Virus record (IMG/VR): IMGVR_UViG_2547132281_000002 | Location: 1-25,592 of that record | DNA length: 25,592 bases | Reading direction: 5' to 3' (one strand) | DNA from: a virus | Taxonomy: Duplodnaviria > Heunggongvirae > Uroviricota > Caudoviricetes | Part shown: positions 1 through 25,592 of the stretch, in pieces | Numbering within the stretch: position 1 is the first letter of the stretch | Layout of the letters: every line of letters starts with the position of its first letter | Made by a program: the position numbers and the translations under genes | Notes under the pieces: model-generated | What the model was told of the DNA's origin: nothing | Database searches by the model: none | Seen by the model: the letters and a program-made list of their open reading frames with translations, nothing else

Positions 1-88
1 TTATCTTCTGGTATTTAGCTATCCCTCATAAGTTAATTGCCGCTGAGATATCCTAAGCTCTAGCCTCTGAAAATACATTTATATTTCG

Positions 89-121
89 AAGCCCGCGATA
101 TTTTAAGCGGGCTTTTATTTT
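89..121 (+). terminator. Hairpin plus T-run, rho-independent terminator-like, at the left edge of the window
   Basis: Stem gcccgc (91-96) pairs with gcgggc (106-111) and is followed by ttttatttt. Read directly from the sequence, not folded computationally. Confidence 0.3.
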
Positions 122-701
122 AAACTTCAGGTATTACAGGCCACTCAATATCAGGTGCAGTTGATGTATCAACACGGTTCAGCAACACCCGATACTTTTT
201 CCAGGCTTCCAGCAATGAGGTTTCTTCCTCCGTTGCGATTTCCAGATCTACAGCATCCTGAAGTGGCGCAATATGCTCACTGGCTACCTGCATCAGGCTG
301 TTTTTTGTTTCTTCCGCCTCCCGGATCCGGAACAGTTTTTCTGCTTCTGCATCTTTCACCCAGGCTGTGCCGTTCCACTTCTGAAACTCCCCTTCCGGCG
401 ATAACCAGGTAACATTTTCCGGTAATGAGCCGAGTTCAGAAATAAATAATGCGTCGCCGGAAGCCACGTCATAAACCGTTTTACCCCGATGATCTTCAAC
501 GAGATGCCACGATGACTCATCACTGTTGAAAACAGCCACGAAGCCAGCCGGAATATCTGGCGGTGCAATATAGGTACTGTTTGCTGGCAGACCTGTATGA
601 GGCGGAATATATGCGTCACCTTCACCAATAAATTCATTAGTTCCGGCCAGCAGATTATAAATTTTTATGGTCCGTGGTTGTTCACTCATTCTGAATGCCA
701 T
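120..701 (-). CDS. tfa: Tail fiber assembly protein Tfa (lambda Tfa / DLP12 TfaD-like), 193 aa
   Basis: Translation [24 protein letters not shown]... matches lambda Tfa as I recall it. Its ATG overlaps the stop of the upstream stf fragment (TAATG), as in lambda stf-tfa. Confidence 0.9.
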
Positions 702-1885
702 TATGCAAGCCTCACAATGTAGTTAAATGCGATGTTTTTGACGGTGTTTTCCGCGTTACCAGCAGCGTTAACGGTGATGGTGTGTCCATGTGAGCCAATC
801 GCAACAGAGTGCGTATGAGCACCAATACCGACAGTATGTGCGTGAGCACCTGCAGATGCGGCTGTGCCGCTGACACTATGAGTGTGCGCTCCTGCAGCAC
901 TTGTATTCACACTGGCCGCAGACACTACCTTATGTACTGACCCATTTTGTGACCACTGGCTGACTGCTGATGCGCCTGTGACACTATGAGTATGGTTTCC
1001 GGCACTTGCGGCTGTACCGCTCACACTGTGCGTATGCGCCCCGGTGTTATTCGTGGATTTAGTGCCGTAATCAAACGACGATGTGGTTTTCGTCCCCAAA
1101 TCCGTACTGGATGCGCTGGCGCTGTGGGTGTGCGATTTAATGCCGTCCTGTTCCTGAGACAATACGGCACGACCACTGGCAGGTTTGCCCTTAATCGTCC
1201 AGCCACGCATATCAGGGATCACGCCTGACGGATAAGCGGCTGCAAGTTTCGGGTATGCAGATTTGTCAAAAGTCTGCCCCTGCATCAGGGCATAACCAGA
1301 CGGAACGGTATCTGATGGCCACGGGGTTGGTGCACCGACTGGGTAGCTTTCTGGTGGAAGATTTTTCGAGGTATAAACTTCTGCCCAGTCTTCCTCAAAA
1401 CCATAGCCATCTCTTGAGGAACGGTAGAACAGACCTCCATTTCTGTAATGTGCCTTCATCTGCAAGGTCCGGCAACTTCCGACTCCGGTATAGAAGTTAA
1501 CCAGAATATAGCTGTCGCCAGAGCGGGTGACATTGTAAGCGCCTGATTCGGCATTCCATGGAACGCCCCCATCCGCATCGGCATACGTATCCGTTGCCCT
1601 TCTGGCAAAAGCAGCCACATGCGCGGCGGTTAAAGTAATATCTTTGGAACCATCAAACTCAACACCAGAAACCAGTCTTGGCGTTTGCAGCTTTGTTGCT
1701 GTTAATGCATTACCGTTCAGACTTGCGGACAGTTTGGTTCCAATAACCAGTTCGCCGGTTGCGTTATCAATAGCAAACGGTCTTAATGTATTCCAGCCAC
1801 CATAAACATCACCTTGATTGGTAAGCAGCAGGTAAGTTTTAGCGCCATCATTACGCCATAATGCACCATACTCCCCACCTATCAT
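701..1885 (-). pseudogene. stf: C-terminal fragment of side tail fiber protein Stf (about 394 of roughly 774 codons), fused at a deletion junction
   Basis: Translation ends ...[31 protein letters not shown] with repeated [15 protein letters not shown] motifs, matching the lambda/Rac Stf C-terminus from memory. The N-terminal part is absent and the reading frame begins right at the Nu1 junction. Confidence 0.8.
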
Positions 1886-2328
1886 TCGAATCTGATTTCC
1901 AGTTCCGGAAAACGCCGCTGCACCGACAGGGGGATCCCGTCGAGAATACTGGCAATTTCACCTGCGATCCGCGACAGCACGAAAGTACAGAATGCGGTTT
2001 CCACCACTTCAGCGGAGTCTCTGGCATTTTTCAGCTCCTGTGCGTCGGCCTGCGCACGCGTAAGTCGATGGCGTTCGTACTCAATAGTCCCTGGCTGGAG
2101 ATCTGTCTCGCTGGCCTGCCGCAGTTCTTCAACTTCCCGGCGCAGCTTTTCGTTCTCAATTTCAGCATCCCTTTCGGCATACCATCTTATAACGGCGGCA
2201 GAGTCATAAAGCACCTCATTACCCTTGCCACCGCCTCGCAGAACGGGCATTCCCTGTTCCTGCCAGTTCTGAATGGTACGGATACTCGCACCGAAAATGT
2301 CAGCCAGCTGCTTTTTGTTGACTTCCAT
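1882..2328 (-). pseudogene. nu1: Terminase small subunit Nu1, truncated at about codon 144 (DLP12 nohD-like remnant)
   Basis: MEVNKKQLADIFGASIRTIQNWQEQGMPVLRGGGKGNEVLYDSA... matches lambda Nu1 up to ...RFPELE, then diverges and stops. Lambda Nu1 is 181 aa from memory. Confidence 0.85.
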
Positions 2329-2329
2329 T

Positions 2330-2560
2330 GTTCATCCCACGGCCAAAAACAGAGAAAGGAAACGACAGAGGCCCAAAAGCTCGTTTTCAGCACCTGTCGT
2401 TTCCTTTCTTTTCAGGGGGTATTTTAAATAAAAACATTAAGTTACGACGAAGAAGAACGGAAATACCTTAAACCGGAAAATTTTCATAAATAGCGAAAAC
2501 CCGCGAGGTCGCCGCCCCGTAACCTGTCGGATCGCCGGAAAGGACCCGCAAAATGATAAT
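2330..2560 (-). other. cos: cos region: cosN 12-nt cohesive-end sequence at 2506-2517, with cosB between cosN and Nu1
   Basis: The minus strand reads ...GTTACGGGGCGGCGACCTCGCGGGTTTTCGCTATTTATGAAAATTTTCCGG..., which is the lambda right-end/left-end junction as recalled (GGGCGGCGACCT overhang). Confidence 0.8.
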
Positions 2561-2716
2561 AATTATCATCTACATGTCACAACGTGCATCTACGCCATCA
2601 AACCACGTCAAATAATCAATTATGACGCAGGTATCGTATTAATTGATCCGCATCAACTTAACGTAAAAACAACTTCAGACAATACAAATCAGCGACACTG
2701 AATACGGGGCAACCTC

Positions 2717-2911
2717 ATGTCAACGAAGAACAGAACCCGCAGAACAACAACCCGCAACATCCGCTTTCCTAACCAAATGATTGAACAAATTAACATCGCT
2801 CTTGATCAAAAAGGGTCCGGGAATTTCTCAGCCTGGGTCATTGAAGCCTGCCGTCGGAGGCTAACGTCAGAAAAGATAGCATATACATCAATTAAAAGTG
2901 ATGAAGAATGA
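2717..2911 (+). CDS. ylcI: Small ribbon-helix-helix-like protein, DLP12 YlcI-like (DUF3950), 64 aa
   Basis: MSTKNRTRRTTTRNIRFPNQMIEQINIALDQKG.... Position just past cos corresponds to the lambda right-end small ORF. Confidence 0.7.
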   Translation: MSTKNRTRRTTTRNIRFPNQMIEQINIALDQKGSGNFSAWVIEACRRRLTSEKIAYTSIKSDEE

Positions 2912-3075
2912 ACATCCCGCGTTCTTCCCTCCGAACAGGACGATATTGTAAATTCACTTAATTACGAGGGCATTGCAGTAATTGAGTTGCAGTTTTACCA
3001 CTTTCCTGACAGTGACAGACTGCGTGTTGGCTCTGTCACAGGTTAAGTAGTTTGAATGATTAGCAGTTATGGTGA

Positions 3076-3282
3076 TCAGTCAACCACCAGGGAATAATCC
3101 TTCATATTATTATCGTGCTTCACCAACGCTGCCTCAATTGCCCTGAATGCTTCCAGAGACACCTTATGTTCTATACATGCAATTACAACATCAGGGTAAC
3201 TCATAGAAATGGTGCTATTAAGCATATTTTTTACACGAATCAGATCCACGGAGGGATCATCAGCAGATTGTTCTTTATTCAT
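3076..3282 (-). CDS. ybcW: DLP12 YbcW-like small protein, 68 aa
   Basis: [40 protein letters not shown].... AT-rich, convergent with ylcI. Recalled from the K-12 DLP12 gene set. Confidence 0.6.
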
Positions 3283-3567
3283 TTTGTCGCTCCATGCGCT
3301 TGCTCTTCATCTAGCGGTTAAAATATTACTTCAAATCTTTCTGTATGAAGATTTGAGCACGTTGGCCTTACATACATCTGTCGGTTGTATTTCCCTCCAG
3401 AATGCCAGCAGGACCGCACTTTGTTACACAACCAATACTATTAATTGAAAACATTCCTAATATTTGACATAAATCATCAACAAAACACAAAGAGGTCAGA
3501 CCAGATTGAAACGATAAAAACGATAATGCAAACTACGCGCCCTCGTATCACATGGAAGGTTTTACCA

Positions 3568-3978
3568 ATGGCTCAGGTTGCCATTTTTAAAGAAATATTC
3601 GATCAAGTGCGAAAAGATTTAAACTGTGAATTGTTTTATTCTGAACTAAAACGTCACAATGTCTCACATTATATTTACTATCTAGCCACAGATAATATTC
3701 ACATTGTGTTAGAAAACGATAACACTGTGTTAATAAAAGGACTTAAAAAGGTTGTAAATGTTAAATTCTCAAGAAATACGCATCTTATAGAAACGTCCTT
3801 TGATAGGTTGAAATCAAGAGAAATCACATTTCAGCAATACAGGGAAAATCTTGCTAAAGCAGGAGTTTTCCGATGGGTTACAAATATCCACGAACATAAA
3901 AGATATTACTATACCTTTGATAATTCATTACTATTTACTGAGAGCATTCAGAACACTACACAAATCTTTCCACGCTAA
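3568..3978 (+). CDS. ybcV: DUF1398-family protein, DLP12 YbcV-like, 136 aa from an internal ATG
   Basis: ...[58 protein letters not shown].... The ORF track extends it to 3445; I chose the ATG at 3568 to match the recalled YbcV length. Confidence 0.65.
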
Positions 3979-4268
3979 ATCATAACGTCCGGTTTCTTCC
4001 GTGTCAGCACCGGGGCGTTGGCATAATGCAATACGTGTACGCGCTAAACCCTGTGTGCATCGTTTTTAATTATTCCCGGACACTCCCGCAGAGAAGTTCC
4101 CCGTCAGGGCTGTGGACATAGTTAATCCGGGAATACAATGACGATTCATCGCACCTGACATACATTAATAAATATTAACAATATGAAATTTCAACTCATT
4201 GTTTAGGGTTTGTTTAATTTTCTACACATACGATTCTGCGAACTTCAAAAAGCATCGGGAATAACACC

Positions 4269-4562
4269 ATGAAAAAAATGCTACTCGCTACTGCGCTGGC
4301 CCTGCTTATTACAGGATGTGCTCAACAGACGTTTACTGTTCAAAACAAACAGACAGCAGTAGCACCAAAGGAAACCATCACCCATCATTTCTTCGTTTCT
4401 GGAATTGGGCAGAAGAAAACTGTCGATGCAGCCAAAATTTGTGGCGGCGCAGAAAATGTTGTTAAAACAGAAACCCAGCAAACATTCGTAAATGGATTGC
4501 TCGGTTTTATTACTTTAGGCATTTATACTCCGCTGGAAGCGCGTGTGTATTGCTCAAAATAA
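4269..4562 (+). CDS. bor: Bor lipoprotein (serum-resistance lysogenic-conversion protein), 97 aa
   Basis: MKKMLLATALALLITGCAQQTFTVQNK... with lipobox LITGC, matching lambda Bor from memory. Sits opposite Rz as in lambda. Confidence 0.9.
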   Translation: MKKMLLATALALLITGCAQQTFTVQNKQTAVAPKETITHHFFVSGIGQKKTVDAAKICGGAENVVKTETQQTFVNGLLGFITLGIYTPLEARVYCSK

Positions 4563-4593
4563 TTGCATGAGTTGCCCATCGATATGGTCAGCT

Positions 4594-5055
4594 CTATCTG
4601 CACTGCTCATTAATATACTTCTGGGTTCCTTCCAGTTGTTTTTGCATAGTGATCAGCCTCTCTCTGAGGGTGAAATAATCCCGTTCAGCGGTGTCTGCCA
4701 GTCGGGGGGAGGCTGCATTATCCACGCCGGAGGCCGTGGTGGCTTCACGCACTGACTGACAGACTGCTTTGATGTGCAACCGACGACGACCAGCGGCAAC
4801 ATCATCACGCAGAGCATCATTTTCAGCTTTCGCATCAGCTAACTCCTTCGTGTATTTTGCATCGAGCGCAGCAACATCACGCTGACGCATCTGCATGTCA
4901 GTAATTGCCGCGTTCGCTAGCTTCAGTTCTCTGGCATTTTTGTCGCGCTGGGCTTTGTAGGCGATTGCGTTATCACGGTAATGATTGACCGCCCATGACA
5001 GGCTGACGATGATGCAGATAATCAGAGCGGATATAATCGCGGTTACTCTGCTCAC
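4594..5055 (-). CDS. Rz: Spanin inner-membrane subunit Rz, 153 aa, GTG start
   Basis: (V/M)[67 protein letters not shown]... matches lambda Rz from memory. Confidence 0.9.
4653..4835 (-). CDS. Rz1: Spanin outer-membrane lipoprotein Rz1, embedded in the +1 frame of Rz, 60 aa
   Basis: [60 protein letters not shown] with lipobox VVGC and a proline-rich tail, matching lambda Rz1. Confidence 0.85.
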
Positions 5056-5549
5056 TGTTGCCCCCACAAACAGACTTCACGCTCAATCTCACGACGAGTC
5101 ATCAGGCCTTTCCATTGCTTACCGCCAGCGTATGTCCAGCGACGCAGCTGATCACATGCGCCTTTGATATCGCCCTGGTTTATTTTGCGAAGAAGCGTCG
5201 ATGTTCTAAAATTGCCAGCACCCACATTGTAAACGAATGAGTAAAGAGCGCCGCGCGTTGTTTCCGGTATATCGACTTTGATATACGGGTTAATTTGTCT
5301 GGCGACAGTGGCAAGGTCTTTATTCAAGAGTGCTTTGCATTCTGCTTTGGTATACGTTTTACCGAGCATGATGTCTTTTCCGGTGTGTCCGTGACATACA
5401 GTCCATACACCAACAATATCTTTGTATGGTATGTAGCTGACACCTTCCAGACCATCGTTACCACTTGGGCCAGTGATTAACACTGATGCTATAGCAATTG
5501 CTCCGCCACCAATAGCAGCAGCAACGGCTTTTCGTAATGATGGAGGCAT
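5052..5549 (-). CDS. R: SAR endolysin (phage 21 R-like lysozyme, DLP12 RrrD-like), 165 aa
   Basis: [44 protein letters not shown]... has an N-terminal Gly/Ala-rich signal-anchor-release segment followed by a lysozyme domain. Confidence 0.9.
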
Positions 5550-5764
5550 TATTCACCTCTCGCAGCCTTGCGCTTATCTTCTTTAATCTTGAAATAAAGG
5601 TTTGTCAGGTACGTCAGCAGGCCAAATACCAGGCTACCCAGCACACCTATTGCTGCCCACTGTGAGGGCGTGACTTTATCGAGCAGCTGTAAAAACCAGT
5701 AACCGGCACTACCTGCTGAGGTGCCATAGGCGACACCCGTTGTTAACTTATCCATGGATTTCAT
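5549..5764 (-). CDS. S: Pinholin, phage 21 S-like (DLP12 EssD-like), 71 aa, dual-start MKSMDK motif
   Basis: [71 protein letters not shown]. Stop overlaps the R start (TAATG). Confidence 0.85.
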
Positions 5765-6352
5765 AACCCCACCTCGCAGACAAAGCGGGTGTAAATTGAG
5801 GGAATACAACGTATCGCAAAAAAGCAGAAACGTAACAGACTCGGAGTCAGTGAATAACTCAGGTATTGAGTTATCAGCTAATATCGAGACTCAAAAAATG
5901 GAAAAACCAGCTCGACGGCGGGTTTAAGCTGTGTGACGAAGTAACCACTCTTAACAGCATAACCAATTTTTTACGTACGTAAACCACTGAATGATATTTA
6001 TGAGAATGCTACCGAGTGTTCAAAACTCCACCACAAATACATAAGAAAACCTCAACAAATAACCAATAAATAATTTCAGACGTTATTTTTAGTTGATTTA
6101 AATTAAACTGCCGAATTATAGAACCCCCATAAATAACAGCCATTAATATAAATTAGCTAATAGGTTTATTTTTGTTCAAATAAGAGCCATAAATAGGTTT
6201 CGATAGAAAAAGTTCAGATAAAAATAGAGATCTACTTCACAAATTAAATGAGAAACTAAAACTTACATCTTGAAATAATCACATTGATTAGATGAATATT
6301 TATCGCGCAGTGACATCATTTTTTAATAATAGTTCAAAAAAAAGGGCTCACG

Positions 6353-7435
6353 ATGAAAAAATTAACAGTGGCAATTTCTGCTGTAGCTGCATCAGTACTG
6401 ATGGCGATGTCTGCTCAGGCAGCTGAAATTTATAATAAAGACAGTAACAAGCTGGATCTGTACGGGAAAGTTAATGCTAAGCACTACTTCTCCTCTAATG
6501 ATGCAGATGATGGTGATACTACTTATGCCCGTCTTGGCTTCAAAGGTGAAACCCAAATCAACGATCAACTGACTGGTTTCGGTCAGTGGGAATATGAATT
6601 CAAAGGCAACCGCGCTGAATCTCAAGGTTCCTCCAAAGACAAAACCCGTCTTGCATTTGCAGGCCTGAAATTCGGTGACTACGGCTCAATCGATTACGGC
6701 CGTAACTACGGTGTAGCATACGACATCGGTGCGTGGACTGACGTTCTGCCAGAATTCGGTGGCGATACCTGGACCCAAACAGATGTATTCATGACTGGTC
6801 GCACCACAGGTGTTGCAACTTATCGTAACAACGACTTCTTTGGTCTGGTTGATGGCCTGAACTTTGCAGCTCAGTATCAGGGCAAAAATGACCGAAATGA
6901 AGTAACTGAAGCTAATGGCGATGGTTTCGGTTTCTCAACTACTTATGAGTATGAAGGATTCGGCGTGGGTGCAACCTATGCTAAATCTGATCGCACTAAT
7001 AATCAGGTTATCTACGGTAACAACGGTCTGAATGCTTCTGGTCAAAATGCTGAAGTATGGGCAGCTGGTCTGAAATATGATGCGAACAACATCTATCTGG
7101 CCACCACCTATTCTGAAACCCAGAACATGACTGTTTTTGGTAATAACCATATTGCCAACAAAGCACAAAACTTCGAAGCTGTTGCACAATATCAGTTCGA
7201 CTTCGGCCTGCGTCCATCCGTTGCTTACCTGCATTCTAAAGGAAAAGACTTGGGTGTTTGGGGTGATCAGGACCTGGTTGAATATGTTGATGTAGGTGCA
7301 ACCTATTACTTCAACAAAAATATGTCCACTTTTGTTGACTACAAAATCAACCTGATTGATAAGAGCGATTTCACGAAAGCATCTGGCGTTGCTACCGATG
7401 ATATCGTTGCTGTAGGTATGGTTTACCAGTTCTAA
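6353..7435 (+). CDS. nmpC: Outer-membrane general porin, NmpC/OmpD/Lc family, apparently intact, 360 aa
   Basis: [23 protein letters not shown] signal peptide, then [17 protein letters not shown]... and a C-terminal ...VAVGMVYQF. Lies between Q and the lysis genes on the opposite strand, as in DLP12. Confidence 0.85.
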
Positions 7436-7444
7436 TTTGATTAC

Positions 7445-7620
7445 TAAAAGATATGTTGTGGGAGGCTTTGCCTCCCCAACATATAAGTGGCTCCCTCAAG
7501 CCACTTCCTTTAGAAGCACAACCTTGCTTCTAACTATACAAACCTTCTGTTATATATTACCCTTTATTTTTGGGGGCGTTTCAACGCCCCATTTTTAATA
7601 ACTTTTAGTAAATAATTGGC
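7445..7620 (-). promoter_or_regulatory. Candidate late promoter (pR'-like), Q-utilisation region and tR'-like hairpin downstream of the Q gene
   Basis: On the minus strand a TTGAAA -35-like hexamer with AT-rich -10 candidates lies about 40-70 nt past the Q stop. It is followed by hairpins (aagtggct/agccactt; gggaggc/gcctccc) and then tctttt. Position is analogous to lambda pR'/qut/tR'. Exact elements not resolved. Confidence 0.35.
7572..7598 (+). terminator. Rho-independent terminator downstream of the porin gene
   Basis: Stem ggggcgtt (7573-7580) pairs with aacgcccc (7583-7590) and is followed by attttt. Confidence 0.6.
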
Positions 7621-7623
7621 GTA

Positions 7624-8007
7624 TTAATTAGAGTTATTAACAACGATATCCATCTCTAACCGGATATCTAATGCCATTAACATCCCTTCAATTATGCCCT
7701 CAGCCTTCTGTAACCTTTTCCCGATATAACCATCAGAGCAGCAATGCTTACCTGCCAGTGACATGAATGTCATACCGACTACATAATAATCTACTAATAA
7801 ATCGTGCAAATCGCTGTTGTTCTTTTTCAGACGGGCCATGCACCCGCAAATGATCATCGCGTCATCGTCACAACATTGCGGGCGAGATTTTACTTTTGAA
7901 GTAATTAATCCCTTAAAACCGGCGGCAATGGACGACCAGGTCACATCTTCATGATTATTAGCCGCCCACGCTCCCCAACGCTCAAGAACCATCTGAATAT
8001 CACGCAT
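7624..8007 (-). CDS. quuD: Late-gene antiterminator Q (DLP12 QuuD-like), 127 aa
   Basis: [62 protein letters not shown].... Last gene of the nin-Q block. An alternative upstream ATG lies at 8022. Confidence 0.8.
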
Positions 8008-8092
8008 CAACTTACTCCACAAAAATCAGACCAGAACGCCAATTACAAGCAAAAATCAACGAAACAGTATTAGTTGATTGTTATCTCTGACT

Positions 8093-8215
8093 TCATACTC
8101 CTGCTCCTGTCAGGGTTTTGGCGTAATTCTTCAGTATTCGGTAATCGGTCAAAACAGAACCGGGGAAACGATATAAGCGCAGACGCCCCCAGCGGTGGCG
8201 AAGACGTTCTGCCAT
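8093..8215 (-). CDS. ylcG: Small protein YlcG-like, 40 aa, below the ORF-track length cutoff
   Basis: Manual translation gives MAERLRHRWGRLRLYRFPGSVLTDYRILKNYAKTLTGAGV. Sits between rusA and Q as in DLP12. Confidence 0.5.
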   Translation of the reverse strand: MAERLRHRWGRLRLYRFPGSVLTDYRILKNYAKTLTGAGV

Positions 8216-8229
8216 ATAAAACTCAAACA

Positions 8230-8592
8230 TCATTCATTCCCCATTTCGGTGATGGTCAGTTCCAGCCTCCCACCTTTGGTAACAGGCATCTTCACAACGC
8301 GGTAATCAACGACCTGAGCATCATCCAGCCAGAAACCTGCTTTAGTGAGTGCGTCAAAAGCGGCTTTTTGCAGATTATCCAGGTCACGGCGACGGCGATC
8401 CGGCATGTGGCACTCAATGCGGATTTTCACAGGCATAGCCAGGCCGATATCCAGCATTGCGTTTTTAATGATTCGGGCGACGTTATCGCGGTATGCCTGC
8501 CCCTCTGCGCTGACGTGCGTGCGCCCGCGATTATGGCGGTAATAGCGATTATTGCTCGGAGGCCAGGGTAATGTGATGCTGTAGGTATTCAC
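8230..8592 (-). CDS. rusA: Holliday-junction resolvase RusA, 120 aa
   Basis: [43 protein letters not shown]... matches RusA from memory. Confidence 0.9.
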
Positions 8593-8879
8593 GCCTTAAT
8601 AACCCCCTCTTTCAGCCAGATAACCTGTGTTCTCGCCATACCTTCCAGCGCGCATTCTTTTGCATATGCAGCATCGACAAAATGTGTGCGGCGGTCGATT
8701 TCGTCGTGGCAGGCAGAACATGCAATGGTGGCAATCAGGTCTGGCGGTTTGGTACCGGTGCCGCACAATCCAGTCAGCCGGATATGTGCCAGTACAGACG
8801 TTTCAGGGTTGCCATTACATACGCCAGGGATTCTTACCTGGCATTCCCGACTACGCGCTGCTTTTCTCAAATCAGCCAT
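8589..8879 (-). CDS. ybcO: YbcO-like nuclease (DUF1364, Cys-rich), 96 aa
   Basis: [64 protein letters not shown].... Overlaps the rusA start (ATGA). Confidence 0.8.
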
Positions 8880-9042
8880 GATTCCTCCTTGCTGCCAGTC
8901 GCAACCATTTTTTATCAACCAGGCTGGCGGTATATCCGAGCAGTGTTGGTATTTCGGAAGGCTTCAGCTCCGGTTTACGCTTACGACGATCTGGTACTCT
9001 GTAGATGTGTCCGTTCATGACACGAATAAGCGGTGTAGCCAT
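8872..9042 (-). CDS. ninE: NinE-like protein, 56 aa, below the ORF-track length cutoff
   Basis: Manual translation gives [56 protein letters not shown]. Start overlaps the ybcN stop (TAATG); stop overlaps the ybcO start. Confidence 0.6.
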   Translation of the reverse strand: MATPLIRVMNGHIYRVPDRRKRKPELKPSEIPTLLGYTASLVDKKWLRLAARRNHG

Positions 9043-9497
9043 TACGCCTCCTGCTTGTCGCGGAGCAGCTGGAACTCGCAGCTCTGCGGAATAGTCAGGT
9101 GGCAGCCAATATTCACCGCCCAGGCTTCAACCTTACACAGGAAGACATACATCTCTCCGGTATCAAGATCGGAGGTATGGCGTAACGACTGGATAGTGGT
9201 GATATCACCGGTTACGACATCAACCAGGTCTTTGGTTTCATAACCGAGATATGTGTGTTTGAGAGCATCTTTTACCCAAGCTGGAGTAGCGAACGTTTTA
9301 CCCCTGCTGATGAGGTATTCACTGATTTCGCTGTACCACATGTGGCTGAGTGCATTCTGGGAAAGACTGCGTTTCTCACGCCACGGTTTAAGCACCATGC
9401 GAAAGCATTTGCCCTCCTCCAGATAAGGCTGGATCTGCCGACCGATAGCGGTGAAGTTACCGCGATGTAATTTGATGCCATCTTGTGGGAGATTCAC
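9042..9497 (-). CDS. ybcN: NinB-family recombination protein (DLP12 YbcN-like), 151 aa
   Basis: [62 protein letters not shown]... matches YbcN from memory. Confidence 0.85.
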
Positions 9498-9684
9498 GCT
9501 TCACCTCCGCAGAGGTCAAACGCTGGATACAATATATCGCAGGTGCATTTCTGCATCTGTGGAGGGAGAAGAGAGTTTGGATTGTGTGTGCGCATAAACG
9601 TCCCCGTTTAGCGCAGAAGTCACCGGAGTTGTTCAGGCTCCGATGACATGATTATGGCGAGTTGATTATCGCAAATCAAAGGTT

Positions 9685-10041
9685 TTAATTGTGCTTTATT
9701 CCTTCAAGCGTTGCCTTCATACCAACCAAAGAAATGTTTAGCTCTCCAACTTTCTCAGGGCTATATAATTCAGAATGAAGCCAATATTCTGATTTATCTA
9801 AACATCTTTTAGCCAGCTCTCGATCAAAGTCTACGACTTGGGAAGACGCTTCATACCAAAGCCTATAAAGTTTTTCTTCTTCGTTTGGGTTATTAGGCTC
9901 ACCACGTTTTAATTTTTCAGTATATAAAATTGTTGAATAAATCGCAGGAGTTAATCCAGTGATTGCCCTCTGCCGCAGATCGGATTTGTTTGTTATCCAC
10001 CCCAACAGACGATCTCCCATCCATGTGATAATTGTATCCAT
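9685..10041 (-). CDS. Uncharacterised 118-aa protein, AT-rich cargo gene
   Basis: MDTIITWMGDRLLGWITNKSDLRQRAITGLTPAIYSTILYTEK.... An RBS-like AAGAAGGG lies 8 nt upstream. No family recognised; no predicted transmembrane segment. Confidence 0.55.
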   Translation of the reverse strand: MDTIITWMGDRLLGWITNKSDLRQRAITGLTPAIYSTILYTEKLKRGEPNNPNEEEKLYRLWYEASSQVVDFDRELAKRCLDKSEYWLHSELYSPEKVGELNISLVGMKATLEGIKHN

Positions 10042-10502
10042 GCTTTAGCCCTTCTTAGTAAATAGTGTGTAGGGCGACTGAAGGACCGAGTTTATGCTTT
10101 TTCGCATTGCTTTCAGTTAGTACACCGGTATCGCACCGGAAACAATCCTACGGCAAATTGGTTGTCTGACCTCTCGGTTTTTCGTGCATTAACCGATACC
10201 CACTACAGTCTCGGCGAAAGCTGCACACCCCCAGGGTGTACTGGTAGCACTCGGCACAGCCTAGCACGCCACTTTCTTCTCACTATCCAGTCTAATTTTA
10301 TCCCCTAGTCAGACACTCAGATGTAGTGCTCCGCAGCGGCATGCGGGGGAATACAAAAACTCGGACAAAATTGGGCCCTCCTTTTTGAATCACTCGCGGG
10401 GATGTAGTTATTAATACATGGAAAAAGATCTGTTTTCAAATCCAACATTATATGGTTTCAATACCACGGGGTGGCTATGTGTTTCTCATTGTTAATTGGA
10501 AT
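10042..10502 (-). other. ORF-free 460-bp segment between two same-strand genes; candidate long structured 5' leader or ncRNA
   Basis: No ORF of 60 codons or more in this interval in the supplied track, and only short ORFs found by manual reading. GC content is higher than in the flanking AT-rich genes. Several local hairpins (cacccUGGgggtg; ccggtGCGATaccgg; ucgguu...aaccga) and a sigma70-like promoter on the minus strand. Confidence 0.35.
10411..10439 (-). promoter_or_regulatory. Sigma70-like promoter (TTGAAA-N17-TATTAA) on the minus strand inside the ORF-free segment
   Basis: -35 TTGAAA at 10439-10434, 17-nt spacer, -10 TATTAA at 10416-10411. Predicted start near 10404, about 360 nt upstream of the 118-aa ORF. 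Confidence 0.3.
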
Positions 10503-10826
10503 CTACTGTAATCGATCCGAACGTAAATGCGGCAAAACTCGACTCCACTTATCATCCTGCCACGGCCGGAATTTTACATGTGCCGTTTCTCTGGCAAGGA
10601 TTGCCTGTGCCTTATTGAGTATCTGGGGATATTCTTGCTCGATAGAAGTGAAGCGACCAGCTTCACGATGCTCCGCAACCTGAAGAAGAGGAGTAACGTT
10701 CTGGTAGGTAATTAACATCACATTCCCTGCTCGCCATAACCAGGCGAGTGTGCAAAGTTCGTTATCAGTGAATTGTTTTGTGATTGGGTATTGTTGAACT
10801 GCTAGAACGAGAACGCCAGCATCCAT
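10503..10826 (-). CDS. Uncharacterised 107-aa protein
   Basis: MDAGVLVLAVQQYPITKQFTDNELCTLAWLWRAGNVMLITYQNVTPLLQVAEHREAGRFTSIEQEY.... No family recognised and the RBS is weak. Occupies the slot that holds ybcL/ybcM in DLP12. Confidence 0.45.
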   Translation of the reverse strand: MDAGVLVLAVQQYPITKQFTDNELCTLAWLWRAGNVMLITYQNVTPLLQVAEHREAGRFTSIEQEYPQILNKAQAILARETAHVKFRPWQDDKWSRVLPHLRSDRLQ

Positions 10827-10937
10827 TGGCAGTCTCTATAGTAAAACCATAGCTCAGGACGCTTCGTTCAGGATAGATAATTTTATTGTACTTACCTAAC
10901 TTTCTTACTATAGCACGGTTGAAAAAGTGATTATTAC

Positions 10938-12464
10938 TCAAAAATAAACCTCACCATCAACCATATATTTGAGAGTACTTATCGCCTGCTGGGCGGATAT
11001 TGTTTTCATTAAAGGATAGTGTTTAAAAACAATGCCATTCATAAAATAGATATCACAGGTTTTATTATCTGTATTGATTATGATTTTTTCGAATGTTTTA
11101 TAGGCAAGTGTACGACATAGCTCTCGCCCATTTTTACTGTTTAAGTCAATAGCATGAAAATCACCAAGTGAACTCACCGCTTTACTCTTCAAAGTTTTTA
11201 ATGATACAGAAGCCCTTCGTAATTCCTTATCTAATACTCTGATTTTTTCTGCTATAGCGGTAACTTCAGGCGCAACAGATAATGCAGCAATTAAATTATT
11301 AATTTTCATCTGGAGCTCAATAATTTTCAACTCTAAAGTTTCATTAGCATCTTTCTTGTTTTCAACTGGTTGGATTTTACTACAATTAAAAAGCAACTCA
11401 TTAATGATATTATAATCAACCAAATCTCTCTTTATTGATGGCCTGTCACATCGATGCAGTCTTCTCATCGGACAAACATAATAGCCATGCAAACTTCCAG
11501 ATACCGCATGAACAATCATGGTATTACCACAAGCCTCGCACTTCATAACTGTTCGAAGTAGATTTATCAACATAGGATTTTTGCTACTATTGCTAATACC
11601 AAAAGGTGCCAACCGAATTTCCTGTACAGCGTAAAACAAATCATCTGATATGACTCTGGGATAATAGCCAGCGATTTCACTTATTCCTTTACCTCTTGCA
11701 CGATATGAAGGTACGCATATACCTATCAGAGCTTTATTCGCTAATAATTTTTCAATTACAGAAGGTCCCCATGCACTTTCTTTTCCTGAGAAATTCTTTA
11801 CAGCATGATCATTTAAATACTTGGCTATTGCATTCAATGAGCGCCTTTCCATCCTGAGTTTAAAAATTAGCTCAATAGTTTTCACCCTGTCGGGGTCTGG
11901 AACAAAAGCCGTTCTTTTGTCATCTAAGGAGAGCCATCTCGGACAAGACGCCGTCATAATCGTACCTGATTCCAGTGCATCCTGCCGTTTTTTCTTCCAT
12001 GATAATTTAACCCGACTTGACTTTATCTCGCTTTCTTCATTTGCCCTTTGTGCTATAAGTATGGCTTTTATTAATGAATATGGCTCATTCAAAGAGTCAA
12101 TATTATAGACTGTATTGTCGCAAAGAGTTATAACATCAATACCGTGATTCAAAATCAATTTCAGACGTTCAATCGCTTCACCGACTTTTTCTCTTGAAAG
12201 TCTGTCCAGACTTTCAACTAACAATGTAGTTCCTGGCAATATATAACCATGCTCTATAGCATCTAAAAATTCCGAAAAAGCTCCTGATTGTGCATGCTTT
12301 CCTTTGAATGCACTTAATCCTAAATCTTCATATGTTATGGTATCAAGATAATAATCACTATTTACCTTTAACCATTCAGCAATAAGTCTTCTCTGTCGGT
12401 TTAATGAGTCGCCAGACATCTGACCTGGTGATGAAAATCGCATATATGCTATGGCTTTTTTCAT
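10938..12464 (-). CDS. ybcK: Large serine recombinase (DLP12 YbcK-like), 508 aa
   Basis: N-terminal resolvase-like MKKAIAYMRFSSPGQMSGDSLNRQRRLIAEW... with catalytic Ser in the YxRxSS context. Central recombinase region, a Cys-rich zinc-ribbon-like stretch (CEACGN...CPMRRLHRC) and a coiled-coil tail. Strongly AT-rich. Confidence 0.85.
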   Translation of the reverse strand: MKKAIAYMRFSSPGQMSGDSLNRQRRLIAEWLKVNSDYYLDTITYEDLGLSAFKGKHAQSGAFSEFLDAIEHGYILPGTTLLVESLDRLSREKVGEAIERLKLILNHGIDVITLCDNTVYNIDSLNEPYSLIKAILIAQRANEESEIKSSRVKLSWKKKRQDALESGTIMTASCPRWLSLDDKRTAFVPDPDRVKTIELIFKLRMERRSLNAIAKYLNDHAVKNFSGKESAWGPSVIEKLLANKALIGICVPSYRARGKGISEIAGYYPRVISDDLFYAVQEIRLAPFGISNSSKNPMLINLLRTVMKCEACGNTMIVHAVSGSLHGYYVCPMRRLHRCDRPSIKRDLVDYNIINELLFNCSKIQPVENKKDANETLELKIIELQMKINNLIAALSVAPEVTAIAEKIRVLDKELRRASVSLKTLKSKAVSSLGDFHAIDLNSKNGRELCRTLAYKTFEKIIINTDNKTCDIYFMNGIVFKHYPLMKTISAQQAISTLKYMVDGEVYF

Positions 12465-12647
12465 GGTGACACCTGCTAACGTATGCTTTTATAAACCTTA
12501 GTGGTGGGATATAATTTTTGTTTAATTTTTATTTAAAAAGACAATTAAGGTCACATTATCTTGAATATACAACAATAATCGTATTGCAATTTTCTTACGC
12601 CATAATCTTGAAAGCACAAAAGAATACATAAAAAAATAAAGACATTA

Positions 12648-12689
12648 ACAAAAAGCATAAAACGAGGCTCATATAAATATAAGAGCCTC
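12648..12689 (-). terminator. Rho-independent terminator downstream of emrE
   Basis: On the minus strand, stem gaggctc/gagcctc with a 12-nt AT loop followed by GUUUUAUGCUUUU. Confidence 0.5.
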
Positions 12690-12720
12690 CATATTTTAGT
12701 CGTTTAGAAACAAATTATTT

Positions 12721-13053
12721 TTAATGTGGTGTGCTTCGTGACAATAAATTAATAACCAACACACCGGCACAAATCAACATCATGCCTATAATGGCTGGCA
12801 GGTCCAGCCGTTGGCCGAAAAGTCCCCATGACAGTAAGCTAATCAGGACAATACCGACTCCTGACCAGATAGCATAAGCAATCCCTGTAGGAATATAAGC
12901 CAGCGTCTGAGCTAATAACCAGAATGATGCACAATAACAAATAATTGTACCAACAGATGGCCATAACCGTGTAAAACCTTCTGAAAACTTCATTAAGGTT
13001 GTACCAATGACCTCTGCAAGTATTGCACCACCAAGATAAATATAAGGGTTCAT
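12721..13053 (-). CDS. emrE: Small multidrug resistance (SMR) efflux transporter EmrE, 110 aa
   Basis: MNPYIYLGGAILAEVIGTTLMKFSEGFTRLWPSVGTIICYCASFWLLAQTLAYIPTGIAYAIWSGVGIVLISLLSWG... matches EmrE from memory, including the conserved membrane Glu in the first helix. Confidence 0.9.
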   Translation of the reverse strand: MNPYIYLGGAILAEVIGTTLMKFSEGFTRLWPSVGTIICYCASFWLLAQTLAYIPTGIAYAIWSGVGIVLISLLSWGLFGQRLDLPAIIGMMLICAGVLVINLLSRSTPH

Positions 13054-13120
13054 AGAATATTCTTTCCTGTTCAAACTGGAGAGAATTGTACTACAGTTTG
13101 AACTCAACTCACCTGTTTCA

Positions 13121-13423
13121 TCATTGTGTACCCATTGATGTTCTTTTATATACCCTCAATACCCGTTTCATCGCGGCACTCTGGCGACACTCCTTAAAAA
13201 TCAGATTCGTGCTCACCTTTCCTTCCCGTTCTTCTCTGGTAGCAAACCGGTAATACACCGTTCGCCAGACCTTACCTTCGATAGCCAGAAGACCTGCCCG
13301 TGCCATTTTAGCCGCAGCCTGATTTATGCTGGTTACCGTTGCGCCTGTTACCGCGGCAACGTCCTGCGCACAGAATTTCTTATGAGTCCCCAGGTAATGA
13401 ATAATTGCCTCTTTGCCCGTCAT
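13121..13423 (-). CDS. ren: Ren (lambda Rex-exclusion escape protein), 100 aa
   Basis: MTGKEAIIHYLGTHKKFCAQDVAAVTGATVTSINQAAAKMARAGLLAIEGKVWRTVYYRFATREEREGK... matches lambda Ren. Overlaps the P stop (ATGA). Confidence 0.85.
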   Translation of the reverse strand: MTGKEAIIHYLGTHKKFCAQDVAAVTGATVTSINQAAAKMARAGLLAIEGKVWRTVYYRFATREEREGKVSTNLIFKECRQSAAMKRVLRVYKRTSMGTQ

Positions 13424-14121
13424 ACCCTTGCTCCTTTCAGCCCAAACTTAGCTTTGATTTCTGCGATCTTCGCCAGAGCCTGTGCACGATTTAGAGGTCT
13501 ACCGCCCATGACAGGAAGTTGTTTTACTGGTTCAGGTATAGCCTCACCACGGTTAATTCGTGCGGTCATACAGGACAGTTCATCGGCAGCCTTGCGCCGT
13601 AATTCCGCGTCAGTCAACGCATTGGCCCGCATGTTCTGATACAGGTTGGTAACCAGCCAGTAGTGCGCGTTTGATTTCCACGGATAAGACTCTGCATCCG
13701 GATACAGCCCGCGCTTCCGGCAATACTCGTAAACCATATCAACCAGCTCGCTGGCGTTTGGCAGCCCGGCGGTAACAGATGCTTCTTCCCGGCACCAGGC
13801 GACAAACTGCCCGGGTGATGGCAGGAATGGTCGATTCTGCCGACGGGCTACGCGCATTCCAGCGTTAACCTGTTCCATTGTGGTGATCCCGTTTTCCCGA
13901 AAAGCCAGCACCCACTGGCGGCGGATTTCGTTCAGTTCATTCTGGTCACGGTTAGCCAGGCTCGCCGGGAAAGTTGCCAGTAACTGGCTGAACACACCGT
14001 TGATGATCTGCGCTACCTGCTGTACCTGCGGCTTTTCGTCGTACTGTTCCGGCATGTTGTTGGCGATCCGACGCATCTGCTCACGGTCAAAGTTAACCAT
14101 CTGTGCGGCGATGTTTTTCAT
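13420..14121 (-). CDS. P: Replication protein P (DnaB helicase loader), 233 aa
   Basis: MKNIAAQMVNFDREQMRRIANNMPEQYDEKPQVQQVAQIINGVFSQLLATFPASLANRDQNELNEIRRQW... is near-identical to lambda P as recalled. Confidence 0.95.
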   Translation of the reverse strand: MKNIAAQMVNFDREQMRRIANNMPEQYDEKPQVQQVAQIINGVFSQLLATFPASLANRDQNELNEIRRQWVLAFRENGITTMEQVNAGMRVARRQNRPFLPSPGQFVAWCREEASVTAGLPNASELVDMVYEYCRKRGLYPDAESYPWKSNAHYWLVTNLYQNMRANALTDAELRRKAADELSCMTARINRGEAIPEPVKQLPVMGGRPLNRAQALAKIAEIKAKFGLKGARV

Positions 14122-15047
14122 AAATCCACCCCGTAAATCCAGTCAGTGTTTGTCAGGTCGAGTTTTGGTTTGCTGGCTATCATGCCTGCCTGTTGCTTGT
14201 TACGGTTGATTTCGAGTTGGGTCCACTTGTCGCGGAGTTTGGCCGGACTTAGCACGTTACCGGACCAGAAGTTGTCCTGGCATGCCCAGCGGAAAAGCAC
14301 GCACATGTCGCGGTGGTTACGTCCGTCACGTTCACGCATCAGGCGGATATCGTTAGCCCACCCTGCAAAATTCGGTTTTCTGGCTGATGGTGCGATGGTC
14401 TTCACCATGTCAAACATCCACTCTGCGGCGGTCAGGTCTTCTGCTGTCCCCCACTTGCTGCCGCTCTGAATTGCAGCATCTGGTTTCACCACAGGAAGAT
14501 CGTTTTCTGGTTGGTCAGAGGATTCGCCAGAATTCTCGGACGAAAAAGGTTTTATATTGTCTTTTGTTAGTTTGTCTTTTGTGTTTACCTGATTCGGGTA
14601 AACGCCTTTACCTGATTTGGGTAAACTTTTCTTACCTGATTCAGGTAAATTTACCTCTTTCAGGTAAACTTTATTTTTCTTACCTGATTCGGGTAATGTT
14701 GACCATTCACTGACCACATTATTAATACCGATATTCCGCCCGCTCTGAATCAAAATCCCACGCTTTACCAGAACACTTTTTGCAGCAGAACACTTGTGCG
14801 GTAATATCCCGGTCAATCCGGACAGTTGCTCGTTGCTCACCCAATCCAGTTTTTTATTAAAGCCATATGTTTTGCGCATGACAGCCAGGAAGACCAGAAG
14901 CTGGTGCTGTGTTAATCCGGCCAGCATCACAGCTTCCAGCAACTCATTTGCAATGCGCGTATAACCATCATCGAGATCTGCCACGCGCGGCTCCTTTTGT
15001 GCCGCATCCGGCACTGGAAAATTGAATATCTCAGCAGTGTTTGCCAT
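14118..15047 (-). CDS. O: Replication initiator O-like protein (non-lambda specificity), 309 aa from the RBS-preceded ATG
   Basis: MANTAEIFNFPVPDAAQKEPRVADLDDGYTRIANELLEAV... shares the lambda O N-terminal motif VADLDDGY. Repeated LPESGKK peptides are encoded by the iterons. GGGAGG lies 5 nt before the ATG at 15047. Overlaps the P start (ATGA). Confidence 0.8.
   Translation of the reverse strand: MANTAEIFNFPVPDAAQKEPRVADLDDGYTRIANELLEAVMLAGLTQHQLLVFLAVMRKTYGFNKKLDWVSNEQLSGLTGILPHKCSAAKSVLVKRGILIQSGRNIGINNVVSEWSTLPESGKKNKVYLKEVNLPESGKKSLPKSGKGVYPNQVNTKDKLTKDNIKPFSSENSGESSDQPENDLPVVKPDAAIQSGSKWGTAEDLTAAEWMFDMVKTIAPSARKPNFAGWANDIRLMRERDGRNHRDMCVLFRWACQDNFWSGNVLSPAKLRDKWTQLEINRNKQQAGMIASKPKLDLTNTDWIYGVDL
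14584..14698. repeat. ori: Replication origin: five about 19-bp iterons (consensus TTACCTGATTCGGGTAA) inside the O gene, flanked by an AT-rich tract
   Basis: tttacctgattcgggtaaac, tttacctgatttgggtaaac, cttacctgattcaggtaaat, ttacctctttcaggtaaac and cttacctgattcgggtaatg, each an internal inverted repeat. AT-rich tract at 14540-14583. Confidence 0.75.
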
Positions 15048-15133
15048 AATTCCTCCCGCAATGAGTGTGTTACGATTTGCACCTGAAAGTCGGTTCTGTT
15101 CCAGCAGACCGGCTTTCGCCATTTCTGAACCTG

Positions 15134-15673
15134 TCATATCGCCCCCAGCATGGTAGTAACCATCGCCATCAATGGACCAGCCAGATCTGGGTCCACACGA
15201 AACATCGATACAATACCTTCACTAATTTCCTTCAGTTTCTGGTGGCGTGGTGCGTTGAGAATGACAGCCTGTTTTGCCTCACTGAGTTCCTTTTCCATTT
15301 CAGCCAACCTGGCCATGAAGCTATCCTGCTCAACCAGGTAACCGCGATATTCCAGCGGTAGTACCGCCAGAATTGCCGGGGTCAGTTCACGCACGTTATT
15401 TCGGTATTTTTCAGAATCGAATTTGTTATCGAGGAAGCGGAACAGCTTCTGGCGTGCACGGCTGACATCATCAGGGAAATCGATGGTGCCGCCGCCCTGC
15501 TCCCGATACTCATTCACAATGAGTGTGGCAACGACATCCTGATTATCTACAGCCGACCAGGCGCGGACGGCATCACGGATTTTTTCGTGGCCTGGCACCT
15601 GTTTTGTTTGAGAACGATTTATCACCGCAGTCGGGCTAAATCCGCTAGTCTGTTGGTATGGAAGTGGTTGCAT
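15134..15673 (-). CDS. ydaT: YdaT-like protein (Rac-type ydaS/ydaT module) at the cII position, 179 aa
   Basis: ...VNEYREQGGGTIDFPDD...VRELTPAILAVLPLEYRG... resembles Rac YdaT as I recall it (EEYLRQGGGE...IPAILAILPRELR). RBS AAGGAG upstream. Confidence 0.55.
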   Translation of the reverse strand: MQPLPYQQTSGFSPTAVINRSQTKQVPGHEKIRDAVRAWSAVDNQDVVATLIVNEYREQGGGTIDFPDDVSRARQKLFRFLDNKFDSEKYRNNVRELTPAILAVLPLEYRGYLVEQDSFMARLAEMEKELSEAKQAVILNAPRHQKLKEISEGIVSMFRVDPDLAGPLMAMVTTMLGAI

Positions 15674-15721
15674 AATTGACTCCTTTAGTTTGAATTGACT
15701 GTTAAGTTGATTGCTTATTGT

Positions 15722-15730
15722 TAAAGAGCG
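15722..15730 (-). promoter_or_regulatory. boxA-like element (CGCTCTTTA) about 15 nt downstream of the cro-like stop, the nutR position
   Basis: The minus strand reads ...CACGCTCTTTAACAATAAG..., an exact match to the boxA consensus CGCTCTTTA. No boxB-like hairpin follows. Confidence 0.35.
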
Positions 15731-15742
15731 TGAAATGGAAAT

Positions 15743-15973
15743 TTAAGCTGCGTTCTTTTCGGTGTGTGGAAACAACTTCGGAAGATCCGGGCGAATCTGG
15801 TATGCCTTCACTACTCCACCAGTAGCCGTAACAATGCTGCCGACATGTTCAGGGGATACCTTTGCTTTGTTGTGAAGCCACTTATAGACGGCCTGCTGTG
15901 AAACTTCGCAAGCAGCGCCCAGTTTCTTTTGTGAACCAACGATATTGATCGCTGTTTTGATAGCTGGGTTCAT
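15743..15973 (-). CDS. cro: Cro-like HTH regulator (YdaS/Cro family), 76 aa
   Basis: MNPAIKTAINIVGSQKKLGAACEVSQQAVYKWLHNKAKVSPEHV... has a helix-turn-helix and is divergent from the repressor. GGAGG lies 7 nt before the ATG. Confidence 0.7.
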   Translation of the reverse strand: MNPAIKTAINIVGSQKKLGAACEVSQQAVYKWLHNKAKVSPEHVGSIVTATGGVVKAYQIRPDLPKLFPHTEKNAA

Positions 15974-16077
15974 AACAACCTCCGTGGTTAATTTGAATCA
16001 AGATTAAAACTATGGTTGTTTTTAGTCAACAACCATTTTCGTTTGATGGAATAAAACCTTGGTTGTACATTTGGACT
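15974..16077. promoter_or_regulatory. Divergent operator/promoter region (oR, pR, pRM analogue) between cro-like and cI
   Basis: A 104-bp interval with repeated ACAACC/GGTTGT half-sites, for example ATGGTTGT-N9-ACAACCAT at 16011-16035 and AACCTTGGTTGT at 16057-16068. Confidence 0.55.
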
Positions 16078-16767
16078 ATGAAAACAACACTCTCAGAAAG
16101 ACTTAAAGAAGCCAGATTAGCGCGAGGCCTTACACAAAAGGCGCTTGGGGATTTGGTCGGGGTTAGCCAGGCTGCTATTCAGAAAATCGAAACAGGGAAA
16201 GCTAATCAAACAACTAAAATCGTGGAGATCGCGAACGCTTTGGGTGTGCGCGCAGAATGGTTATCTTCTGGCGTTGGAAATATGTCAGACAGTACAGTGC
16301 AACCAATACAATCAACTGTCAGCCATTCCAAATACTTCAAGATTGACGTTCTTGATATAGAAGTCAGTGCTGGGCCGGGAGTCATCAACCGTGAGTTTGT
16401 AGAAGTTCTACGCTCGGTTGAGTACTCGTTTGACGATGCTCGTCACATGTTCGATGGTAGGAAGGCGGAAAATATCCGCATCATTAACGTGCGTGGTGAC
16501 AGCATGTCAGGAACGATCGAACCAGGTGATCTGCTGTTCGTTGATATCACAGTTAAATCTTTCGACGGTGATGGTATCTATGCGTTTCTGTACGACGACA
16601 CAGCCCATGTAAAGCGCCTGCAAATGATGAAGGATAAGCTGCTGGTCATCTCTGATAACAAAAGCTACTCACCGTGGGACCCGATCGAGAAAGACGAGAT
16701 GAACCGGGTGTTCATCTTCGGTAAGGTTATTGGGAGCATGCCGCAGACATATAGGAAGCATGGGTAG
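16078..16767 (+). CDS. cI: CI-type prophage repressor: N-terminal HTH (XRE) plus C-terminal LexA-like S24 autopeptidase, 229 aa from the internal ATG
   Basis: MKTTLSERLKEARLARGLTQKALGDLVGVSQAAIQKIETGK... (HTH), then ...INVRGDSMSGTIEPGDLLFVD...HVKRLQ... (Ser/Lys dyad motifs). The ORF track's upstream start at 16012 overlaps the operators. Confidence 0.85.
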   Translation: MKTTLSERLKEARLARGLTQKALGDLVGVSQAAIQKIETGKANQTTKIVEIANALGVRAEWLSSGVGNMSDSTVQPIQSTVSHSKYFKIDVLDIEVSAGPGVINREFVEVLRSVEYSFDDARHMFDGRKAENIRIINVRGDSMSGTIEPGDLLFVDITVKSFDGDGIYAFLYDDTAHVKRLQMMKDKLLVISDNKSYSPWDPIEKDEMNRVFIFGKVIGSMPQTYRKHG

Positions 16768-16888
16768 TACCAATTAAAAATTATCAACTGGGCATTGTGC
16801 TCATTCAGTAAAGAACTAATTCCTATCTTTGCTCTAGGTAGTAATATTAAGCCACCGCAATAATATCTTTACCTAACGGCGTAAGAAT

Positions 16889-16915
16889 CCCGGTCACCGT
16901 GCCGGGTTTTCTTTT
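16889..16915 (+). terminator. Rho-independent terminator after cI
   Basis: Stem cccgg ... ccggg followed by ttttcttttg. Confidence 0.5.
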
Positions 16916-17039
16916 GCCCTCCCCTCATCACACACACCGTTAAAAAAACCACCATAACCTCGCTTCAGTTATCGCTATGCGATTCAAGTCACAAAATAAA
17001 TCCATCCTAAATACAACCAGTTATATCTAAAACAACCAA

Positions 17040-17100
17040 TAAAACAACTTTTGTTGTTGACGATAAAACAACTATAGTTTTAAATAAGTTCATCGCAACA
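17040..17100 (+). promoter_or_regulatory. Candidate pL/oL: promoter-like hexamers with operator-like ACAAC/GTTGT repeats
   Basis: ...aaaacaaccaataaaacaacttttgttgTTGACGataaaacaactatagttttaaataag... shares half-site motifs with the cI-cro intergenic region. Confidence 0.4.
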
Positions 17101-17362
17101 ACACAACGATACGGCAACTACCTGATTCACCGTTGCGATGACCGCTTAGATCCGCAGTTTGAATTTCAGCAGGCTTCGGGGAGTGCGAGGGGTGAAACGG
17201 ACGCGTGAACGTCGGTGTGACCAGCTGAAATTAACTCAACATTTCATACCTCAGTCGCTTCAACGAGGCGGCTTAGTTATGACAACCGGCGGCCATCCAC
17301 CGCCTGAATATGCGCAGAAGTCTCTATATGTTCAGCAGCCCAGCTTACGGGCAGGAGTTTTT

Positions 17363-17569
17363 ATGGTTCATCAACATTACGGAACACAGACCGTTAATCG
17401 CGGCGCGGTCATGCCAGGAATGCTGGTCAAACACAAAGATGGTACCTGGACTGCATCAGCTAATTTACGCGGACGGCTTTATCTGCATCGCGGCATCGAG
17501 CGCACTTATACCAGTGATTTGCTCGTGGAAGTTTTTCTCGACGGACGCGGTAACGGCCTGAATCACTAA
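17363..17569 (+). CDS. kil: Kil-like host cell-division inhibitor (Rac KilR-like), 68 aa
   Basis: MVHQHYGTQTVNRGAVMPGMLVKHKDGTWTASANLRGRLYLHRGIERTYTSDLLVEVFLDGRGNGLNH. AGGAG lies 6 nt before the ATG. The pattern HxxGT...PG..V.H..G....ASAN...VFL..G matches my recollection of KilR. It is the first gene of the leftward operon, immediately upstream of gam. Confidence 0.5.
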   Translation: MVHQHYGTQTVNRGAVMPGMLVKHKDGTWTASANLRGRLYLHRGIERTYTSDLLVEVFLDGRGNGLNH

Positions 17570-17645
17570 CCCCCCTTTCCTGTTTTCCTAATCAGCCTGG
17601 CATTTCGCGGGCGATATTTTCACAGCCATTTTCAGGAGTTCAGCC

Positions 17646-17942
17646 ATGAACGCTTATTACATTCAGGATCGTCTTGAGGCTCAGAGCTGGGCGCGTCACT
17701 ACCAGCAGCTCGCCCGTGAAGAGAAAGAGGCAGAACTGGCAGACGACATGGAAAAAAGCCTGCCCCAGCACCTGTTTGAATCGCTATGCATCGATCATTT
17801 GCAACGCCACGGGGCCAGCAAAAAAGCCATTACCCGTGCGTTTGATGACGATGTTGAGTTTCAGGAGCGCATGGCAGAACACATCCGGTACATGGTTGAA
17901 ACCATTGCTCACCACCAGGTTGATATTGATTCAGAGGTATAA
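17646..17942 (+). CDS. gam: Gam (RecBCD inhibitor), short 98-aa form
   Basis: [98 protein letters not shown] is near-identical to lambda Gam. Confidence 0.95.
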
Positions 17943-17947
17943 AACGG

Positions 17948-18733
17948 ATGAGTACAGCACTCGCAACGCTGGCTGGGAAGCTGGCTGAACGTGTCGGCAT
18001 GGATTCTGTCAACCCACAGGAACTGATCACCACTCTTCGCCAGACGGCATTTAAAGGTGATGCCAGCGATGCGCAGTTCATCGCATTGTTGATCGTCGCC
18101 AACCAGTACGGCCTTAATCCGTGGACGAAAGAAATTTACGCCTTCCCTGACAAGCAGAACGGCATCGTTCCGGTGGTGGGCGTTGATGGCTGGTCCCGTA
18201 TCATCAATGAAAACCAGCAGTTTGATGGCATGGACTTTGAGCAGGACAATGAATCATGTACATGCCGGATTTACCGCAAGGACCGTAATCATCCGATCTG
18301 CGTTACCGAGTGGATGGATGAATGCCGCCGCGAACCATTCAAAACCCGCGAAGGCAGAGAAATCACGGGGCCGTGGCAGTCGCATCCCAAACGGATGTTA
18401 CGGCATAAAGCCATGATTCAGTGTGCCCGTCTCGCCTTCGGATTTGCTGGTATCTATGACAAGGATGAAGCCGAGCGCATTGTCGAAAATACCGCATACA
18501 CTGCAGAACGTCAGCCGGAACGCGACATCACTCCGGTTAACGATGAAACCATGCAGGAGATTAACACTCTGCTGATCGCCCTGGATAAAACATGGGATGA
18601 CGACTTATTGCCGCTCTGTTCCCAGATATTTCGCCGCGACATTCGCGCATCGTCAGAACTGACACAGGCCGAAGCAGTGAAAGCTCTTGGATTCCTGAAA
18701 CAGAAAGCCACTGAGCAGAAGGTGGCAGCATGA
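17948..18733 (+). CDS. bet: Bet (Red-beta single-strand annealing protein), 261 aa
   Basis: [69 protein letters not shown]... is near-identical to lambda Bet. Confidence 0.95.
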
Positions 18734-19410
18734 CACCGGACATTATCCTGCAGCGTACCGGGATCGACGTGAGAGCTGTCGAACAGGGGGATGATGCATG
18801 GCACAAATTACGGCTCGGCGTCATCACCGCTTCAGAAGTTCACAACGTGATAGCAAAGCCCCGCTCAGGAAAGAAGTGGCCTGACATGAAAATGTCCTAC
18901 TTCCACACCCTGCTGGCTGAGGTTTGCACCGGTGTGGCTCCGGAAGTTAATGCTAAGGCGCTGGCCTGGGGAAAACAGTACGAGAACGACGCCAGAACCC
19001 TGTTTGAATTCACTTCCGGCGTGAATATTACTGAATCCCCGATCATCTATCGCGACGAAAATATGCGCACCGCCTGCTCTCCCGATGGTTTATGCAGTGA
19101 CGGCAACGGCCTTGAACTGAAATGCCCGTTTACCTCCCGGGATTTCATGAAATTCCGGCTCGGTGGTTTCGAGGCAATAAAATCGGCTTACATGGCCCAG
19201 GTGCAGTACAGCATGTGGGTGACGCGAAAAGATGCCTGGTACTTTGCCAACTATGACCCGCGCATGAAGCGTGAAGGCCTGCATTATGTCGTGATTGAGC
19301 GGAATGAAAAGTACATGGCGAGTTTTGACGAGATGGTGCCGGAGTTCATCGAAAAAATGGACGAGGCACTGGCTGAAATTGGTTTTGTATTTGGGGAGCA
19401 ATGGCGATGA
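18730..19410 (+). CDS. exo: Exo (Red-alpha 5'-3' exonuclease), 226 aa
   Basis: [65 protein letters not shown]... is near-identical to lambda Exo. Overlaps the bet stop (ATGA). Confidence 0.95.
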
Positions 19411-19589
19411 CGCATCCTCACGATAATATCCGGGTAGGCGCGATCACTTTCGTCTACTCCGTTACAAAGCGAGGCTGGGTATTTCCCGGCCTTTCTGTTA
19501 TCCAAAATCCACTGAAAGCCCAGCGGCTGGCTGAGGAGATAAATAATAAACGAGGGGCTGTATGCACAAAGCATCTCCCGTTGAGTTAA
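19401..19589 (+). CDS. Lambda orf60a-like small protein (DUF1317-like), 62 aa
   Basis: [58 protein letters not shown].... Conserved position after exo, recalled from lambda. Confidence 0.6.
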
Positions 19590-19753
19590 GAACGAGTATC
19601 GAGATGGCACATAGCCTCGCTCAAATTGGAGTCAGGTTTGTGCCAATACCAGTAGAAACAGACGAAGAATTTCACACGTTAGCCGCATCCCTTTCACAAA
19701 AGCTGGAAATGATGGTGGCGAAAGCAGAAGCAGATGAGAGAGACCAGGTATGA
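19562..19753 (+). CDS. Lambda orf63-like small protein (DUF1382-like), 63 aa
   Basis: [63 protein letters not shown]. Confidence 0.6.
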   Translation: MHKASPVELRTSIEMAHSLAQIGVRFVPIPVETDEEFHTLAASLSQKLEMMVAKAEADERDQV

Positions 19754-19833
19754 CAACCACTGAATGCATTTTTCTGGCAGCGGGCTTCATATTCTGTGTG
19801 CTTATGCTTGCCGACATGGGACTTGTTCAATGA
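19750..19833 (+). CDS. 27-aa hydrophobic micro-protein (putative single-pass membrane peptide)
   Basis: MTTTECIFLAAGFIFCVLMLADMGLVQ. ATGA overlap with the upstream gene and ATGA overlap with the downstream gene suggest translational coupling. Confidence 0.4.
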   Translation: MTTTECIFLAAGFIFCVLMLADMGLVQ

Positions 19834-20045
19834 CACCTCAGCAGGAAAACGCCCTTCGCAGCATTGCCCGTCAGGCTAATTCTGAAATCAAAAAAGCCAG
19901 ACAGCAGTTTCCGGATAAAAACGTCGATGACATTTGCCGTAGCGTACTGAAGAAGCACCGCGAAACGGTAACGCTGATGGGATTCACACCGACTCATTTA
20001 AGCCTGGCAATCGGCATGTTAAACGGCGTCTTTAAGGAACGATGA
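19830..20045 (+). CDS. Hypothetical early-left operon protein, 71 aa
   Basis: MTPQQENALRSIARQANSEIKKARQQFPDKNVDDICRSVLKKHRETVTLMGFTPTHLSLAIGMLNGVFKER. In-operon position; function unknown. Confidence 0.5.
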   Translation: MTPQQENALRSIARQANSEIKKARQQFPDKNVDDICRSVLKKHRETVTLMGFTPTHLSLAIGMLNGVFKER

Positions 20046-20065
20046 ACATGAAAAGCAAAATCATC

Positions 20066-20090
20066 AGGGAGCTACAGGCTCCTTTTTTAT
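20066..20090 (+). terminator. Rho-independent terminator inside the leftward operon
   Basis: Stem ggagc/gctcc with loop tacag followed by tttttt. Confidence 0.55.
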
Positions 20091-20143
20091 TATTCGCATT
20101 CACCCTCAAGCGTATTAACCAACAATTCAGGGATTAATGGAAG

Positions 20144-20365
20144 ATGGCAGACATCATTGATTCAGCATCAGAAATTGAAGAATTACAGCGCAACACAGCA
20201 ATAAAAATGCGCCGCCTGAACCACCAGACTATATCTGCCACTCATTGTTGTGAGTGTGGCGATCCGATAGATGAACGAAGACGCCTGGTCGTTCAGGGTT
20301 GTCGGACTTGTGCAAGTTGCCAGGAAGATCTGGAGCTTATCAGTAAACAGAGAGGTTCGAAGTGA
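20144..20365 (+). CDS. TraR/DksA-family C4 zinc-finger protein, 73 aa
   Basis: MADIIDSASEIEELQRNTAIKMRRLNHQTISATHCCECGDPIDERRRLVVQGCRTCASCQEDLELISKQRGSK has a coiled N-terminus and a CxxC-N17-CxxC finger. Confidence 0.75.
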   Translation: MADIIDSASEIEELQRNTAIKMRRLNHQTISATHCCECGDPIDERRRLVVQGCRTCASCQEDLELISKQRGSK

Positions 20366-20664
20366 GCGAAATTAACTCTCAGGCACTGCGTGAAGCGGCA
20401 GAGCAGGCAATGCATGACGACTGGGGATTTGACGCAGACCTTTTCCATGAATTGGTAACACCATCGATTGTGCTGGAACTGCTGGATGAGCGGGAAAGAA
20501 ACCAGCAATACATCAAACGCCGCGACCAGGAGAACGAGGAAATTGCGCTAACGGTAGGAAAGCTGCGCGTTGAGCTGGAAGCAGCAAAATCAAAACTCAA
20601 CGAGCAGCGTGAATATTACGAAGGTGTTATCTCGGATGGAAGTAAGCGTATTGCTGAACTGTAG
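20362..20664 (+). CDS. Ead/Ea22-like protein, 100 aa, GTG start overlapping the upstream stop
   Basis: (V/M)SEINSQALREAAEQAMHDDWGFDADLFHELVTPSIVLELLDERERNQQYIKRRDQENEEIALTVGKLRVELEAAKSKLNEQREYYEG..., recalled as similar to the Ea22-like proteins of lambdoid and Stx phages. Confidence 0.65.
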   Translation: MSEINSQALREAAEQAMHDDWGFDADLFHELVTPSIVLELLDERERNQQYIKRRDQENEEIALTVGKLRVELEAAKSKLNEQREYYEGVISDGSKRIAEL

Positions 20665-20914
20665 GCCTAGGTTGAGTGTACAAGATTTGCATACGTAAGA
20701 GCAAAAGACAAGGGAGAATTGATCAGAGTTATTACCTGCCAACCAACGGGATATTACGCTTACGTACCATGTAACTAGGAATCCTTGAAGTGGCAGCCTA
20801 ACTGTGGATACACTGAAATGGCGATTTGGTAACATGTTTCGCACAAGGCTGTTACTACGCTTAGAGATAATCAGTCATGATTAAATGCTTTGTAAAAAGT
20901 AAAAGGAAATTACA

Positions 20915-21529
20915 ATGAAAAAATCAACACTAATTTTAGGGCTTACGTTAATTGTCTCATCTCAAATACCATCGGCAATGGCAAAAAATGAATCAAAACT
21001 TTGGGTTGTTGTTGATCGAACGGAAAGACATACCTGCCCTTCAAGTAAATGTGGAGTGGCTGGGAAACTATTTTTCAGGGAAGGCGTAGATTTTCTAGAA
21101 AAAAAAGGTGAATGGGTTCGTATAACTGAGCCATATTCAGCCTCATGTGTGGGAGGGGAAAGCGAATATATTAAAGAAGGTAATAAATCCTGCACAAGAA
21201 AAAACGGAATCGTTAATGGCAAGTTTTCAGAATGGGTTAAACTTAGTGATCTTAGCAGTGAAAGGCCACCAGATCCTGCTGAAAATGCGAGCAGAAATGA
21301 TACCTTAATCAAAGGATCTGATGACTACCGTATATACAAAAAAGAGTTTTCTTCGGCAGCTAGGAAGTTAATAAGTGAAGGTGTCTGCACGGAGAGCGAT
21401 TTTAAGGAAGTTGGAGGGTGGATGGCATCAAGCAATAAGGGTGAAAACATCTATTTCACATATTGCGGAGGAATGACGTTGTCGAACAGAATATATCTAG
21501 ACGTTAAAAGTGGAAAGACTTTTAGATAA
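20915..21529 (+). CDS. Uncharacterised secreted/periplasmic Cys-rich protein, 204 aa (moron)
   Basis: Signal peptide MKKSTLILGLTLIVSSQIPSAMA with predicted cleavage before KNES. At least eight Cys in the mature part and no lipobox. AT-rich, with a good RBS (AAAAGGAAA). No family recognised. Confidence 0.6.
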   Translation: MKKSTLILGLTLIVSSQIPSAMAKNESKLWVVVDRTERHTCPSSKCGVAGKLFFREGVDFLEKKGEWVRITEPYSASCVGGESEYIKEGNKSCTRKNGIVNGKFSEWVKLSDLSSERPPDPAENASRNDTLIKGSDDYRIYKKEFSSAARKLISEGVCTESDFKEVGGWMASSNKGENIYFTYCGGMTLSNRIYLDVKSGKTFR

Positions 21530-21822
21530 TATGATATTACCAATGACAGCATTAATTTAATGCCTCCATAGAATTATCTCTAGGAAGTAAGTATAAGAAA
21601 AGTCCGCACAATGAGCTGCTGCGGGCTTTGTGTTATTCGCCATATTTTATGAAGCAAATACGACACTATAGATAATTAAGCGTTACTGGTTGTCGATTCC
21701 TCACTCATTCCTGCTGATGGCTGTCTTCTTGTATGTGTCATTGAAGGGTAATATCGCGTAAAAAGATACCGGAAGTATCCGCGCCGCCATGATTGTCTTT
21801 CTCCTGATGCAGGAAAAGCAGA

Positions 21823-22161
21823 ATGACTAAATCAGCAGCAGAGCGCAAAGCCGATCAGAGAGCCAAGCAAGCATCATCCGGTATGCGTAAGCTGGAGCTT
21901 GTACTTGATGCTCAGGAAATTGAAATGCTGGAGCGTAACTGAGCCACGCGCCGCTTCAGGCGTGCGCCTTACGAGTTTGGTGAGTACATAGCGTTACTGA
22001 GCCGCCAGGATGATGCACGTGTGCGCTGGCGTATAAAATCGATTAGCAGAAAACGTTGCCGTAAGTGCGGCGAGAGAGTTCCTGTTAATTCATGCCCGTG
22101 TAATGGTGACTCACAATACTGGGTGACCAAAGGCTGGCACGAAACAAAATTAATGATATAA
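21823..22161 (+). pseudogene. 112-codon zinc-ribbon ORF interrupted by one in-frame TGA at codon 40 (21940-21942)
   Basis: MTKSAAERKADQRAKQASSGMRKLELVLDAQEIEMLERN-[TGA]-ATRRFRRAPYEFGEYIALLSRQDDARVRWRIKSISRKRCRKCGERVPVNSCPCNGDSQYWVTKGWHETKLMI. Both halves are in the same frame. Confidence 0.4.
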
Positions 22162-22165
22162 ATCT

Positions 22166-22181
22166 CTGTGACATGTCACGG
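22166..22181. promoter_or_regulatory. Perfect 12-bp palindrome GTGACATGTCAC (within CTGTGACATGTCACGG) immediately upstream of the RBS of the 142-aa gene
   Basis: Palindrome at 22168-22179, GGAGG at 22180-22184, ATG at 22190. The CTG-N10-CGG arrangement is one mismatch from a LexA-box core CTG-N10-CAG. Confidence 0.3.
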
Positions 22182-22189
22182 AGGCGGCA

Positions 22190-22618
22190 ATGAAATTAGA
22201 CCAGCAATATCTAAAAGATCTACTTATCGCATTCGAAAAAACTTATGGCCCTGACACGATGCTTAGTGAACTAGAGGATAATGGCTTTAATAGATATGAC
22301 CAAAATTTTATTTTCCATATGCGATTATTATGTGACTACGAATTAATAGTTAGGGTTGATGGAAAACCTGGGTTCGGTCATATAATGTCCAACGAGTTAG
22401 GGGAAGGTGTTGAATATAGTTGGATCGAAGTACCACTGAGGTTGACAGCAAGAGGGCATGATTTTATTGCTGACTTACGTCAAAAGGAGGTCTGGCAAGC
22501 TATAAAAACAAACTTTAAGGATGAGGGGATTAGTACTCTTATGAGTGTTTCAAAATCACTAGCAAAAGGCTTTGCAAGAAAAAAAATAAAAGATATTACA
22601 GGAATAGATATTGAATAA
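22190..22618 (+). CDS. Uncharacterised 142-aa protein (AT-rich moron with its own RBS and terminator)
   Basis: MKLDQQYLKDLLIAFEKTYGPDTMLSELEDNGFNRYDQNFIFHMRLLCDYELIVRVDGKPGFGHIMSNELGEGVEYSWIEVPLRLTARGHDFIADLRQ.... Strong RBS and a downstream terminator. Family not recognised with confidence. Confidence 0.6.
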   Translation: MKLDQQYLKDLLIAFEKTYGPDTMLSELEDNGFNRYDQNFIFHMRLLCDYELIVRVDGKPGFGHIMSNELGEGVEYSWIEVPLRLTARGHDFIADLRQKEVWQAIKTNFKDEGISTLMSVSKSLAKGFARKKIKDITGIDIE

Positions 22619-22664
22619 TTCTTAGCATAAAGCAACTACTGCCTTTGGTGAAAATTATATCTGA

Positions 22665-22688
22665 ACTCGCTACGGCGAGTTTTTTTTA
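22665..22688 (+). terminator. Rho-independent terminator after the 142-aa gene
   Basis: Stem actcgc/gcgagt with loop tacg followed by tttttttt. Confidence 0.65.
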
Positions 22689-22868
22689 TGGAGATGATAA
22701 ATGCACTTCCGAGTCACAGGTGAATAGAATGGAGAACCATTCAACAGAGTTATCGAAGCCGAGAACATCAGCGACTGCTATGACCACTGGATGCTGTGGG
22801 CGCAGATAGCACATGCAGACGTAACCAATATTCGAATTGAAGAACTGAAAGAACACCAAGCCGCCTGA

Positions 22869-22890
22869 TGGCGGTTTTTTCTTGCGTGTA
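22869..22890 (+). terminator. Rho-independent terminator upstream of xis, in a lambda-derived segment
   Basis: Stem gccgcc/ggcgg with loop tgat followed by tttttt. The surrounding sequence matches the lambda region just upstream of xis from memory. Confidence 0.6.
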
Positions 22891-22907
22891 ATTGCGGAGA
22901 CTTTGCG

Positions 22908-23126
22908 ATGTACTTGACACTTCAGGAGTGGAACGCTCGCCAGCGACGCCCAAGAAGCCTTGAAACAGTTCGTCGATGGGTGCGCGAATGCAGGATATTC
23001 CCTCCTCCGGTTAAGGATGGAAGAGAATATCTGTTCCACGAATCAGCGGTAAAGGTTGACTTAAATCGACCAGTAACAGGTAGCCTTTTGAAGAGGATCA
23101 GAAATGGGAAGAAGGCGAAGTCATGA
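22908..23126 (+). CDS. xis: Excisionase Xis, 72 aa
   Basis: MYLTLQEWNARQRRPRSLETVRRWVRECRIFPPPVKDGREYLFHESAVKVDLNRPVTGSLLKRIRNGKKAKS matches lambda Xis. The 3' end overlaps the int start. Confidence 0.95.
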   Translation: MYLTLQEWNARQRRPRSLETVRRWVRECRIFPPPVKDGREYLFHESAVKVDLNRPVTGSLLKRIRNGKKAKS

Positions 23127-24174
23127 GCGCCGGGATTTACCCCCTAACCTTTATATAAGAAACAATGGATATTACTGCTACAGGGACCCAAGGACGGGTA
23201 AAGAGTTTGGATTAGGCCGAGACAGGCGAATCGCAATCACTGAAGCTATACAGGCCAACATTGAGTTATTTTCAGGACACAAACACAAGCCTCTGACAGC
23301 GAGAATCAACAGTGATAATTCCGTTACGTTACATTCATGGCTTGATCGCTACGAAAAAATCCTGGCCAGCAGAGGAATCAAGCAGAAGACACTCATAAAT
23401 TACATGAGCAAAATTAAAGCAATAAGGAGGGGTCTGCCTGATGCTCCACTTGAAGACATCACCACAAAAGAAATTGCGGCAATGCTCAATGGATACATAG
23501 ACGAGGGCAAGGCGGCGTCAGCCAAGTTAATCAGATCAACACTGAGCGATGCATTCCGAGAGGCAATAGCTGAAGGCCATATAACAACAAACCCTGTCGC
23601 TGCCACTCGCGCAGCAAAATCAGAGGTAAGGAGATCAAGACTTACGGCTGACGAATACCTGAAAATTTATCAAGCAGCAGAATCATCACCATGTTGGCTC
23701 AGACTTGCAATGGAACTGGCTGTTGTTACCGGGCAACGAGTTGGTGATTTATGCGAAATGAAGTGGTCTGATATCGTAGATGGATATCTTTATGTCGAGC
23801 AAAGCAAAACAGGCGTAAAAATTGCCATCCCAACAGCATTGCATGTTGATGCTCTCGGAATATCAATGAAGGAAACACTTGATAAATGCAAAGAGATTCT
23901 TGGCGGAGAAACCATAATTGCATCTACTCGTCGCGAACCGCTTTCATCCGGCACAGTATCAAGGTATTTTATGCGCGCACGAAAAGCATCAGGTCTTTCC
24001 TTCGAAGGGGATCCGCCTACCTTTCACGAGTTGCGCAGTTTGTCTGCAAGACTCTATGAGAAGCAGATAAGCGATAAGTTTGCTCAACATCTTCTCGGGC
24101 ATAAGTCGGACACCATGGCATCACAGTATCGTGATGACAGAGGCAGGGAGTGGGACAAAATTGAAATCAAATAA
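23104..24174 (+). CDS. int: Tyrosine integrase Int, 356 aa
   Basis: MGRRRSHERRDLPPNLYIRNNGYYCYRDPRTGKEFGLGRDRRIAITEAIQANIELFSGHK...HELRSLSARLYEKQISDKFAQHLLGHKSDTMASQYRDDRGREWDKIEIK matches lambda Int. Confidence 0.95.
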   Translation: MGRRRSHERRDLPPNLYIRNNGYYCYRDPRTGKEFGLGRDRRIAITEAIQANIELFSGHKHKPLTARINSDNSVTLHSWLDRYEKILASRGIKQKTLINYMSKIKAIRRGLPDAPLEDITTKEIAAMLNGYIDEGKAASAKLIRSTLSDAFREAIAEGHITTNPVAATRAAKSEVRRSRLTADEYLKIYQAAESSPCWLRLAMELAVVTGQRVGDLCEMKWSDIVDGYLYVEQSKTGVKIAIPTALHVDALGISMKETLDKCKEILGGETIIASTRREPLSSGTVSRYFMRARKASGLSFEGDPPTFHELRSLSARLYEKQISDKFAQHLLGHKSDTMASQYRDDRGREWDKIEIK

Positions 24175-24179
24175 TGATT

Positions 24180-24300
24180 TTATTTTGACTGATAGTGACC
24201 TGTTCGTTGCAACAAATTGATAAGCAATGCTTTTTTATAATGCCAACTTAGTATAAAAAAGCAGGCTTCAACGGATTCATTTTTCTATTTCATAGCCCGG
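24180..24300. mobile_element. attL: Prophage attachment junction attL (host B arm, 15-bp core at 24248-24262, phage P' arm)
   Basis: The core ttagtataaaaaagc is the reverse complement of the lambda core GCTTTTTTATACTAA. Int-side flank (...caaattgataagcaatgcttttttataatgccaactta...) matches the lambda P' arm as recalled. The other flank runs into host ybhC. Confidence 0.85.
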
Positions 24301-24308
24301 AGCAACCT

Positions 24309-25592
24309 GTGAACACATTTTCAGTTTCCCGTCTGGCGCTGGCATTGGCTTTTGGCGTGACGCTGACCGCCTGTAGCTCAACCCCGCCCGATCAACGTCC
24401 TTCTGATCAAACCGCGCCTGGTACCTCTTCTCGCCCGATTCTGTCGGCAAAAGAAGCGCAGAATTTCGATGCTCAACACTATTTTGCATCCCTGACACCA
24501 GGTGCAGCAGCGTGGAATCCTTCCCCGATTACCCTGCCTGCACAACCTGACTTTGTTGTCGGCCCGGCGGGCACTCAAGGTGTAACGCATACCACGATTC
24601 AGGCGGCGGTAGATGCGGCAATTATCAAGCGTACCAACAAGCGCCAGTATATTGCCGTGATGCCTGGTGAGTATCAGGGAACGGTATATGTCCCTGCCGC
24701 TCCGGGTGGAATTACTCTGTACGGTACAGGTGAAAAACCGATTGATGTGAAGATTGGGCTTTCCCTTGATGGTGGCATGAGCCCTGCCGACTGGCGTCAC
24801 GACGTCAACCCGCGCGGCAAATATATGCCAGGTAAACCAGCGTGGTATATGTACGATAGCTGCCAGAGCAAACGCAGCGACAGTATCGGTGTTCTCTGCT
24901 CTGCGGTCTTCTGGTCACAAAACAATGGCCTGCAACTGCAAAATCTGACCATCGAAAACACGCTGGGCGATAGCGTAGATGCAGGTAACCATCCGGCGGT
25001 GGCACTGCGTACTGATGGTGACCAGGTACAGATTAACAACGTTAACATTCTCGGTCGTCAGAACACCTTCTTTGTCACCAACAGCGGTGTGCAGAACCGT
25101 CTGGAAACGAATCGTCAGCCGCGTACGCTGGTGACCAACAGCTACATTGAAGGGGATGTGGATATCGTTTCTGGTCGCGGCGCAGTGGTGTTCGATAACA
25201 CCGAATTCCGCGTGGTGAACTCACGTACTCAGCAAGAAGCGTATGTGTTTGCACCGGCTACGCTGTCCAACATTTACTACGGTTTCCTCGCCGTAAACAG
25301 CCGTTTCAATGCTTTCGGTGATGGTGTGGCGCAACTGGGCCGCTCGCTGGATGTTGATGCCAATACCAACGGTCAGGTGGTGATCCGTGATAGCGCCATC
25401 AACGAAGGTTTTAACACGGCTAAACCGTGGGCCGATGCGGTGATCTCTAATCGTCCGTTTGCGGGTAATACCGGCAGCGTAGATGATAACGACGAAATAC
25501 AGCGCAATCTGAATGACACTAACTACAACCGCATGTGGGAATACAATAACCGCGGCGTGGGTAGTAAAGTGGTTGCAGAGGCGAAGAAGTAA
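24309..25592 (+). CDS. ybhC: Host outer-membrane lipoprotein YbhC (pectinesterase-like acyl-CoA thioesterase family), 427 aa, GTG start
   Basis: (V/M)NTFSVSRLALALAFGVTLTACSSTPPDQRP... with lipobox LTAC. Recalled as the chromosomal gene adjacent to attB-lambda between gal and bio. Confidence 0.9.
   Translation: MNTFSVSRLALALAFGVTLTACSSTPPDQRPSDQTAPGTSSRPILSAKEAQNFDAQHYFASLTPGAAAWNPSPITLPAQPDFVVGPAGTQGVTHTTIQAAVDAAIIKRTNKRQYIAVMPGEYQGTVYVPAAPGGITLYGTGEKPIDVKIGLSLDGGMSPADWRHDVNPRGKYMPGKPAWYMYDSCQSKRSDSIGVLCSAVFWSQNNGLQLQNLTIENTLGDSVDAGNHPAVALRTDGDQVQINNVNILGRQNTFFVTNSGVQNRLETNRQPRTLVTNSYIEGDVDIVSGRGAVVFDNTEFRVVNSRTQQEAYVFAPATLSNIYYGFLAVNSRFNAFGDGVAQLGRSLDVDANTNGQVVIRDSAINEGFNTAKPWADAVISNRPFAGNTGSVDDNDEIQRNLNDTNYNRMWEYNNRGVGSKVVAEAKK

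Follow-up and report, generated by a model that had tools for sequence, protein, structure and literature searches.

Why a prophage that has lost its virion genes should still carry a cos site, the start of its small terminase gene and the end of its side tail fibre gene is the question raised by this locus, which could be either a packageable element or the scar of a deletion. The window (the whole 25,592-nucleotide stretch analysed) lies on contig AELE01000001.1 of enterotoxigenic E. coli (ETEC) strain TW14425, a clinical isolate, and contains a lambdoid prophage in reverse orientation at att-lambda. The gene order, int-xis-Red-repressor/cro-O/P-nin-Q-lysis-cos-Nu1, is collinear with lambda and PhiR26_1, and the lambda-type Int/Xis adjoin the att core on the ybhC side of attB. 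Lambda homology stops at lambda nt 27724 on the attL side, and a core search of the window and the source contig found no att core for attR. The window begins 119 bp past tfa and the contig extends 3,011 bp past the window, stopping inside ybcY; the element length, or cos-to-cos distance after excision, is at least 27.3 kb. The features at the two ends of the window are as follows.

120..701, minus strand: tfa, tail fibre assembly gene, 193 aa, intact (homology and Pfam)
701..1885, minus strand: stf', C-terminal 394 aa of the side tail fibre from an internal Met
1882..2328, minus strand: Nu1', lambda TerS residues 1-144 followed by IRFE and a stop, 148 aa (translation and alignment)
1896..1897: deletion junction, AA (minus strand) common to the Nu1 and stf parents (three-way comparison)
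24248..24262, minus strand: attL core GCTTTTTTATACTAA (core search)
24309-25592: chromosomal ybhC, beyond attL, annotated at the same position in relatives

On the cos side of the junction, window 1896-2517 corresponds to lambda nt 623-1 (97.3% identity) and window 2518-5054 to lambda 48502-45967 (98.2% identity), while the 3' part of stf and tfa of phage 2H10 match window 139-1901 (98.1% identity). The breakpoint was placed by comparing the window with both 2H10 Nu1 and 2H10 stf. The parental Nu1 sequence reads ...GGAACTGGAAA up to the breakpoint and ACCG beyond it, the parental stf sequence reads ...GTGGTAA and then TCAGATTCG, and the window reads ...GGAACTGGAAATCAGATTCG across the junction. 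Bases from 1898 upwards are unambiguously Nu1 and bases from 1895 downwards unambiguously stf, and the same picture was obtained with GPT24-02 and B4103-1 as references. A sequence-only reading of this DNA had placed the junction at about 1885-1895 and had left its exact position and any microhomology to alignment; the join is real and is now mapped exactly, but the 2 bp in common lie 1-10 bp from that estimate. These 2 bp sit inside an imperfect TGGxAA, and by our own calculation an overlap of at least 2 bp is expected in approximately 16% of random joins. Microhomology-mediated deletion was rejected as a specific mechanism because the overlap is within chance.

The last ~399 stf codons are joined straight onto Nu1 codon 144, and Nu1 is kept through that codon (lambda nt 620-622), in agreement with the earlier estimate of the break. 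The description of the two genes as fused does not extend to an in-frame Nu1-Stf protein, which was rejected because the frames across the junction differ by one base; Nu1' ends after the four foreign codons (IRFE), and its stop overlaps the internal ATG of stf' (ATGA). The junction was found in 0 of 5,426 complete E. coli genomes, and the exact junction 30-mer had no match in the metagenome_contigs collection or in the genome_contigs collection, the latter holding one genome per species so that its negative says little. An exact look-up of the Nu1' protein returned the source contig only. With this single-contig occurrence the junction is known from one draft assembly only, and its strain specificity suggests that it is recent. 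A laboratory construct (recombineering or packaging strain) was rejected, since the host is a clinical ETEC isolate and the flanks are those of natural prophages.

The lost DNA amounts to 21,155 bp in 2H10 coordinates, or approximately 21,184 bp in GPT24-02 coordinates. Lambda A, W, B, C, D, E, FI, FII, Z, U, V, G, H, M, L, K, I, J and lom gave no tblastn match in the window, which bears out the claim that terminase A through most of stf is gone and that no particles can be made. With the particle-essential genes lost, Nu1 truncated at codon 144 and Stf truncated, this is a defective prophage. The stf' gene lacks ~718 N-terminal codons; 2H10 stf (1117 aa) matches it at 98.1% identity from codon 719 on and the full-length GPT24-02 stf at 99.84%, and its product contains Gp34_trimer and Collar Pfam domains. 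Over residues 1-191, Tfa shares 93.7% identity with its lambda counterpart, and it contains Caudo_TAP_N and Caudo_TAP. An Rfam scan gave a single match, to IS009 within tfa, with no bearing on the junction. The complete prophage of GPT24-02 is parent-like, with 99.84% identity over window 1-1901 and 100% identity over window 1896-5668, and this near-identity on both sides means that a single ~21.2 kb deletion explains the window.

The cos site beside Nu1' is composed of the following elements.

2541..2547, minus strand: cosQ (GGGTCCT), exact 7/7, equivalent to lambda 48473-48479
2468..2522, minus strand: cosN and I2, identical to lambda nt 48487 through bp 52
2353..2469, minus strand: cosB, with R1 at 2353-2368, R2 at 2394-2409, I1 between R2 and R3, and R3 at 2454-2469

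The 12-nt cohesive end is at 2506-2517, and I2, which is required (PMC4856287), corresponds to lambda bp 18-50 (window 2468-2500). R1 and R2 are exact lambda 16-mers. R3 carries a CG to TA change at lambda bp 53-54 (window 2465-2464), outside the bp 55-63 contact zone, and its bp 56, 58 and 59 are intact. Scattered positions between the sites also differ from lambda, and the cosN-R3 spacing is unchanged. In GPT24-02, an identical cos with the TA variant of R3 adjoins a complete Nu1-A-W-B-C-D-E. All of the sequence features of a lambda-specificity cos (cosQ, cosN, I2, R3-I1-R2-R1 and lambda spacing; PMC4669245, PMC9026076, PMC4856287) are present, and the survival of cosN and cosB is confirmed, with cosQ, cosN, I2, R2 and R1 as in lambda. 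Mutations in cos that abolish terminase binding had been named as evidence against helper packaging, and none is found at the positions known to matter. The cos of this element should be recognisable by any terminase of lambda specificity.

The Nu1-derived part of Nu1' spans 2328 down to 1896, carries the Phage_Nu1 Pfam domain and is 97% identical to the lambda fragment, with the substitutions K48R, A75T and L132I. The recognition helix (17-24) and wing (31-39) are those of lambda; the winged-helix domain is intact, as had been read from the sequence alone for the DNA-binding part, and the oligomerisation region is kept. The C-terminal 37 Nu1 residues are lost, the TerL-binding part among them (domain boundaries from PMC9026076). 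Nu1' cannot form a terminase, and this 148-aa "terminase small subunit/noh" ORF is, judged from its sequence, a non-functional remnant. Being a Nu1 homologue beside cos that has lost terminase A and the morphogenesis genes downstream of it, the ORF is of the noh type, and relatives carry the RefSeq annotation nohA or nohD. A promoter/terminator scan of window 1-3200 found 5 promoter-like sites against 4.4 expected by chance; with a site number no higher than chance, a separate Nu1' promoter is unsupported.

The remainder of the prophage is largely intact.

2717..5764: late genes beside cos, full length, 96.7-100% identical to PhiR26_1 proteins
2717-2911, plus strand: ylcI/orf64
3076-3282, minus strand: ybcW
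3445-3978, plus strand: ybcV
4269-4562, plus strand: bor
4594-5058, minus strand: Rz
5052-5549, minus strand: R
5549-5764, minus strand: holin
7624..24174: early region and regulators, full-length tblastn matches
22908-23126: xis, 98.6% identical to lambda
23104-24174: int, 99.4% identical to lambda

The early region comprises Q/quuD, the nin region, ybcK-emrE, ren, P, O, a ydaT-like cII, cro, cI, kil, gam, bet, exo, xis and int, and it is 99.9% identical over 7624..24174 to the complete att-lambda prophage of E7476. The genes int, xis, exo, bet, gam, cI, cro, O, P, Q, holin, R and Rz are all full length by tblastn, so the statement that replication, Red, integration and lysis functions survive holds, and they share 96-100% identity with their counterparts in PhiR26_1, a phage that forms plaques, or in lambda. 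The R lysozyme is identical to K-12 RrrD and is ubiquitous. An SOS-type repressor is retained at the sequence level. An induced element could therefore replicate and lyse its host without producing particles.

Very probably the locus records the decay of a lambdoid prophage, now defective, through a ~21.2 kb illegitimate deletion that joined Nu1 codon 144 to the 3' third of stf. An essentially homology-free event would have taken terminase A and all head and tail genes; cos, Nu1', the Stf fragment and tfa would have survived because the deletion did not reach them, and not through any need for them. Three observations weigh against decay. The unusually complete early and lysis set, together with a good cos, is the minimum for a helper-dependent element. 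The recurrent retention of cos-Nu1' and stf'-tfa in related prophages could reflect selection, in a small sample whose retrieval was partly biased. Finally, both the 1896-1897 junction and a second join, described next, come from one draft assembly.

This second join bears on whether the scar and the early genes belong to the same prophage.

5389..5668: switch from the DLP12-locus lineage (left) to the att-lambda lineage (right), mapped by mismatch positions against E7476, AH62 and E24377A versus GPT24-02 and B4103-1

On the left side, GPT24-02 matches without a mismatch (1896-5668) and B4103-1 with 5 in 1,901, and both of these prophages occupy the argU/ompT locus; on the right side, comparison with the E7476 att-lambda prophage gives 14 mismatches in 17.5 kb. 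The single element assumed by the sequence-only reading does sit at att-lambda, but it consists of two prophage lineages (window 1 to ~5388 versus the rest), so that it must be the product either of recent recombination or of a mis-joined contig. An assembly error would place the cos scar in a DLP12-locus prophage and int, Red and replication in a separate att-lambda prophage. The sharpness of the switch, the end of the contig 3 kb beyond the window inside ybcY and the finding of the hybrid in no complete genome all fit such an error. We nevertheless consider it unlikely: the lineage-identical stretch is merely ~190-280 bp, which reads should bridge and where a contig break is likelier than a mis-join, the unbroken contig suggests that the 5.4-kb arm is single copy in the genome, and exchange between resident lambdoid prophages is common. 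The cos-proximal 5.4 kb was probably acquired through recent inter-prophage recombination within the lysozyme/holin genes, and the element would then illustrate arm exchange among resident prophages.

A second alternative is that the element is a helper-dependent hitchhiker, which upon superinfection or SOS induction excises, replicates, is cut at cos and is packaged by a helper of lambda specificity, spreading itself and its morons from strain to strain. The intact cos positions and early genes fit this, and helpers are common, as lambda-type Nu1 and A (at least 80% coverage) occur in 3,373 of the 5,426 complete E. coli genomes (~62%). Lambda helpers package small cos replicons as multimers (PMC4856287), and defective lambdoid prophages of O157 Sakai are packaged and in some cases transferred (PMC2669165). 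The length of the element, however, argues against it: at 27.3 kb or more, the monomer is ~56% and the dimer ~113% of lambda. Lambda heads accept approximately 75-105% of lambda length, and both forms fall outside this range. In addition, attR was not seen in the window or contig, and the cos-side arm is of DLP12 type, which in relatives ends at ompT and not at a lambda attR. A mature lambda chromosome requires a second, downstream cos (PMC4669245, from a helper/passive tandem-prophage design), so the single chromosomal cos would yield none. Packaging exits cos on the cosB/Nu1 side, so the DNA drawn in from the chromosome in situ would be stf', tfa and the arm with the stress genes, and packaging would head away from replication, Red and int. 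Satellite adaptations are also missing, with no Rpp, capsid-size redirection or helper-sensing derepression, and the junction is in one strain only. For productive transfer the element would have to excise, a helper would have to reside in the same cell or superinfect it, concatemers would have to form by rolling-circle replication, and an off-range cos-to-cos length would have to be tolerated; given these four requirements the element would be at best a poor passive passenger and not an adapted satellite, and we regard the hitchhiker explanation as very unlikely.

It is highly improbable that cos-Nu1'-stf'-tfa is kept as a useful, satellite-like end state under selection, whether because a helper moves the element or its stress arm by unidirectional packaging in situ or because Nu1' acts as a decoy. 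Were it true, the recurrent noh-stf'-tfa scars would mark a selected end state rather than neutral decay. Some deletions within the same prophage family (L019 and L022), which came up in a look-up with the R lysozyme, remove cos too, which disfavours selection for its retention. That Nu1' itself works as a TerS decoy, binding cosB or heterodimerising with an incoming TerS and so interfering with or redirecting packaging as a PICI Rpp does, is barely plausible: its 148 aa, its winged helix and oligomerisation region without a TerL-binding tail and its place beside cos do mirror the cos-rpp layout (Rpp proteins are 139-154 aa; PMC9026076), but it is a 97% identical Nu1 fragment from a random out-of-frame join in one strain, its DNA specificity is the same as that of the helper so packaging cannot be redirected, and it lies within the late operon with a promoter scan at chance level. 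The locus would be of greater import if lambda-type helpers mobilised gutted cos+ prophages at useful frequency, or if Nu1' hindered phages.

Decay, the preferred reading, is supported by independent scars in related prophages, whose differing endpoints are given in 2H10 coordinates.

K-12 DLP12: left in A, nt 1762; right in tfa, 23863
K-12 Qin: left in Nu1, 1463; right in stfQ
YPE10 Qin: left 1392; right 22046
Z142-3: left 1440, Nu1 3' end; right 21896; FII fragment between
B4103-1: left 1452; right 21716; inverted tail-gene fragments between
E24377A: left in A, ~codon 519; right in stf'
AH62: left at the end of E (7989); right at the stf 5' end (20492)

The left endpoints 1367, 1392, 1440, 1452 and 1463 resemble a hotspot at the Nu1 3' end, although several come from a query that favours nearby endpoints. 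Deletions of the morphogenesis block thus recur as separate events among prophages of the att-lambda, DLP12 and Qin families.

Among known systems, the cos-type PICIs resemble the element in being chromosomal, in having no virion genes and in carrying a lambda-like cosQ/cosN with a small winged-helix protein beside cos (PMC6092414, PMC9026076). PICIs have their own cosB, an Rpp that retargets the helper TerS and helper-triggered derepression, and they are small and have no lysis cassette (PMC6092414, PMC9026076). The present element differs from them in its phage-type cosB, the plain Nu1 fragment at cos, the cI/cro switch and the full holin-lysozyme-Rz cassette, and it is not a phage satellite of this kind. 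The lambdoid prophages of O157 Sakai with head or packaging defects can still excise and replicate, and co-resident prophages supply functions by which some of them are packaged and transferred (PMC2669165). That defective lambdoid prophages can be complemented and passed on is thus already documented (PMC2669165); in that pool such behaviour was shown by experiment for specific Sakai prophages, whereas the present element is known from sequence and its deletion is more complete.

E24377A (ETEC), AH62, Z142-3 and E7476 carry prophages of the same att-lambda family at the ybhC/ybhB site, with early regions 97.7-99.9% identical. In E24377A the head and tail genes are likewise absent, cos is kept and the remaining packaging genes are joined to stf'-tfa. 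The breakpoints of these relatives differ from that of the present element, E7476 is complete, and they end with a diguanylate-cyclase gene and attR, in place of which the window carries a Mn-catalase cluster on an arm of DLP12 type.

The nohD/tfaD arrangement of K-12 DLP12 had been proposed as the parallel. The left arm of the present element (lysis-bor-ybcV-ybcW-ylcI-cos-Nu1) is indeed homologous to DLP12, with window 1896-7377 being 96.1% identical, and DLP12 has also lost the morphogenesis block and retained cos. DLP12, however, keeps a full-length nohD and has no stf (nohD-aaaD'-tfaD'), and it lies at argU with intD where the present element has lambda int at att-lambda. K-12 Qin (nohA-stfQ-tfaQ) is structurally closer, as it has cos, a Nu1 homologue with an altered C-terminus that is joined directly to the C-terminal part of stf, and then tfa, and shares the same Nu1 N-terminal domain, K48R included. 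NohA consists of Nu1 1-176 followed by 13 foreign residues, StfQ has 320 aa, and with these different endpoints the Qin event was independent of the one described here. Qin is also at another chromosomal site and has lost int, replication and most early genes, which are kept here. Ordinary prophage decay of this kind is long known from E. coli K-12 and equivalents are common (Qin, DLP12, E24377A); the precisely mapped, strain-specific breakpoint of TW14425 is a further example of lambdoid decay.

The stretch derives from contig AELE01000001.1 of assembly GCA_000166615.2, from the ETEC strain TW14425, which was isolated in Guinea-Bissau in 1996 (PMC4309559). Comparison with lambda (J02459) identifies it as a lambdoid prophage in reverse orientation, with the following lambda matches:

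137-850: end of stf and tfa
1896-2517: lambda 623-1
2518-5054: lambda 48502-45967
13148-14584: ren, P and the end of O
17563-20661: gam-bet-exo region
22654-24262: xis-int, stopping exactly at the att core

The att core, GCTTTTTTATACTAA, is located at 24248-24262 and adjoins chromosomal ybhC, which makes this the attL end of an att-lambda prophage. No attR was seen in the window or in the contig leftward to its end, which gives an element of at least 27,273 bp (24,262 + 3,011). To the left of the window, adjoining tfa, the contig (L009, 12329-15339) encodes a Mn catalase, two DUF892 ferritin-like proteins and a KGG general stress protein, and it terminates beyond this cluster within the ybcY methyltransferase gene. 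Many E. coli genomes, O157 strains among them, share this stress-gene arm at 99.4-99.9% identity.

The defining feature of the prophage is the join between the genes for the terminase small subunit (Nu1) and the side tail fibre (stf):

1882-2328, minus strand: Nu1', truncated terminase small-subunit ORF
701-1885, minus strand: stf', 394-aa C-terminal fragment opening at an internal stf Met codon
120-701: intact tfa

The flanks are mutually unrelated, each aligning with its own parent for hundreds to thousands of bases. From 1896 upward, the Nu1 side exhibits 97.3% identity to lambda and, across 1896-5668, 100% to the E. coli isolate GPT24-02; across 1896-4000 its identity to PhiR26_1, a plaque-forming phage, is 99.3%. 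The stf side (1901 downward) exhibits 98.1% identity to phage 2H10 and 99.84% to GPT24-02. The sequence-only reading had placed a junction here and suggested alignment to define the breakpoint and any microhomology. A three-way comparison (Nu1 ...CTGGAAA/ACCG; stf ...GTGGTAA/TCAG; window ...CTGGAAATCAG) now fixes it to the base, the parents overlapping by only two A residues (1896-1897) within an imperfect TGGxAA. By our calculation about 16% of random joins would share at least two bases by chance, thus this is an ordinary illegitimate join. Translation bears out the Nu1 endpoint of that reading, since Nu1 is retained through codon 144 and followed by IRFE and a stop at 1882-1884. A Nu1-Stf fusion protein is ruled out because the two frames are one base apart. 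The Nu1' stop instead overlaps the internal stf Met codon as ATGA (1882-1885), an arrangement that could allow coupled translation of the Stf fragment, given late-operon transcription. A full-length IS009 match (Rfam, 229.5 bits) is present at 160-358 on the minus strand, inside the 3' part of tfa.

Measured on 2H10, the missing segment is 21,155 bp long; on GPT24-02 it is about 21,184 bp. As proposed, the morphogenesis genes are lost, and lambda A, W, B, C, D, E, FI, FII, Z, U, V, G, H, M, L, K, I, J and lom have no match in the window. In the E. coli genome B4103-1 the Nu1, tail-fragment and stf region is already scrambled, with 1,547 extra bases relative to the window exactly at the junction. 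The join could therefore have arisen in one step, by deletion of 21 kb from a parent like GPT24-02, or by a later loss of 1.5 kb from a remnant like that of B4103-1, and the end state is identical. The DLP12 locus of B4103-1 (L008, 11689-12363) carries inverted fragments of Z, U and V between Nu1 and stf, a more complex rearrangement.

By its gene content the prophage cannot make particles, cos nevertheless being kept. The site was aligned to lambda across the circular junction of the latter (bp, lambda coordinates):

2541-2547: cosQ, GGGTCCT, exact match
2506-2517: 12-nt cohesive end, identical to lambda
bp 18-50: I2, identical to lambda
2454-2469: R3, CG>TA at bp 53-54
2394-2409: R2, exact lambda 16-mer
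2353-2368: R1, exact lambda 16-mer

The window is identical to lambda from 48487 through bp 52, which includes both nick sites, the cohesive end and I2, an essential element whose critical part is bp 30-35 (PMC4856287). R3 spans bp 50-65, with the contacts of the small terminase subunit (TerS) at bp 55-63 and the known packaging-impairing mutations at bp 56, 58 and 59 (PMC9026076, PMC4669245); the contact zone and these three positions are unaltered in the window. Four dinucleotides occur at bp 53-54 of lambda-type cos sites: CG (lambda, PhiR26_1 and E. coli E7476), TG (2H10 and K-12 DLP12), CA (E. coli AH62 and K-12 Qin) and TA (the window, B4103-1 and GPT24-02). These bases (window 2464-2465, cos bp 54-53) are the first two of the conserved R3 core CGTTTCC, and variants are found in phages and complete prophages. 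In GPT24-02 the same cos adjoins full-length Nu1, A, W, B, C, D, E, FI, FII, Z, U and V. The other departures from lambda in the region (bp 73, 102, 134, 138, 145 and 176) also occur in viable phages. Since the critical positions are unchanged and the variant lies beside complete packaging genes, the disabling cosN/cosB mutations that the sequence-only reading named as evidence against itself are absent at sequence level, cosN, I2, R1 and R2 being those of lambda. The site should be recognisable by a terminase of lambda specificity.

The Nu1' product corresponds to lambda gpNu1 residues 1-144 with K48R, A75T and L132I. It matches lambda exactly in both the recognition helix (17-24) and the wing (31-39), and lacks the 37 C-terminal residues, among them the TerL-binding part. 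It is presumably nearly equal to the biochemically studied gpNu1-deltaP141 truncation. Judged from these features, Nu1' could bind cosB and self-associate and would be unable to build a terminase. In TerS the C-terminal 40 residues constitute a protease-sensitive tail, and removal of the last 30 leaves poor TerL binding (PMC9026076).

Survival of the replication, Red, integration and lysis genes was borne out at the ORF level by tblastn with PhiR26_1 and lambda proteins. All of those listed are full length: int (99.4% identity), xis (98.6%), exo (97.8%), bet (99.6%), gam (98.0%), kil (98.4%), S24-type cI (100%), cro (98.7%), ydaT-like cII (96.1%), O (97.1%), P (98.7%), Q (100%), holin (100%), R (98.8%) and Rz (96.7%). 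Between the repressor gene and kil (16767-17190) nothing homologous to the lambda N antiterminator was detected, and PhiR26_1 has none annotated either. The late region carries two cargo genes, an OmpC/NmpC-like porin (360 aa, 6353-7435) between Q and holin, and bor (97 aa, 4269-4562) after Rz. Between ren and the nin region (10938-13107) are ybcK (508 aa, serine recombinase family), ylcJ and emrE (multidrug efflux), which K-12 DLP12 likewise carries in this gap, whereas the viable relative PhiR26_1 encodes the PD-lambda-1 defence gene at the same place; the gap thus looks like a variable cargo slot.

Mismatch counts per 250-bp bin, together with exact mismatch positions, separate two lineages within the window. 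Positions 1 to about 5388 represent a lineage that other strains carry at the argU/ompT (DLP12) locus, with 0 mismatches to GPT24-02 across 1896-5668 and 5 in 1,901 to B4103-1. Positions 5669-25592 belong to the att-lambda lineage, with 14 mismatches to E7476 in 17.5 kb (99.9% identity) and 99.73% identity to AH62. The switch is sharp and lies in the lysozyme and holin genes, somewhere between 5389 and 5668. In GPT24-02 and B4103-1 the stress-cluster arm continues to ompT and envY; all sequenced att-lambda relatives, unlike the left arm of the window, end in a diguanylate-cyclase gene, attR and ybhB. A real, very recent recombinant of two prophage types in TW14425 is favoured, because the stretch common to the two lineages spans no more than about 190-280 bp and the contig is unbroken at the switch; on the same grounds it is unlikely that the draft contig passes artefactually between two resident prophages. 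Loss and retention of genes stand as first read; treatment of the window as one proven element does not. This mosaic structure leaves attR unseen, excision uncertain and the element length a minimum.

The further proposal, mobilisation by a helper phage, overreaches. The points that follow on cos number, packaging direction and length are inferences. The integrated prophage has a single cos. Lambda terminase starts at cosN/cosB and needs a second downstream cosQ/cosN to finish, hence the use of tandem prophages in helper/passive-prophage experiments (PMC4669245). Because the end on which terminase remains, and from which it packages, is the one bearing cosB (PMC4669245), packaging in situ would take up Nu1', stf', tfa and the stress-gene arm, and would miss the replication, Red and integration genes on the opposite side of cos. 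After excision and replication, the cos-to-cos spacing would equal the element length of at least 27.3 kb; from this minimum, one unit is approximately 56% of lambda length and two are approximately 113%. Lambda heads have a usable range of roughly 75-105%, and the element would fall between usable multiples. Small cos replicons are packaged as head-filling multimers (PMC4856287). In O157 Sakai, defective lambdoid prophages are complemented by co-resident ones and packaged, and some are transferred (PMC2669165), so low-level mobilisation is plausible and would be nothing new. Of satellite hallmarks, no Rpp-type protein, cosB of its own or capsid-size functions were found in the element, which differs from satellites in keeping a full lysis cassette.

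Lambda-type Nu1-A DNA is present in 4,127 of 5,426 complete E. coli genomes and largely complete in 3,373; truncated forms are common, with many different end points. Breakpoints of relatives, on 2H10 coordinates, are as follows:

K-12 DLP12: Nu1 and A kept to nt 1762, joined to tfa at 23863
K-12 Qin: Nu1 kept to 1463, joined to stfQ
YPE10 Qin: 1392 joined to 22046
Z142-3: 1440 joined to an FII fragment, then 21896
B4103-1: 1452 joined to inverted tail fragments, then 21716
AH62: end of E joined to the stf 5' end
E24377A (ETEC reference genome): A at about codon 519 joined to stf'

The E7476 prophage is complete. Two further E. coli contigs that share the lysis-bor region of the window have lost both cos and Nu1, with truncated ylcI joined to a tail fibre gene in one (L019, 12639-14831) and bor joined to tfa in the other (L022, 10988-12509), so cos retention is no rule. 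The particular junction of the window had no second occurrence in the 5,426 complete genomes, genome_contigs, metagenome_contigs or an exact-protein look-up. Scars of such gutted prophages are very ordinary. The parallel drawn with K-12 DLP12 is valid, the left arm being truly homologous to it (96.1%), and nohA-stfQ-tfaQ of K-12 Qin is the closest structural match; the window is a new, strain-specific instance of this well-known kind of prophage remnant.

Follow-up and report, generated by a model that had tools for sequence, protein, structure and literature searches.

A conserved structured RNA within a recombination mosaic between ybcK and ylcH of a lambdoid prophage

A conserved, base-paired, non-coding RNA element of 333 nt lies on the minus strand (10071 to 10403) of the viral DNA analysed here, a stretch of 25,592 nucleotides referred to as the window. 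It occupies most of a 461-bp gap between two open reading frames (ORFs), its ends being placed from the sequence, and it is transferred between phages independently of both of its neighbours. The interval that contains it is a recombination mosaic and not a pair of cargo proteins, as a preliminary description of this DNA had supposed. From the comparisons given below, it appears probable (roughly 0.6) that the mosaic combines an antirepressor remnant, an autonomous RNA "moron" that is expressed in the lysogen, and a 118-aa gene that travels as a passenger.

Composition of the variable interval

Compared with DLP12 of Escherichia coli K-12, the segment of the prophage block that has truly been swapped is 9681-10898, since homology to K-12 stops at 10899 and resumes at 9680. 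K-12 DLP12 carries ybcL and ybcM between ybcK and ylcH. The preliminary description held that ybcL, ybcM and ylcH had all been replaced; this is correct for ybcL-ybcM, which are absent, but not for ylcH, which is retained at 9494-9595 on the minus strand (33 aa, 27/33 residues identical to the K-12 YlcH protein; RefSeq CDS WP_072130332.1). This ORF belongs to a nin region of the DLP12/phage 82 type, is homologous to orf33 of phage 82 and overlaps the start of ybcN. The conserved intergenic stretch upstream of it (9596-9684, minus strand) carries a putative promoter of the phage 82 type, which a scan for promoter-like sites placed at 9679-9651 (TTGATT-17-CATAAT); the corresponding stretch of the phage 82 record X92588 has an annotated -35/-10 and a "possible regulator-binding site". 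At the opposite edge, the junction between the ybcK module and a truncated gene extends over 10814-10937 (minus strand). Positions 10899-10937 are common to K-12 downstream of ybcK, 10814-10898 have no clear relative except in loci with the identical ybcK junction, and a 9-bp inverted repeat (10836-10844/10905-10913) is present in the junction region.

The slot is indeed variable: of 5426 complete E. coli genomes, 94 have the window-type block and 673 the K-12 type (ybcL-ybcM), with the flanks present in thousands, and in phage PhiR26_1 a gene annotated as PD-lambda-1, a defence gene, occupies the corresponding slot. E. coli EC93, FORC_041 and NCTC9699 are among the strains with the window-type block. 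Both of the ORFs previously described exist on the minus strand, one of 118 aa (9685-10041) and one of 107 aa (10503-10826), and RefSeq annotates both in identical copies of the block. Their base composition differs as reported, the 118-aa ORF having a GC content of 0.381 and the 107-aa ORF one of 0.469 (0.511 for the RNA and 0.359 for ybcK). The separate acquisition that had been suggested is borne out: the three pieces (107-aa ORF, RNA and 118-aa gene) have distinct breakpoints, and different neighbours in other phages.

The 107-aa ORF, formerly listed as unrecognised, matches Pfam P22_AR_C (PF10548; E=1.1e-15, residues 15-85 on profile positions 3-73 of 73) and the PHROG "anti-repressor Ant" families (PHROG 245/377). 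Phages IdasGreatGrand and PhiR26_1 have intact proteins of 202 aa that carry Bro-N plus P22_AR_C, and the ORF aligns to residues 96-202 of these (83% and 78% identity, respectively); in intact relatives, of 202 and 222-249 aa, Bro-N lies at residues 17-100. Compared with P22 Ant and the BRO-family antirepressor-like proteins, the ORF has a complete P22_AR_C domain but lacks the N-terminal Bro-N domain (~95 residues), its first ~13 codons being junction sequence, and it thus falls short of the full Bro-N/P22_AR_C architecture (N-terminal domain, ~200-250 aa). At the DNA level, the intact genes are homologous up to 10813 only, and the 107-codon form was seen only beside the ybcK junction, whereas phages without ybcK have intact genes of 202-249 codons at this place. 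The ORF is therefore a 5'-truncated remnant of a Bro-N + P22_AR_C antirepressor-like gene of which only the P22_AR_C half is left, the 5' part having been lost at the junction through which ybcK-emrE came in. The remnant is probably non-functional, but it may have residual function because it retains an ATG and the complete P22_AR_C domain.

The 118-aa gene encodes a helical-bundle protein, confidently modelled (pLDDT 94.8), of the broad, uncharacterised phage/mobile-element family phrog_12412/28881 (phrog_12412, E=4.9e-71). Compared with its homologue in lineage L059, dN is 0.185 and dS ~2.0, and because the resulting dN/dS is ~0.09, the ORF is, as judged from sequence divergence, a real gene under purifying selection. 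For this protein the label "unrecognised" stands, as no match was found among Pfam, PADLOC or NCBIfam models, and a structure search returned generic matches and no informative fold. The combination of a four-helix bundle with a conserved phospho-accepting histidine that characterises HPt/CheA P1 domains was not found in it. Its homologues comprise 21 close clusters, all in Enterobacterales, and 351 remote relatives; among 139 remote relatives, PADLOC matches concerned single members, those of TIR type belonging to a TIR-fused member (P0073). Searches against PADLOC-DB 2.0 gave no match for the 118-aa, 107-aa or ylcH products, nor for the alternative downstream genes C5-C7 that follow the RNA elsewhere. 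The preliminary description would have counted confident matches of both proteins to housekeeping phage functions against its own proposal; the 107-aa ORF has a confident match, to a regulatory phage family, and the 118-aa protein has none.

Structure, conservation and distribution of the RNA

The gap at 10042-10502, previously treated as an empty spacer, contains a conserved structured RNA gene. RNAalifold on the alignment of lineages predicted 82 pairs, 14 of which show compensatory changes. Across the alignment, 98.5% of the cells at these positions are paired, compared with 93.1% in shuffles, and 107 cells are changed on both sides, compared with 43 in shuffles and 5-16 when partners were slid; neither observed value, nor the covariation score, was reached in any of 500 shuffles. 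The predicted fold comprises a 5' domain closed by a helix at 10403-10398/10305-10300 and a 3' domain closed by a long-range helix at 10292-10287/10081-10076, and its best-supported hairpin is helix 12 (10215-10207/10200-10192), which covaries at 6 of its 9 pairs (all on the minus strand). The stretches GUCUGAC (about 10314-10308) and GUCAGAC (about 10170-10164) make up a candidate pseudoknot. The strand is fixed by 197 G-U cells: in this test 98.5% of the cells are paired on the minus strand of the window and 87.1% on the opposite strand. All members of the family are at least 77% identical, and since many helices never vary, covariation backs only part of the structure; the folding energy of the single sequence is unremarkable (z = -0.73).

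A hidden protein-coding gene in the gap was ruled out: no frame is open across all lineages, which differ by indels of 1-2 nt, and there is neither codon periodicity nor third-position bias, the variable columns being distributed over the three phases as 43/40/47. The RNA is 80% identical between lineages in which the adjacent gene differs at 70% of its synonymous sites. The element thus shows the features generally expected of a structured non-coding RNA, i.e., compensation above controls, no coding signal and strand-specific G-U pairs. Short ORFs that have been called across it are artefacts, namely two in phage Turner, and proteins P0009 and P0014 have N-terminal extensions translated from the RNA.

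Of 5426 complete E. coli genomes, 158 (~3%) have the RNA, in a single copy each and with varying neighbours on both sides, and RefSeq annotates nothing over the locus in 158/158 of these. E. coli, Klebsiella and Enterobacter prophages carry it, and so do phages that have been isolated and form plaques (Turner, IdasGreatGrand and two Klebsiella phages). In total, ~15 lineages that are 77-82% identical to the window were collected from IMG/VR, metagenomes and genomes. Five pattern scans of IMG/VR with independent anchors recovered the same ~62-64 loci each time, and a scan of metagenomes gave 27 loci with six new sequence variants. A scan of species-representative genomes for distant relatives yielded only chance matches in GC-rich genomes, and a scan of plasmids yielded no matches.

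At the gathering thresholds of Rfam 15, the whole window gave no match except an unrelated one to IS009, and relaxed searches gave none, whether over 9400-11000 (E<=1) or over 10040-10460 (E<=10). Several specific identities were also considered and rejected. Short 9-mers shared with ssrA looked suggestive of a tmRNA-derived RNA, but the local alignment score to E. coli ssrA was 20, within the range of shuffles (mean 18.3, sd 2.3), and ARAGORN found nothing resembling a tmRNA or tRNA in the element. An antisense regulator of ybcN was suggested by an 11-nt complementarity between the invariant loop AGAGGUCAGAC and the ylcH/ybcN junction; it was rejected because the target is equally present in phages that lack the RNA and is absent from RNA-bearing Klebsiella and Enterobacter phages. 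As for antisense action against other phages, a search of 50,697 phage records at E<=10 matched only the four carriers and revealed no extended antisense match. A type III toxin-antitoxin system resembling ToxIN does not fit either: tandem repeats were not found, the RNA contains no direct repeats, and neither Pfam nor PADLOC has a model that matches the 118-aa protein. A literature search, which included literal sequence strings, found no description of the RNA within its incomplete coverage, so that an earlier description may exist.

An autonomous RNA unit and competing explanations

Upstream of the RNA lies a putative promoter block (10411-10458, minus strand) with a -35 element TTGAAA (10439-10434), a 17-nt spacer and a -10 element TATTAA (10416-10411). 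The start of the RNA is predicted from sequence to be near A10403, and the conserved upstream stretch reaches to ~10458. The -35/-10 positions are kept in ~15 lineages with differing spacer sequences, while upstream of about -55 the lineages are unrelated; the promoter is sigma-70-like and was not picked up by the consensus promoter scan, whose rules are strict. Between the 3' end of the RNA and the ATG of the 118-aa gene, the window has a spacer of 29 nt (10042-10070, minus strand) that holds the ribosome-binding site AAGAAGGG. Most other lineages, among them the Klebsiella and L065 types, carry an intrinsic terminator at this position, which is absent from the window lineage; among the lineages, terminators with two different stem sequences occupy the same position. 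The RNA is flanked by at least four gene families upstream and at least five downstream. At the sequence level, conserved promoter-like and terminator elements between varying neighbours would be in line with a moron, the terminator being missing in the window lineage and the promoter putative.

In the reading that we favour, i.e., the mosaic with an autonomous RNA, the arrival of the ybcK-emrE module would have cut off the 5' half of the Bro-N/P22_AR_C gene and left the 107-codon remnant. In the direction of transcription (minus strand of the window), this remnant would be followed by a self-contained RNA gene, consisting of a promoter of the sigma-70 type and the 333-nt RNA folding into two helix-closed domains, then by the 118-aa gene that starts 29 nt after the RNA, and next by the conserved nin genes ylcH-ybcN. 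The RNA unit would be a moron in the sense that an RNA gene, together with a promoter and a terminator, has been placed between conserved phage genes, and the RNA would be made in the lysogen from its own promoter. As a stable folded RNA it may bind a conserved host or phage component, because its long invariant unpaired stretches point in that direction. Since the window lineage has no terminator, transcription would here run on from the RNA into the 118-aa gene, which would be a passenger that is often present but can be dispensed with.

The layout fits a cis-acting leader equally well. Such a leader, a sensor resembling a riboswitch or attenuator, would control readthrough of the terminator and thereby gate the accessory gene that lies downstream, and perhaps the nin/Q genes as well. 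Most lineages have the promoter first, then the 333-nt RNA, an intrinsic terminator and, only 11-51 nt later, an ORF that has a ribosome-binding site and no obvious promoter of its own; the orientation of the RNA matches that of the early operon in every case. In three lineages that have lost the terminator, the 118-aa ORF follows the RNA directly. Unlike those of riboswitches, however, the downstream genes are mutually unrelated and come from at least five families, and on inspection of the sequences the RNA showed no consistent pairing with the terminator arms that could serve as an anti-terminator, the intervening spacer not being conserved. Moreover, an intact RNA persists upstream of decayed copies of the 118-aa gene, a leader of 333 nt would be long, and the window has no terminator to control. 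We therefore regard a leader function as possible but somewhat unlikely.

The persistence of the RNA beside decayed genes also bears on whether RNA and 118-aa protein form a two-part system, e.g., a ribonucleoprotein or an RNA-regulated effector acting in phage-host or phage-phage conflict. All 118-aa homologues of at least 69% identity whose context was checked (in Escherichia, Obesumbacterium and Enterobacter) have the RNA ending ~30 nt before the start codon, and so close a linkage in several genera could mean joint function. The TIR fusion of one remote family member and the PD-lambda-1 gene annotated in the PhiR26_1 slot are in line with a role in conflict. Homologues at 51% identity have no RNA upstream, though, and the two parts separate in both directions, many lineages having the RNA but no such protein, and L074-L076 and L126 having a member of the protein family but no RNA (in the last of these the upstream gap is AT-rich, and RNA motifs were not seen by eye in the unaligned sequence). 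In ~26 loci the protein gene is frameshifted to 60-66 codons next to an RNA that is still 98-99% intact. The protein itself is slightly acidic by residue count, and it has no PADLOC match and only generic fold matches. A joint system is hence quite improbable. Very improbable is the original proposal that the two small proteins are functional cargo for exclusion, toxin/antitoxin or anti-defence, with a mere spacer in between. It can draw on the RefSeq annotation of both ORFs, on the purifying selection on the 118-aa gene and on the slot being a known place for accessory genes. Yet one of the two proteins is the product of a truncated gene, and the supposed spacer is the most conserved and most widespread part of the block, with compensatory base-pair changes; the roles proposed receive no direct support, since neither protein has a PADLOC match, tandem repeats are absent and fold matches are generic. 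The cargo proposal is largely refuted by the truncation evidence together with the covariation of the RNA.

Relation to known elements and significance

The moron concept reportedly goes back to Hendrix and co-workers and denotes, in lambdoid phages, a gene that has entered between conserved genes together with a promoter and a terminator. The RNA unit shares with such morons the promoter-like block, an intrinsic terminator of its own in most lineages, and a position between the replication and nin genes at which the neighbours differ among phages. It differs in that the "gene" is a 333-nt structured RNA instead of a protein-coding ORF, and in that expression in the lysogen is a prediction. 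RNAs that are large and structured and keep long unpaired stretches invariant are in most cases ribozymes, binders of ligands or proteins, or assemblies. ROOL and GOLLD are large structured, prophage-associated RNAs of unknown function that form Rfam families and have been addressed by cryo-EM (bioRxiv 10.1101/2024.12.08.627333). The 333-nt RNA is likewise prophage-borne and non-coding, with a complex multi-helix fold and long conserved unpaired stretches, but it is much smaller, is confined to lambdoid prophages of Enterobacterales and has no Rfam 15 match at E<=10. Base-pairing sRNAs of E. coli prophages, e.g., DicF, IpeX in DLP12 and the anti-sRNAs AgvB/AsxR (PMC4104026), are also non-coding RNA genes with a rho-independent terminator at accessory positions of lambdoid prophages; they measure ~50-170 nt and pair through short seeds, in contrast to the 333 nt and the conserved multi-domain fold of the RNA described here.

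It is conceivable, although unlikely, that the element represents a new class of complex-folded bacterial RNA, i.e., an autonomous RNA moron of Enterobacterales lambdoid prophages that serves as a sensor or effector in phage-host or phage-phage conflict. In that case, a signal of infection might cause the RNA to gate interchangeable downstream effectors (the 118-aa family with its TIR-fused relative, a two-TM protein and others), or the RNA might sequester a conserved host or phage factor.

Taken by themselves, the 107-aa fragment and the orphan 118-aa helical protein are of ordinary interest. The 333-nt element, in turn, is a well-supported structured RNA that has neither an Rfam family nor an annotation and is directly testable; to our knowledge, it is rare for a new large structured RNA to come from an E. 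coli phage that is genetically tractable. Accessory "moron" slots of lambdoid phages can thus hold RNA genes that are overlooked by protein-centred annotation.

The accessory slot of a DLP12-like prophage

The window represents an E. coli lambdoid prophage that resembles DLP12. Its early-right genes occupy the minus strand and are transcribed in the order replication O/P, ren, emrE, ylcJ, ybcK, the interval studied here (9498-10937), ylcH, ybcN, ninE, ybcO, rusA, ylcG, and quuD. The serine recombinase gene ybcK (10938-12464, minus) lies upstream of the interval, and ylcH (9494-9595, minus) and ybcN (9042-9497, minus) lie downstream. Both open reading frames reported for this interval, encoding 118 aa (9685-10041, minus) and 107 aa (10503-10826, minus), were found, and they are indeed unlike in base composition (GC 0.381 versus 0.469). 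Elsewhere in the window, a porin gene (nmpC/ompC-like, 360 aa; 6353-7435, plus strand) is intact, whereas it is interrupted by IS5 in K-12 DLP12, and the only Rfam gathering-threshold match of the entire window is IS009 (RF02111; 160-358, minus; 229.5 bits, full length).

The gene order in K-12 is ybcK-ybcL-ybcM-ylcH-ybcN, and the preliminary description held that all three genes between ybcK and ybcN had been replaced. In pairwise BLAST, K-12 homology extends from ybcK down to 10899 and starts again from 9680; the exchanged segment is 9681-10898, and only ybcL and ybcM are replaced, ylcH being kept (27/33 identical to the K-12 protein). The K-12 arrangement is present in 673 genomes and that of the window in 94, with flanks present in thousands, in agreement with a variable accessory slot, and the proposed separate acquisition of its pieces is supported as well. 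A 1.6-kb stretch of the window is found with at least 80% query coverage in 94 of 5426 complete E. coli genomes, and with at least 99% identity in 93. Among phages, the isolate Turner has this stretch accompanied by ybcK and emrE, and IdasGreatGrand has it without ybcK; phage PhiR26_1 has a gene annotated PD-lambda-1 at the same position on the opposite strand. In Turner (PP925837.1, deposited as a complete 48-kb genome), an emrE/qacE-type multidrug efflux gene and ybcK are located between ren and the nin genes (locus 6441-8556), as in the window prophage, so a DLP12-type emrE-ybcK module occurs in the genome of a phage isolate.

An antirepressor-type remnant and an orphan protein

Of the two proteins formerly described as unrecognised, the 118-aa one is an orphan helical protein, and the 107-aa one corresponds to a recognisable, truncated antirepressor-type gene. 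The latter matches the whole Pfam domain P22_AR_C (E=1.1e-15) and the C-termini of 'anti-repressor Ant' families in PHROG, and its RefSeq name agrees. Intact 202-aa proteins with Bro-N and P22_AR_C domains are encoded at the same place in IdasGreatGrand and PhiR26_1, and the 107-aa frame aligns to their residues 96-202 with 83% and 78% identity, respectively; intact versions at other loci have 222-249 aa. DNA homology to the intact genes stops at 10813, 13 nt within the frame, and the first codons, including the ATG, belong to junction sequence (10814-10898, about 85 bp) without relatives outside loci that have the same ybcK junction. Every 107-codon locus with enough flank adjoins ybcK. The Bro-N half was lost in the recombination event that installed the ybcK-emrE module. 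The 107-aa frame is probably a pseudogene fragment; it could instead yield a domain-only product.

A perfect 9-bp inverted repeat (CTATAGTAA/TTACTATAG, at 10836-10844 and 10905-10913, with 60 nt between the arms) straddles 10899, the end of K-12 homology downstream of ybcK, and may be due to chance or be a YbcK recombination site. In IdasGreatGrand and PhiR26_1, the ylcH/orf33 segment is present a second time (about 100-140 bp, 82-87% identical; L004:7024-7161 and L005:5949-6052, respectively, compared with window 9518-9654) upstream of the Bro-N gene, so that direct repeats flank the accessory block and could allow cassettes to be gained or lost by homologous recombination. This upstream copy is absent from the window.

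Close homologues of the 118-aa protein form 21 clusters among 5.8 billion proteins, all in Enterobacterales, and most are exactly 118 aa long (51-99% identity). In comparison with the homologue at another locus (L059), a dN of 0.185 with a dS of about 2.0 indicates strong purifying selection, and the frame is a real gene. A profile search of 1.84 billion representatives retrieved 351 remote relatives at E<=0.001, mostly of 120-135 aa, with W62 and W87 invariant. Among 139 relatives examined, none has a Pfam domain in the region resembling the 118-aa protein, all match phrog_12412 and 98 match phrog_28881, both PHROGs of unknown function; PADLOC and NCBIfam gave no match to the protein itself. 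The sole functional hint comes from one relative in the representative library (P0073, 309 aa), in which an N-terminal domain of this family is fused to a C-terminal TIR domain (PF13676, E=3.8e-18). At one locus (L076:55-656), the gene for a 51%-identical homologue of the 118-aa protein has a 4-nt overlap with the end of a DNA_pol3_theta (HolE/Hot-like) gene and adjoins an excisionase-like gene and an integrase.

A conserved structured RNA between the two frames

The preliminary description is partly confirmed in its observations and partly supported in its interpretation, and the feature of the slot that deserves attention is an unannotated 333-nt RNA. The 461-bp gap between the two frames has an unannotated counterpart in Klebsiella phage Kp4856-1 (78% identity), with invariant blocks alternating with blocks that change complementarily, and in that phage an intrinsic terminator comes next. 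The conserved core lies at 10403 to 10071 on the minus strand, and its 82 pairs predicted by RNAalifold form two domains, namely, a 5' domain closed by AUCCCC/GGGGAU and a multi-branched 3' domain closed by a long-range helix. Both sides have changed in 14 of the 82 pairs, and covariation extends to six of the nine pairs in the hairpin of helix 12, where a position can have as many as five pair types. Standard pairs occupy 98.5% of cells, versus 93.1% in column shuffles and 34-48% after displacement of the partners by 1-3 columns; cells in which both sides have changed number 107, versus 43 and 5-16, respectively (in both tests, 0/500 shuffles reach the observed value). With 197 G-U cells, the opposite strand would be 87.1% paired, which means that the folded strand is transcribed together with the early operon of the phage. 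The invariant complementary heptamers GUCUGAC/GUCAGAC could form a pseudoknot, a candidate that, being invariant, is beyond the reach of covariation.

No reading frame is open across all lineages, 1-2-nt indels are present, and codon periodicity is absent (variable columns by phase, 43/40/47). Hypothetical-protein CDSs of 39 and 43 aa annotated within the RNA in Turner and IdasGreatGrand (in Turner at 5651-5770 and 5820-5951, equivalent to window 10148-10267 and 10317-10448) are not conserved as frames in other lineages and are probably annotation artefacts. Between lineages in which the neighbouring 118-aa genes have diverged at 70% of synonymous sites, RNA identity is 80%, which shows that the RNA sequence itself is under selection. 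Since its single-sequence folding energy is unexceptional (z = -0.73), the case for the RNA rests on comparative evidence.

Autonomy and possible function of the RNA

Of 5426 complete E. coli genomes, 158 contain a single copy of the RNA, each without a RefSeq feature beneath it. The RNA is also present in four of 50,697 phage records; none was found in plasmid records. IMG/VR scans with exact patterns from five independent anchors each returned the same ~62-64 loci, and a metagenome scan added 27. The total is about 30 distinct sequences from about 15 lineages, which are either near-identical to the window or match it at 77-82%. The RNA is also found in Obesumbacterium proteus and in an assembly with a protein attributed by NCBI to Enterobacter bugandensis.

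All lineages share a conserved block at about -55 to +1 on the 5' side of the core and are unrelated in sequence farther upstream. This block contains a putative -35 hexamer (TTGAAA, TTGAAT, or TTGTAT), a spacer of 17-18 nt with varying sequence, and a putative -10 hexamer (TATTAA, TTTAAT, or TTAAAT) 7-8 nt before AUCCCC. On the 3' side, no more than about 10 nt from the last helix, most lineages have a GC-rich hairpin and T-run, with a different stem sequence at the same place in one lineage (L056). The upstream gene encodes a Bro-N/P22_AR_C protein, a VasI-like secreted protein, a dATP/dGTP pyrophosphohydrolase, or a 273-aa protein, and the downstream gene the 118-aa protein, a 191-aa protein with hydrophobic termini, a 183-aa or 95-aa protein, or DUF1367; the neighbour genes tested gave no PADLOC match. 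With its own promoter-like block, a terminator in most lineages, and changing neighbours, the layout looks like that of a moron (a promoter, gene, and terminator unit inserted between conserved phage genes), except that an RNA would replace the protein gene.

The RNA lies upstream of every 118-aa homologue of at least 69% identity with readable context; the window lineage, two further loci (L059 and L064), and the Obesumbacterium and Enterobacter loci have no terminator, the 118-aa frame starting 29-33 nt past the RNA, and two public gene calls (P0009 and P0014) run this frame into the RNA. The link is not obligatory: the gene is missing from many RNA lineages, 51%-identical homologues occur without the RNA (one after a DNA_pol3_theta-like gene next to int/xis), and a frameshift has shortened the gene to 60-66 codons at ~26 loci that retain a 98-99% intact RNA. 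Other prophages contain members of the 118-aa family in their early-left region, again without the RNA.

Our chosen reading is that of an independently transcribed, stably folded RNA that would act in trans in the lysogen, because it is autonomous from both neighbours, persists where the downstream gene has decayed, and contains long unpaired stretches that never vary, suggesting that it recognises a conserved partner. The main rival, a leader acting in cis, would gate terminator read-through into the accessory gene downstream and into the nin/Q genes; the layout fits this model, but the downstream genes are unrelated to one another and an anti-terminator is not detectable, both of which tell against it. 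A third and less likely option would be a joint function of the RNA with the 118-aa product. The RNA is neither tmRNA- nor tRNA-like, and an antisense role at the ylcH/ybcN junction was rejected, as an apparent 11-nt complementarity there does not follow the distribution of the RNA; internal repeats are absent, and no antisense match was found in the 50,697 phage records.

Rfam 15 gave no match even at E<=10, and no description was found in Rfam or in the literature searched, coverage of the latter being incomplete. The RNA is rated as belonging among the orphan structured RNAs carried by prophages, and its interest lies in the quality of its comparative support and its presence in tractable E. 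coli phages.

Follow-up and report, generated by a model that had tools for sequence, protein, structure and literature searches.

What lies between two same-strand genes of a lambdoid prophage where no long reading frame is found? The DNA analysed here (the window) is the whole 25,592-nt stretch of a Caudoviricetes record, and at 10042–10502 it separates a 107-aa ORF from a 118-aa ORF. The first-pass annotation, made from the letters alone, had described this interval as ORF-free and richer in GC than its flanks, and both descriptions hold. Only ORFs of 31–48 aa occur between the two genes, on both strands; none of them is kept in relatives, and the interval contains no conserved reading frame. 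A length of 460 bp without a long ORF is statistically unremarkable on its own, and it is the conservation of the interval that carries weight. The G+C content at 10100–10399 is 0.50–0.535, compared with 0.385–0.41 in the 118-aa gene and 0.41–0.48 upstream, an offset expected of a horizontally acquired cassette.

A covarying fold on the minus strand

About 100 homologous copies were found, with identities down to about 78%, and their alignment, in which invariant blocks of 10–48 nt alternate with variable blocks, strongly supports a structured RNA on the minus strand from 10403 to 10073 (Table 1). The comparison shows a predicted fold of two domains and about 16 helices, joined by the helix GUCUGAC:GUCAGAC. 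Among 27 aligned variants, 97.8% of the cells of the 89 proposed pairs are paired, with compensatory changes in 15 pairs (114 cells), although these cells are not independent events, as the family is shallow (at least about 78% identity) and consists of few clades. The covariation score of this alignment is 0.206 vs. 0.04–0.055 for slid partners, and none of 500 shuffles reaches it. In an alignment of 21 variants that includes Citrobacter, 22 of 88 pairs are compensatory vs. at most six when partners are slid. The proportion of paired cells is 96–98% in the proposed fold and 30–48% with slid partners. Several of the proposed helices never vary across the variants.

Table 1 Features of the interval and its neighbours (positions in the window)
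Feature	Position	Strand	Basis or remark
118-aa cargo gene	9685..10041	minus	Predicted four-helix bundle; probably co-transcribed with the RNA in the window lineage
Spacer from RNA core to ATG of the 118-aa gene, with AAGAAGGG ribosome-binding site	10042..10072	minus	Alignment gap relative to terminator-bearing variants
Predicted structured RNA core, 331 nt, 5' AUCCCCGCGAG ... CCUUCAGUCGCC 3'	10073..10403	minus	Homologues and covariation
3' domain (alignment columns 112–328), closing helix GAYUGG/CCAGUC, multi-branch covarying hairpins	10076..10292	minus	Compensatory changes
GUCAGAC, 3' strand of the proposed long-range helix, within invariant block GAGAGGUCAGACAACCAA	10164..10170	minus	Alignment and covariation
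5' domain (alignment columns 1–104), two hairpin arms, closing helix AUCCCC/GGGGAU	10300..10403	minus	RNAalifold and pair counts
GUCUGAC, 5' strand of the proposed long-range (pseudoknot) helix	10308..10314	minus	Perfect complement of GUCAGAC at 10164–10170
-10-like element, TATTAA 10416–10411 or ATTAAT 10415–10410	10410..10416	minus	Aligns with TTTAAT/TTAAAT of relatives
-35-like hexamer TTGAAA, putative promoter of the RNA	10434..10439	minus	Sequence reading and conservation in relatives
Upstream neighbour, 107-aa remnant with the C-terminal domain of the P22 antirepressor only	10503..10826	minus	Pfam PF10548, E = 1.1e-15; context, outside the element

The two strands are readily told apart. 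Pairing reaches 97.7% on the minus strand vs. 87.0% on the plus strand, and 10.7% of the paired cells are G-U, on which grounds the RNA is assigned to the minus strand; the RNAalifold energy is −79.5 for the minus strand vs. −57.6 for the reverse strand. Single-sequence folding energies are unremarkable (z-scores of −1.26 for minus and −0.44 for plus), and the evidence above chance for structure is covariation, not single-sequence energy. The earlier idea of a structured RNA is thereby strongly supported, and the short hairpins noted with it are present, including CCGGU-GCGAU-ACCGG and AUGC-GAAAAA-GCAU.

The 5' domain is mostly invariant, with G-U/A-U/G-C exchanges and one compensatory pair in helix 66–74/83–90. 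In the 3' domain, compensatory changes occur in helices 128–133/183–188, 138–139/155–156, 165–170/174–179, 189–197/204–212, and 260–269/275–283. The long-range helix is supported by the Citrobacter variant (L123), in which pair 96:234 changes from C-G to U-A and pair 90:240 from G-C to G-U, and in which competing local pairs are broken; it is the exchange at 96:234 that argues for pairing of the two heptamers. An 11-nt inverted repeat (10086–10096/10354–10364) that offered an alternative long-range pairing is broken by two variants (L052/L053) and was rejected. The invariant self-complementary GCAUGC and the complementary GUCUGAC/GUCAGAC could in principle also pair between molecules.

The first-pass annotation could not place the interval in any RNA family, and the comparison with Rfam 15 (4,227 models) agrees with this. 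The whole window at the gathering threshold yielded only IS009 at 160–358; positions 9500–11000 at E ≤ 10 yielded nothing inside 10042–10502; and five diverged loci at the gathering threshold, together with the Citrobacter variant at E ≤ 10, yielded only weak terminator-like matches past the core. ARAGORN found no tRNA or tmRNA, and our literature search found no description of the RNA or its conserved sequence blocks. Elsewhere in the 25.6-kb window, the only stretches complementary to the RNA are two 12-mers and six 11-mers, about as many as expected by chance, and a role of the RNA as a base-pairing regulator of the phage was rejected on this account.

Predicted promoter, start, and 3' end

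A minus-strand TTGAAA-N17-TATTAA had been noticed in the first pass as promoter-like, and comparison with relatives upholds it. In the window, the −35-like hexamer at 10439–10434 is separated by 17 nt from the −10-like hexamer at 10416–10411, and in more than ten diverged relatives the corresponding hexamers (TTGAAA, TTGAAT, TTGTAT, or TTGATA and TTTAAT or TTAAAT) are kept 17 nt apart, the spacer sequence varying freely as hexamers and spacing stay fixed. The −10 element is imperfect, with no A at −11 in the register common to the relatives, and a strict consensus promoter scan omits the window element, whose second hexamer is without T at position 6. In two copies (L099/L067), an IS3-family element is inserted exactly at the −10-like site. 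From the conserved hexamers, the RNA is predicted to start at about 10403/10404, which matches the previously guessed start near 10404.

Of the 89 tabulated copies, 21, which represent five of the seven downstream arrangements, carry an intrinsic terminator past the core (for instance at 9451–9468 of locus L063, according to the terminator scan), and the likely 3' end of the RNA was deduced from these relatives. In the window, the scan found no terminator-like site in the spacer at 10042..10072. Judged by this comparison, the window lineage has lost the terminator, and because it is absent, RNA and 118-aa gene are fused, the RNA physically being the 5' leader of the gene. A cis effect on the 118-aa gene in the window is possible.

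Exchange of neighbours and the leader alternative

The RNA occurs in seven different downstream arrangements with unrelated genes, one of which (L053) has no cargo gene, and its upstream neighbours differ between copies as well. The largest subfamily (62 of about 89 tabulated copies) has no terminator and carries the 118-aa gene about 30 nt downstream. It spans at least three genera (Escherichia, Obesumbacterium, and Enterobacter), with nucleotide identities of 80–83% for the RNA vs. 74–76% for the ORF, a similar divergence. In terminator-bearing copies the cargo starts 25–50 nt past the terminator, which leaves no room for a promoter of its own, so that the cargo is probably expressed by read-through from the RNA promoter. 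A further lineage (L010/L031) shows what happens to the RNA when its neighbour decays: the RNA differs by three substitutions in 332 nt, the first 190 nt of the 118-aa ORF carry about 18 substitutions and a 3-nt deletion, and a 137-nt deletion has cut the ORF to a 66-aa stub (clusters P0017–P0019). As aligned, these copies show the RNA kept intact where the ORF has decayed.

These arrangements bear directly on whether the interval is a cis-regulatory leader, i.e., a folded RNA that senses a ligand, a protein, or a condition and controls terminator read-through or the translation of the cargo. The succession of promoter, structured RNA, terminator, and an ORF at 25–50 nt is the classical layout of an attenuator, but the genes that would be controlled are mutually unrelated, one copy has none, and the RNA is preserved beside a decayed ORF. 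The 118-aa subfamily does keep RNA and ORF adjacent without a terminator across its genera, and their similar divergence is the pattern expected of a dedicated leader, too. However, where terminators exist they lie outside the conserved core, following the last helix (CCAGUC) after an A-rich linker of 7–10 nt, and their sequences differ between variants. A weak GCC...GGC pairing proposed by RNAalifold might extend to the ribosome-binding region, yet no convincing conserved and mutually exclusive anti-terminator was found; near the terminator or ribosome-binding site, only weak GUCGCC:GGCGGU or GCC:GGC alternative pairings can be drawn. Moreover, most riboswitches are much smaller than this RNA of 331 nt with its pseudoknot, which has no match among the cis-regulatory families of Rfam. 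We therefore regard a leader as unlikely, albeit credible enough to be kept in mind. Between the two options offered in the first pass, a long structured leader or an independent non-coding RNA, the terminators in relatives, the seven arrangements, and the intact RNA beside a stub favour an independent module; the leader option survives in the physical sense in which the RNA precedes the 118-aa gene in the window.

Cargo proteins and the antitoxin alternative

The locus is a cargo hotspot, which in other E. coli is occupied by a HEPN-domain gene. In one of these, E. coli 2009C_3612 (L003), a 300-nt gap upstream of the HEPN gene was considered as a possible counterpart and found to be unrelated to the RNA; the homologue of the 107-aa upstream protein is 202 aa long there. 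One downstream family of 176–183 aa has an RHNLLH (Rx4H) motif, and other downstream proteins, including one of 178 aa, have predicted membrane-spanning ends (two-TM). None of the cargo proteins has a match in PADLOC, Pfam, or NCBIfam. For both families tested, the 118-aa and the 176-aa proteins, more distant homologues exist that are not accompanied by the RNA.

Type III toxin–antitoxin loci (ToxIN) are laid out as promoter, RNA, terminator, and protein. The same layout here, the setting in a hotspot shared with a HEPN-domain gene, and the effector-like character of the Rx4H and membrane-spanning proteins would suit a type III-like RNA antitoxin or infection sensor that restrains the variable downstream proteins, among them Rx4H, two-TM, and small helical ones, amounting to RNA-gated abortive infection. 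The RNA itself does not resemble such an antitoxin, as Tandem Repeats Finder returned no rows and no direct-repeat families were found in it. It is also implausible that one RNA specifically neutralizes unrelated proteins, and the association is loose in both directions, since both tested cargo families exist without the RNA and the RNA exists without cargo or with a decayed ORF. The absence of database matches for the cargo and the generic nature of the four-helix bundle predicted for the 118-aa protein add to these objections. The RNA antitoxin proposed in the first pass thus finds no support in the missing repeats, the variable partners, and the partner proteins that occur on their own, and we consider it very unlikely.

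Distribution and position in the early-right region

Among complete E. coli genomes, 159 of 5,426 (about 3%) carry the RNA, always as a single copy and never annotated, RefSeq included; its flanks are common to more than 2,600 E. coli genomes, whereas the RNA is in these 159 only. Closely related DLP12-type prophages are without it. Phage records contain the RNA in 4 of 50,697 cases, including Klebsiella phage Kp4856-1 at 78% identity. Escherichia phage Turner, an isolated phage, carries it as well, and its record calls CDSs of 39 and 43 aa there. The RNA was further found on about 64 contigs of IMG/VR and about 25 from metagenomes, and it is also present in genomes of Obesumbacterium, Enterobacter, and Citrobacter. 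Four further pattern scans of IMG/VR returned the same ~64 loci plus a chance match (L122), a scan of genome contigs gave chance matches only, with species representatives lacking the element, and a plasmid search gave no match to the RNA. The conserved hexamers, the terminators in relatives, the G+C offset, and the patchy presence are features of a moron. The RNA is a swappable module of lambdoid prophages of E. coli, Klebsiella, Enterobacter, Citrobacter, and Obesumbacterium.

The RNA is encoded on the early-right strand, with the replication genes on one side and ninB/ybcN-Q on the other, and is not adjacent to tRNA genes (ARAGORN). The nin terminators of lambda lie in the corresponding region, and a terminator at this place would stop unmodified polymerases before Q. 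The interval might accordingly serve the early-right transcript or the DNA in cis, as an element of processing or stability, a tR2-like regulated terminator, an antitermination site setting the timing of nin-gene and Q expression, or a DNA site to which a protein binds. Presence in about 3% of E. coli genomes and in so few phage records, and absence from closely related DLP12-type prophages, point to an accessory element and not to a part of the core circuit. Covariation that includes G-U pairs indicates that selection acts on the pairing of RNA and not on duplex DNA, and the conservation of the promoter hexamers speaks for a transcript made independently. We give this explanation even less credence than the antitoxin.

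A decayed gene, as also envisaged in the first pass, or a gene for a small protein can be practically dismissed: the two short CDSs called in phage Turner, a 108-aa ORF on the opposite strand of a relative in E. coli 3426, and a 19-codon UUG frame that follows an invariant GGAGG by 8 nt and stays open in all variants are outweighed by the even spread of the 135 variable columns over codon positions (47/41/47), by longer open frames that differ between variants with none open in all, by variable sites in the 19-codon frame (5/5/4 by codon position) that track base-pairing partners, and by the lack of any Pfam or PHROG match for six-frame fragments or the 108-aa ORF.

Proposed role and significance

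The explanation that we favour, at slightly better than even confidence, is an RNA gene of ~330 nt in an autonomous cassette (a "moron") of Enterobacterales lambdoid prophages, consisting of promoter, RNA, and usually a terminator, and acting via its fold. A sigma-70-type promoter of its own would drive transcription of the RNA from the predicted start given above, and during lytic growth read-through from the early-right operon would probably contribute as well. It would be active as an independent RNA by virtue of its three-dimensional fold and the invariant sequences of loops and junctions, and not as a ligand-sensing leader for one particular gene; we speculate that protein binding or self-assembly would be the most likely mode. 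The outcome may be an accessory function for the prophage or lysogen, e.g., interference with, or protection from, other phages. In the window lineage, with its terminator apparently lost, the RNA would make up the 5' portion of the 118-aa gene's transcript. By analogy with other systems, the RNA might further be the constant core of a new prophage accessory system, either an infection-responsive fold gate whose promoter and leaky terminator feed interchangeable effectors, such as the Rx4H protein, two-TM proteins, and helical bundles, or an RNA-only particle that self-assembles by way of the invariant complementary loops; this extension appears quite unlikely to us, if somewhat less so than an antitoxin.

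E. coli and its lambdoid prophages rank among the genetic systems with the best annotation, yet about 3% of the complete E. coli genomes contain a covariation-supported RNA of this size that has escaped annotation, and in phage Turner it was miscalled as two tiny CDSs. Large bacterial RNAs with complex folds are rare and have repeatedly led to new biochemistry, and most orphan large RNAs (GOLLD, ROOL, OLE, raiA) belong to organisms not easily manipulated. For the RNA described here, an inducible prophage, a plaque-forming phage, the full E. coli toolbox, and natural variants (with and without terminator, with an IS3-family element in the promoter, with decayed neighbours) are available, which makes its function directly testable. 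The locus, a cargo hotspot between replication and nin genes in which small proteins are exchanged behind a common RNA, also bears on how prophages organize and express accessory and defence genes. If the gate version were true, retrons and CBASS, with their "conserved sensor plus swappable effector" logic, would have a counterpart made of RNA only; if the self-assembly version were true, it would be the first GOLLD/ROOL-like RNA-only particle in E. coli, in a genetically tractable setting.

Comparison with known systems

With ToxI-type antitoxins and ncRNA-associated HEPN toxins, the locus shares the order promoter, RNA, terminator, and small protein, a position in a phage cargo and defence hotspot, and one Rx4H partner; it differs in that the RNA has a single complex fold without tandem repeats and that its partners are unrelated and separable. 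In riboswitch and attenuator leaders, too, the structured RNA is preceded by a promoter and followed by an intrinsic terminator and then directly by an ORF. In contrast to these, the RNA here has no common downstream function, no overlap of fold and terminator, and no Rfam family, and it persists without a functional downstream ORF.

Small RNAs of lambdoid prophages offer a second comparison. STnc6030 of the Salmonella prophage BTP1 is a moron ncRNA that acts in superinfection exclusion (bioRxiv 10.1101/787010). Like STnc6030, and like DicF and IpeX of E. coli cryptic prophages, the RNA described here is an ncRNA gene of a lambdoid prophage with its own (here predicted) promoter, dispensable for the phage, patchily distributed, and of a sort that is expressed in lysogens. 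Unlike them, it is not antisense to any gene, with chance-level complementarity within the window, and its covarying stems and invariant junctions point to a fold-dependent role.

GOLLD and ROOL are large "ornate" bacterial RNAs that are often found in prophages (PMC5737381, PMC12286853). The RNA described here differs from them in sequence family, with no Rfam cmscan match even at E ≤ 10, in length (about 330 nt vs. 581 nt for ROOL (PMC5737381), GOLLD being longer still), in not lying beside tRNA genes, and in its hosts, as it belongs to lambdoid prophages of Enterobacterales and GOLLD and ROOL were described in other lineages. All were found by comparative sequence analysis and have no known protein partner. 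Like GOLLD and ROOL, the predicted RNA appears to be a large, stand-alone, multi-junction molecule with pseudoknot-type long-range pairing, carried as an accessory gene of prophages.

Results

The gap between the 107-aa and 118-aa ORFs (10042–10502) encodes a structured RNA on the minus strand. As the first-pass annotation had described, the gap is without a sizeable reading frame, contains several short perfect hairpins, and is richer in G+C (0.50–0.535 across 10100–10399) than the 118-aa gene (0.385–0.41); its only ORFs are of 31–48 aa. Its suggestion of a non-coding RNA was borne out by covariation and by a strand test based on G-U pairs. RNAalifold gave a two-domain fold of 81 pairs, 11 of them compensatory, with an energy of −79.5 on this strand vs. 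−57.6 for the reverse complement. When 27 distinct variants were scored on a lightly hand-refined structure, standard pairs filled 97.8% of pair cells and both sides had changed in 15 of 89 pairs (114 cells, which are not independent events because the family is shallow, with few clades). The covariation score of 0.206 compared with 0.04–0.055 when partners were slid by 1–3 columns and was reached in 0 of 500 shuffles; with Citrobacter, Obesumbacterium, and Enterobacter variants added, 22 of 88 pairs were compensatory (≤6 when slid). Because G-U pairs account for 10.7% of the cells that pair, pairing reached 97.7% on the minus strand vs. 87.0% on the plus strand. Several helices are invariant across variants, and the single-sequence folding energy is unremarkable (z = −1.26).

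The invariant segments GUCUGAC and GUCAGAC are complementary to each other. The Citrobacter copy has U-A in place of C-G at pair 96:234 and G-U in place of G-C at pair 90:240, and the competing local pairs are broken. These changes support a long-range, pseudoknot-type helix tying the 5′ domain (alignment columns 1–104) to the 3′ domain (columns 112–328).

The promoter-like element reported from the first reading is present (TTGAAA, 17 nt, TATTAA) and absent from the list of a strict consensus scan. Among the copies, upstream hexamers TTGAAA, TTGAAT, TTGTAT, or TTGATA and TTTAAT, TTAAAT, or ATTAAT keep a constant 17-nt separation, with the spacer sequence free to vary; the window spacer is 17 or 18 nt, by the −10 register chosen. 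These conserved hexamers place the predicted start at the A of AUCCCC. At two loci (L099 and L067), a 1,255-bp IS3-family element with OrfA and OrfB transposase frames lies exactly in the −10 region; it is a natural knock-out or replacement of the putative promoter, and the RNA downstream is 99.7% identical. A GC-rich hairpin with a U-tract, varying in sequence from clade to clade, follows the last conserved helix by 7–10 nt in 21 of 89 tabulated copies and five of seven downstream arrangements; a terminator scan detects the one at locus L063.

Coordinates of features in the window and in related records
Feature	Position	Strand	Remark
107-aa ORF	10503–10826	minus	P22 antirepressor C-terminal domain only (PF10548)
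Promoter-like hexamer TTGAAA	10439–10434	minus	
Promoter-like hexamer TATTAA	10416–10411	minus	
Predicted RNA start	10403	minus	
Conserved RNA element	10403–10073	minus	~331 nt
GGAGG-UUG stretch	~10368–~10309	minus	Alignment columns 23–95
GUCUGAC	10314–10308	minus	Invariant
GUCAGAC	10170–10164	minus	Invariant
118-aa ORF	9685–10041	minus	Downstream of gap
12-nt complement	9187–9198	minus	Transcript inside ybcN/ninB
IS009 (RF02111)	160–358	minus	229.5 bits, full-length model
Turner CDS, 39 aa	10148–10267		4107–4226 in PP925837
Turner CDS, 43 aa	10317–10448		4276–4407 in PP925837
IS3-family element	5553–6807 of L099		~10411–10415 in window terms
HEPN-domain and hypothetical genes	3000–3716 of E. 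coli 2009C_3612 locus		Same hotspot
RNA copy, E. coli SZQ1	36028–36360 of NZ_CP174001.1		98.5% identical
STnc100	156–351 of Klebsiella phage Kp4856-1 locus	minus	
isrJ and tRNA	5287–5437 of Citrobacter prophage locus		Just after Q gene

The 135 variable columns split 47/41/47 over the three codon phases, no frame is open throughout all variants, and neither six-frame fragments nor a 108-aa opposite-strand ORF of one relative matched Pfam or PHROGs. We therefore reject both a protein-coding reading and the decayed gene initially proposed. From these negative tests, the two 'hypothetical protein' CDSs annotated in phage Turner inside the RNA and its promoter, whose frames are not kept in relatives, are almost certainly miscalls of the gene caller. 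A UUG located 8 nt after an invariant, exposed, Shine-Dalgarno-like GGAGG starts a frame of 19 codons, which stops at the UGA within GUCUGAC. This frame is open in all variants but probably untranslated, because its variable sites fall 5/5/4 by codon position and track base-pair partners.

Searches of Rfam 15 with the window and five diverged relatives, at gathering score or E ≤ 10, left the RNA unmatched, the check proposed at the outset thus yielding no known family in the gap; the only gathering-score match in the window is IS009. ARAGORN found no tRNA or tmRNA, the conserved blocks were not found in the literature searched, and keyword searches gave no description. Related prophages carry other Rfam RNAs (STnc100, isrJ).

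The RNA occurs in 159 of 5,426 complete E. coli genomes, one copy per genome and always without an annotated feature. Among 50,697 phage records it is found in Turner, IdasGreatGrand, and two Klebsiella phages (both at 78% identity), and ~64 IMG/VR and ~25 metagenome contigs carry it, as do assemblies of Obesumbacterium proteus, Enterobacter bugandensis, and Citrobacter braakii. It was absent from the plasmid collection searched. NZ_CP174001.1, a 43,337-bp record listed as a plasmid, has a copy; this record could be a phage genome in circular form or a phage-plasmid. In alignments, invariant runs of 10–48 nt are interspersed with variable runs, and homology ends sharply on both sides.

The window belongs to a lambdoid prophage or phage of the DLP12 type; E. 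coli KSC207 matches the tested stretch 9600–10900 at 100% identity, and Escherichia phage Turner matches the gap at 100%. Its minus-strand early-right operon reads replication O/P, ren-like, emrE, ybcK recombinase, 107-aa remnant, gap, 118-aa ORF, ybcN/ninB, ninE, ybcO, rusA, and Q. The stretch that immediately follows the 118-aa gene is common to >2,600 E. coli genomes and the antirepressor remnant to ~1,600, far more than hold the gap sequence, which marks the gap and 118-aa gene as occupants of a cargo hotspot, where K-12 and other strains have other genes. The 107-aa ORF, whose homologue in E. coli 2009C_3612 has 202 aa, is probably a remnant truncated at the recombination boundary of this hotspot. 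In 2009C_3612, a 300-nt non-coding gap unrelated to the window RNA precedes the HEPN-domain gene.

Seven arrangements follow the RNA. The commonest is the 118-aa family (62 copies), which lacks the terminator; the others are a 178-aa protein whose ends are hydrophobic (12), a 176–183-aa protein bearing an RHNLLH motif (7), a 95-aa protein (5), two singletons, and one copy (L053) in which the terminator directly precedes the core nin gene DUF1367. At a metagenome contig (L101), a 177-aa ORF starting MKNIIIDSNAWNFLFD follows without a terminator; its N-terminus recalls PIN-like nucleases, with no Pfam match. Upstream genes also vary (antirepressor remnant in the window, dATP/dGTP pyrophosphohydrolase in several others). 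For the 118-aa and 176-aa families, closer homologues (67–79% identity) have the RNA upstream and homologues at 51% do not. In one lineage (L010/L031), 3 of 332 RNA positions depart from the window, and two of these changes are neutral within pairs; the ORF beside the RNA carries ~18 substitutions and a deletion of 3 nt across its first 190 nt, then loses 137 nt to leave a 66-aa stub. Such stubs are common (51 member sequences in protein cluster P0017 vs. 125 of the intact protein). These comparisons show that the RNA is exchanged as a module and persists without a working neighbour gene, behaviour that fits an autonomous element.

Discussion

We somewhat favour an autonomous RNA. It would be transcribed from its own sigma-70-type promoter, plausibly in lysogenic cells like other morons; during lytic growth, transcription reading through from the early-right operon would add to this. 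The RNA may act through its fold and invariant loops and junctions, by protein binding or self-association, rather than by target base pairing; its matches to complementary sequence elsewhere in the window are no more than chance would give. One segment, GACUGGAUAGUG (columns 112–123), is perfectly complementary to a 12-nt stretch of the window; about one such match is expected by chance. The hotspot context and patchy distribution suggest an accessory role in phage–phage or phage–host conflict.

That the RNA is instead a cis-regulatory leader seems rather unlikely. The leader first proposed holds insofar as the window lineage has no terminator and the 118-aa ATG lies 31 nt past the core, making the RNA physically its 5′ leader. 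This order is retained in Obesumbacterium and Enterobacter with similar divergence (nucleotide identity 80–83% for the RNA vs. 74–76% for the ORF), and in terminator-bearing copies the cargo is too near the terminator for its own promoter. However, riboswitches share a common regulon, which the seven arrangements lack, and the RNA is nearly unchanged beside the decayed L010/L031 ORF. It is improbable that the RNA partners toxic effectors, since the repeats and obligate partner that define type III antitoxins are missing, and the antitoxin option is not upheld. A cis-acting operon element is distinctly improbable, and a coding function has next to no chance.

The family is real and previously undescribed: a prophage-borne, stand-alone, structured non-coding RNA whose function is directly testable in E. 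coli. Homology tests fail to place it within GOLLD, ROOL, or STnc6030. It nevertheless most resembles GOLLD and ROOL, the orphan 'ornate' prophage-associated RNAs (PMC5737381; PMC12286853), and is also like prophage non-coding RNA morons such as STnc6030 of BTP1 (bioRxiv 10.1101/787010).

Follow-up and report, generated by a model that had tools for sequence, protein, structure and literature searches.

Gene content and composition of the locus

The window analysed here (the whole 25,592-nucleotide stretch of IMG/VR record IMGVR_UViG_2547132281_000002, a virus of the Caudoviricetes) holds an emrE–ybcK block at positions 10929-13130 of the minus strand. Read along this strand, the genes follow the order O, P, ren, emrE, a 256-bp AT-rich leader and ybcK, while the opposite (distal) side of the block is occupied by a P22AR_C fragment, ybcN/ninB, ybcO, rusA and Q; from the cro-like gene through Q every gene is co-oriented. 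The ren gene (13121..13423, minus strand; phrog_142) codes for a Ren-like exclusion protein of 100 aa, emrE (12721..13053, minus strand) for an SMR multidrug/quaternary-cation efflux transporter of 110 aa, and ybcK (10938..12464, minus strand) for a 508-aa large serine recombinase with the Pfam domains Resolvase, Recombinase and Zn_ribbon_recom. The two open reading frames thus lie where a preliminary description of this DNA had placed them, between ren and the nin genes. The prophage possesses its own lambda-type tyrosine integrase (23104..24174, plus strand), which adjoins a host pectinesterase gene (24309-25592).

The same description had called the block AT-rich and compositionally distinct, and this was borne out: its GC content (35.6%, vs 45.5% for the whole window) is the minimum among all 2.2-kb windows of the stretch (mean 45.1%, sd 3.7%). 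Along the minus-strand genes the GC content amounts to 35.9% in ybcK, 27.0% in the leader, 41.7% in emrE, 49.2% in ren and 54.3% in P. Other, shorter AT-rich islands are found in the window (approximately 3400-4000, 5800-6400, 20600-21600 and 22200-22800), and the block is therefore not the sole site of AT-rich cargo.

The emrE reading frame extends from 12721 to 13107 when started at an upstream TTG, and the genuine 110-aa EmrE begins at the ATG at 13053; the block end originally proposed (13110) therefore took in about 55 nt of leader, the block itself being present. The protein scored 239.6 bits against NCBIfam NF042984 (cut-off 226; residues 1-110 of 110 covered) and matched Pfam Multi_Drug_Res (E = 5e-35). 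We reason that emrE would serve as a lysogenic-conversion gene, providing proton-coupled efflux of cationic biocides. Just downstream of it lies an intrinsic-terminator-like hairpin (12660..12697, minus strand; GGAGGCUC...GAGCCUC, then a U-rich tail), which had a z-score of -2.56 and was equalled in stability by 1 of 200 shuffled sequences. The hairpin upstream of emrE was no more stable than shuffled sequence, the promoter scan of the emrE and ybcK units returned promoter-like sites no more commonly than shuffled sequence did, and the Rfam search of 10300-13600 recovered zero RNA elements.

The ybcK leader (12465..12720, minus strand; 27% GC) includes a small open reading frame annotated as ylcJ. 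The K-12 counterpart of this untranslated region contains tybcK, a Rho/NusG-dependent terminator (PMC4150792). Placed in the rightward early operon behind both the emrE terminator and the Rho-dependent one, ybcK would, by virtue of this position, be mostly unexpressed in a lysogen, and may be read through under phage antitermination alone. The ylcJ reading frame, together with a 67-aa one linked to the Ewingella homologues, is a candidate recombination directionality factor (RDF; such factors are too diverse to be recognized by sequence).

The recombinase YbcK

Judged by its sequence, YbcK is a large serine recombinase that is intact and strongly maintained by purifying selection. Its catalytic domain matched Pfam Resolvase (E = 8e-19), Pfam Recombinase and Zn_ribbon_recom both exceeded their cut-offs, and the protein matched phrog_95 (‘integrase’). 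Among 15 homologues (down to 41% identity) the residues R9, S11, D87, R88 and R91, as well as the zinc-ribbon cysteines C309, C312, C331 and C339, were invariant, and dN/dS values across ybcK alleles were 0.06-0.12 (dS up to 0.18). The AlphaFold model (pLDDT 79) has coiled-coil helices at 346-428 and an additional C-terminal alpha/beta domain (approximately residues 444-507). Its top Foldseek matches were the SPbeta, PhiC31, Bxb1 and LI integrases (E from 4e-18 to 2e-10; for the first three from 4e-18 to 4e-13), and the predicted structure thus adds coiled coil and fold to the catalytic, recombinase and zinc-ribbon parts that define the large serine recombinases. Searching the PDB by sequence yielded no match for the single YbcK sequence and, for the family profile, a weak match to SPbeta SprA alone. 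PADLOC gave no defence-model match. The literature on ‘ybcK’ comprised Rho-terminator work and omics lists, with no functional study, and combining serine recombinase with lambdoid phages or emrE retrieved nothing relevant.

Distribution and co-linearity

The block matched the chromosome of E. coli E7476 at 100% and the phage Turner record at 99%, and the RefSeq gene names at matching loci are emrE, ylcJ and ybcK. Of the 5426 complete E. coli genomes, 1425 contain the ybcK core, and 1399 of these carry >=80% of it; ybcK was further recovered in 12 phage records. In phage 4A7, int and xis accompany emrE–ybcK. The plasmid search placed ybcK on no true plasmid, its two near-identical matches being chromosome-sized records.

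The arrangement was uniform. Of the 80 IMG/VR loci, 74 are complete at the upstream end, and ybcK–emrE–ren formed one continuous same-strand match in 73 of these; in the sole exception (L147) an IS1 interrupts the leader. All 80 loci have ybcK in a single orientation, and every annotated genome locus inspected reads ren–emrE–leader–ybcK, in one order and one orientation, with the proviso that this junction survey is a sample (about 60 rows and 80 loci, vs 1425 ybcK genomes) in which rare alternative junctions could be missed. Among the sampled genome loci and the 74 IMG/VR loci, ybcK was never seen in E. coli outside the ren–nin slot. Every occurrence of the phage emrE allele has ybcK attached to it, with order and orientation unchanged and ren lying upstream. 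Essentially, then, the emrE–ybcK unit behaves as a stable, co-linear part of homologous prophages, the very observation that the preliminary description had named as contrary to its reading.

The block is nonetheless accessory DNA of foreign composition and no part of a universal lambdoid backbone, a point on which the preliminary description is supported, since sibling phages contain other cargo and emrE occurs without ybcK in at least 2284 genomes. The latter carry only the 90-95% emrE allele, whereas the >=95% allele is found in 1407 genomes, a number close to the 1425 with ybcK.

Junctions and the cargo slot

The last ~10 codons of ren (13121 to approximately 13157) are unlike those in block-less phages (...RVYKRTSMGTQ vs ...AFYRGNFQ in one of them, L001), and for this reason we place the proximal junction inside the 3' end of ren. 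The ren-side junction zone covers 13130..13178: block-less lambdoid phages are homologous again from 13148-13178 onward, and 13130 is where the emrE-only module of E. coli HS stops. On the distal side the zone is wider (10521..10929) and phages diverge in it at at least six different positions (10929, 10887, 10872, 10720/10726, 10601-10668 and 10521-10537). Overlapping the zone is the 3' remainder, coding for 107 aa, of a P22AR_C/Ant-like gene (10503..10826, minus strand), which is full length (202 aa) in the sibling phage IdasGreatGrand; hence, the 5' part of this gene was replaced when the block was joined. Farther out, the cargo slot is anchored distally by the conserved ybcN/ninB-type gene (9042..9497, minus strand), positions 9001-9680 around it being common to all contexts. 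The outer boundaries are thus scattered like ordinary lambdoid mosaic joints.

Within these boundaries the module can be divided into two units, namely emrE (separable module 12713-13130) with its downstream terminator hairpin and the 1.8-kb ybcK leader and gene, the core of which (10929..12712, minus strand; the gene plus 248 bp upstream and 9 bp downstream) is common to all contexts seen. The limits of the ybcK unit are tight, lying 9 bp past the ybcK stop codon and 8 bp past the emrE stop codon. In E. coli HS, where ybcK is absent, emrE–ybcL–ybcM stands beside fliE, and comparison with K-12 gave a ybcK indel of ~2.06 kb with flanks that are 9% different and no clean joint.

The comparison with block-less prophages, by which an empty site was to be defined, returned replacements only: two phages (L001 and L007) have the same flanks on both sides and different genes between ren and ybcN, so that they hold replacement cargo and no precise empty site was found.

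Search for signs of mobility

The preliminary description had found the block consistent with a nested integrative element or a recombinase-driven cassette and had proposed a search for repeats at its edges (about 10830-10940 and 13050-13120). No direct or inverted repeats beyond chance were found at these edges, in 10400-13500 or in the whole window. Low-stringency blastn and tblastx of flank against flank (in the window and five other contexts) produced chance-level AT-rich matches only, and the ends of the 10929-12712 unit had no dyad symmetry when compared by eye. In the 4A7-type context, a 72-bp flank match (71%) sits in terminator-like spacers. Neither an attP beside ybcK nor attL/attR at the edges of the block or unit was found by sequence; the att sites of large serine recombinases share very little sequence, so their absence by sequence alone is not final.

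Relatives of YbcK in other genera

In other genera, relatives of YbcK occupy other prophage cargo slots, some of them between diverged partial gene duplications. Homologues of 50-59% identity form the last gene of prophages and abut host DNA; examples are a copy adjoining ssrA/smpB in Atlantibacter and one that precedes lepA in Erwinia. In a Pantoea lineage (L024/L025 vs L034) the gene and a leader of ~220 bp form a unit of 94% identity in unrelated contexts. Some relatives directly follow tail-fibre and tail-fibre-assembly genes.

The repeats flanking some relatives were considered as proof of insertion, a case that was weakened by locus L100, which has the same order of large serine recombinase, dinI and DUF1367 as L016 and no repeat; because of this, the L016 repeat looks like a recombination scar. 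We think it rather unlikely, if worth stating, that YbcK-type recombinases with their ~220-250 bp leader are self-contained units that relocate themselves, at times together with neighbouring cargo, among the cargo slots of temperate Enterobacterales phages, or else conditional second integrases. Were this so, the partial duplications that bracket some relatives would be the scars of target-restoring insertions into phage genes.

Comparison with known systems

The block is a module already annotated in DLP12-type lambdoid phages, the accessory set emrE–ylcJ–ybcK. In DLP12 of E. coli K-12 these genes likewise follow ren, with order and orientation unchanged. Identity to the window is 97.3% for the stretch ren'–emrE–ybcK of the DLP12-type locus and, at the nucleotide level, also 97.3% for the core ybcK unit of K-12 MG1655. 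The DLP12-type locus reads argU-tRNA/intD ... ren'–emrE–ylcJ–ybcK–ybcL–ybcM–ybcN–ninE–ybcO–rusA–quuD. Unlike DLP12, which resides at argU, the prophage described here adjoins the pectinesterase gene, encodes a lambda-type integrase, has retained O, P and ren in full, and carries the P22AR_C fragment after ybcK where DLP12 has ybcL–ybcM.

Morons, or lysogenic-conversion cargo (a concept reportedly put forward by Hendrix and Juhala for HK97/HK022), include lom and bor of lambda. With them the block shares a foreign composition, a position between conserved backbone genes that flank other cargo in relatives, a terminator of its own, presence or absence among similar phages, and joints at gene boundaries; unlike the usual morons, one of its two genes is a full-length site-specific recombinase.

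With the large serine integrases (SPbeta SprA, PhiC31 Int, Bxb1 Int and the Listeria LI integrase) YbcK has the catalytic domain with its serine nucleophile, the recombinase domain, the zinc ribbon and the coiled coil in common, although identity in structural alignments is 13-19% and the extra C-terminal alpha/beta domain is particular to YbcK; unlike theirs, its gene sits mid-genome, with no attP/attB pair or RDF identified, in a phage with another integrase. The serine invertases Gin of Mu, Cin of P1 and Pin of e14 are likewise serine recombinases that temperate phages carry beyond their integration system, but they are small (~190 aa) and have inverted repeats around the invertible segment, whereas YbcK is large, without repeats and in one orientation. 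TnpX and TndX of Tn4451/Tn5397 are large serine recombinases that move a small element with a resistance gene, and the pairing of such a recombinase with a resistance gene is what the preliminary description had pictured. The ends of Tn4451/Tn5397 are defined and share a repeated crossover dinucleotide, and these elements occupy many sites; neither feature was seen for the block.

Weighing the alternatives

Taken together, we consider it likely that the block is a two-gene, moron-type module in the hypervariable cargo slot between O-P-ren and nin, and not a self-moving element. A competing reading, in which YbcK recombines att sites at the edges and so carries into and out of lambdoid phage genomes either the complete emrE–ybcK block or the leader and ybcK alone, would account for a recombinase gene at the edge of an AT-rich insert, for the tight bounds of the 1.8-kb ybcK unit, for the 94%-identical Pantoea unit and for the segments of recombinase plus cargo that in relatives lie between partial, diverged copies of the neighbouring phage gene (L016, L034, L035 and L025). 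It has to contend with a distal edge spread over ~400 bp where one crossover would be expected, with replacement DNA and no precise empty site in block-less siblings, with a slot and orientation that are always identical, with the repeat-free L100 counterpart of L016, and with ends (10929/12712, or 10830-10940/13050-13180) devoid of terminal repeats and dyad symmetry. The nested-element or cassette reading is therefore unsupported, given the co-linearity, the scattered distal edge, the lack of repeats and of an empty site, and the tyrosine integrase that the prophage already has, and we assign it a very low probability. The tight limits of the ybcK unit and the Pantoea case would also fit a self-contained mobile unit, and since an intact, selected recombinase must act on some DNA, there is a small chance that it would move the block on rare occasions. 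Inversion of the block, which had also been suggested, finds neither flanking inverted repeats nor a second orientation in the 80 loci. That YbcK is a second integrase, by which the phage would integrate at an alternative attB when the site of the tyrosine integrase is unavailable, agrees with its fold and domain set (those of bona fide phage integrases), with purifying selection on ybcK, and with the integrase-like position of the 50-59% homologues, last in the prophage and beside host DNA. No prophage permuted at ybcK was seen, however; in the sampled E. coli loci ybcK never borders host DNA and neither its leader nor its 3' flank contains a break, the phages that carry it are already equipped with an int of their own (plus xis in 4A7), and the relatives face the host junction with either end (L023 vs L098) or lie mid-genome in nin regions, a pattern more in keeping with cargo than with a fixed int–attP layout. 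We hold this improbable.

Low odds likewise attach to a YbcK acting in trans, whose site of inversion, excision or cutting would lie in the host genome, another prophage or a rival phage, so that the enzyme would serve as a switch or in competition between phages. A conserved, intact recombinase for which no substrate in cis was found would suit such a role, as would the slots, which usually hold defence or conversion cargo (SIR2, dinI, umuDC and SRAP are neighbours of the relatives); the argument proceeds purely by elimination, and is opposed by the zero PADLOC matches, by a window without long inverted repeats and by the lack of supporting literature. Scarcely credible, in our view, is a decaying relic, in which ybcK would be the inactive leftover of some past integration and a mere passenger. 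The K-12 gene has no assigned function and is silenced by Rho, as a relic might be; the dN/dS values, at the divergence sampled, largely refute decay, and the invariant catalytic and zinc residues, the retention of >=80% of the core unit in nearly all ybcK genomes and the presence of the gene in phage records also argue against it.

For the moron-type module we thus envisage that homologous recombination in the conserved flanks (P/ren on one side and ybcN on the other) spreads it among lambdoid phages, and that illegitimate joints may occasionally contribute. YbcK itself would not move the module; it would perform site-specific recombination at a target that cannot be recognized within the window.

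Implications for lambdoid phages

As a fixed module, emrE (and with it multidrug/biocide efflux) travels on viable, plaque-forming lambdoid phages, beyond the cryptic prophage of K-12, and its carriage is independent of a dedicated mobile element. YbcK, encoded by roughly one in four complete E. coli genomes, could become a new enterobacterial integrase for the genome-engineering toolbox, and its target would explain why it is retained by lambdoid phages that already have Int/Xis.

The AT-rich block is the emrE–ybcK module of DLP12

The whole window is a lambdoid prophage (100% match in the E. coli E7476 chromosome, 99% in the phage Turner record), the minus strand of which carries the rightward early operon from a cro-like gene (15743-15973, beside a gene in the YdaT/cII position) through O (14118-15137), P (13420-14121), ren (13121-13423), emrE (12721-13053), the 256-bp leader between emrE and ybcK, ybcK itself (10938-12464), a P22AR_C fragment (10503-10826, with small ORFs beside it) and ybcN/ninB (9042-9497, then ybcO and rusA) to Q (7624-8022). 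The stretch at 10929-13130 has a GC content of 35.6%, the lowest of the window's 2.2-kb stretches and ~2.6 standard deviations under the mean. Its EmrE scores above the cut-off of the curated EmrE model and the ybcK product has all three large serine recombinase (LSR) domains, so that the AT-rich pairing of the two genes reported in the preliminary description is correct; the span given there (10938-13110) needs one adjustment, at its end, which takes in leader sequence because emrE starts at the ATG at 13053.

The block is already known, as the emrE–ybcK module of DLP12. RefSeq names its genes emrE, ylcJ and ybcK, and the DLP12-type locus at argU (ren'–emrE–ylcJ–ybcK–ybcL–ybcM–ybcN–ninE–ybcO–rusA–quuD) carries the module at 97.3% identity to the window. 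Of 5426 complete E. coli genomes, 1425 have the ybcK core (gene plus leader, 10929-12712), and 1399 of these keep 80% or more of it. Twelve phage records have it too (Turner, 4A7, 4C10, Perceval, D2, 1W, 3W and several PhiR phages), whereas none of the true plasmids searched carry ybcK. The 3' third of this ybcK allele (10938-11300) shows ~91% identity to those of K-12 and O157, versus ~97% over the whole gene, which indicates an intragenic allele mosaic. In the K-12-type context only, a perfect 13-bp inverted repeat (AAAATACGTGACA ... TGTCACGTATTTT, 24-bp spacer; ~5685-5735 of the DLP12-type locus L005) lies ~200 bp downstream of ybcK and upstream of ybcL, and could be an operator or other protein-binding site.

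Elsewhere in the window, the O gene contains three ~22-nt direct repeats (TTACCTGATTCGGGTAA core, 47-48 bp spacing, 14580-14696), which are the expected lambdoid origin iterons. The region between Q and the lysis genes (5800-7435) is another AT-rich cargo insert, in which a stretch of 29-34% GC precedes a plus-strand porin gene (6353-7435) that runs against the operon; this insert resembles nmpC of DLP12. Only ~2.7 kb separate the lysis genes (Rz, 4594-5067; lysozyme, 5052-5549) from the minus-strand tail-fibre and tail-fibre-assembly genes at 120-1885. Since head and tail morphogenesis genes seem to be missing, the data suggest that the prophage is defective, though its early region is 99% identical to phage Turner.

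Edges, junctions and separable units

The block had been proposed to be a nested integrative element or recombinase-driven cassette. Direct and inverted repeats at or near its edges did not exceed the chance level, a result to be read knowing that LSR att sites share little sequence and that sequence alone therefore cannot prove their absence; flanking partial gene duplications were likewise absent in the window and in five other contexts. On the ren side, homology to block-less lambdoid phages restarts at 13148-13178, within the last ~10 codons of ren. At the distal edge, different phages depart from the window at 10929 (K-12 type, followed by ybcL–ybcM), 10887, 10872 (O157 type), 10720/10726 (4A7 type, followed by an esterase gene), 10601-10668 and 10521-10537, and some phages never depart. 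A site-specific recombinase is expected to leave one crossover point and ordinary lambdoid mosaicism scattered joints; the distal joints thus argue for the latter. Block-less siblings with both flanks (the RSHH22 prophage and phage IdasGreatGrand) were considered as empty sites and rejected, as other genes fill the slot in both. The P22AR-like gene, full length in IdasGreatGrand, has its 5' half replaced by the block in the window.

The order and orientation ren–emrE–ylcJ–ybcK were the same in every locus opened. In the population survey (sampled rows and 80 loci, out of the 1425 ybcK genomes), the upstream end was uncut in 74 of the 80 IMG/VR loci, and the match ran unbroken from ybcK to ren in 73 of these, the sole exception having an IS1 in the leader. 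The emrE–ybcK unit is hence essentially a stable, co-linear part of homologous prophages, which is what the preliminary description named as the refutation of its reading; for this unit the cassette reading fails. Taken with the repeat-free edges, the scattered distal joints and the replacements in the slot, this invariant order speaks against a recombinase-driven nested element, while the view of the block as foreign cargo holds.

Genome comparison shows that emrE and ybcK are separable genes. E. coli HS carries emrE–ybcL–ybcM beside fliE without ybcK, and the ~2.06-kb ybcK indel that distinguishes HS from K-12 lacks a clean joint. The phage emrE allele (>=95%) is present in 1407 genomes, near the count with ybcK (1425), and an HS-type allele (90-95%) is the sole emrE in 2284 of the 5426. 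The HS copy, a second emrE allele (90-95%), belongs to a prophage remnant between yedF and fliE (4483-6342 of locus L002).

YbcK and its relatives

YbcK was rejected as a relic, given its dN/dS of 0.06-0.12 (alleles with dS up to 0.18) and the invariance of the Ser11 nucleophile, R9, D87, R88, R91 and the four zinc-ribbon Cys across 15 homologues, the most distant of which share 41% identity. Its structure, as predicted (pLDDT 79), comprises a catalytic domain, long helix E, recombinase domain and zinc ribbon, together with a coiled coil at residues 346-428 and one additional alpha/beta domain at the C-terminal end; the PDB entries that match it best are full-length structures of the SPbeta, PhiC31 and Bxb1 integrases and a structure of the Listeria LI integrase C-terminal region. 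PHROGs classes YbcK among integrases, PADLOC defence models gave no match, and a literature search for ybcK found no functional study. The prophage's own lambda-type tyrosine integrase adjoins host DNA in the window, and in 4A7, a complete phage, emrE–ybcK is accompanied by int, xis and a replacement icd fragment.

Atlantibacter, Yersinia, Pantoea, Erwinia, Ewingella, Citrobacter and Kluyvera have homologues (40-61% identity), all in prophage cargo slots: in the nin region, ahead of dinI and DUF1367 (comparison loci L016, L019, L100); directly after replication gene P (L034); beside umuDC or SRAP genes; or as the last prophage gene after the tail-fibre genes, beside host ssrA/smpB or lepA (L012, L014, L096, L098, L022, L023). 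Such terminal homologues (50-59% identity, L021 included) follow both tail-fibre and tail-fibre-assembly genes, and the adjoining host DNA is ssrA/smpB, lepA or the purB side. SOS and DNA-damage-tolerance cargo recurrently adjoins family members (dinI in L016, L019, L100; umuDC in L020, L021, L103-L105; SRAP in L020, L023; S24 peptidase in L096). Three Ewingella genomes share the LSR gene and a 67-aa ORF, and diverge exactly past the stop codon of that ORF.

These relatives, which we treat as leads and not conclusions, bear on whether YbcK-type recombinases are self-mobile or act as integrases. In favour, four loci hold the LSR gene and cargo between diverged (76-92%) direct repeats, those checked duplicating part of the gene next to them: the first 60 codons of DUF1367 (L016, 7652-7851/10633-10831), the 3' part of gene P (L034, 9281-9657/12216-12592) and a 5' segment of a 126-aa gene (L035, 9273-9519/16149-16394); the fourth pair lies in L025 (8621-8996/20129-20503). 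Either scars of recombination or insertions that restore their target could account for these repeats. A 1.8-kb Pantoea unit (223-bp leader, LSR gene and terminator hairpin), built in the same way as the ybcK core of E. coli, is also 94% identical in unrelated contexts (L024/L025, 9778-11583; L034, 9780-11583). However, L100 has the gene order of L016 without the repeat, and the LSR gene meets the host junction by either end depending on the genome, both of which fit cargo better and leave self-mobility or an integrase role improbable.

Proposed working of the module

The two units (emrE; ybcK) occupy the cargo slot in the orientation of the early rightward operon. A terminator hairpin lies 3' of emrE, and the K-12 ybcK leader contains a Rho/NusG-dependent terminator (PMC4150792), so that ybcK is located behind both. 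In the working that we consider rather probable, emrE would serve the lysogen as a conversion gene, and ybcK would stay mostly silent there and be read through under active phage antitermination. The module would spread from phage to phage by homologous recombination at P/ren and ybcN, and occasionally by illegitimate joints, and YbcK would recombine a target that is absent from, or unrecognisable in, the window. The module's remaining interest lies in the DNA on which YbcK, a conserved orphan large serine recombinase, acts.

Follow-up and report, generated by a model that had tools for sequence, protein, structure and literature searches.

The window analyzed here is a 25,592-nucleotide stretch of a Caudoviricetes genome (IMG/VR record IMGVR_UViG_2547132281_000002). 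Between positions 15134 and 16077 it carries, on the minus strand, a phi80-type cII gene of the YdaT family (15134..15673, 179 aa) and a cro-type gene of the YdaS family (15743..15973, 76 aa), which are faced by a cI repressor gene on the plus strand (16078..16767, 229 aa). The cI gene starts at 16078 (ATG), in agreement with RefSeq, rather than at 16012, and the region therefore ends at the base just before it. On the minus strand beyond cII lie the replication genes O (14118..15047; Pfam Phage_rep_O) and P (13420..14121; Pfam Phage_lambda_P, E = 8e-62). The PHROG 277 alignment of O begins at residue 31 of the annotated 339-aa open reading frame, and Met31, which aligns with the start of phi80 gene 15, is likely to be the true start. 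Judged from the map of open reading frames and HMM matches, this order of a divergent repressor facing cro-cII, followed by O and P, is that of phages phi80, HK639, and HK225.

The repressor combines an N-terminal helix-turn-helix (HTH) domain like that of the 434 repressor with a C-terminal S24 autopeptidase domain (Pfam HTH_3 and Peptidase_S24, E = 1.2e-18), and its PDB matches include the 434 repressor (E = 4.5e-9) and UmuD' (E = 1e-4). It has the features of self-cleaving S24 repressors, namely the S24 domain, a Ser-Lys dyad (Ser142 and Lys179), and an Ala-Gly cleavage site in the linker (Ala98-Gly99). The dyad residues are 37 positions apart, the same spacing as in LexA. In an alignment with the CI proteins of phi80 and HK639, G99, S142, and K179 are invariant, whereas the position of Ala98 is occupied by Cys in phi80, giving a Cys-Gly rather than an Ala-Gly site. 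These residues suggest that RecA would stimulate autocleavage of CI and that the prophage would be SOS inducible.

The ACAACC/GGTTGT half-sites that a preliminary description had seen recurring near a candidate pL belong to 14-bp palindromic operators, all in the two regions it had singled out. When the 25.6-kb window was searched for ACAAC-N4-GTTGT with at most one mismatch, five sites were found against 0.88 expected, a count reached in 0/100 shuffles; all five fall within 15975-16066 or 17044-17081, and there are none elsewhere in the window. OR1 (16006..16019) reads ACAACCATAGTTTT on the minus strand and lies in the spacer and -10 element of pR. OR2 (16029..16042; ACAACCATTTTCGT, two mismatches) touches the pR -35 element and abuts that of pRM. 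Relative to the start predicted for pRM, its center is at about -42.5; it is spaced 23-24 bp from both OR1 and OR3 and has the same geometry relative to pR, as read from the sequence, as OL2 has relative to pL. OR3 (16053..16066; AAAACCTTGGTTGT) lies inside the pRM spacer at the edge of its -10 element. At the left operator, OL2 (17044..17057; ACAACTTTTGTTGT) has perfect palindromic arms and touches the pL -35 element, and OL1 (17068..17081; ACAACTATAGTTTT) covers part of the pL spacer and -10 element. A fourth OR site with one mismatch (15975..15988; ACAACCTCCGTGGT) lies over the cro ribosome-binding site. Loci that share this CI HTH retain it, and it may serve as an additional operator or result by chance from the GGAGG.

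[quoted passage not shown] Among 52 such loci, those with the same HTH all had three OR sites (33/33), whereas those in which the S24 domain is identical and the HTH differs had none (0 sites in 19/19); the count allows at most one mismatch and includes the site at 15975-15988. The sites are genuine 14-bp 434-like operators, of which OR has three and OL has two, and are putatively bound by CI; they overlap the promoters read from the sequence, and sites and DNA-binding domain are both of the 434 type. The 434 operator consensus is ACAA-N6-TTGT, and the operators here share its ACAA...TTGT ends, its 14-bp length, and the set of three at OR at 23-24-bp intervals. Unlike in 434, the operators here also conserve the fifth base pair (C/G). 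This pattern does not imply a specificity identical to that of 434, because the recognition helix differs (SQAAIQKIETG in this CI, TQQSIEQLENG in the 434 repressor). The Cro and CII families also differ from those of 434, which uses a lambda-type cII.

Promoters were located by eye and by analogy, and a consensus promoter scanner called none of pR, pRM, and pL. Putative pR (16001..16029, minus strand) has a -35 element TTGACT (16029-16024) and a -10 element of either TAATCT (16006-16001, 17-nt spacer) or TTTAAT (16008-16003); its sequence is nearly identical to that of pL (17057..17085, plus strand; TTGACG, 17 nt, TTAAAT), which lies upstream of kil-gam-bet-exo and is their putative driver. 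The pL leader RNA is no more stable than shuffled sequences (z = +0.83), with no sign of a put-like RNA. For pRM (16043..16071, plus strand; TTGATG, 17 nt, TACATT) the predicted start, at about 16078, is the A of the cI ATG, and there is no Shine-Dalgarno sequence ahead of 16078; the cI mRNA is thus predicted to be leaderless, as are the repressor mRNAs of lambda cI and of paaR2 in CP-933P (PMC8630535). The promoter geometry, including the leaderless cI, appears to copy that of lambda and 434. An intrinsic terminator follows cI on the plus strand (16889..16916; CCCGGTCACCGTGCCGGG and then a T-run).

The preliminary description had proposed an S24-type CI with YdaS-like and YdaT-like partners, and Pfam matches place all three where it had them. 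The 76-aa product, encoded by the first gene of the pR operon, matches YdaS_toxin (PF15943, E = 4.1e-17, 62.2 bits with a cutoff of 30) and PHROG 35, while its matches to P22_Cro and HTH_3 are weaker and under their cutoffs. In the PDB it most closely matches a prophage Cro protein (3bd1, E = 7e-4), and its counterpart in phage PhiR34_1 is annotated as Cro. Profile assignment of the 179-aa product likewise gives YdaT (YdaT_toxin PF06254, E = 8.5e-30, 103.5 bits with a cutoff of 21), in agreement with its RefSeq name, "toxin YdaT domain-containing"; no NCBIfam model matches it. At the same time, it falls in PHROG 163, "CII-like transcriptional activator" (E = 3.9e-67), and is 66% identical to the phi80 cII product, which itself scores as Pfam YdaT (98.7 bits). 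To ask whether the protein is cII rather than YdaT, as had been suggested, is to pose a false dichotomy, since it matches both.

Structural comparison leads to the same family. The AlphaFold2 (AF2) model of the 179-aa protein (pLDDT 74.6, mostly above 80 for residues 30-110) has as its top PDB matches the YdaT structures 3c4r and 8bt1 (probability 1.00, TM 0.65-0.71 normalized by target length), and it displays a POU-like HTH, then a long oligomerization helix, and a conserved Arg in the recognition helix alpha3. In the recognition helix, QKLFRFLD lines up with QKIFRWLD of CP-933P YdaT, so that F78-R79 corresponds to F59-R60 and the essential Arg is kept (PMC9986795); R79 is invariant among 28 homologues. 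The solved CP-933P structure suggests by analogy that this CII would form tetramers and that its HTH is POU-like.

YdaT of Rac and CP-933P binds TTGATT-N6-AATCAA and activates the reverse promoter of the repressor gene (PMC8630535, PMC9986795, PMC11879457). The two proteins have the same fold as the 179-aa protein by model comparison but are only ~26-28% identical to it, and the DNA specificity of this CII is extrapolated from them. Unlike in Rac and CP-933P, the sites near cII only approximate the box here: no YdaT-box with 0 or 1 mismatch occurs in the immunity region. A relaxed form, TTGATW-N6-WATCAA with up to two mismatches, is found three times in the 600-bp immunity region (15608, 15707, and 15984), an enrichment over a background of 1.8e-4 per position. 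The site at 15608..15625 lies inside cII codons 17-22, in DNA common to both immunity types, and is our best guess for a pRE-associated site. The same aligned position has 1-2 mismatches in mEp237, ST974, ST16, and alternative-immunity loci, a conservation confounded by coding constraint, and DNA-level constraint at the cII 5' end (Leu4 as CTT in 6/7, Ile18 as the rare ATA in 6/7) is a weak signal confounded by the conserved peptide. A second candidate (15707..15724; TTGATTGCTTATTGTTAA) lies in the cro-cII intergenic region, which is specific to this immunity type, and TTGATT, 18 nt, and TGAAAT at this site could constitute a leftward promoter. The third (15984..16001; TTGATTCAAATTAACCAC on the minus strand) is located within the 5' leader of cro; where the immunity type is the alternative one, a relaxed box without mismatches, TTGATAATGACAAATCAA, spans the cro ATG. 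Consensus scanning found no convincing plus-strand promoter for pRE at 15560-15760, which means little because the scanner also missed pR, pRM, and pL.

This type of switch is already known, and it is standard for a very common Escherichia coli lambdoid prophage. Many E. coli chromosomes carry the 2.2-kb region with 100% identity, and 1496/5426 complete genomes contain it at a coverage of at least 80%. Phage PhiR34_1 matches it at 99.9% identity, and the genes are annotated there as cI, Cro, and cII. The preliminary description called the region a hybrid, but an S24 CI and a YdaT-family CII occur together in phi80, HK639, and HK225, and this pairing is the usual one in related IMG/VR loci (47/48 and 55/72). 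Nor does the pair stand in for cro-cII, as had been proposed, because the YdaT-family protein is the cII of this lineage. Published work equates YdaS and YdaT with Cro and CII (PMC5917428, PMC8630535, PMC9986795) and describes CP-933P YdaT as homologous to phi80 CII (PMC8630535). A literature search found nothing specific on exactly this immunity group or on an HK639 put RNA.

The closest comparisons are with classical phages. In phi80 (cI, gene 30/cro, cII, M3 RNA, genes 15/14), gene order and orientation are the same, CI likewise joins an HTH to an S24 domain, CII is likewise of the YdaT family, and an antisense oop/M3-like element lies between cII and O, as it does here. The phi80 record also annotates CI operators together with pR, pRM, and pL in the same layout, three of the operators being at OR and others at pL. 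However, phi80 CI is just 24% identical to this CI, the two Cro proteins are barely alike (BLASTP E = 0.003 over 26 residues), and the phi80 operators are 19 bp rather than 14-bp 434-like sites, so that immunity specificity differs. HK639 has an S24 CI that is also 229 aa long and 44% identical, and HK639 and HK225 share the YdaS-type Cro (Pfam E = 9e-17) and YdaT-type CII (52% identical); they differ in operator and HTH specificity and in a short cro-cII spacer with a hairpin. The RacR-YdaS-YdaT system of Rac and the PaaR2-YdaS-YdaT system of CP-933P resemble the present one in using YdaS and YdaT as Cro and CII equivalents and in a leaderless repressor mRNA, but their repressors have no S24 autocleavage domain and are not SOS responsive (PMC8630535), whereas the CI described here has S24.

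Taken together, our results indicate, with a probability of roughly 0.88, that the region is the lysis-lysogeny immunity switch of a phi80-type lambdoid prophage and works like those of lambda and 434. The YdaS/YdaT pair is the Cro and CII of this phage type and not a foreign toxin module. In a lysogen, CI dimers would occupy the 14-bp 434-like operators (half-site A-C/A-A-A-C-C/T-A), and binding at OR1/OR2 and OL1/OL2 would keep pR (cro-cII-O-P) and pL (kil-gam-bet-exo) off. CI at OR2, centered at about -42, would be placed to activate pRM and with it the leaderless cI mRNA, while OR3, within pRM, would allow negative autoregulation of cI. Following DNA damage, RecA filaments would stimulate S24 self-cleavage of CI at Ala98-Gly99 via Ser142 and Lys179, after which pR and pL would fire and the YdaS-type Cro would take over the same operators. 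Upon infection, the YdaT-type CII would bind the TTGATT-N6-AATCAA-like sites near cro and cII and drive leftward, pRE-like transcription of cI, thereby establishing lysogeny.

An argument can be made that a toxin-like YdaS/YdaT module has replaced cro-cII and couples lysis-lysogeny to growth inhibition, as the preliminary description proposed. Both families are named "toxin" in Pfam, the RefSeq product name follows suit, and expression of Rac YdaT leads to filamentation and death (PMC11879457). We consider this reading extremely improbable given the 66% identity to phi80 cII, the same architecture in classical phages and most related loci, and the fact that the pair runs directly into O and P under CI operators. 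The proposed coupling has no specific support in published work (PMC5917428, PMC8630535, PMC11879457): the toxin-antitoxin idea was tested and rejected (PMC5917428, PMC8630535), CP-933P YdaT was not toxic (PMC8630535), ectopically expressed Rac YdaT is toxic by way of the host promoter rcsA (PMC11879457), and lambda CII is likewise toxic on overproduction (cited in PMC5917428). We also rejected a type II toxin-antitoxin pair, which would be an operon of just two genes, regulated by its antitoxin and encoding a poison of some cellular target. The genes here lie inside a pR operon that continues into O/P, opposite a CI that has operators of its own, and the supposed toxin is a DNA-binding regulator by fold and an orthologue of cII.

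A different possibility is that the YdaT-type protein acts mainly as a repressor, damping pR and cro as well as a promoter of the nin region that precedes ybcN and Q, and not as a pRE activator in the manner of lambda CII. The box-like site in the cro leader (15984-16001), the perfect relaxed box over the cro ATG of the alternative-immunity type, a perfect box on the -35 element and spacer of the ybcN promoter (9662-9679), and the lack of a clear pRE in our scans all point this way, as do the footprints of Rac YdaT over the ydaS promoter (PMC11879457). This account is nonetheless improbable. Clear-plaque mutants defined the cII gene of phi80, a phenotype that points to a positive part in establishing lysogeny, and the presence of the nin box follows the ybcN module and not the type of CII. 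In addition, the phi80 gene is recorded as cII (X13065), and both YdaT proteins that have been studied activate the leftward promoter of the repressor gene (PMC8630535, PMC11879457). About as improbable is the view that, as in Rac or DLP12, the prophage is cryptic and the region has decayed to a remnant with no viable phage left to control, persisting only as a cassette of repressor and regulators. The window does carry DLP12-like cargo (emrE, the ybcK recombinase, and an nmpC-like porin) and an Rfam IS009 match, and some neighboring genes are frameshifted in RefSeq copies. Against this, the immunity genes are all intact, the regulatory sites are intact and conserved, and the region is 99.9-100% identical in the complete genomes of phages PhiR34_1 and Turner (deposited host E. 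coli K-12 or E. coli C).

The chief value of our analysis is corrective, in that names such as "toxin YdaT" make the immunity region of a very common E. coli prophage look exotic. By-products are a detailed map of the operators and promoters of this immunity group and a probable mis-annotated start of O. Wider interest is limited to a possible action of YdaT-type CII at a conserved ybcN promoter and its leader RNA.

A perfect published YdaT-box (TTGATT-N6-AATCAA) occurs at 9662-9679, where it overlaps the -35 element and spacer of a conserved promoter upstream of the ninB-like gene ybcN (9651-9679), in a region shared with HK639. Its half-sites are kept in 12/14 sequence variants, whereas the 6-bp spacer between them occurs in 10 versions. 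The box is present in 37/59 loci with an HK639-type CII, 1/64 Klebsiella loci with a YdaT-type CII, and 0/46 lambda-CII loci, and a ybcN homologue is found in 37, 2, and 1 of these, respectively; the box also occurs in 2/3 ybcN loci carrying a lambda-like cII. Its distribution thus tracks the ybcN module rather than the type of CII. The suggestion that this promoter is a second target of YdaT-type CII, tuning nin and Q in a role like that of lambda paQ, is a doubtful one; if true, the CII regulon would be wider than known in N-less lambdoid phages, and the lineage appears to be one without an N gene. Rfam returned nothing relevant in a gathering-threshold search of the whole window or an E-value search of 9450-9720. 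The leader of the ybcN promoter forms two predicted hairpins (z = -5.7) and could be a put-like antiterminator or a regulatory RNA. The arms of its first stem differ in sequence in phi80 yet are still complementary.

The window is the early region of a lambdoid prophage, with what would be lambda's rightward operon drawn on the minus strand. Our ORF map and HMM scans placed P at 13420-14121, O at 14118-15137 as annotated, a gene for a 179-aa protein at 15134-15673, and a gene for a 76-aa protein at 15743-15973, all on the minus strand. The repressor gene cI diverges from the 76-aa gene on the plus strand, and its ATG lies at 16078 according to RefSeq, so that the interval singled out in the preliminary description (15134-16077) stops exactly one base short of it. 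Past the repressor come a terminator, a promoter region, and then kil-like, gam, bet, and exo genes. The gene content claimed for the interval, an S24 repressor with Cro-like and YdaT-like partners, was confirmed. Specifically, CI combines HTH_3 and Peptidase_S24 domains, and for the 76-aa protein the scans gave Pfam YdaS_toxin (E = 4.1e-17), with P22 Cro as a weaker match. HMMs assigned the 179-aa protein to YdaT (Pfam YdaT_toxin, E = 8.5e-30; 103.5 bits, where the cutoff is 21) and to PHROG 163, "CII-like transcriptional activator" (E = 3.9e-67).

The same region had been interpreted as a hybrid, in which a LexA-like CI faces YdaS/YdaT instead of cro-cII. This is wrong, since phi80, HK639, and HK225 carry the same combination of S24 CI and YdaT-type cII. 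The 179-aa protein is 66% identical to phi80 cII, including in the original early-region record (X13065), and a tblastn search of phage genomes recovered 15 near-identical E. coli phages in which it carries the annotation cII. Conversely, the Pfam YdaT model also recognizes phi80 cII (98.7 bits), phi80 CI carries an S24 domain, and the product of phi80 gene 30 (Cro) matches YdaS at a borderline level. This trio of genes is shared by HK639 and HK225, and the 229-aa HK639 CI is 44% identical to CI of the window. Among IMG/VR loci, 47 of 48 of the window's type, 55 of 72 of the HK639 type, and at least 6 of 75 of the Klebsiella type had a divergent S24 repressor in the 2.5 kb upstream of their YdaT-type cII. 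Furthermore, Jurenas et al. demonstrated Cro-like and CII-like function in CP-933P and pointed out the homology of its YdaT to phi80 CII (PMC8630535), while a YdaT structure paper and a 2025 study of Rac defined the binding site TTGATT-N6-AATCAA and showed that YdaT turns on the repressor gene from a reverse promoter (PMC9986795, PMC11879457). Taken together, these comparisons and reports reduce "YdaS/YdaT instead of cro-cII" to an artefact of naming, and make a choice between cII and YdaT for the 179-aa protein a false alternative. The region is an immunity switch of the phi80 type, already known and very common, and its operators are 434-like. Its 2.2 kb (15000-17200) occur at 100% identity in many E. 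coli chromosomes, and 1496 of 5426 complete genomes carry them with coverage of at least 80%; phage PhiR34_1 is 99.9% identical over this stretch, and its genes are labeled cI, Cro, cII, O, and P in the record.

CI is similar to the phage 434 repressor in its N-terminal domain (E = 4.5e-9) and to UmuD' in its C-terminal domain. RecA-stimulated self-cleavage requires a cleavage-site Gly together with Ser and Lys residues, and Gly99, Ser142 (in GDSM), and Lys179 (in VKRL) are all shared with the phi80 and HK639 repressors when the three are aligned, although phi80 has Cys-Gly in place of Ala98-Gly99. These residues give good grounds to expect that CI is SOS inducible.

The ACAACC/GGTTGT half-sites proposed as operators were right in essence, but they belong to 14-bp palindromes at both OR (between cI and cro) and OL (at pL). 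These full sites are 434-like, the consensus for phage 434 being ACAA-N6-TTGT. With at most one mismatch, ACAAC-N4-GTTGT occurs five times in 25.6 kb (15975, 16006, 16053, 17044, and 17068) against 0.88 expected, and no shuffle gives five; a two-mismatch site at 16029-16042 occupies the 23-24-bp register between two OR sites. The two promoters pR and pL have almost the same sequence when read on the pR strand, GTTGTTGAC(T/G)-A-(A/T)-AAAACAAC(C/T)ATAGTTTTAA, and in each the O1 site falls within the spacer and -10 while O2 reaches as far as the first base of the -35. A candidate pRM on the plus strand (TTGATG at 16043-16048, 17 nt, TACATT at 16066-16071) is predicted to start at the A of the cI ATG (16078), which would leave the cI mRNA leaderless, like its counterparts in lambda and CP-933P (PMC8630535). 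OR2 is centered at about -42.5 relative to this predicted start and OR3 lies within the promoter, which is the lambda/434 layout. Upstream of OL2, two additional ACAACCA half-sites (17014 and 17032, within 17014-17038) have no recognizable partner half and may represent a degenerate OL3.

A natural control supports the operator assignment. Many related prophages have a CI C-terminal domain and cII identical to those of the window, but differ in the CI HTH (54% identity), in cro (48%), and in the intergenic region. Three motif matches were present at OR in 33 of 33 loci with the window's HTH, and none in 19 of 19 with the other. Shared and differing sequence meet at mosaic junctions near CI residue 85 and precisely at the cII ATG. 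In this second type (L013, L015, and 17 other loci, compared with 15673-16330 of the window), the operators differ and TTGATAATGACAAATCAA spans the cro start codon.

An AlphaFold2 model of the 179-aa protein, built on 28 homologues, is all-helical (mean pLDDT 74.6; residues 1-26 disordered), and its only significant PDB matches are the YdaT structures 3c4r and 8bt1 (probability 1.00, target-normalized TM 0.65-0.71). Its recognition helix, QKLFRFLD, aligns with QKIFRWLD of CP-933P YdaT, including an Arg described as essential and invariant in the family (PMC9986795). Because the Rac and CP-933P proteins recognize each other's box despite only 30% identity (PMC11879457), it is reasonable to predict a similar specificity here. 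There is no perfect box near cII, but the relaxed form TTGATW-N6-WATCAA, with up to two mismatches, has three candidate sites within the 600 bp of the immunity region (against a background of 1.8e-4 per position): in the cro leader (15984-16001), between cro and cII (15707-15724), and inside cII codons 17-22 (15608-15625; the +48 site). Since the mosaic junction coincides with the cII ATG, a pRE site common to both immunity types should fall within cII; lambda pRE, too, is partly inside cII. The +48 site has an aligned counterpart in mEp237 (one mismatch), in two Klebsiella phages, and in the alternative immunity type. However, the stretch also encodes a conserved peptide, and the rare ATA used for Ile18 in six of seven sequences is only suggestive.

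The idea that the switch couples the lysis-lysogeny choice to growth inhibition through a toxic YdaT finds no support in the sequence. Rac YdaT owes its toxicity to ectopic activation of host rcsA (PMC11879457), CP-933P YdaT is not toxic (PMC8630535), and lambda CII is itself toxic when overproduced, according to work cited in PMC5917428.

Downstream of cII, the annotated O start at 15137, which overlaps the cII stop, is probably wrong. The likely start is Met31 (15047), because homology begins there, leaving an 86-bp gap between cII and O. Here, at the place where phi80 has its M3/oop antisense RNA, 15022-15137 contains a plus-strand promoter-like sequence (TTGAAT, 17 nt, TG-CATAAT; 15022-15050) together with a hairpin (about 15085-15117, z = -2.4). 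On the other side, no N-like antiterminator gene follows pL (17086-17570); a leader of about 270 nt, folding no better than shuffles (z = +0.83), precedes the kil-like gene (PHROG 294), the first recognizable one, and then gam, bet, and exo. Between ren and the nin region, 10938-13107 holds DLP12-like cargo, namely ybcK, a large serine recombinase (10938-12464), and emrE, an SMR efflux pump (ORF 12721-13107). Also as in DLP12, an nmpC-like general porin (6353-7435, plus strand; Pfam Porin_1, E = 3.6e-152) sits between a Q-like antiterminator (7624-8022, minus strand) and the lysis genes. Near the left end, 160-358 (minus strand) matches Rfam IS009 (RF02111, 229.5 bits).

The one item here that might repay experiment is the conserved promoter and leader (9590-9679, minus strand) upstream of the ybcN/ninB-like gene. 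A perfect copy of the published YdaT-box, TTGATTATCGCAAATCAA, lies at 9662-9679, where about 0.0015 would be expected per window. On the minus strand its first half forms the -35 of TTGATT, 17 nt, CATAAT, so that the box overlaps the -35 and spacer of this promoter; the same signals are annotated as a putative -35/-10 in the phage 82 record. Across 14 variants the -10 is invariant and the flank upstream of the box is unrelated. The half-sites are unchanged in 12 variants, the exceptions being phi80, with symmetric TTGATA/TATCAA, and variant L045, with TTGAGA in one half, whereas the 6-nt spacer has 10 different sequences. The box may be a CII target, but only as a hypothesis, because it accompanies the ybcN module rather than the CII type. 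A transcript from this promoter would open with two hairpins (-30.1 kcal/mol, z = -5.7), the first of which has other arm sequences in phi80 with complementarity kept, and may act as a put-like leader RNA. Elsewhere, a one-mismatch box, TTGATAGGTTGAAATCAA, is located at 3800-3817, within a DUF1398 ORF (3445-3978, plus strand).

Follow-up and report, generated by a model that had tools for sequence, protein, structure and literature searches.

Gene content of the prophage

The DNA analysed here (the window, a single stretch of 25,592 nucleotides) is a lambdoid prophage, a relative of phage lambda, whose leftward operon lies on the plus strand. Its principal genes are the following.

7624-8022, minus strand: Q, preceded on the same strand by O, P and the nin genes
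15134-15673, minus strand: cII, YdaT-like
15743-15973, minus strand: cro, YdaS-like
16012-16767, plus strand: CI-like repressor with HTH_3 and peptidase S24 domains (Pfam), its stop codon marking the left edge of the repressor-gam interval
17363-17569, plus strand: kil, 68 aa, a phi80-type cell-division inhibitor and the first gene of the pL operon (PHROG 294, 1.9e-38)
17646-17942, plus strand: gam (Pfam Gam, 4e-64)
22908-24174, plus strand: xis (22908-23126) and int (23104-24174), both of lambda type (Pfam Exc and lambda-integrase arm domain)

Phages Turner, PhiR47_2 and IdasGreatGrand have homologues of the repressor that carry the annotation CI. Beyond the repressor gene, the order on the plus strand is kil, gam, bet, exo, orf60a/63/61, a TraR/Orf73 homologue, an Ea22-like gene, xis and a lambda-type int. 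The operon has the make-up of a pL operon, with a repressor-controlled promoter and oR-type operators ahead of kil-gam-bet-exo and, further on, xis-int. Positions 17563-19758 are collinear with lambda 33193-31000 (J02459) at 97.5% identity, the xis/int region is about 97% identical to lambda, and the xis-proximal DNA likewise comes from lambda. The operon from gam onward is lambda DNA, terminators included. Absent in comparison with lambda is the whole segment from kil to pL (kil, cIII, ea10, ral, sieB, N and nutL); the 2.4-kb N-to-kil block of lambda is replaced by 470 bp consisting of a leader and the phi80-type kil.

Lambdoid immunity regions of the YdaS/YdaT type, with kil downstream of pL and no N described, are known from CP-933P/Sp12 and Rac (PMC8630535). 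The window shares with them a YdaS-like cro, a YdaT-like cII and a division inhibitor as first leftward gene, but its operon runs on into lambda modules for recombination and excision that are intact. The work on those prophages treats the repressor switch and not elongation control (PMC8630535).

The interval between the repressor gene and gam

The first-pass annotation of this DNA placed about 880 bp between the cI stop and gam, and the distance is indeed 878 bp (between 16767 and 17646). This interval, 16768-17645, holds the terminator of the repressor transcript, oL and pL, and an untranslated leader of 271 nt that precedes kil.

16889-16916, plus strand: predicted intrinsic terminator of the repressor transcript (CCCGGTCACCGTGCCGGG and TTTTCTTTTG)
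17030-17085, plus strand: pL and the oL operators, whose AAAACAAC repeats recur at oR, read from the sequence
17092-17139, plus strand: 5' hairpin of the pL transcript, 8 bp in RNA with a 32-nt C-rich loop
17142-17241, plus strand: G-rich central segment, private to the E. coli lineage and containing an Arg-rich TTG frame, with a core at 17204-17222
17244-17282, plus strand: hairpin C, whose interrupted stem of 16 bp sequesters a GAGG Shine-Dalgarno sequence (17266-17269) and the AUG at 17279
17288-17304, plus strand: hairpin D (GGCGG-CCATCCA-CCGCC), the invariant partner of hairpin C
17306-17362, plus strand: leader tail and translation-initiation region of kil, with a hairpin GCCC..GGGC followed by AGGAG

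Some relatives carry extra genes after cI (GevT/GevA in the annotation of PhiR47_2), and in these an identical terminator hairpin lies downstream of the extra genes.

The inverted repeats are common to the oR and oL regions, and pL consists of a -35 element TTGACG (17057-17062), a 17-nt spacer and a -10 element TTAAAT (17080-17085). Viral contigs that carry this kil include three immunity types whose operators are unrelated. In two of these the -10 hexamer ends six bases before (A/G)TCGCAAC, as it does in the window; in the third the replacement extends over the first 34 nt of the leader. Since (A/G)TCGCAAC stands at a constant distance from the -10 hexamer, the conserved leader begins at the probable start of the pL transcript, A17092, from which the leader would extend 271 nt to the kil ATG at 17363. 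That ATG, rather than 17279 or 17159, is the true start of kil, as annotated in RefSeq for O157:H7 relatives. The ATG and a GGAG-type Shine-Dalgarno sequence are kept in Kluyvera, Citrobacter, Silvania, Enterobacter and Pseudocitrobacter, whereas the upstream frame is not, and several E. coli variants have indels between 17279 and 17363. The RefSeq start, the conservation of the ATG across genera and these indels together indicate that the leader is untranslated.

With an identity cut-off of 95%, the leader is found in 2225 of 5426 complete E. coli genomes (about 40%), where no feature is annotated over it. Isolated phages carry it too, including Turner, PhiR34_1, PhiR47_2, IdasGreatGrand, 4A7, Lambda_4C10, Perceval and others, none of which has an annotated N; this type of leader is thus present in plaque-forming phages.

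Terminators of the leftward operon

In lambda, xis is made only from pL, and the terminators that lie ahead of it are overridden with the help of N. The leftward operon of the window contains the following hairpins.

19471-19493, plus strand: hairpin inside orf60a, rich in GC and with a weak T tail (50 of 51 bases as in lambda 31298-31248)
20066-20092, plus strand: strong intrinsic terminator in the spacer between orf61 and the TraR/Orf73 homologue (41/41 identical to lambda at about 30690)
22663-22690, plus strand: strong intrinsic terminator after a DUF2513 gene (near-identical to lambda at about 29325)
22858-22885, plus strand: strong intrinsic terminator 30 nt before xis (46/46 identical to lambda at about 29130)

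The internal terminators named in the first-pass annotation are confirmed as hairpins at 20066-20084, 22663-22682 and 22858-22877, all of which lead into a T run and are far more stable than shuffled sequence (z -3.1, -3.4 and -2.7, respectively). The hairpin at 19471-19493, a fourth from lambda, had been overlooked; it is probably lambda tL3, which figures in the published description of plasmid pKD46. From their near-complete agreement with lambda, the three strong terminators are lambda's own and, as lambda xis depends on pL, xis in the window sits behind terminators that lambda overrides by means of N. Reaching xis and int from pL would accordingly seem to need some form of read-through, and reliance on pI alone, which had been suggested as an alternative, would yield Int and no Xis. 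The first strong terminator of the pL operon comes downstream of the recombination genes, and in the pR operon no strong intrinsic terminator was found from cro to Q. Among the leader-carrying relatives 50 of 67 retain the terminator at 20066, as does the viable N-less phage 4A7.

Folding and constraint in the leader

Nucleotide diversity in the leader was assessed from 69 distinct sequences chosen through the Kil protein. A profile search of viral contigs with a Kil alignment recovered only near-identical E. coli loci, and is suited to measuring diversity but not to finding distant leaders. The third codon positions of kil and gam, with a diversity of 0.047-0.051, served as the yardstick.

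A 9-bp inverted repeat had been noticed near the start of the leader. The repeat exists (TCATCGCAAC at 17090-17099 and GTTGCGATGA at 17132-17141) and corresponds to the 5' hairpin, but its predicted stability (-8.6 kcal/mol, z -1.16) is no better than that of shuffled sequence, with 25 of 200 shuffles folding as well. Diversity in the arms of the hairpin is 0.049, about that of third codon positions, and in the loop 0.086. The arm changes in relatives are wobble-compatible (AU/GU, CG/UG), and the same holds for all of the frequent polymorphisms in predicted leader stems, among which there is no double change. The leader as a whole folds with a z of -1.37 and the central 100 nt with a z of -0.08. 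In the central segment diversity is 0.041-0.049 (0.041 for 17140-17203), compared with 0.015 in the 19-nt core at 17204-17222, which is clearly constrained. Hairpins C and D have a diversity of 0.040, and no non-coding stretch is more constrained than the tail (17306-17362), at 0.010. The 5' domain thus drifts almost freely over most of its length, with the 19-nt core and the ribosome-binding region of kil held.

The composition of the first 78 nt is mildly like that of a Rho-utilisation site (C/G 1.47). An 11-nt match between the loop of the 5' hairpin and half of an ori iteron is probably due to chance, since most variants differ at 17119. The idea that the 5' end of the leader and CAGCAG..GCGAGGGG are remnants of the HK639 leader was discarded, as blastn with 7-nt words returned only 9-mers (E 9.4) and the local alignment scores were often matched by shuffles.

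Hairpin C, which the first-pass annotation had missed, is the significant hairpin of the leader (-16.3 kcal/mol, z -4.72, matched by none of 200 shuffles). Across 24 distinct sequences, 98.2% of the cells in the stem are paired and six pairs are changed on both sides, a result reached by none of 500 shuffles and approached by no slid register. The inner stem swaps whole pairs (AGUCGCUUC/GAGGCGGCU, AGCAACUUC/GAGGUUGCU, ACCGUUCUC/GAGUGCGGU, AACGGGUUC/GAGCCUGUU and GGCAGA/UCUGCC). This covariation demonstrates that hairpin C is real. The AUG that it buries opens a reading frame beginning MTTGGHPPP, beyond which the peptide diverges.

The block from 17243 to about 17305 recurs with 87-97% identity in HK225, Enterobacter phage ENT1, HK639 and some 55 viral contigs. 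The HK639 copy lies at 33175-33104 of its record (L005), and the counterpart of hairpin D in it falls inside a segment with a terminator annotation. In relatives beyond the E. coli lineage hairpin C nearly always has an intrinsic terminator directly 5' of it, and in HK225 the hairpin is 1.3 kb downstream of pL, just before kil. Because hairpin C and the tail elsewhere adjoin kil or other first genes at a distance from the promoter, they appear to serve the downstream gene and not a promoter-proximal polymerase.

In N-less phages of the HK639 type the first 45 nt of the transcript are shared; one of three cassettes comes next, and the C/D module lies further downstream. The cassettes are put (15 loci), an ENT1-type sequence of about 190 nt (8 loci) and an HK225-type sequence of 210-300 nt (17 loci). 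The ENT1 and HK225 types give no match to a model of put and begin with a small hairpin followed by a boxA-like sequence (UGCUCAUUAAGAA / UGCUUUUUAACAA), and the first open reading frames of the HK639-like phages show no N-like family. In two contigs (L233 and L281) put lies directly 5' of hairpin C, the order in L233 being pL, put, hairpin C. In the window the 150-nt 5' domain occupies the place that put holds in these contigs, an analogy of position that is no evidence of function.

Searches for known antitermination elements

Two early forms of processive antitermination are known in lambdoid phages, one based on N and nut sites and the other on put RNA. The reported lack of an N-like gene in the interval holds: no open reading frame of at least 20 aa in 16768-17645, on either strand, matches an N family in Pfam or PHROG. 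The only long open reading frame there is a 136-aa TTG frame with no Pfam match, the 40-aa head of which has no PHROG match. N was not found by Pfam or PHROG in 29 other open reading frames of the window, including ten on the pR side and ten mostly on the pL side, and lambda N gave nothing by tblastn against the whole window (best E 0.22, at an unrelated site). Nut sites, as boxA plus a boxB hairpin, were found in neither the pL nor the pR transcript.

The TTG frame starting at 17159 had been put forward as a possible cryptic N-like peptide. It does run open into kil in the window and reads ...RGVRGVKRTRERR..., but relatives do not preserve the Arg-rich frame. In 21 of the 66 distinct leader variants a C17252T change creates an in-frame TAG at codon 32, and frameshifts arise from a 5-nt insertion in four, a 1-nt deletion in three and a 2-nt deletion in two. 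Substitutions of R to W and G to E occur within the Arg-rich motif, polymorphic sites are distributed over the codon positions of the frame as 8:5:5 with no third-position excess, and the start region has no Shine-Dalgarno sequence. A G/C-rich RNA segment gives rise to the Arg-rich reading as a by-product.

Antitermination mediated by put in the N-less lambdoids HK639 and HK022 was described by King et al. 2011, as cited in PMC9378689. An alignment of put was assembled from HK022 putL and putR, HK639 putL and five further put sequences obtained with blastn (n=8), and 28 of its columns do not vary between genera. These eight RNAs were used to build a covariance model, which, searched with filters off, scored HK022 putL at 95.9 bits, putR at 51.4 bits and 15 further put-carrying contigs at 56-97 bits. 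The suggestion that the leader might be an RNA like HK022 put is not borne out, as the model finds nothing in 17092-17362 and its best score in the window, 8.3 bits, belongs to an unrelated site at 7621-7695 on the minus strand. By the same model the two-stem put consensus (GAACGG..GUCGG..GGCGGGUUCAGGAUGAACGGCAAU) is absent from the leader. Read-through that depends on put is lost in rpoC mutants altered in the zinc-binding domain of the beta-prime subunit of RNA polymerase. Mutagenesis has shown that U28 in the loop of put stem I and the -10-like element (+23 to +28) are essential (PMC9378689), and the leader, read from its sequence, has no loop equivalent to the one that carries them. No Rfam family matched in the interval, either at the gathering threshold or at E values up to 10. 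The RfaH target ops (GGCGGTAGnnTG) was also considered and rejected, with 14 matches at up to two mismatches against 14.2 expected and none on the plus strand of the leader.

The remaining element to be considered lies in the rightward transcript.

15718-15730, minus strand: consensus boxA CGCUCUUUAACAA between cro and cII on the pR transcript, without boxB

As first reported, this boxA is perfect and has no boxB: CGCTCTTTAACAA begins 13 nt past the cro stop, is the sole exact match in the window, and is followed by 60 nt that are unfolded (-4.1 kcal/mol, z -0.06). It is not a chance match. On the plus strand of the window, which carries the pL transcript, there is no boxA within two mismatches. 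The pR boxA is present only in relatives with this immunity type and is absent from 4A7, Perceval and one O157:H7 prophage, all with the same leader. Since heteroimmune carriers of the leader lack it, it cannot be the general device of the group, and it may have a local role on the pR transcript or be a relic of nutR.

The window thus has partial likenesses to several known systems. It resembles HK639 and HK022 as an N-less lambdoid with a conserved untranslated RNA at or near +1 of pL and intrinsic terminators downstream, and it shares the hairpin C/D module with HK639 and 15 put-carrying contigs. The resemblance to put is one of layout only (a promoter-proximal leader at +1, an N-less operon, terminators downstream); the window differs from HK022 and HK639 in having neither the sequence nor the structure of put, a 5' domain that is weakly constrained and not detectably structured, and nothing comparable on its pR side. 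With the N/nut system of lambda it has in common the lambda DNA from gam to int, the same terminators and a boxA at the position of nutR, but it lacks N, nutL and boxB at either site, and the N-to-kil block is replaced. The pR boxA is a perfect match to the rrn-type consensus (GCUCUUUAACAA), although it is found on the pR side only and in this immunity type only, with none in the pL leader. N-less lambdoids have been noted before, with put suggested by default, for example in phage LLS (PMC12315714). A search of the literature on the N-less lambda-like group (genus Bievrevirus), on GevT/GevA, on prophage small RNAs and on tL3 found no study of elongation control in this group.

How xis and int may be reached

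The anatomy of the interval, the absence of N, put, ops and nutL, and the origin of the terminators are established. The reading that we tentatively favour, with a probability of about 45%, is that pL lacks dedicated processive antitermination and that xis and int depend on leak-through. According to this proposal the genes of early importance (kil, gam, bet, exo and orf60a/63/61) would be transcribed ahead of the first strong terminator, and the pR operon would reach Q without meeting one. Expression of xis and int, behind three lambda-derived terminators, would be fed only by the leaked fraction of transcripts from a strong promoter, and pI would add Int. The leader would serve to govern how stable the toxic kil message is and how it is translated, and not to modify RNA polymerase. 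The leader is modular, with a weakly constrained 5' hairpin and G-rich segment private to the E. coli lineage, the C/D module (17244-17304) that masks the upstream Shine-Dalgarno sequence and AUG, and the conserved ribosome-binding region of kil.

Leak-through is suggested by the failure to detect N, put, an Rfam family, ops or a pL-strand boxA, and by the behaviour of the 5' 150 nt, which fold no better than shuffles and, apart from about 20 nt, vary at close to the rate of third codon positions, unlike put with its 28 invariant columns. Without a strong terminator from cro to Q, the essential rightward path needs no antiterminator, and the position of the first strong pL terminator past the recombination genes argues in the same direction. 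The complete or near-complete identity of the terminators to those of lambda fits a recent exchange of modules better than co-adaptation with the leader, and hairpin C and the tail probably serve the downstream gene. Several points weigh against leak-through. Retention of the terminator at 20066 in most relatives and in 4A7 means that the whole group must pass it to excise, and very little transcription would be expected to get through three strong terminators one after another. The conserved leader starts exactly at +1 in three immunity types, as HK022 putL starts at the pL transcript start (PMC9378689), put holds the position of the 5' domain in close relatives of the C/D module, and the core at 17204-17222 is clearly constrained.

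Alternatively, the promoter-proximal 150 nt (17092-17241) could be a cis-acting antiterminator RNA, unrelated in sequence to put, that binds its own polymerase and carries it through the lambda terminators to xis and int; the ENT1-type and HK225-type cassettes would then be further classes of such RNA. This possibility, which we regard as doubtful but worth entertaining, draws on the same start at +1 and the same constrained core, on the persistence of terminators downstream in viable N-less phages, and on the finding that a put, ENT1-type or HK225-type cassette appears at the equivalent position with the C/D module downstream, put abutting hairpin C in L233 and L281 as the 5' domain does in the window. 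The frequent polymorphisms in predicted stems are also all compatible with pairing, but they include no double compensatory change, and the RNA gives no thermodynamic signal (z -1.2 and -0.1 for its two parts). Diversity close to that of third codon positions across most of the domain, the lack of a second copy on the pR side and the lack of similarity to put beyond short motifs all detract from it, and position by itself is weak evidence. A broader proposal, that the promoter-proximal slot of N-less lambdoid pL operons holds swappable cassettes (put, the 150-nt domain of the window, and the ENT1 and HK225 types), each a distinct class of cis-acting RNA conferring resistance to terminators, with hairpin C/D as a further undescribed regulatory RNA, seems to us rather unlikely.

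It is improbable that read-through relies on a trans-acting factor not recognisable by homology, whether a small unannotated phage protein or Nus factors that the leader recruits through a degenerate site, while the consensus boxA would serve the pR side. The perfect boxA at the nutR position would fit such a factor, the boxA-like sequences in the ENT1-type and HK225-type leaders suggest that Nus-type sites occur in N-less pL leaders, and the pL operon has several small open reading frames without known function. Nothing like boxA lies on the pL strand of the window, however, heteroimmune relatives that share the leader lack the boxA, and every candidate open reading frame is downstream of, or far from, the first site at which its product would have to act. 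Moreover, boxA complexes of the rrn type act mainly on Rho-dependent termination, whereas the terminators here are intrinsic.

That 17190-17245 is a degenerate, still active derivative of put is very improbable. By eye, GAAACGGACGCG..CGUCGG..GUGUGACCAGCUGAA..CAA can be lined up with put GAACGGCGCG..GCGUCGG..GGCGGGUUCAGGAUGAA..CAAU so that several put-invariant residues align, and the lineage shares the downstream C/D module with put phages; against this, the covariance model with filters off reports no match of any score at 17190-17245, the essential stem I loop is missing and so is the invariant GGCGGG. Least credible, and largely refuted, is a minimal N-like protein of the Arg-rich-motif kind, started from TTG or GTG at 17159 onward and acting alone or fused to Kil: KRTRERR is superficially like QTRRRERR of lambda N, the frame is open into kil in the window and one pipeline annotates a 31-aa open reading frame at its position in IdasGreatGrand, but the stops, frameshifts and substitutions described above, the absence of a Shine-Dalgarno sequence, of a boxB-like target and of similarity to PHROG, Pfam or lambda N, and the use of the conserved kil ATG in other genera, where the upstream frame is absent, all speak against it.

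Significance

This type of leader has neither N/nut nor put, yet it lies upstream of lambda's own terminators. Hairpin C (17244-17282) is a separate RNA motif, with no Rfam match in the scans made here. If leak-through is the true explanation, very common prophages excise without antitermination of pL, and the textbook need for it in the expression of xis would have to be revised. If instead the leader is an antiterminator, it would be an unrecognised device, and the alternative cassettes at the position of put would point to the existence of several.

Two-hairpin RNA module and alternative cassettes in pL transcripts

The untranslated pL leader contains, upstream of kil, a two-hairpin RNA module which also occurs in HK639, HK225, Enterobacter phage ENT1 and further viral contigs:

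Window, 17244-17304, + strand: two-hairpin RNA module
HK639 (L005), 33175-33104, - strand: same module
HK225 (L144), 2501-2563: same module
ENT1 (L227), 2501-2560: same module
Further contigs, L228-L282: same module

The first hairpin of the module shows strong covariation, and the module masks a Shine-Dalgarno sequence together with the start AUG of a short ORF, whose product opens with MTTGGHPPP. The module in the window (17244-17304) has no match in Rfam. Outside the E. coli lineage an intrinsic terminator is usually found directly 5' of the module, and in HK639 the stretch that holds the module's second hairpin carries a terminator annotation.

The first 45 nt are common to HK639-like pL transcripts, which then diverge into put (the RNA antiterminator of HK022 and HK639), an ENT1-type cassette or an HK225-type cassette. 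The regions compared are:

HK639 (L005), 34380-34190, - strand: HK639-like pL transcript region
ENT1 (L227), 1507-1790: same region
HK225 (L144), 1246-1540: same region
L233 (a contig carrying put), 6085-6240: same region

In each of the two cassettes other than put, a hairpin comes first and a boxA-like sequence (UGCUCAUUAAGAA / UGCUUUUUAACAA) next, an order that matches that of rrn leaders.

The loop of the 5' hairpin of the window leader includes TACCTGATTCA (17119-17129), which is identical to half of one of the ori iterons located within the O gene (14580-14700):

14584-14698, within the O gene: five ori iterons

This match is probably due to chance, since most relatives have C at 17119.

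Lambda-derived DNA and likely accessory genes

Homology to lambda starts abruptly at 17563, shortly 5' of the kil stop codon:

17567-17569, + strand: kil stop codon

Position 17563 is the recombination joint between the phi80-type kil module and lambda gam. Within orf60a lies a GC-rich hairpin (19471-19493; 50 of 51 bases match lambda 31298-31248), which we take to be probably lambda tL3. The first-pass annotation did not list this hairpin among its terminators.

In same-immunity relatives the stretch from cI to pL holds two additional genes (window 16768-16810 versus L001, such a relative, 1648-3076), annotated in PhiR47_2 as the toxin GevT and the antitoxin GevA, the latter an ASCH-domain protein according to RefSeq. 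An O157:H7 prophage has a SIR2-family gene at the same place. The cI-pL interval of the window holds no GevT, GevA or SIR2-family gene, just the common terminator.

Other elements of the window are:

160-358, - strand: IS009, past the lysis genes and close to the left end, the window's sole Rfam match to reach the gathering threshold (229.5 bits)
10938-12464, - strand: serine recombinase/integrase-like gene (508 aa), nin region
12721-13107, - strand: QacE/EmrE-like small multidrug-resistance (SMR) family gene, nin region

Located in the pR operon, the recombinase-like and SMR genes both resemble accessory genes (morons).

Follow-up and report, generated by a model that had tools for sequence, protein, structure and literature searches.

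Exclusion proteins such as Llp/Cor, Sim and SieA block the receptor or the entry of DNA, some prophage-borne cargo genes are virulence factors, and lom and bor are examples of lambda-type morons or accessory genes. SH3b domains (PF08239 and relatives) are found in lysostaphin, in phage endolysins and in NlpC/P60 proteins, and Ivy is disulfide-bonded. The moron concept is said to go back to Juhala et al. 2000. Spackle of phage T4 (gp61.3) is encoded by the phage and inhibits the tail lysozyme gp5 in the periplasm (PMC7677548, PMC7650644). The protein of 204 residues described here resembles Spackle as a small phage-encoded periplasmic protein with a signal peptide that would act alone, a plausible functional analogy for exclusion at the level of the wall, and it shares with Ivy (PF08816) and MliC/PliC (PF09864) the small exported product of a stand-alone gene; lipoprotein forms occur among some inhibitors of the Ivy/MliC/PliC type and in part of the present family too. 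No similarity in sequence or fold to Ivy, MliC/PliC or T4 Spackle was found for the 204-residue protein.

The gene was analysed within a stretch of 25,592 nucleotides (positions 1 to 25,592 of the Caudoviricetes record IMGVR_UViG_2547132281_000002), which is referred to in its full length as the window. It is an exported, SH3b-bearing accessory gene of prophages and not a new kind of system. Literature searches with its accession, with phage Chlobot, with ea22/xis hotspots and with SH3b periplasmic exclusion returned no paper on the 204-residue protein.

The gene and its block in a lambdoid prophage

The open reading frame (20915-21529, + strand) starts with ATG, comprises 204 codons plus stop, and is preceded by a ribosome-binding site AAGGA (20903-20907, + strand, read from the sequence) 7 nt before the start codon. 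Its product is a 100% match of WP_000749914.1 (PHROG 8310), the 90%-identity cluster of which has 406 members, all unnamed; in the colinear E. coli AH65 record the gene is annotated as 'hypothetical protein' only. The ratio dN/dS was ~0.2 against the copies of phage Chlobot and of an IncA plasmid and ~0.1 against the E. fergusonii copy (protein 86% identical). A first search returned 80 homologues, among which full-length proteins of 204 residues, 60-68% identical, were found in Pseudomonas and Aeromonas, and an exhaustive HMM search returned 895 representative clusters at E ≤ 0.001. By these homologues, clusters and dN/dS ratios the reading frame is more than chance: it is a real gene, and purifying selection acts on it. 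An antisense reading frame of 116 aa (20962-21312) was found to be without support and was treated as spurious.

Position 4811 to the end of the window is colinear (99.7% identity) with a lambdoid prophage that E. coli AH65 carries beside ybhC, in the lambda attachment region. This prophage holds further cargo typical of DLP12-like elements (names taken from the AH65 record): an OmpC/NmpC-like porin (6353-7435, + strand), the YbcK serine recombinase (10938-12464, - strand) in a block of 32-35% GC, and the SMR efflux gene emrE (~12721-13053, - strand). In the interval of ~600 nt between the S24-type repressor and a kil-like gene (16767-17363) the AH65 record has no annotated gene; the corresponding region of phage Chlobot contains N-like, sieB and ral genes.

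Homology to lambda (98%) ends at about position 20661 inside ea22 and resumes at about 22655, just before xis. The intervening AT-rich mosaic block of ~2.0 kb (20662-22654, ~40% GC) takes the place of lambda 29334-30096, the segment with ea8.5 and the 3' part of ea22. This replacement explains the upstream Ead/Ea22-like reading frame (20362-20664; PF13935, E 3e-29), a C-terminally truncated pseudogene, and the break point at about 20661 is the left edge of the block. Besides the 204-residue gene, the block holds a pseudogene with an internal stop (21823-22161), annotated in other copies as a 'UmuD-like' or 'DNA repair protein' remnant, and an intact DUF2513 gene (22190-22618; PHROG 585, winged-helix-like); lambda-type xis (22908-23126; PF07825) and int (23104-24174) follow downstream. 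The GC content of the 204-residue gene is 38.7% (GC3 30.7%) against 45.5% for the whole window, and the composition profile has a low-GC stretch from ~20500 to 23000. The pseudogene and the DUF2513 gene accompany the 204-residue gene in all E. coli contexts that were examined; DUF2513 is absent from distant copies.

A candidate sigma-70 promoter TTGAAG-18-TACACT (20785-20814, + strand) was found in a relaxed hexamer scan; it is weak (8 of 12 positions), falls below threshold and was not picked up in the standard promoter scan. About 160 nt upstream of the gene are conserved between the E. fergusonii and E. coli copies, and both hexamers are kept with a differing spacer. Downstream, a hairpin with an interrupted T-run (21598-21640, + strand), likewise conserved between these two copies, is probably a degenerate intrinsic terminator: RNA folding of 21590-21650 gave -16 kcal/mol with a z-score of only -1.6, and the homologous position of E. 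fergusonii has a canonical terminator (GCCCGC-loop-GCGGG, then T7). We infer that the gene is expressed in the lysogen; alternatively, it may be silent there and expressed only from pL in lytic growth.

The initial annotation described the gene as an AT-rich moron between an ea22-like gene and xis. Composition and position were as described. Accessory or cargo status also stood, given that the block replaces ea8.5 and the 3' part of ea22 and that relatives occur on unrelated mobile elements. The strict label moron is partly supported: the gene belongs to a block of three reading frames and is not a single-gene insertion, the promoter matches at 8 of 12 positions, and the terminator is degenerate. 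The locus is like lambda-type morons in having AT-rich DNA between conserved lambdoid genes, a candidate promoter, a terminator and an exported product, and unlike them in being part of a 2-kb replacement block with three reading frames rather than a single inserted gene.

Export, disulfides and domain organization of the product

The predicted signal peptide (residues 1-23; 20915-20983, + strand) begins with MKK, continues with the hydrophobic run STLILGLTLIVSS and ends in PSAMA, with an A-x-A cleavage site before K, as read from the sequence; the product thus starts MKKSTLILGLTLIVSSQIPSAMA, cut before KNES. No lipobox was found on reading the signal peptide of the window protein, and residues 1-24 of the AlphaFold2 model have a pLDDT of less than 50. 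Of 153 near-full-length relatives, 135 (~88%) carry an export signal of one of three kinds: a signal peptide, a lipobox or a TM anchor. By class, a short N-terminal signal was found in 63 of the 153, a hydrophobic signal plus extension in 27, a lipobox in 26, an internal TM segment ahead of the module in 19 and none in 18; most of these 18 signal-less proteins look like truncated or mis-started gene calls, or have scores just under threshold. Some long relatives have the order cytoplasmic zinc ribbon, TM segment, module. These N-terminal classes and this order indicate that the conserved module is always extracytoplasmic, and export, as predicted from the sequence of the 204-residue protein, is well supported across the family.

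The product has six cysteines (C41, C46, C78, C93, C158 and C184; 2.9% Cys), and in an alignment of 35 sequences all six are invariant together with W30, W67, R69, W107, S135, D136, F145, Y180, F181 and G185. Among 179 aligned relatives, 145 have all six; the first four are jointly absent from 29, C41/C46 are kept without C78/C93 in 4, C78/C93 are kept without C41/C46 in 1, and C158/C184 are present in all 179. Since the cysteines are gained and lost as pairs, three disulfides are predicted (C41-C46, C78-C93 and C158-C184), and their structural role is indirectly supported. Thus the Sec signal peptide and the likely disulfide bonding of the initial annotation were supported, by a typical signal with export signals in most relatives and by six invariant cysteines that come and go as three pairs; its count of at least eight cysteines was too high, and 'Cys-rich' is generous at 2.9%. 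The protein had also been left without a family assignment, and this now applies to its C-terminal half only, the N-terminal half being assigned to SH3b.

Distant relatives in Vibrio (~30% identical, chromosomal) lie in conserved synteny, with a cluster of DsbA-like, thioredoxin and DsbD genes on one side and a secD/secF pair on the other (for example, locus L064, 2887-11331, Vibrio mediterranei; others in L060-L072). This neighbourhood is consistent with export and is not specific for it.

The AlphaFold2 model built on the family alignment has a mean pLDDT of 89.5 and is low only at residues 1-24. In this model, the N-terminal half (residues 27-112; 20993-21250, + strand) has an SH3b beta-barrel fold and includes the pairs C41/C46 and C78/C93; a loop insert of ~35 residues (about residues 70-106) holds C78 and C93. 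With Pfam SH3_3 (PF08239) the window protein scored 16 bits (E 0.014; gathering cut-off 27), a precomputed PF08239 match exists for 11 of the 80 close homologues, and longer relatives score 23-88 bits. One subfamily has a plain SH3b domain that is free of the insert and of the first four cysteines. Compared with known wall-binding SH3b domains, the window copy scores below the cut-off and has the insert and two extra predicted disulfides; compared with known SH3b proteins, its fusion partner is a small domain, not enzyme-like, instead of a hydrolase. Peptidoglycan binding may be mediated by this domain; the SH3b fold by itself does not prove it.

The second half consists of an RPxDP linker followed by a C-terminal domain (CTD; core S135-R204; 21266-21526, + strand) with C158/C184 and the motifs SDD, GGW and YFTYCGG. 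Residues ~118-204 form a separate domain of ~85 residues, which reached a pLDDT of 88 when modelled alone; its topology is alpha-alpha-beta-beta-beta, the linker leading into two helices and a three-stranded sheet. S135, D136, D137, F145, G167, G168, W169, S172, Y180, F181, Y183, N191 and Y194 are near-invariant, and the domain has no conserved His or catalytic-type residues. Without a conserved His, and with its cysteines paired to each other, the CTD is likelier to offer a binding surface than a hydrolase site; an NlpC/P60-type or other hydrolase was ruled out on the same grounds, there being no conserved His and no free Cys.

Comparison of 28 CTD members with Pfam gave scattered noise only, and a Foldseek search of viral models (BFVD) gave nothing at E ≤ 0.001. 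Matches of family profiles to de novo designed TIM barrels in a PDB sequence search (E 1e-7 to 1e-9) were rejected as an artefact, because each added up four ~8-bit matches between one helix and the repeated design unit; none contained a single significant stretch. Extracellular subdomain 2 of MapZ (PDB 2nda) and cystatin/PepSY-like alpha+beta domains gave grey-zone scores, with no sequence similarity and no evidence of homology.

Searches with a CTD profile found many proteins of ~102-106 aa that consist of a signal peptide or lipobox and the CTD only. In other relatives it is preceded by ankyrin repeats, by coiled-coil regions or by as many as three copies of SH3b; the CTD is C-terminal in every relative. 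The CTD is an autonomous module and a widespread, confidently folded extracytoplasmic domain that has neither a Pfam entry nor a structural neighbour in the libraries searched. The metagenomic protein P0243 appears to contain more than one CTD copy. On an Agrobacterium chromosome (L093, 7001-7309) a 102-aa protein of signal peptide and CTD only is encoded in a prophage-like region with many small unannotated reading frames, DUF3102 and HicAB genes.

Relatives on mobile elements and chromosomes

Of 5,426 complete E. coli genomes, 131-132 have a copy of the gene at 95-99.9% identity. A search of 50,697 phage records gave a single carrier of the 204-residue gene, phage Chlobot, where it lies in the early-left region as here. 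The block is constant in the E. coli contexts examined, which include prophages at the ybhC and torS sites, and in a decayed E. coli prophage the 204-residue gene is still intact within it. On an IncA plasmid the block lies within a prophage fragment. This plasmid (pA18-1 of Citrobacter freundii; L090) carries, at 2152-8704, a lambdoid/Rac-like fragment with genes for tail fibre assembly, trkG, a lysis gene, DUF1317, DUF1382, TraR, the 204-residue gene and DUF2513; the fragment occurs on IncA-type plasmids of several Enterobacteriaceae and adjoins Tn5403, IS5 and an ars operon.

The flanks of more distant copies (55-86% identical) are unrelated. One copy is carried by a phage-like plasmid of E. 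fergusonii with a terminase, a phage repressor and an integrase. A homologue with 63% identity is the only obvious non-mobilisation cargo of a 5310-bp ColRNAI/ColE1-type plasmid of Citrobacter braakii (NZ_CP115736.1) and has a strong consensus promoter ahead of it (TTGACA-17-TACTAT). In an Aeromonas prophage an antiterminator-like gene lies upstream of the homologue, and the locus has a holin-like gene at its edge; in integrative islands of ~6 kb in Pseudomonas it directly follows the integrase. These islands (L003, 6402-12411; L007-L010) comprise the integrase, the homologue, a KilA-N-like protein and three to four family-less proteins; searches of Pfam and PHROG with the island neighbours gave only weak matches to KilA-N and 'transcriptional regulator'. 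The L003 island abuts two pairs of pyocin S and immunity genes, and that of L007 is interrupted by a group II intron and an IS66 element.

Across 77 species-level genomes no conserved neighbour was found beyond the synteny within Vibrio. A tyrosine-recombinase gene is present within 7 kb at 7 of the 77 loci and absent from the other 70, so the wider family is largely chromosomal; the mobile part is the gammaproteobacterial clade of 204-residue proteins (60-68% identical; E. coli, Pseudomonas, Aeromonas and Citrobacter), members of which were on a mobile element in every case examined.

A possible protective role and its alternatives

Searches of collections of defence and superinfection-exclusion families gave no match: PADLOC and NCBIfam returned none, the sole match in PHROGs was 8310 ('unknown function'), and in Pfam only the weak SH3_3 match was found. 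In the explanation that we favour, the protein would be exported by Sec and cleaved to a soluble periplasmic protein of 181 residues, stabilized by the three predicted disulfides. The SH3b domain would most likely tether it to peptidoglycan, and the CTD would be the functional head, binding a protein or glycan target by way of candidate polar and aromatic residues (S135, D136, D137, S172, Y180, Y183, N191 and Y194). The protein would act alone, without a partner gene, and the gene would be accessory cargo that has been repeatedly acquired by temperate phages, plasmids and integrative islands. Given these carriers, the likeliest benefit would be that the cell wall or envelope is shielded from outside attack, either by a muralytic enzyme on the tail of a superinfecting phage or by a peptidoglycan-degrading toxin. 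As a wall-anchored binder or inhibitor, it would work like T4 Spackle or Ivy/PliC and be unrelated to them; since the CTD has no fold match to known inhibitors, 'inhibitor' is an analogy only, and we infer binding or inhibition by the CTD. That the product is an exported, wall-associated, stand-alone accessory protein is rather probable. The complete explanation, a wall-tethered periplasmic binder or inhibitor with a protective effect, is the best one available and is proposed with somewhat less than even confidence; the protective role as such, suggested by analogy, is tentative and deserves low confidence.

The serious rival is a housekeeping role in the envelope with passive carriage. The proteins would then be ordinary envelope components, either peptidoglycan-associated adaptors or modulators of the cell's own wall remodelling, and mobile elements would be their occasional carriers. 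This agrees with the 70 of 77 species-level loci that have no tyrosine recombinase nearby, on account of which a general envelope role outside conflict is equally possible, and with the chromosomal synteny of the Vibrio relatives beside Dsb and Sec genes; moreover, periplasmic ankyrin repeats, coiled coils or extra SH3b domains are present in longer relatives, as in scaffolds. We nevertheless consider it unlikely, as the gammaproteobacterial clade is borne by mobile elements in every case examined, the gene has stayed intact, with purifying selection, even where the prophage has decayed, and a 5.3-kb plasmid has no other obvious cargo, all of which argue for a selectable trait.

The weaker rivals are receptor-blocking exclusion, orphan immunity to a toxin and virulence. 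Superinfection exclusion, a function suggested in the initial annotation, by a periplasmic protein that keeps incoming phages from an outer-membrane receptor or closes their DNA-entry channel would suit an exported product encoded at accessory positions of temperate phages (early-left here and in Chlobot, near antiterminator- and holin-like genes in Aeromonas, and as the CTD-only form in Agrobacterium). It is improbable, since the protein has no similarity to known exclusion families, the window copy is neither a lipoprotein nor a membrane protein, and an SH3b tether suggests the wall, not a receptor in the outer membrane, as its target; the spread of relatives over Rhodobacterales, Vibrio, Acidobacteriota and Vampirovibrionales, with no tyrosine-recombinase gene nearby in most cases, is a poor fit to the blocking of one specific phage receptor. 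Small, periplasmic, disulfide-bonded and stand-alone, and spread on plasmids and islands, the protein has features that would be expected of an orphan immunity protein against a peptidoglycan-degrading toxin (a T6SS amidase or muramidase, colicin M or a pesticin-like bacteriocin), and one Pseudomonas island (L003) adjoins pyocin S and immunity genes, an adjacency that is probably due to chance, those genes being outside the island. No cognate toxin gene adjoins the gene in any locus, no fold match was found and, to our knowledge, known immunity proteins have no SH3b domains, which leaves this reading very improbable. A role in virulence or host interaction, with secretion past the periplasm, would have its precedent in other prophage cargo, and SH3-like domains occur in the invasion protein InlB (the match at rank 22), but it is scarcely credible: the E. 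coli hosts are commensal or environmental isolates (chicken, sediment, panda, frog), most relatives belong to free-living marine and soil bacteria, and no secretion-system genes are nearby.

Under the favoured explanation of a wall-tethered binder or inhibitor, the CTD could be the founder of a family of periplasmic effector domains not described before, with ~900 clusters at 50% identity, whose members would neutralize incoming muralytic enzymes or wall-degrading toxins from an SH3b tether and would be spread by temperate phages, plasmids and islands as a one-gene trait; in this full form the proposal is speculative and quite unlikely. If the gene proved to be without phenotype, it would be one more conserved hypothetical gene of the variable ea region. 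Whatever its function, the CTD lends itself well to structural and biochemical study. If the reading of the CTD is true, Gram-negative bacteria would have a new mechanism of exclusion or immunity that acts at the wall. If the protein alters susceptibility to phages or toxins, it would be a compact one-gene trait with a bearing on phage therapy and lysogenic conversion, and one that already moves among lambdoid phages, IncA plasmids, ColE1-type plasmids and Pseudomonas islands.

Follow-up and report, generated by a model that had tools for sequence, protein, structure and literature searches.

The question raised by this locus is whether a short prophage ORF interrupted by one stop codon is a broken gene, a pair of small genes, or an intact gene in which the stop codon is decoded. 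The window, which is the whole stretch of 25,592 nt that was analysed (positions 1 to 25,592 of IMG/VR virus record IMGVR_UViG_2547132281_000002), contains a 112-codon frame at 21823–22161 on the plus strand, with a single internal stop (TGA at codon 40, 21940–21942) and a terminal TAA. In this the translation agrees with a first-pass annotation of the sequence, which had described one frame split by a lone TGA. The CxxC...CxC motif that it placed in the downstream half is likewise present, as C79-x-x-C82 ... C91-x-C93. A Shine–Dalgarno-like AGGA, read from the sequence and putatively functional, lies 8 nt upstream of the ATG at 21823 (21811–21814, plus strand), and the 39-aa stub that precedes the TGA is probably still translatable. 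The first in-frame start downstream of the TGA is a GTG, which opens a 46-aa sub-ORF over the Cys-rich tail (22021–22161, plus strand). A GTG start had been named in the first-pass annotation for a possible downstream product; re-initiation at this GTG would yield 46 aa, and not codons 41–112.

The ORF is very probably an ordinary nonsense pseudogene of a prophage accessory gene, in which the TGT codon of Cys40 has become TGA. This status is already known, since PGAP (RefSeq) marks the ORF as 'hypothetical protein; internal stop' in PI12, ATCC 8739 and F1267. The copy in Escherichia coli PI12 (KFU69_RS15515) has the same TGA and matches the ORF of the window with 100% identity, and the other two are close to it. 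That of ATCC 8739 (CJZ69_RS23645) has the same TGA on another haplotype (A5S, A10V, E37D and R47H), in which G80 and C99 are intact, and that of F1267 (R8807_RS16010) shares both the ORF and its TGA.

The DNA of the window belongs to a lambdoid prophage found at att-lambda, adjoining ybhC. Within the early-left (pL) operon, the ORF occupies the distal end, which is non-essential, upstream of xis-int, in the gene order gam, bet, exo ... TraR/DksA, truncated ea22, a 204-aa ORF, the ORF with the TGA, a DUF2513 gene, a small ORF, xis and int. The 204-aa ORF (20915–21529, plus strand) encodes a lipoprotein-like signal peptide, and has a weak SH3_3 match and a match to PHROG 8310 with E=2.9e-134. 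Insertion sequences are found nearby in other strains, with an IS3-family element directly 5' of the pseudogene in PI12 and IS1 directly 5' of the 204-aa ORF in ATCC 8739. Elsewhere in the prophage, comparison via locus L202 reveals cargo at about 6353–7435 (plus strand) and 12721–13107 (minus strand), comprising an OmpC-like porin gene, an EmrE-type SMR efflux gene and a ybcK-like recombinase gene. This cargo sits amongst DLP12-like late genes (essD, rrrD, quuD, rusA and nohD in the F1267 annotation), a gene set which is here located at att-lambda with lambda-type Int and Xis.

When codon 40 is read as Cys, the translation matches PHROG 536 with E=1.6e-47 (residues 1–111 against profile positions 2–114 of 115), and a search of 5.8 billion proteins identified 532 homologous clusters, nearly all of exactly 112 aa. 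A chance ORF is ruled out by these matches. The hosts of the homologues include Escherichia, Salmonella, Citrobacter, Klebsiella, Raoultella and Edwardsiella, amongst others. Two alignments, of 22 and 71 members, show C40, C79, C82, C91 and C93 as invariant, the four tail cysteines forming the motif C79xxC82-x8-C91xC93 throughout the family, and G80, C99 and H106 as nearly so. From the conserved set of six cysteines and G80, the window copy keeps only C79, C82, C91 and C93, and amongst 23 aligned sequences it alone differs at C40, G80 and C99. Members of the family have an uninterrupted ORF of approximately 112 codons; the frame in the window is broken at codon 40, and the copy is thus a pseudogene of the PHROG 536 family and not a functional member.

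The function of the intact protein can be outlined only tentatively. 'Transcriptional regulator', the name given to PHROG 536, is a label only. A Pfam search with the protein found no model for the family and no zinc-ribbon match, a Foldseek search gave no match, and no relatives in the PDB were found by sequence. In NCBIfam, there is a sub-threshold match to YbfE 'LexA regulated protein' (NF008671), of the CopG-type ribbon-helix-helix class. An AlphaFold model (mean pLDDT 69.9) contains helices at residues 5–19, 30–42 and 52–67 and an extended stretch at 22–28, with C40 near the end of the second predicted helix and an ill-defined Cys-rich tail. The region of the Cys motif is of low confidence (mean pLDDT 56–69 for residues 71–100), with no strands called. 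The zinc-ribbon character suggested in the first-pass annotation is therefore plausible as regards the cysteines, which are there, but the fold is not confirmed by the structure model. A reasonable guess from the predictions is that the intact protein may combine a weakly ribbon-helix-helix-like N-terminal half with a Cys-rich, metal-binding tail. One homologue from Salmonella enterica (P0099, 124 aa) has a 12-residue internal tandem duplication in the region of the second helix, in which APYDMSEYIALL occurs twice.

Two Escherichia phages, phiV10 and Chlobot, carry informative intact relatives. The gene of phiV10, gp55 (YP_512310.1), and its counterpart in epsilon15, gp49, also have 112 codons and are colinear with the whole ORF at about 91% nucleotide identity. 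The phiV10 frame is open, with TGT at codon 40 and the Cys pattern C40, C79, C82, C91, C93 and C99, whereas the window has TGA together with G80R and C99Y. The settings differ: in phiV10, a Uetakevirus podophage, the gene stands at the end of the genome, and the window gene lies in a lambdoid pL operon. Chlobot, an isolated phage, resembles the window more closely, with the same lambdoid order (204-aa ORF, gene, DUF2513, small ORF, xis, int) and 96.8% identity over 1051 bp. Unlike the window, it retains TGT at codon 40, G80 and C99, and it shows the state of the gene before the mutation. The open 112-codon frame of Chlobot lies at 17149–17487 of PP925838.1, where the deposited call covers only the last 46 codons (CDS0049, 17347–17487). 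In the coordinates of the corresponding locus (L003), the full frame is 2674–3012, and the depositors annotated instead a 105-aa 'UmuD-like protein' in another frame (2534–2851) and a 46-codon 'transcriptional regulator' (2872–3012). The Chlobot annotation across 2534–3012 of that locus is probably wrong.

Alignment of homologues at codon 40, a check proposed in the first-pass annotation, identifies TGT as the ancestral sense codon. In 84 loci (80 from IMG/VR and four annotated records), the codon is TGT in 65, TGC in one and TGA in 18; Cys is thus encoded at 66 loci, including Chlobot and phiV10 gp55. The stop therefore arose by a T>A transversion (TGT>TGA). TGT had been amongst the codons considered as the original (TGG, TGC, TGT or CGA), and the suggestion of a nonsense mutation holds. 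The same suggestion had called the mutation recent, a word that calls for some qualification, as the stop is old enough to have come to occupy two or more diverged haplotypes and three flank contexts.

The stop has a single origin. Every TGA allele tabulated is linked to a synonymous C at 21951 (plus strand; nt 129 of the ORF), nine bases 3' of the stop change, where the codon of R43 has changed from CGT to CGC. When both TGA groups are compared with the nearest intact allele (L011), they share just two derived bases, nt 120 T>A and nt 129 T>C. A scan of IMG/VR for exact patterns gave at least 35 matches for TGA with 129C and at least 152 for TGT with 129T, tallies in which some contigs are counted twice because the listed matches include other analysed loci, and there were no mixed types amongst the matches listed. 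The constant association of TGA with 129C, and the lack of mixed types amongst those matches, indicate one mutational origin.

The identical TGA is present in the three independent complete RefSeq genomes (PI12, ATCC 8739 and F1267) and at 15 IMG/VR loci. It is found on two diverged haplotype groups, the window type (A2T, G80R and C99Y) and the ATCC 8739 type, and accounts for 18 of the 42 lambdoid-context loci (about 43%). The simplest reading of these alleles is that the stop arose once and then spread by descent and recombination amongst E. coli prophages at att-lambda. One locus (L012, IMGVR_UViG_2711768040_000014; ORF 3001–3339) has a Chlobot-like 5' half with TGT, a window-like 3' half with R80 and Y99, and an open frame, and is an apparent recombinant. 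As both R80 and Y99 occur there with TGT, their origin may lie in an intact allele, with recombination joining them to the TGA later.

Selection is relaxed in the TGA alleles. Nei–Gojobori pN/pS is 1.01 for the TGA haplotypes, 0.29 for intact lambdoid-type alleles and 0.12 for intact phiV10-type alleles. Non-synonymous and synonymous segregating sites number 13 and 3 in the TGA alleles, a small count of 16 sites in all, compared with 25 and 46 in the intact phiV10-type alleles (Fisher p=0.0015); against the closest intact group, the lambdoid type, with 7 and 6, the difference is not significant (p=0.23). The copy thus has what is expected of a nonsense pseudogene, namely a sense codon in its orthologues, including that of Chlobot in the same gene context, and relaxed selection, the latter subject to the small counts just given. 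Given the fairly weak constraint in the closest intact group, part of the relaxation may predate the stop.

The positions of the changes are consistent with this. Family-conserved positions (K3, A10, R47, Y50, R66, G80 twice and C99) account for eight of the 13 non-synonymous changes in the TGA alleles, a share similar to the 66% expected without constraint. Non-synonymous changes occur both 5' of the stop (A2T, K3R, A5S, A10V and E37D) and 3' of it (at R47, R66, G80 twice and C99), and with changes accumulating on both sides of the TGA neither piece looks protected. In the window, codon 80 is CGT (Arg; 22060–22062, plus strand) in place of the nearly invariant Gly of the family, and codon 99 is TAC (Tyr; 22117–22119, plus strand) in place of its nearly invariant Cys; both are read here as secondary damage. 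On these sequence comparisons, the alleles appear to have drifted at about the neutral rate after the stop, with constraint relaxed.

The surrounding region bears other lesions. The small ORF downstream (22701–22868, plus strand) contains an independent nonsense mutation, TGG (Trp9) to TAG, at 22725–22727; it is intact in ATCC 8739, where it encodes 55 aa (WP_000545728.1), and is marked 'internal stop' by PGAP in PI12 and F1267. Within 800 bp, then, two ORFs have been knocked out separately, one by TGA and the other by TAG. The ea22-like gene (20362–20664, plus strand; identified via L202, 20336–20587) is truncated, and is described by PGAP as 'incomplete; missing C-terminus'. Just 5' of the pseudogene, at about 21683–21748 (plus strand), is a humD/umuD-like (S24 peptidase) relic of about 65–100 bp, with 83–88% identity to P1/D6-like phage-plasmids, which PGAP annotates as 'DNA repair protein, incomplete' in ATCC 8739. 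The gene itself has been damaged independently at other loci of lambdoid context (ORF 3001–3339 in each). In L038, C79 has changed from TGC to TGA, together with G104R, and in L039–L042 the 3' end is replaced after G104, with loss of the conserved W105 and H106. No disruption was found amongst 42 phiV10-type copies. The neighbouring TAG, the truncated ea22, the humD relic and the lesions at other loci indicate that the region is eroding generally.

Against a plain nonsense pseudogene, the alternative that survives best is leaky termination, in which a few percent of UGA would be read as Trp by near-cognate tRNA-Trp, giving a useful full-length protein from a down-tuned gene. Of the stop codons in E. 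coli, UGA is the one most prone to leak, and the allele is common amongst lambdoid-context loci. In all 18 TGA loci the TGA is the only interruption of the frame, which is compatible with residual function but is also as expected for 339 nt at no more than 3% divergence. The linked 129C slightly strengthens a 6-bp hairpin (CGCGCC/GGCGUG, loop GCUUCA; 21947–21964, plus strand) that is predicted by folding to start 4 nt after the UGA, changing a U.G pair to C-G in its stem. This hairpin does not, however, exceed shuffled sequence in stability (z=0.11 and z=-0.55), and intact TGT alleles fold about equally well at the site; hitch-hiking would explain the presence of 129C in the stem. Read-through would also put Trp at an invariant Cys, and in the window the product would have three changes at conserved positions. 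Downstream of the stop, pN/pS is about 1, with the conserved R47, R66, G80 and C99 hit. The +4 base is G, and +4 G is not known to be amongst the weakest UGA termination contexts. Functional read-through, raised at first as low-level read-through of the TGA, is thus at odds with the neutral evolution downstream, the loss of conserved residues and an unremarkable hairpin, and a down-tuned gene kept useful by leaky termination is very unlikely.

A related and somewhat more doubtful idea is that selection keeps the TGA allele, either because the gene burdens the lysogen and its silencing is adaptive, or because the UGA is read through at a tuned, low level with help from the hairpin. If true, this would explain the share of about 43% in lambdoid-context loci, the three flank contexts and the frame that is still open downstream.

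Very improbable is a division into two functional products, a 39-aa N-terminal peptide and a Cys-rich one of 46 aa that would be initiated on its own at the GTG at 22021. The AGGA 5' of the ATG is intact and the stub is probably made; phrog_34005, a group of 40-residue proteins, matches the stub, and similar stubs are annotated elsewhere. The sampled homologues are nevertheless single genes, nearly all the 532 clusters being of 112 aa. All three intact genes in the alignment share the GTG and the weak AGGA that precedes it with a 10-nt spacer, so neither arose as a start signal. The depositors of Chlobot did annotate the 46-aa piece, but the frame in that phage is open over the full 112 codons, which makes the 46-aa call a probable annotation artefact. 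The non-synonymous changes on both sides of the stop also count against two maintained products, and the stub would end within the predicted helix 30–42. The two-product option of the first-pass annotation is accordingly not borne out.

Decoding of the UGA as selenocysteine is scarcely credible. On this reading, UGA would replace a Cys codon as in Sec/Cys pairs and be decoded by SelB and tRNA-Sec to give a phage selenoprotein, and it is true that the TGA falls exactly at an invariant Cys position and that a hairpin is present 3' of it. A UGA where homologues have Cys is also the point of likeness to the Sec-UGA of E. coli fdhF. A Rfam scan of 21700–22300 at E≤10 gave no SECIS and no other match, while the identical scan of a 606-nt piece of E. 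coli fdhF, the positive control, detected SECIS_2 (87.1 bits, E=1.7e-19), and the scan is therefore able to find a SECIS of the E. coli type. Counting from the U of the UGA, the apex of the hairpin in the window falls at +14 to +19, compared with about +22 to +25 for the apical loop of the fdhF control, and its stability is that of shuffled sequence. The hairpin lacks a bulged U and a GU-containing loop, which are features of the E. coli SECIS. Unlike fdhF, the window ORF has no purifying selection 3' of the UGA, with changes at the conserved R47, R66, G80 (twice) and C99, and no similarity to the formate dehydrogenases, the known selenoproteins of E. coli. The hairpin, for which an earlier check had been suggested, is thus an ordinary one.

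A sequencing or assembly error, with T as the true base and TGT as the codon, has a single point in its favour, the difference of one base, and can be dismissed, as the same TGA with its linked 129C recurs in the three complete genomes and the 15 IMG/VR loci on two diverged haplotypes, so that the error named at first as a possible refutation did not materialise.

The reading as a nonsense pseudogene suggests the following history. The ancestor would have been an intact 112-aa accessory gene of the phiV10 gp55/epsilon15 gp49/PHROG 536 family at the far end of a lambdoid pL operon, in which a single T>A transversion turned the TGT codon of the invariant Cys40 into TGA. Translation would now most likely stop after 39 residues, inside the second predicted helix, and this cut would remove the remaining helical domain and the entire Cys-rich C-terminal module. 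We infer that the 39-aa stub has no activity and that the prophage can do without the gene. The dead allele may then have spread and diversified, by descent and recombination amongst E. coli prophages at att-lambda, with changes at a neutral rate that in the lineage of the window would include the loss of the conserved G80 and C99.

The result settles the ancestry of the codon as TGT (Cys40) and the single shared origin of the stop, and a positive-controlled test removes the tempting reading of the TGA as one half of a Sec/Cys pair or as a site of read-through. The pseudogene itself is of little importance beyond annotation quality. The PHROG 536 family, a well-conserved 112-aa phage protein with six conserved cysteines, could merit study in phages in which the gene is intact, such as Chlobot and phiV10, and its characterization is a separate question from the pseudogene described here.

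Follow-up and report, generated by a model that had tools for sequence, protein, structure and literature searches.

A conserved 12-bp palindrome near xis in a lambda-like prophage follows a family of small basic proteins across temperate phages

The 25,592-nucleotide stretch of DNA analysed here, referred to as the window (positions 1 to 25,592 of IMG/VR record IMGVR_UViG_2547132281_000002), ends in an xis gene, a lambda-type int gene and chromosomal ybhC sequence, which makes it the att-proximal arm of a lambda-like prophage. Integration is at att-lambda beside ybhC, the plus strand of the window runs in the direction of the lambda leftward pL operon, and the slot that holds ea8.5 in lambda is occupied by a gene encoding a DUF2513 protein (Table 1). 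The initial annotation of this DNA had presented the gene as a stand-alone moron in an AT-rich island, with a palindrome at its ribosome-binding site and a terminator of its own. The open reading frame, palindrome, ribosome-binding site, terminator hairpin and low G+C are all present where that annotation placed them, and its view that an accessory gene of high A+T content replaces ea8.5 is borne out by the atypical composition (G+C 0.31-0.40 over 22100-22700 vs 0.47-0.52 on either side) and by the occurrence of ea8.5 at this place in lambda. The terminator, in contrast, belongs to the lambda backbone. The hairpin folds at -12.9 kcal/mol (z = -3.97), and homology to lambda (J02459) resumes at about 22652, 5' of the hairpin, and extends across a small open reading frame into xis. 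It corresponds to the terminator t4 predicted after ea8.5 in Table 4 of Bloch et al. 2014 (PMC4195576), and a further hairpin at 22858-22877 corresponds to t5 of the same study, which describes the lambda exo-xis region as non-essential and its role as poorly understood. The hairpin and this junction are common to approximately 2000 complete E. coli genomes. The atypical composition and the presence/absence difference from lambda agree with a moron, whereas the terminator is not part of the insert. An Rfam scan of 21500-23200 gave no match.

Table 1. Positions of the features discussed, in window coordinates.
Feature	Position	Strand	Remarks
C7 pseudogene (phrog_536)	21823-22161	+	Two fragments matching phrog_536
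In-frame TGA at the C7 Cys40 codon	21940-21942	+	C40 invariant in homologs
Candidate sigma-70 extended -10 promoter, last C7 codons	22134-22162	+	Additional scan
12-bp perfect palindrome GTGACATGTCAC	22168-22179		Conserved across loci; likely site of the C7 module
Shine-Dalgarno GGAGG	22180-22184	+	5 nt 5' of the DUF2513 ATG
DUF2513 gene	22190-22618	+	142 aa, ATG start
Intrinsic terminator-like hairpin and T-run	22663-22690 (hairpin 22663-22682)	+	Lambda predicted t4
Small conserved lambda-backbone ORF, 55 codons	22701-22868	+	Broken by TAG 22725-22727; relatives TGG
xis	22908-23126	+	Pfam Exc, E = 3.9e-41
int, lambda-type	23104-24174	+	Then ybhC from 24309

The protein, to which no motif had been assigned from the sequence, matches the Pfam family DUF2513 (PF10711) with 42.7 bits, which exceeds the gathering threshold of 29.6; residues 2-115 align with profile positions 1-100 of 100 in the Pfam HMM. 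It also matches PHROG 585 (phrog_585, no function annotated) with E = 7e-34. The HMM search proposed with the initial annotation thus succeeded for Pfam and gave nothing for defence systems, since none of the PADLOC-DB 2.0 HMMs matched this protein or its three upstream neighbours at E <= 1; NCBIfam likewise contained no match for the protein. E. coli copies are named 'DUF2513 domain-containing protein' in the RefSeq records sampled (e.g. WP_000762731), and relatives of about 140 aa occur across Enterobacterales and beyond, amounting in a profile search to 1483 cluster representatives at 50% identity. The gene is present in 166 of the 5426 complete E. coli genomes. Compared with a 621-bp region of the window, the genome of E. 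coli PI12 has 100% DNA identity, and the full-length E. coli matches sampled are approximately 97% identical. Values of dN/dS among E. coli copies range from 0.12 to 0.40, and relatives with 75% identity have saturated synonymous sites and a dN of 0.16-0.20; judged by these ratios, the gene is under purifying selection. The 142-aa reading frame is a genuine and intact accessory gene of this lambda-like prophage, if an ordinary one, and belongs to an uncharacterised family.

The AlphaFold2 model of the DUF2513 protein is confident (pLDDT 92.6) and consists of a MarR-like winged helix (helices at 5-17, 25-30 and 38-49 and a beta wing) with three further helices after it. With a pI of 5.4 the protein is acidic; its net charge is -7 over the winged-helix core (residues 1-86), and the net charge of family members over the first 100 residues lies between -13 and -1. 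We found no solved structures related to it by sequence, a BFVD fold search with the model returned uncharacterised proteins only, and the literature searched for DUF2513, PF10711 or the RefSeq accession contained nothing relevant. In a few distant members (P0140, P0240) a TIR effector domain is fused at the C-terminus, and this suggests that the family takes part in conflict between phage and host. The protein would most likely act as a winged-helix dimer that binds nucleic acid or protein in conflict between phage and host or between phages. Distant DUF2513 loci have no conserved operon partner; their neighbours are heterogeneous, and several are small terminases. A conserved block upstream of a second DUF2513 subfamily (L005, L007, L011 and others) was considered as an operator and dropped, because the block proved to be coding sequence, namely the 3' end of the gene upstream.

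Directly upstream of the DUF2513 gene lies a member of phrog_536, here called C7, which is interrupted in the window. The open reading frames 21823-21942 and 22021-22161 form a single reading frame with one internal stop and cover phrog_536 positions 2-40 and 69-114, respectively. Many E. coli relatives, such as that at locus L045, have an intact C7 of 112 aa, and the family comprises at least 307 homologs. The cysteine at the site of the stop is invariant among the 31 homologs aligned, and in E. coli-type IMG/VR loci codon 40 is TGT in 17 and TGA in 7, with 15 that could not be assessed. Selenocysteine at this TGA was considered and judged unlikely, as TGT stands at this codon in many E. coli copies. 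C7 is basic (pI 9.7, net charge +10), with an arginine-rich N-terminus beginning MAKSAAERKAAQRARQ and an invariant cluster of cysteines at C79, C82, C91 and C93. Neither a Pfam domain in C7 nor a PDB entry or other solved structure related to it by sequence was found. The monomer model from AlphaFold2 (pLDDT 57) is too poor for a fold search, and the secondary-structure pattern comprises coil at 21-29 and helices at 30-43 and 52-75. This strand-helix-helix pattern fits a ribbon-helix-helix dimer, and from the sequence pattern C7 may be a ribbon-helix-helix or zinc-ribbon protein.

The DUF2513 gene does not stand alone as first proposed; it forms the distal part of a cassette of two genes, in which C7 is followed by the palindrome and then by DUF2513. 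Elsewhere in phage genomes the C7-DUF2513 pair is found again, at 60-76% identity. One such position is a nin region with, in this order, methyltransferases, C7, DUF2513, DUF1367, a small nuclease-like protein and Q, and another lies immediately 5' of the small and large terminase genes.

The palindrome is not significant from the window alone, which contains 8 perfect 12-bp palindromes against 6.9 +/- 2.6 expected from Markov simulations. It is conservation that makes it real. The element is intact or has one change in cassettes in which DUF2513 is 60-76% identical, synonymous sites are saturated and the flanks differ, and its distance to the DUF2513 ATG is 22-24 nt both in E. coli copies and in these diverged cassettes. 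This conservation across loci supports one suggestion of the initial annotation, that of a functional-looking site for a dimeric regulator. The string itself was not found in the searched literature, and in the richly annotated epsilon15 record, where repressor operators (ATTACC-N4-5-GGTAAT), IHF sites and terminators are all entered, the palindrome is not.

The palindrome tracks C7 rather than DUF2513, which does not support a private operator of the 142-aa gene. It sits over or after the C7 stop codon in PAS61, phiV10, epsilon15, Tyrion, Salmonella and Citrobacter prophages, and ZF40, and DUF2513 is absent from PAS61, phiV10, epsilon15, Tyrion and ZF40. The distance from the C7 stop to the palindrome is 0-9 nt, often with a terminator next. 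In phages of the phiV10 type the palindrome contains the C7 stop codon (gtgTGAcatgtcac) and the small terminase gene follows; in the Salmonella and Citrobacter prophages the stop overlaps the palindrome and a terminator is found about 25 nt further on. The element also stays at the C7 stop where the DUF2513 gene is far away, by 516 nt in locus L103, 92 nt in L106 and 3758 nt in the Citrobacter locus L005. No palindrome was found in DUF2513 loci without C7 upstream among the loci compared, and three loci (L087, L095, L109) have both genes without it. Copies were counted in complete genomes carrying a C7 homolog. PAS61, epsilon15 and the Pectobacterium myovirus ZF40 each contain three perfect copies, Tyrion contains three perfect copies at orthologous intergenic sites, and phiV10 contains two perfect copies and one with one mismatch. 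A P2-like Yersinia phage, the C7 of which is 36% identical, has one perfect and one one-mismatch copy 33 bp apart, and Chlobot and the window have one copy each. The chance expectation is approximately 0.002 copies per 40-kb genome. C7 is the only gene so far identified as common to the four motif-bearing phage backbones. The simplest reading, and most likely the correct one given this co-occurrence, is that C7 recognises the palindrome. The charges of the two proteins, basic in C7 and acidic in the DUF2513 winged-helix core, are in keeping with it.

An additional scan of the window revealed, in the last C7 codons, a candidate extended -10 promoter with a -35-like CTGGCA (22134-22139), a 17-bp spacer, TG at 22154-22155 and a -10 TATAAA at 22157-22162. 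The CTGGCA lies within the invariant Gly-Trp-His codons of C7, and TATAAA is formed by its last sense codon and stop. The predicted start point, at about 22168-22170, coincides with the first bases of the palindrome. Comparable promoter-like sites in the window number 3 on both strands against 2.6 expected; since this count is not above chance, the case for the promoter comes from its position, and a stricter promoter scan of the window did not report the candidate at 22134-22162. TATAA or TATAG is kept 3-5 nt 5' of the palindrome in diverged loci, where the last C7 residue is I, V or L. In all lineages with the stop 5' of the palindrome, C7 ends in an NTA codon and a TAA or TAG stop, so that TATAA or TATAG is retained despite saturation elsewhere. 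These features suggest a candidate internal promoter for the DUF2513 gene at the end of C7.

In the account that we favour, a C7-DUF2513 cassette would have arrived in the lambda ea8.5 slot, bringing the palindrome as the cognate site of the C7 module. The position and strand of the DUF2513 gene, together with lambda biology, suggest that it would be transcribed by N-antiterminated read-through from pL during lytic growth. A second source of expression, and a candidate for the lysogen, would be the extended -10 promoter in the last C7 codons. By lambda biology, polymerase modified by N would ignore t4; RNA polymerase that is not antiterminated would end transcription at the t4 hairpin. With the start point on the palindrome, a bound C7 dimer would repress, and because C7 is broken at Cys40, the DUF2513 gene in this prophage would be freed from C7 control. 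We regard this account as a whole, from the cassette and the C7 site to the start point on the palindrome and the loss of C7 repression here, as on balance probable. In epsilon15-like phages each perfect copy, read in the direction of transcription, has a stop codon before it and an intrinsic terminator after it and is not at an obvious promoter, and so repression at the start point may not be the ancestral function.

Several other readings of the palindrome were weighed. The initial annotation took it, with its flanks, for a LexA box that would make the gene SOS-inducible. The 16-mer starting at 22166, CTGTGACATGTCACGG, is indeed, like a LexA box, a 16-bp dyad; it has one mismatch to CTGT-N8-ACAG, agreeing at 7 of 8 core positions, and its centre of symmetry is that of the palindrome. 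However, one-mismatch matches to this core number 17 in the window against 7.9 +/- 2.8 expected, the CAG triplet reads CGG at the site (CTG...CGG), and the spacer TGACATGTCA is not AT-rich. A LexA position weight matrix, trained on known boxes, gives the site -12.9 bits compared with at least 15.9 for the training boxes, a rank of 3795 among 25573 positions. The outer positions, conserved in a LexA box, vary among orthologous sites (GCGT, TCGT and ATAT on the left; ACGG, ACAG and ACGA on the right), whereas the inner 12 bp are invariant, and the real-looking LexA boxes of related Klebsiella and Salmonella loci are different sequences (CTGTAATTATATACAG and CTGGATATTTATACAG) that precede another gene, of 63 aa. 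Frequency, matrix score and comparative data led us to reject a LexA box at the palindrome, and SOS control is very improbable. It is also quite unlikely that the palindrome is an autoregulatory operator for a winged-helix dimer of the DUF2513 protein itself. MarR-type proteins commonly bind palindromes over their own promoters, the modelled fold is MarR-like, and the element abuts the DUF2513 ribosome-binding site and the candidate start point. Yet at least six phage genomes without a DUF2513 gene conserve it, often more than once; none of the DUF2513 homologs compared that lack C7 upstream has it; in L103 and L005 it stays with the C7 stop at the distances given above; and the winged-helix core is acidic.

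A different possibility is that the element acts as RNA, either as a hairpin read by the arginine-rich N-terminus of C7, in the manner of nut/boxB, to control read-through of a terminator, or as part of a longer hairpin in E. coli that would mask the Shine-Dalgarno sequence of read-through transcripts. The basic start of C7 fits such a reading. In epsilon15-like phages, as in the prophages of Salmonella and Citrobacter, a stop codon invariably comes first, then the palindrome and then, 0-40 nt on, an intrinsic terminator, an arrangement closer to cro-nutR-tR1 than to an operator. In the window, the RNA CUCUGUGA-CAUG-UCACGGAG can form 8 bp that include GGAG. The 12-mer alone, however, has a folding energy of only -1.2 kcal/mol (z about 0), all 12 of its positions are fixed, including those of the would-be loop, no compensatory changes were seen, and the element has no Rfam match. 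The extension that pairs with the Shine-Dalgarno sequence is not conserved outside E. coli and, with z = -1.83, the fold of the 56 nt lacks significance; sequestration by the extended hairpin was rejected on these grounds. We consider an RNA element improbable. Similarly improbable is that the palindrome is a non-functional passenger at the end of a segment from a phiV10-like phage, with DUF2513 expressed only via the pL operon. Window positions 21823-22154 are approximately 90% identical to phiV10-type phages, and the similarity stops just 5' of the palindrome; only one copy is present in each of Chlobot and the window; C7 is inactivated here; and some E. coli strains retain the DUF2513 gene with an IS1 inserted in the palindrome. 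Against this, the palindrome is perfect in all E. coli copies examined, and the diverged cassettes keep it at its constant distance from the DUF2513 ATG.

The reading that C7 recognises the palindrome has consequences beyond this prophage. The site would then mark the ends of transcription units in epsilon15- and phiV10-like phages, where a stop codon precedes it and an intrinsic terminator follows, and on lambda-like, P2-like and ZF40-like backbones it would lie before cargo genes such as DUF2513. Phrog_536 could be a sequence-specific regulator with the site GTGACATGTCAC, undescribed in the searched literature and phage records, and form a portable module that controls termination or the expression of cargo, of which DUF2513 would be one; we put this forward tentatively, as a possibility that we would not yet call probable. 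For the DUF2513 gene itself little changes: it encodes one more uncharacterised protein in the slot of dispensable lambda genes, and the idea of SOS control is dropped. The rare fusions to TIR domains are the reason for interest in the family in phage defence and counter-defence. In the case of the motif, 12 bp perfectly conserved on four unrelated temperate-phage backbones and co-occurring with one small basic family provide a testable pair of regulator and site. The records and searched literature for epsilon15-like phages name no late-gene regulator and do not mention the motif. The pair would furthermore offer a handle on the control of portable cargo near int/xis, in nin regions and beside terminase genes.

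Comparison with known systems places the individual parts at different distances. The window protein is fully a member of DUF2513 (PF10711) and PHROG 585, and at the family size of about 135-142 aa no difference is apparent. Its nearest structures are those of the MarR family (MarR 5h3r, PecS 8ylh and BpsR 6pco), with TM-scores of only about 0.43 and identities of 12-20%. The protein has no Pfam MarR, MarR_2 or HTH_27 match at E <= 1, and it differs from MarR-family repressors in its acidic core and in that no cognate operator was identified. Lambda ea8.5 shares with the DUF2513 gene an identical genomic slot, the strand and the downstream t4, whereas the Ea8.5 protein is unrelated to DUF2513 or C7 by hhalign. 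Finally, the arrangement of C7 recalls lambda Q with the Q-binding element at pR', as well as cro-nutR-tR1, in that C7 likewise precedes its presumed site, often with a terminator. Lambda Q and N, in contrast, have no sequence relationship to C7, and the C7 site is a perfect palindrome.

In epsilon15/phiV10-like phages, the 12-bp palindrome GTGACATGTCAC, which in the window separates the gene for C7 (a phrog_536 protein) from the DUF2513 gene, is retained at three orthologous intergenic sites. Every copy in these phages has a stop codon on one side and an intrinsic terminator on the other, and the 12-mer itself is kept while the sequence flanking it is divergent. The palindrome carries no annotation in the epsilon15/phiV10-like phage records examined. 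It is also present on other phage backbones. Several copies flank the immunity region of the lambdoid myovirus ZF40 on both sides, and the palindrome is found there 3' of the C7 homolog gp22 as well; the P2-like Yersinia phage vB_YenM_42.18, whose C7 homolog shows an identity of only 36%, carries a tandem pair spaced 33 bp apart inside a cargo hotspot. In two related loci, L120 (E. coli L1_E925, NZ_LR883050) and L064, the palindrome is split by an IS1 insertion and the remainder of the prophage has been lost, leaving a remnant adjoining ybhC that retains an intact DUF2513 gene, the small ORF, xis and int.

Positions of features in the window and in related loci (L numbers)
Location	Feature	Position
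L209 (PAS61)	GTGACATGTCAC	12343, 14608, 32674
L211 (phiV10)	GTGACATGTCAC	2262, 19493, 39101
L212 (epsilon15)	GTGACATGTCAC	2142, 19517, 39612
L213 (Tyrion)	GTGACATGTCAC	2702, 20377, 41755
L214 (ZF40)	GTGACATGTCAC	5125, 7622, 14944
L215 (vB_YenM_42.18)	GTGACATGTCAC tandem pair	11675, 11708
L120	GTGACATGTCAC with IS1 insertion	2253-3015
L207	C7/DNA methyltransferase junction	2396
L119	C7/DNA methyltransferase junction	2001-2008
L214 (ZF40)	C7/DNA methyltransferase junction	14594-14597
L207	LexA-box-like CTGTAATTATATACAG	~2880-2900
L202	LexA-box-like CTGGATATTTATACAG	~3000-3020
Window	CTGT-N8-ACAG match CTGTACGACGACACAG	16588-16603
Window	AT-rich accessory gene	20915-21529
Window	TGA in phrog_536	21940-21942
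Window	small conserved ORF	22701-22868
Window	TAG in small ORF	22725-22727

A DNA methyltransferase gene often lies just 5' of the C7 homolog or has its stop codon overlapped by it, an adjacency noted in Klebsiella, ZF40, Yersinia and Salmonella. Because C7 homologs overlap or directly follow these genes, their arrangement suggests translational coupling. The phrog_536 copy in the window is most likely a pseudogene: a TGA falls exactly on the invariant Cys40 codon, a change found in one sublineage, comprising 7 of the 24 related loci that could be assessed. Between the terminator t4 and xis, the small conserved ORF is interrupted by a TAG at a codon that reads TGG in lambda, in Chlobot and in 31 of 33 related loci. 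The two nonsense mutations lie less than 800 bp apart and suggest that the prophage arm is undergoing decay.

Klebsiella and Salmonella prophages contain good LexA-box-like sequences ahead of a conserved 63-aa gene that itself lies downstream of C7; the window has no equivalent. Its sole perfect CTGT-N8-ACAG, CTGTACGACGACACAG, is probably a chance match, since the spacer is GC-rich and the LexA-box matrix score low (8.3 bits). Another AT-rich accessory gene in the window (G+C 0.34-0.41) encodes a 204-aa product with a signal-like N-terminal sequence, which matches phrog_8310 (E = 2.9e-134; function unknown) and otherwise only SH3_3, weakly.

Among distant DUF2513 members, P0202 (378 aa) weakly matches DUF4062, and two proteins carry C-terminal TIR domains, of the CAP12/Pycsar type in P0140 (278 aa) and TIR_2 in P0240 (407 aa). 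These TIR fusions hint that DUF2513 serves as a sensor or adaptor in immune proteins.
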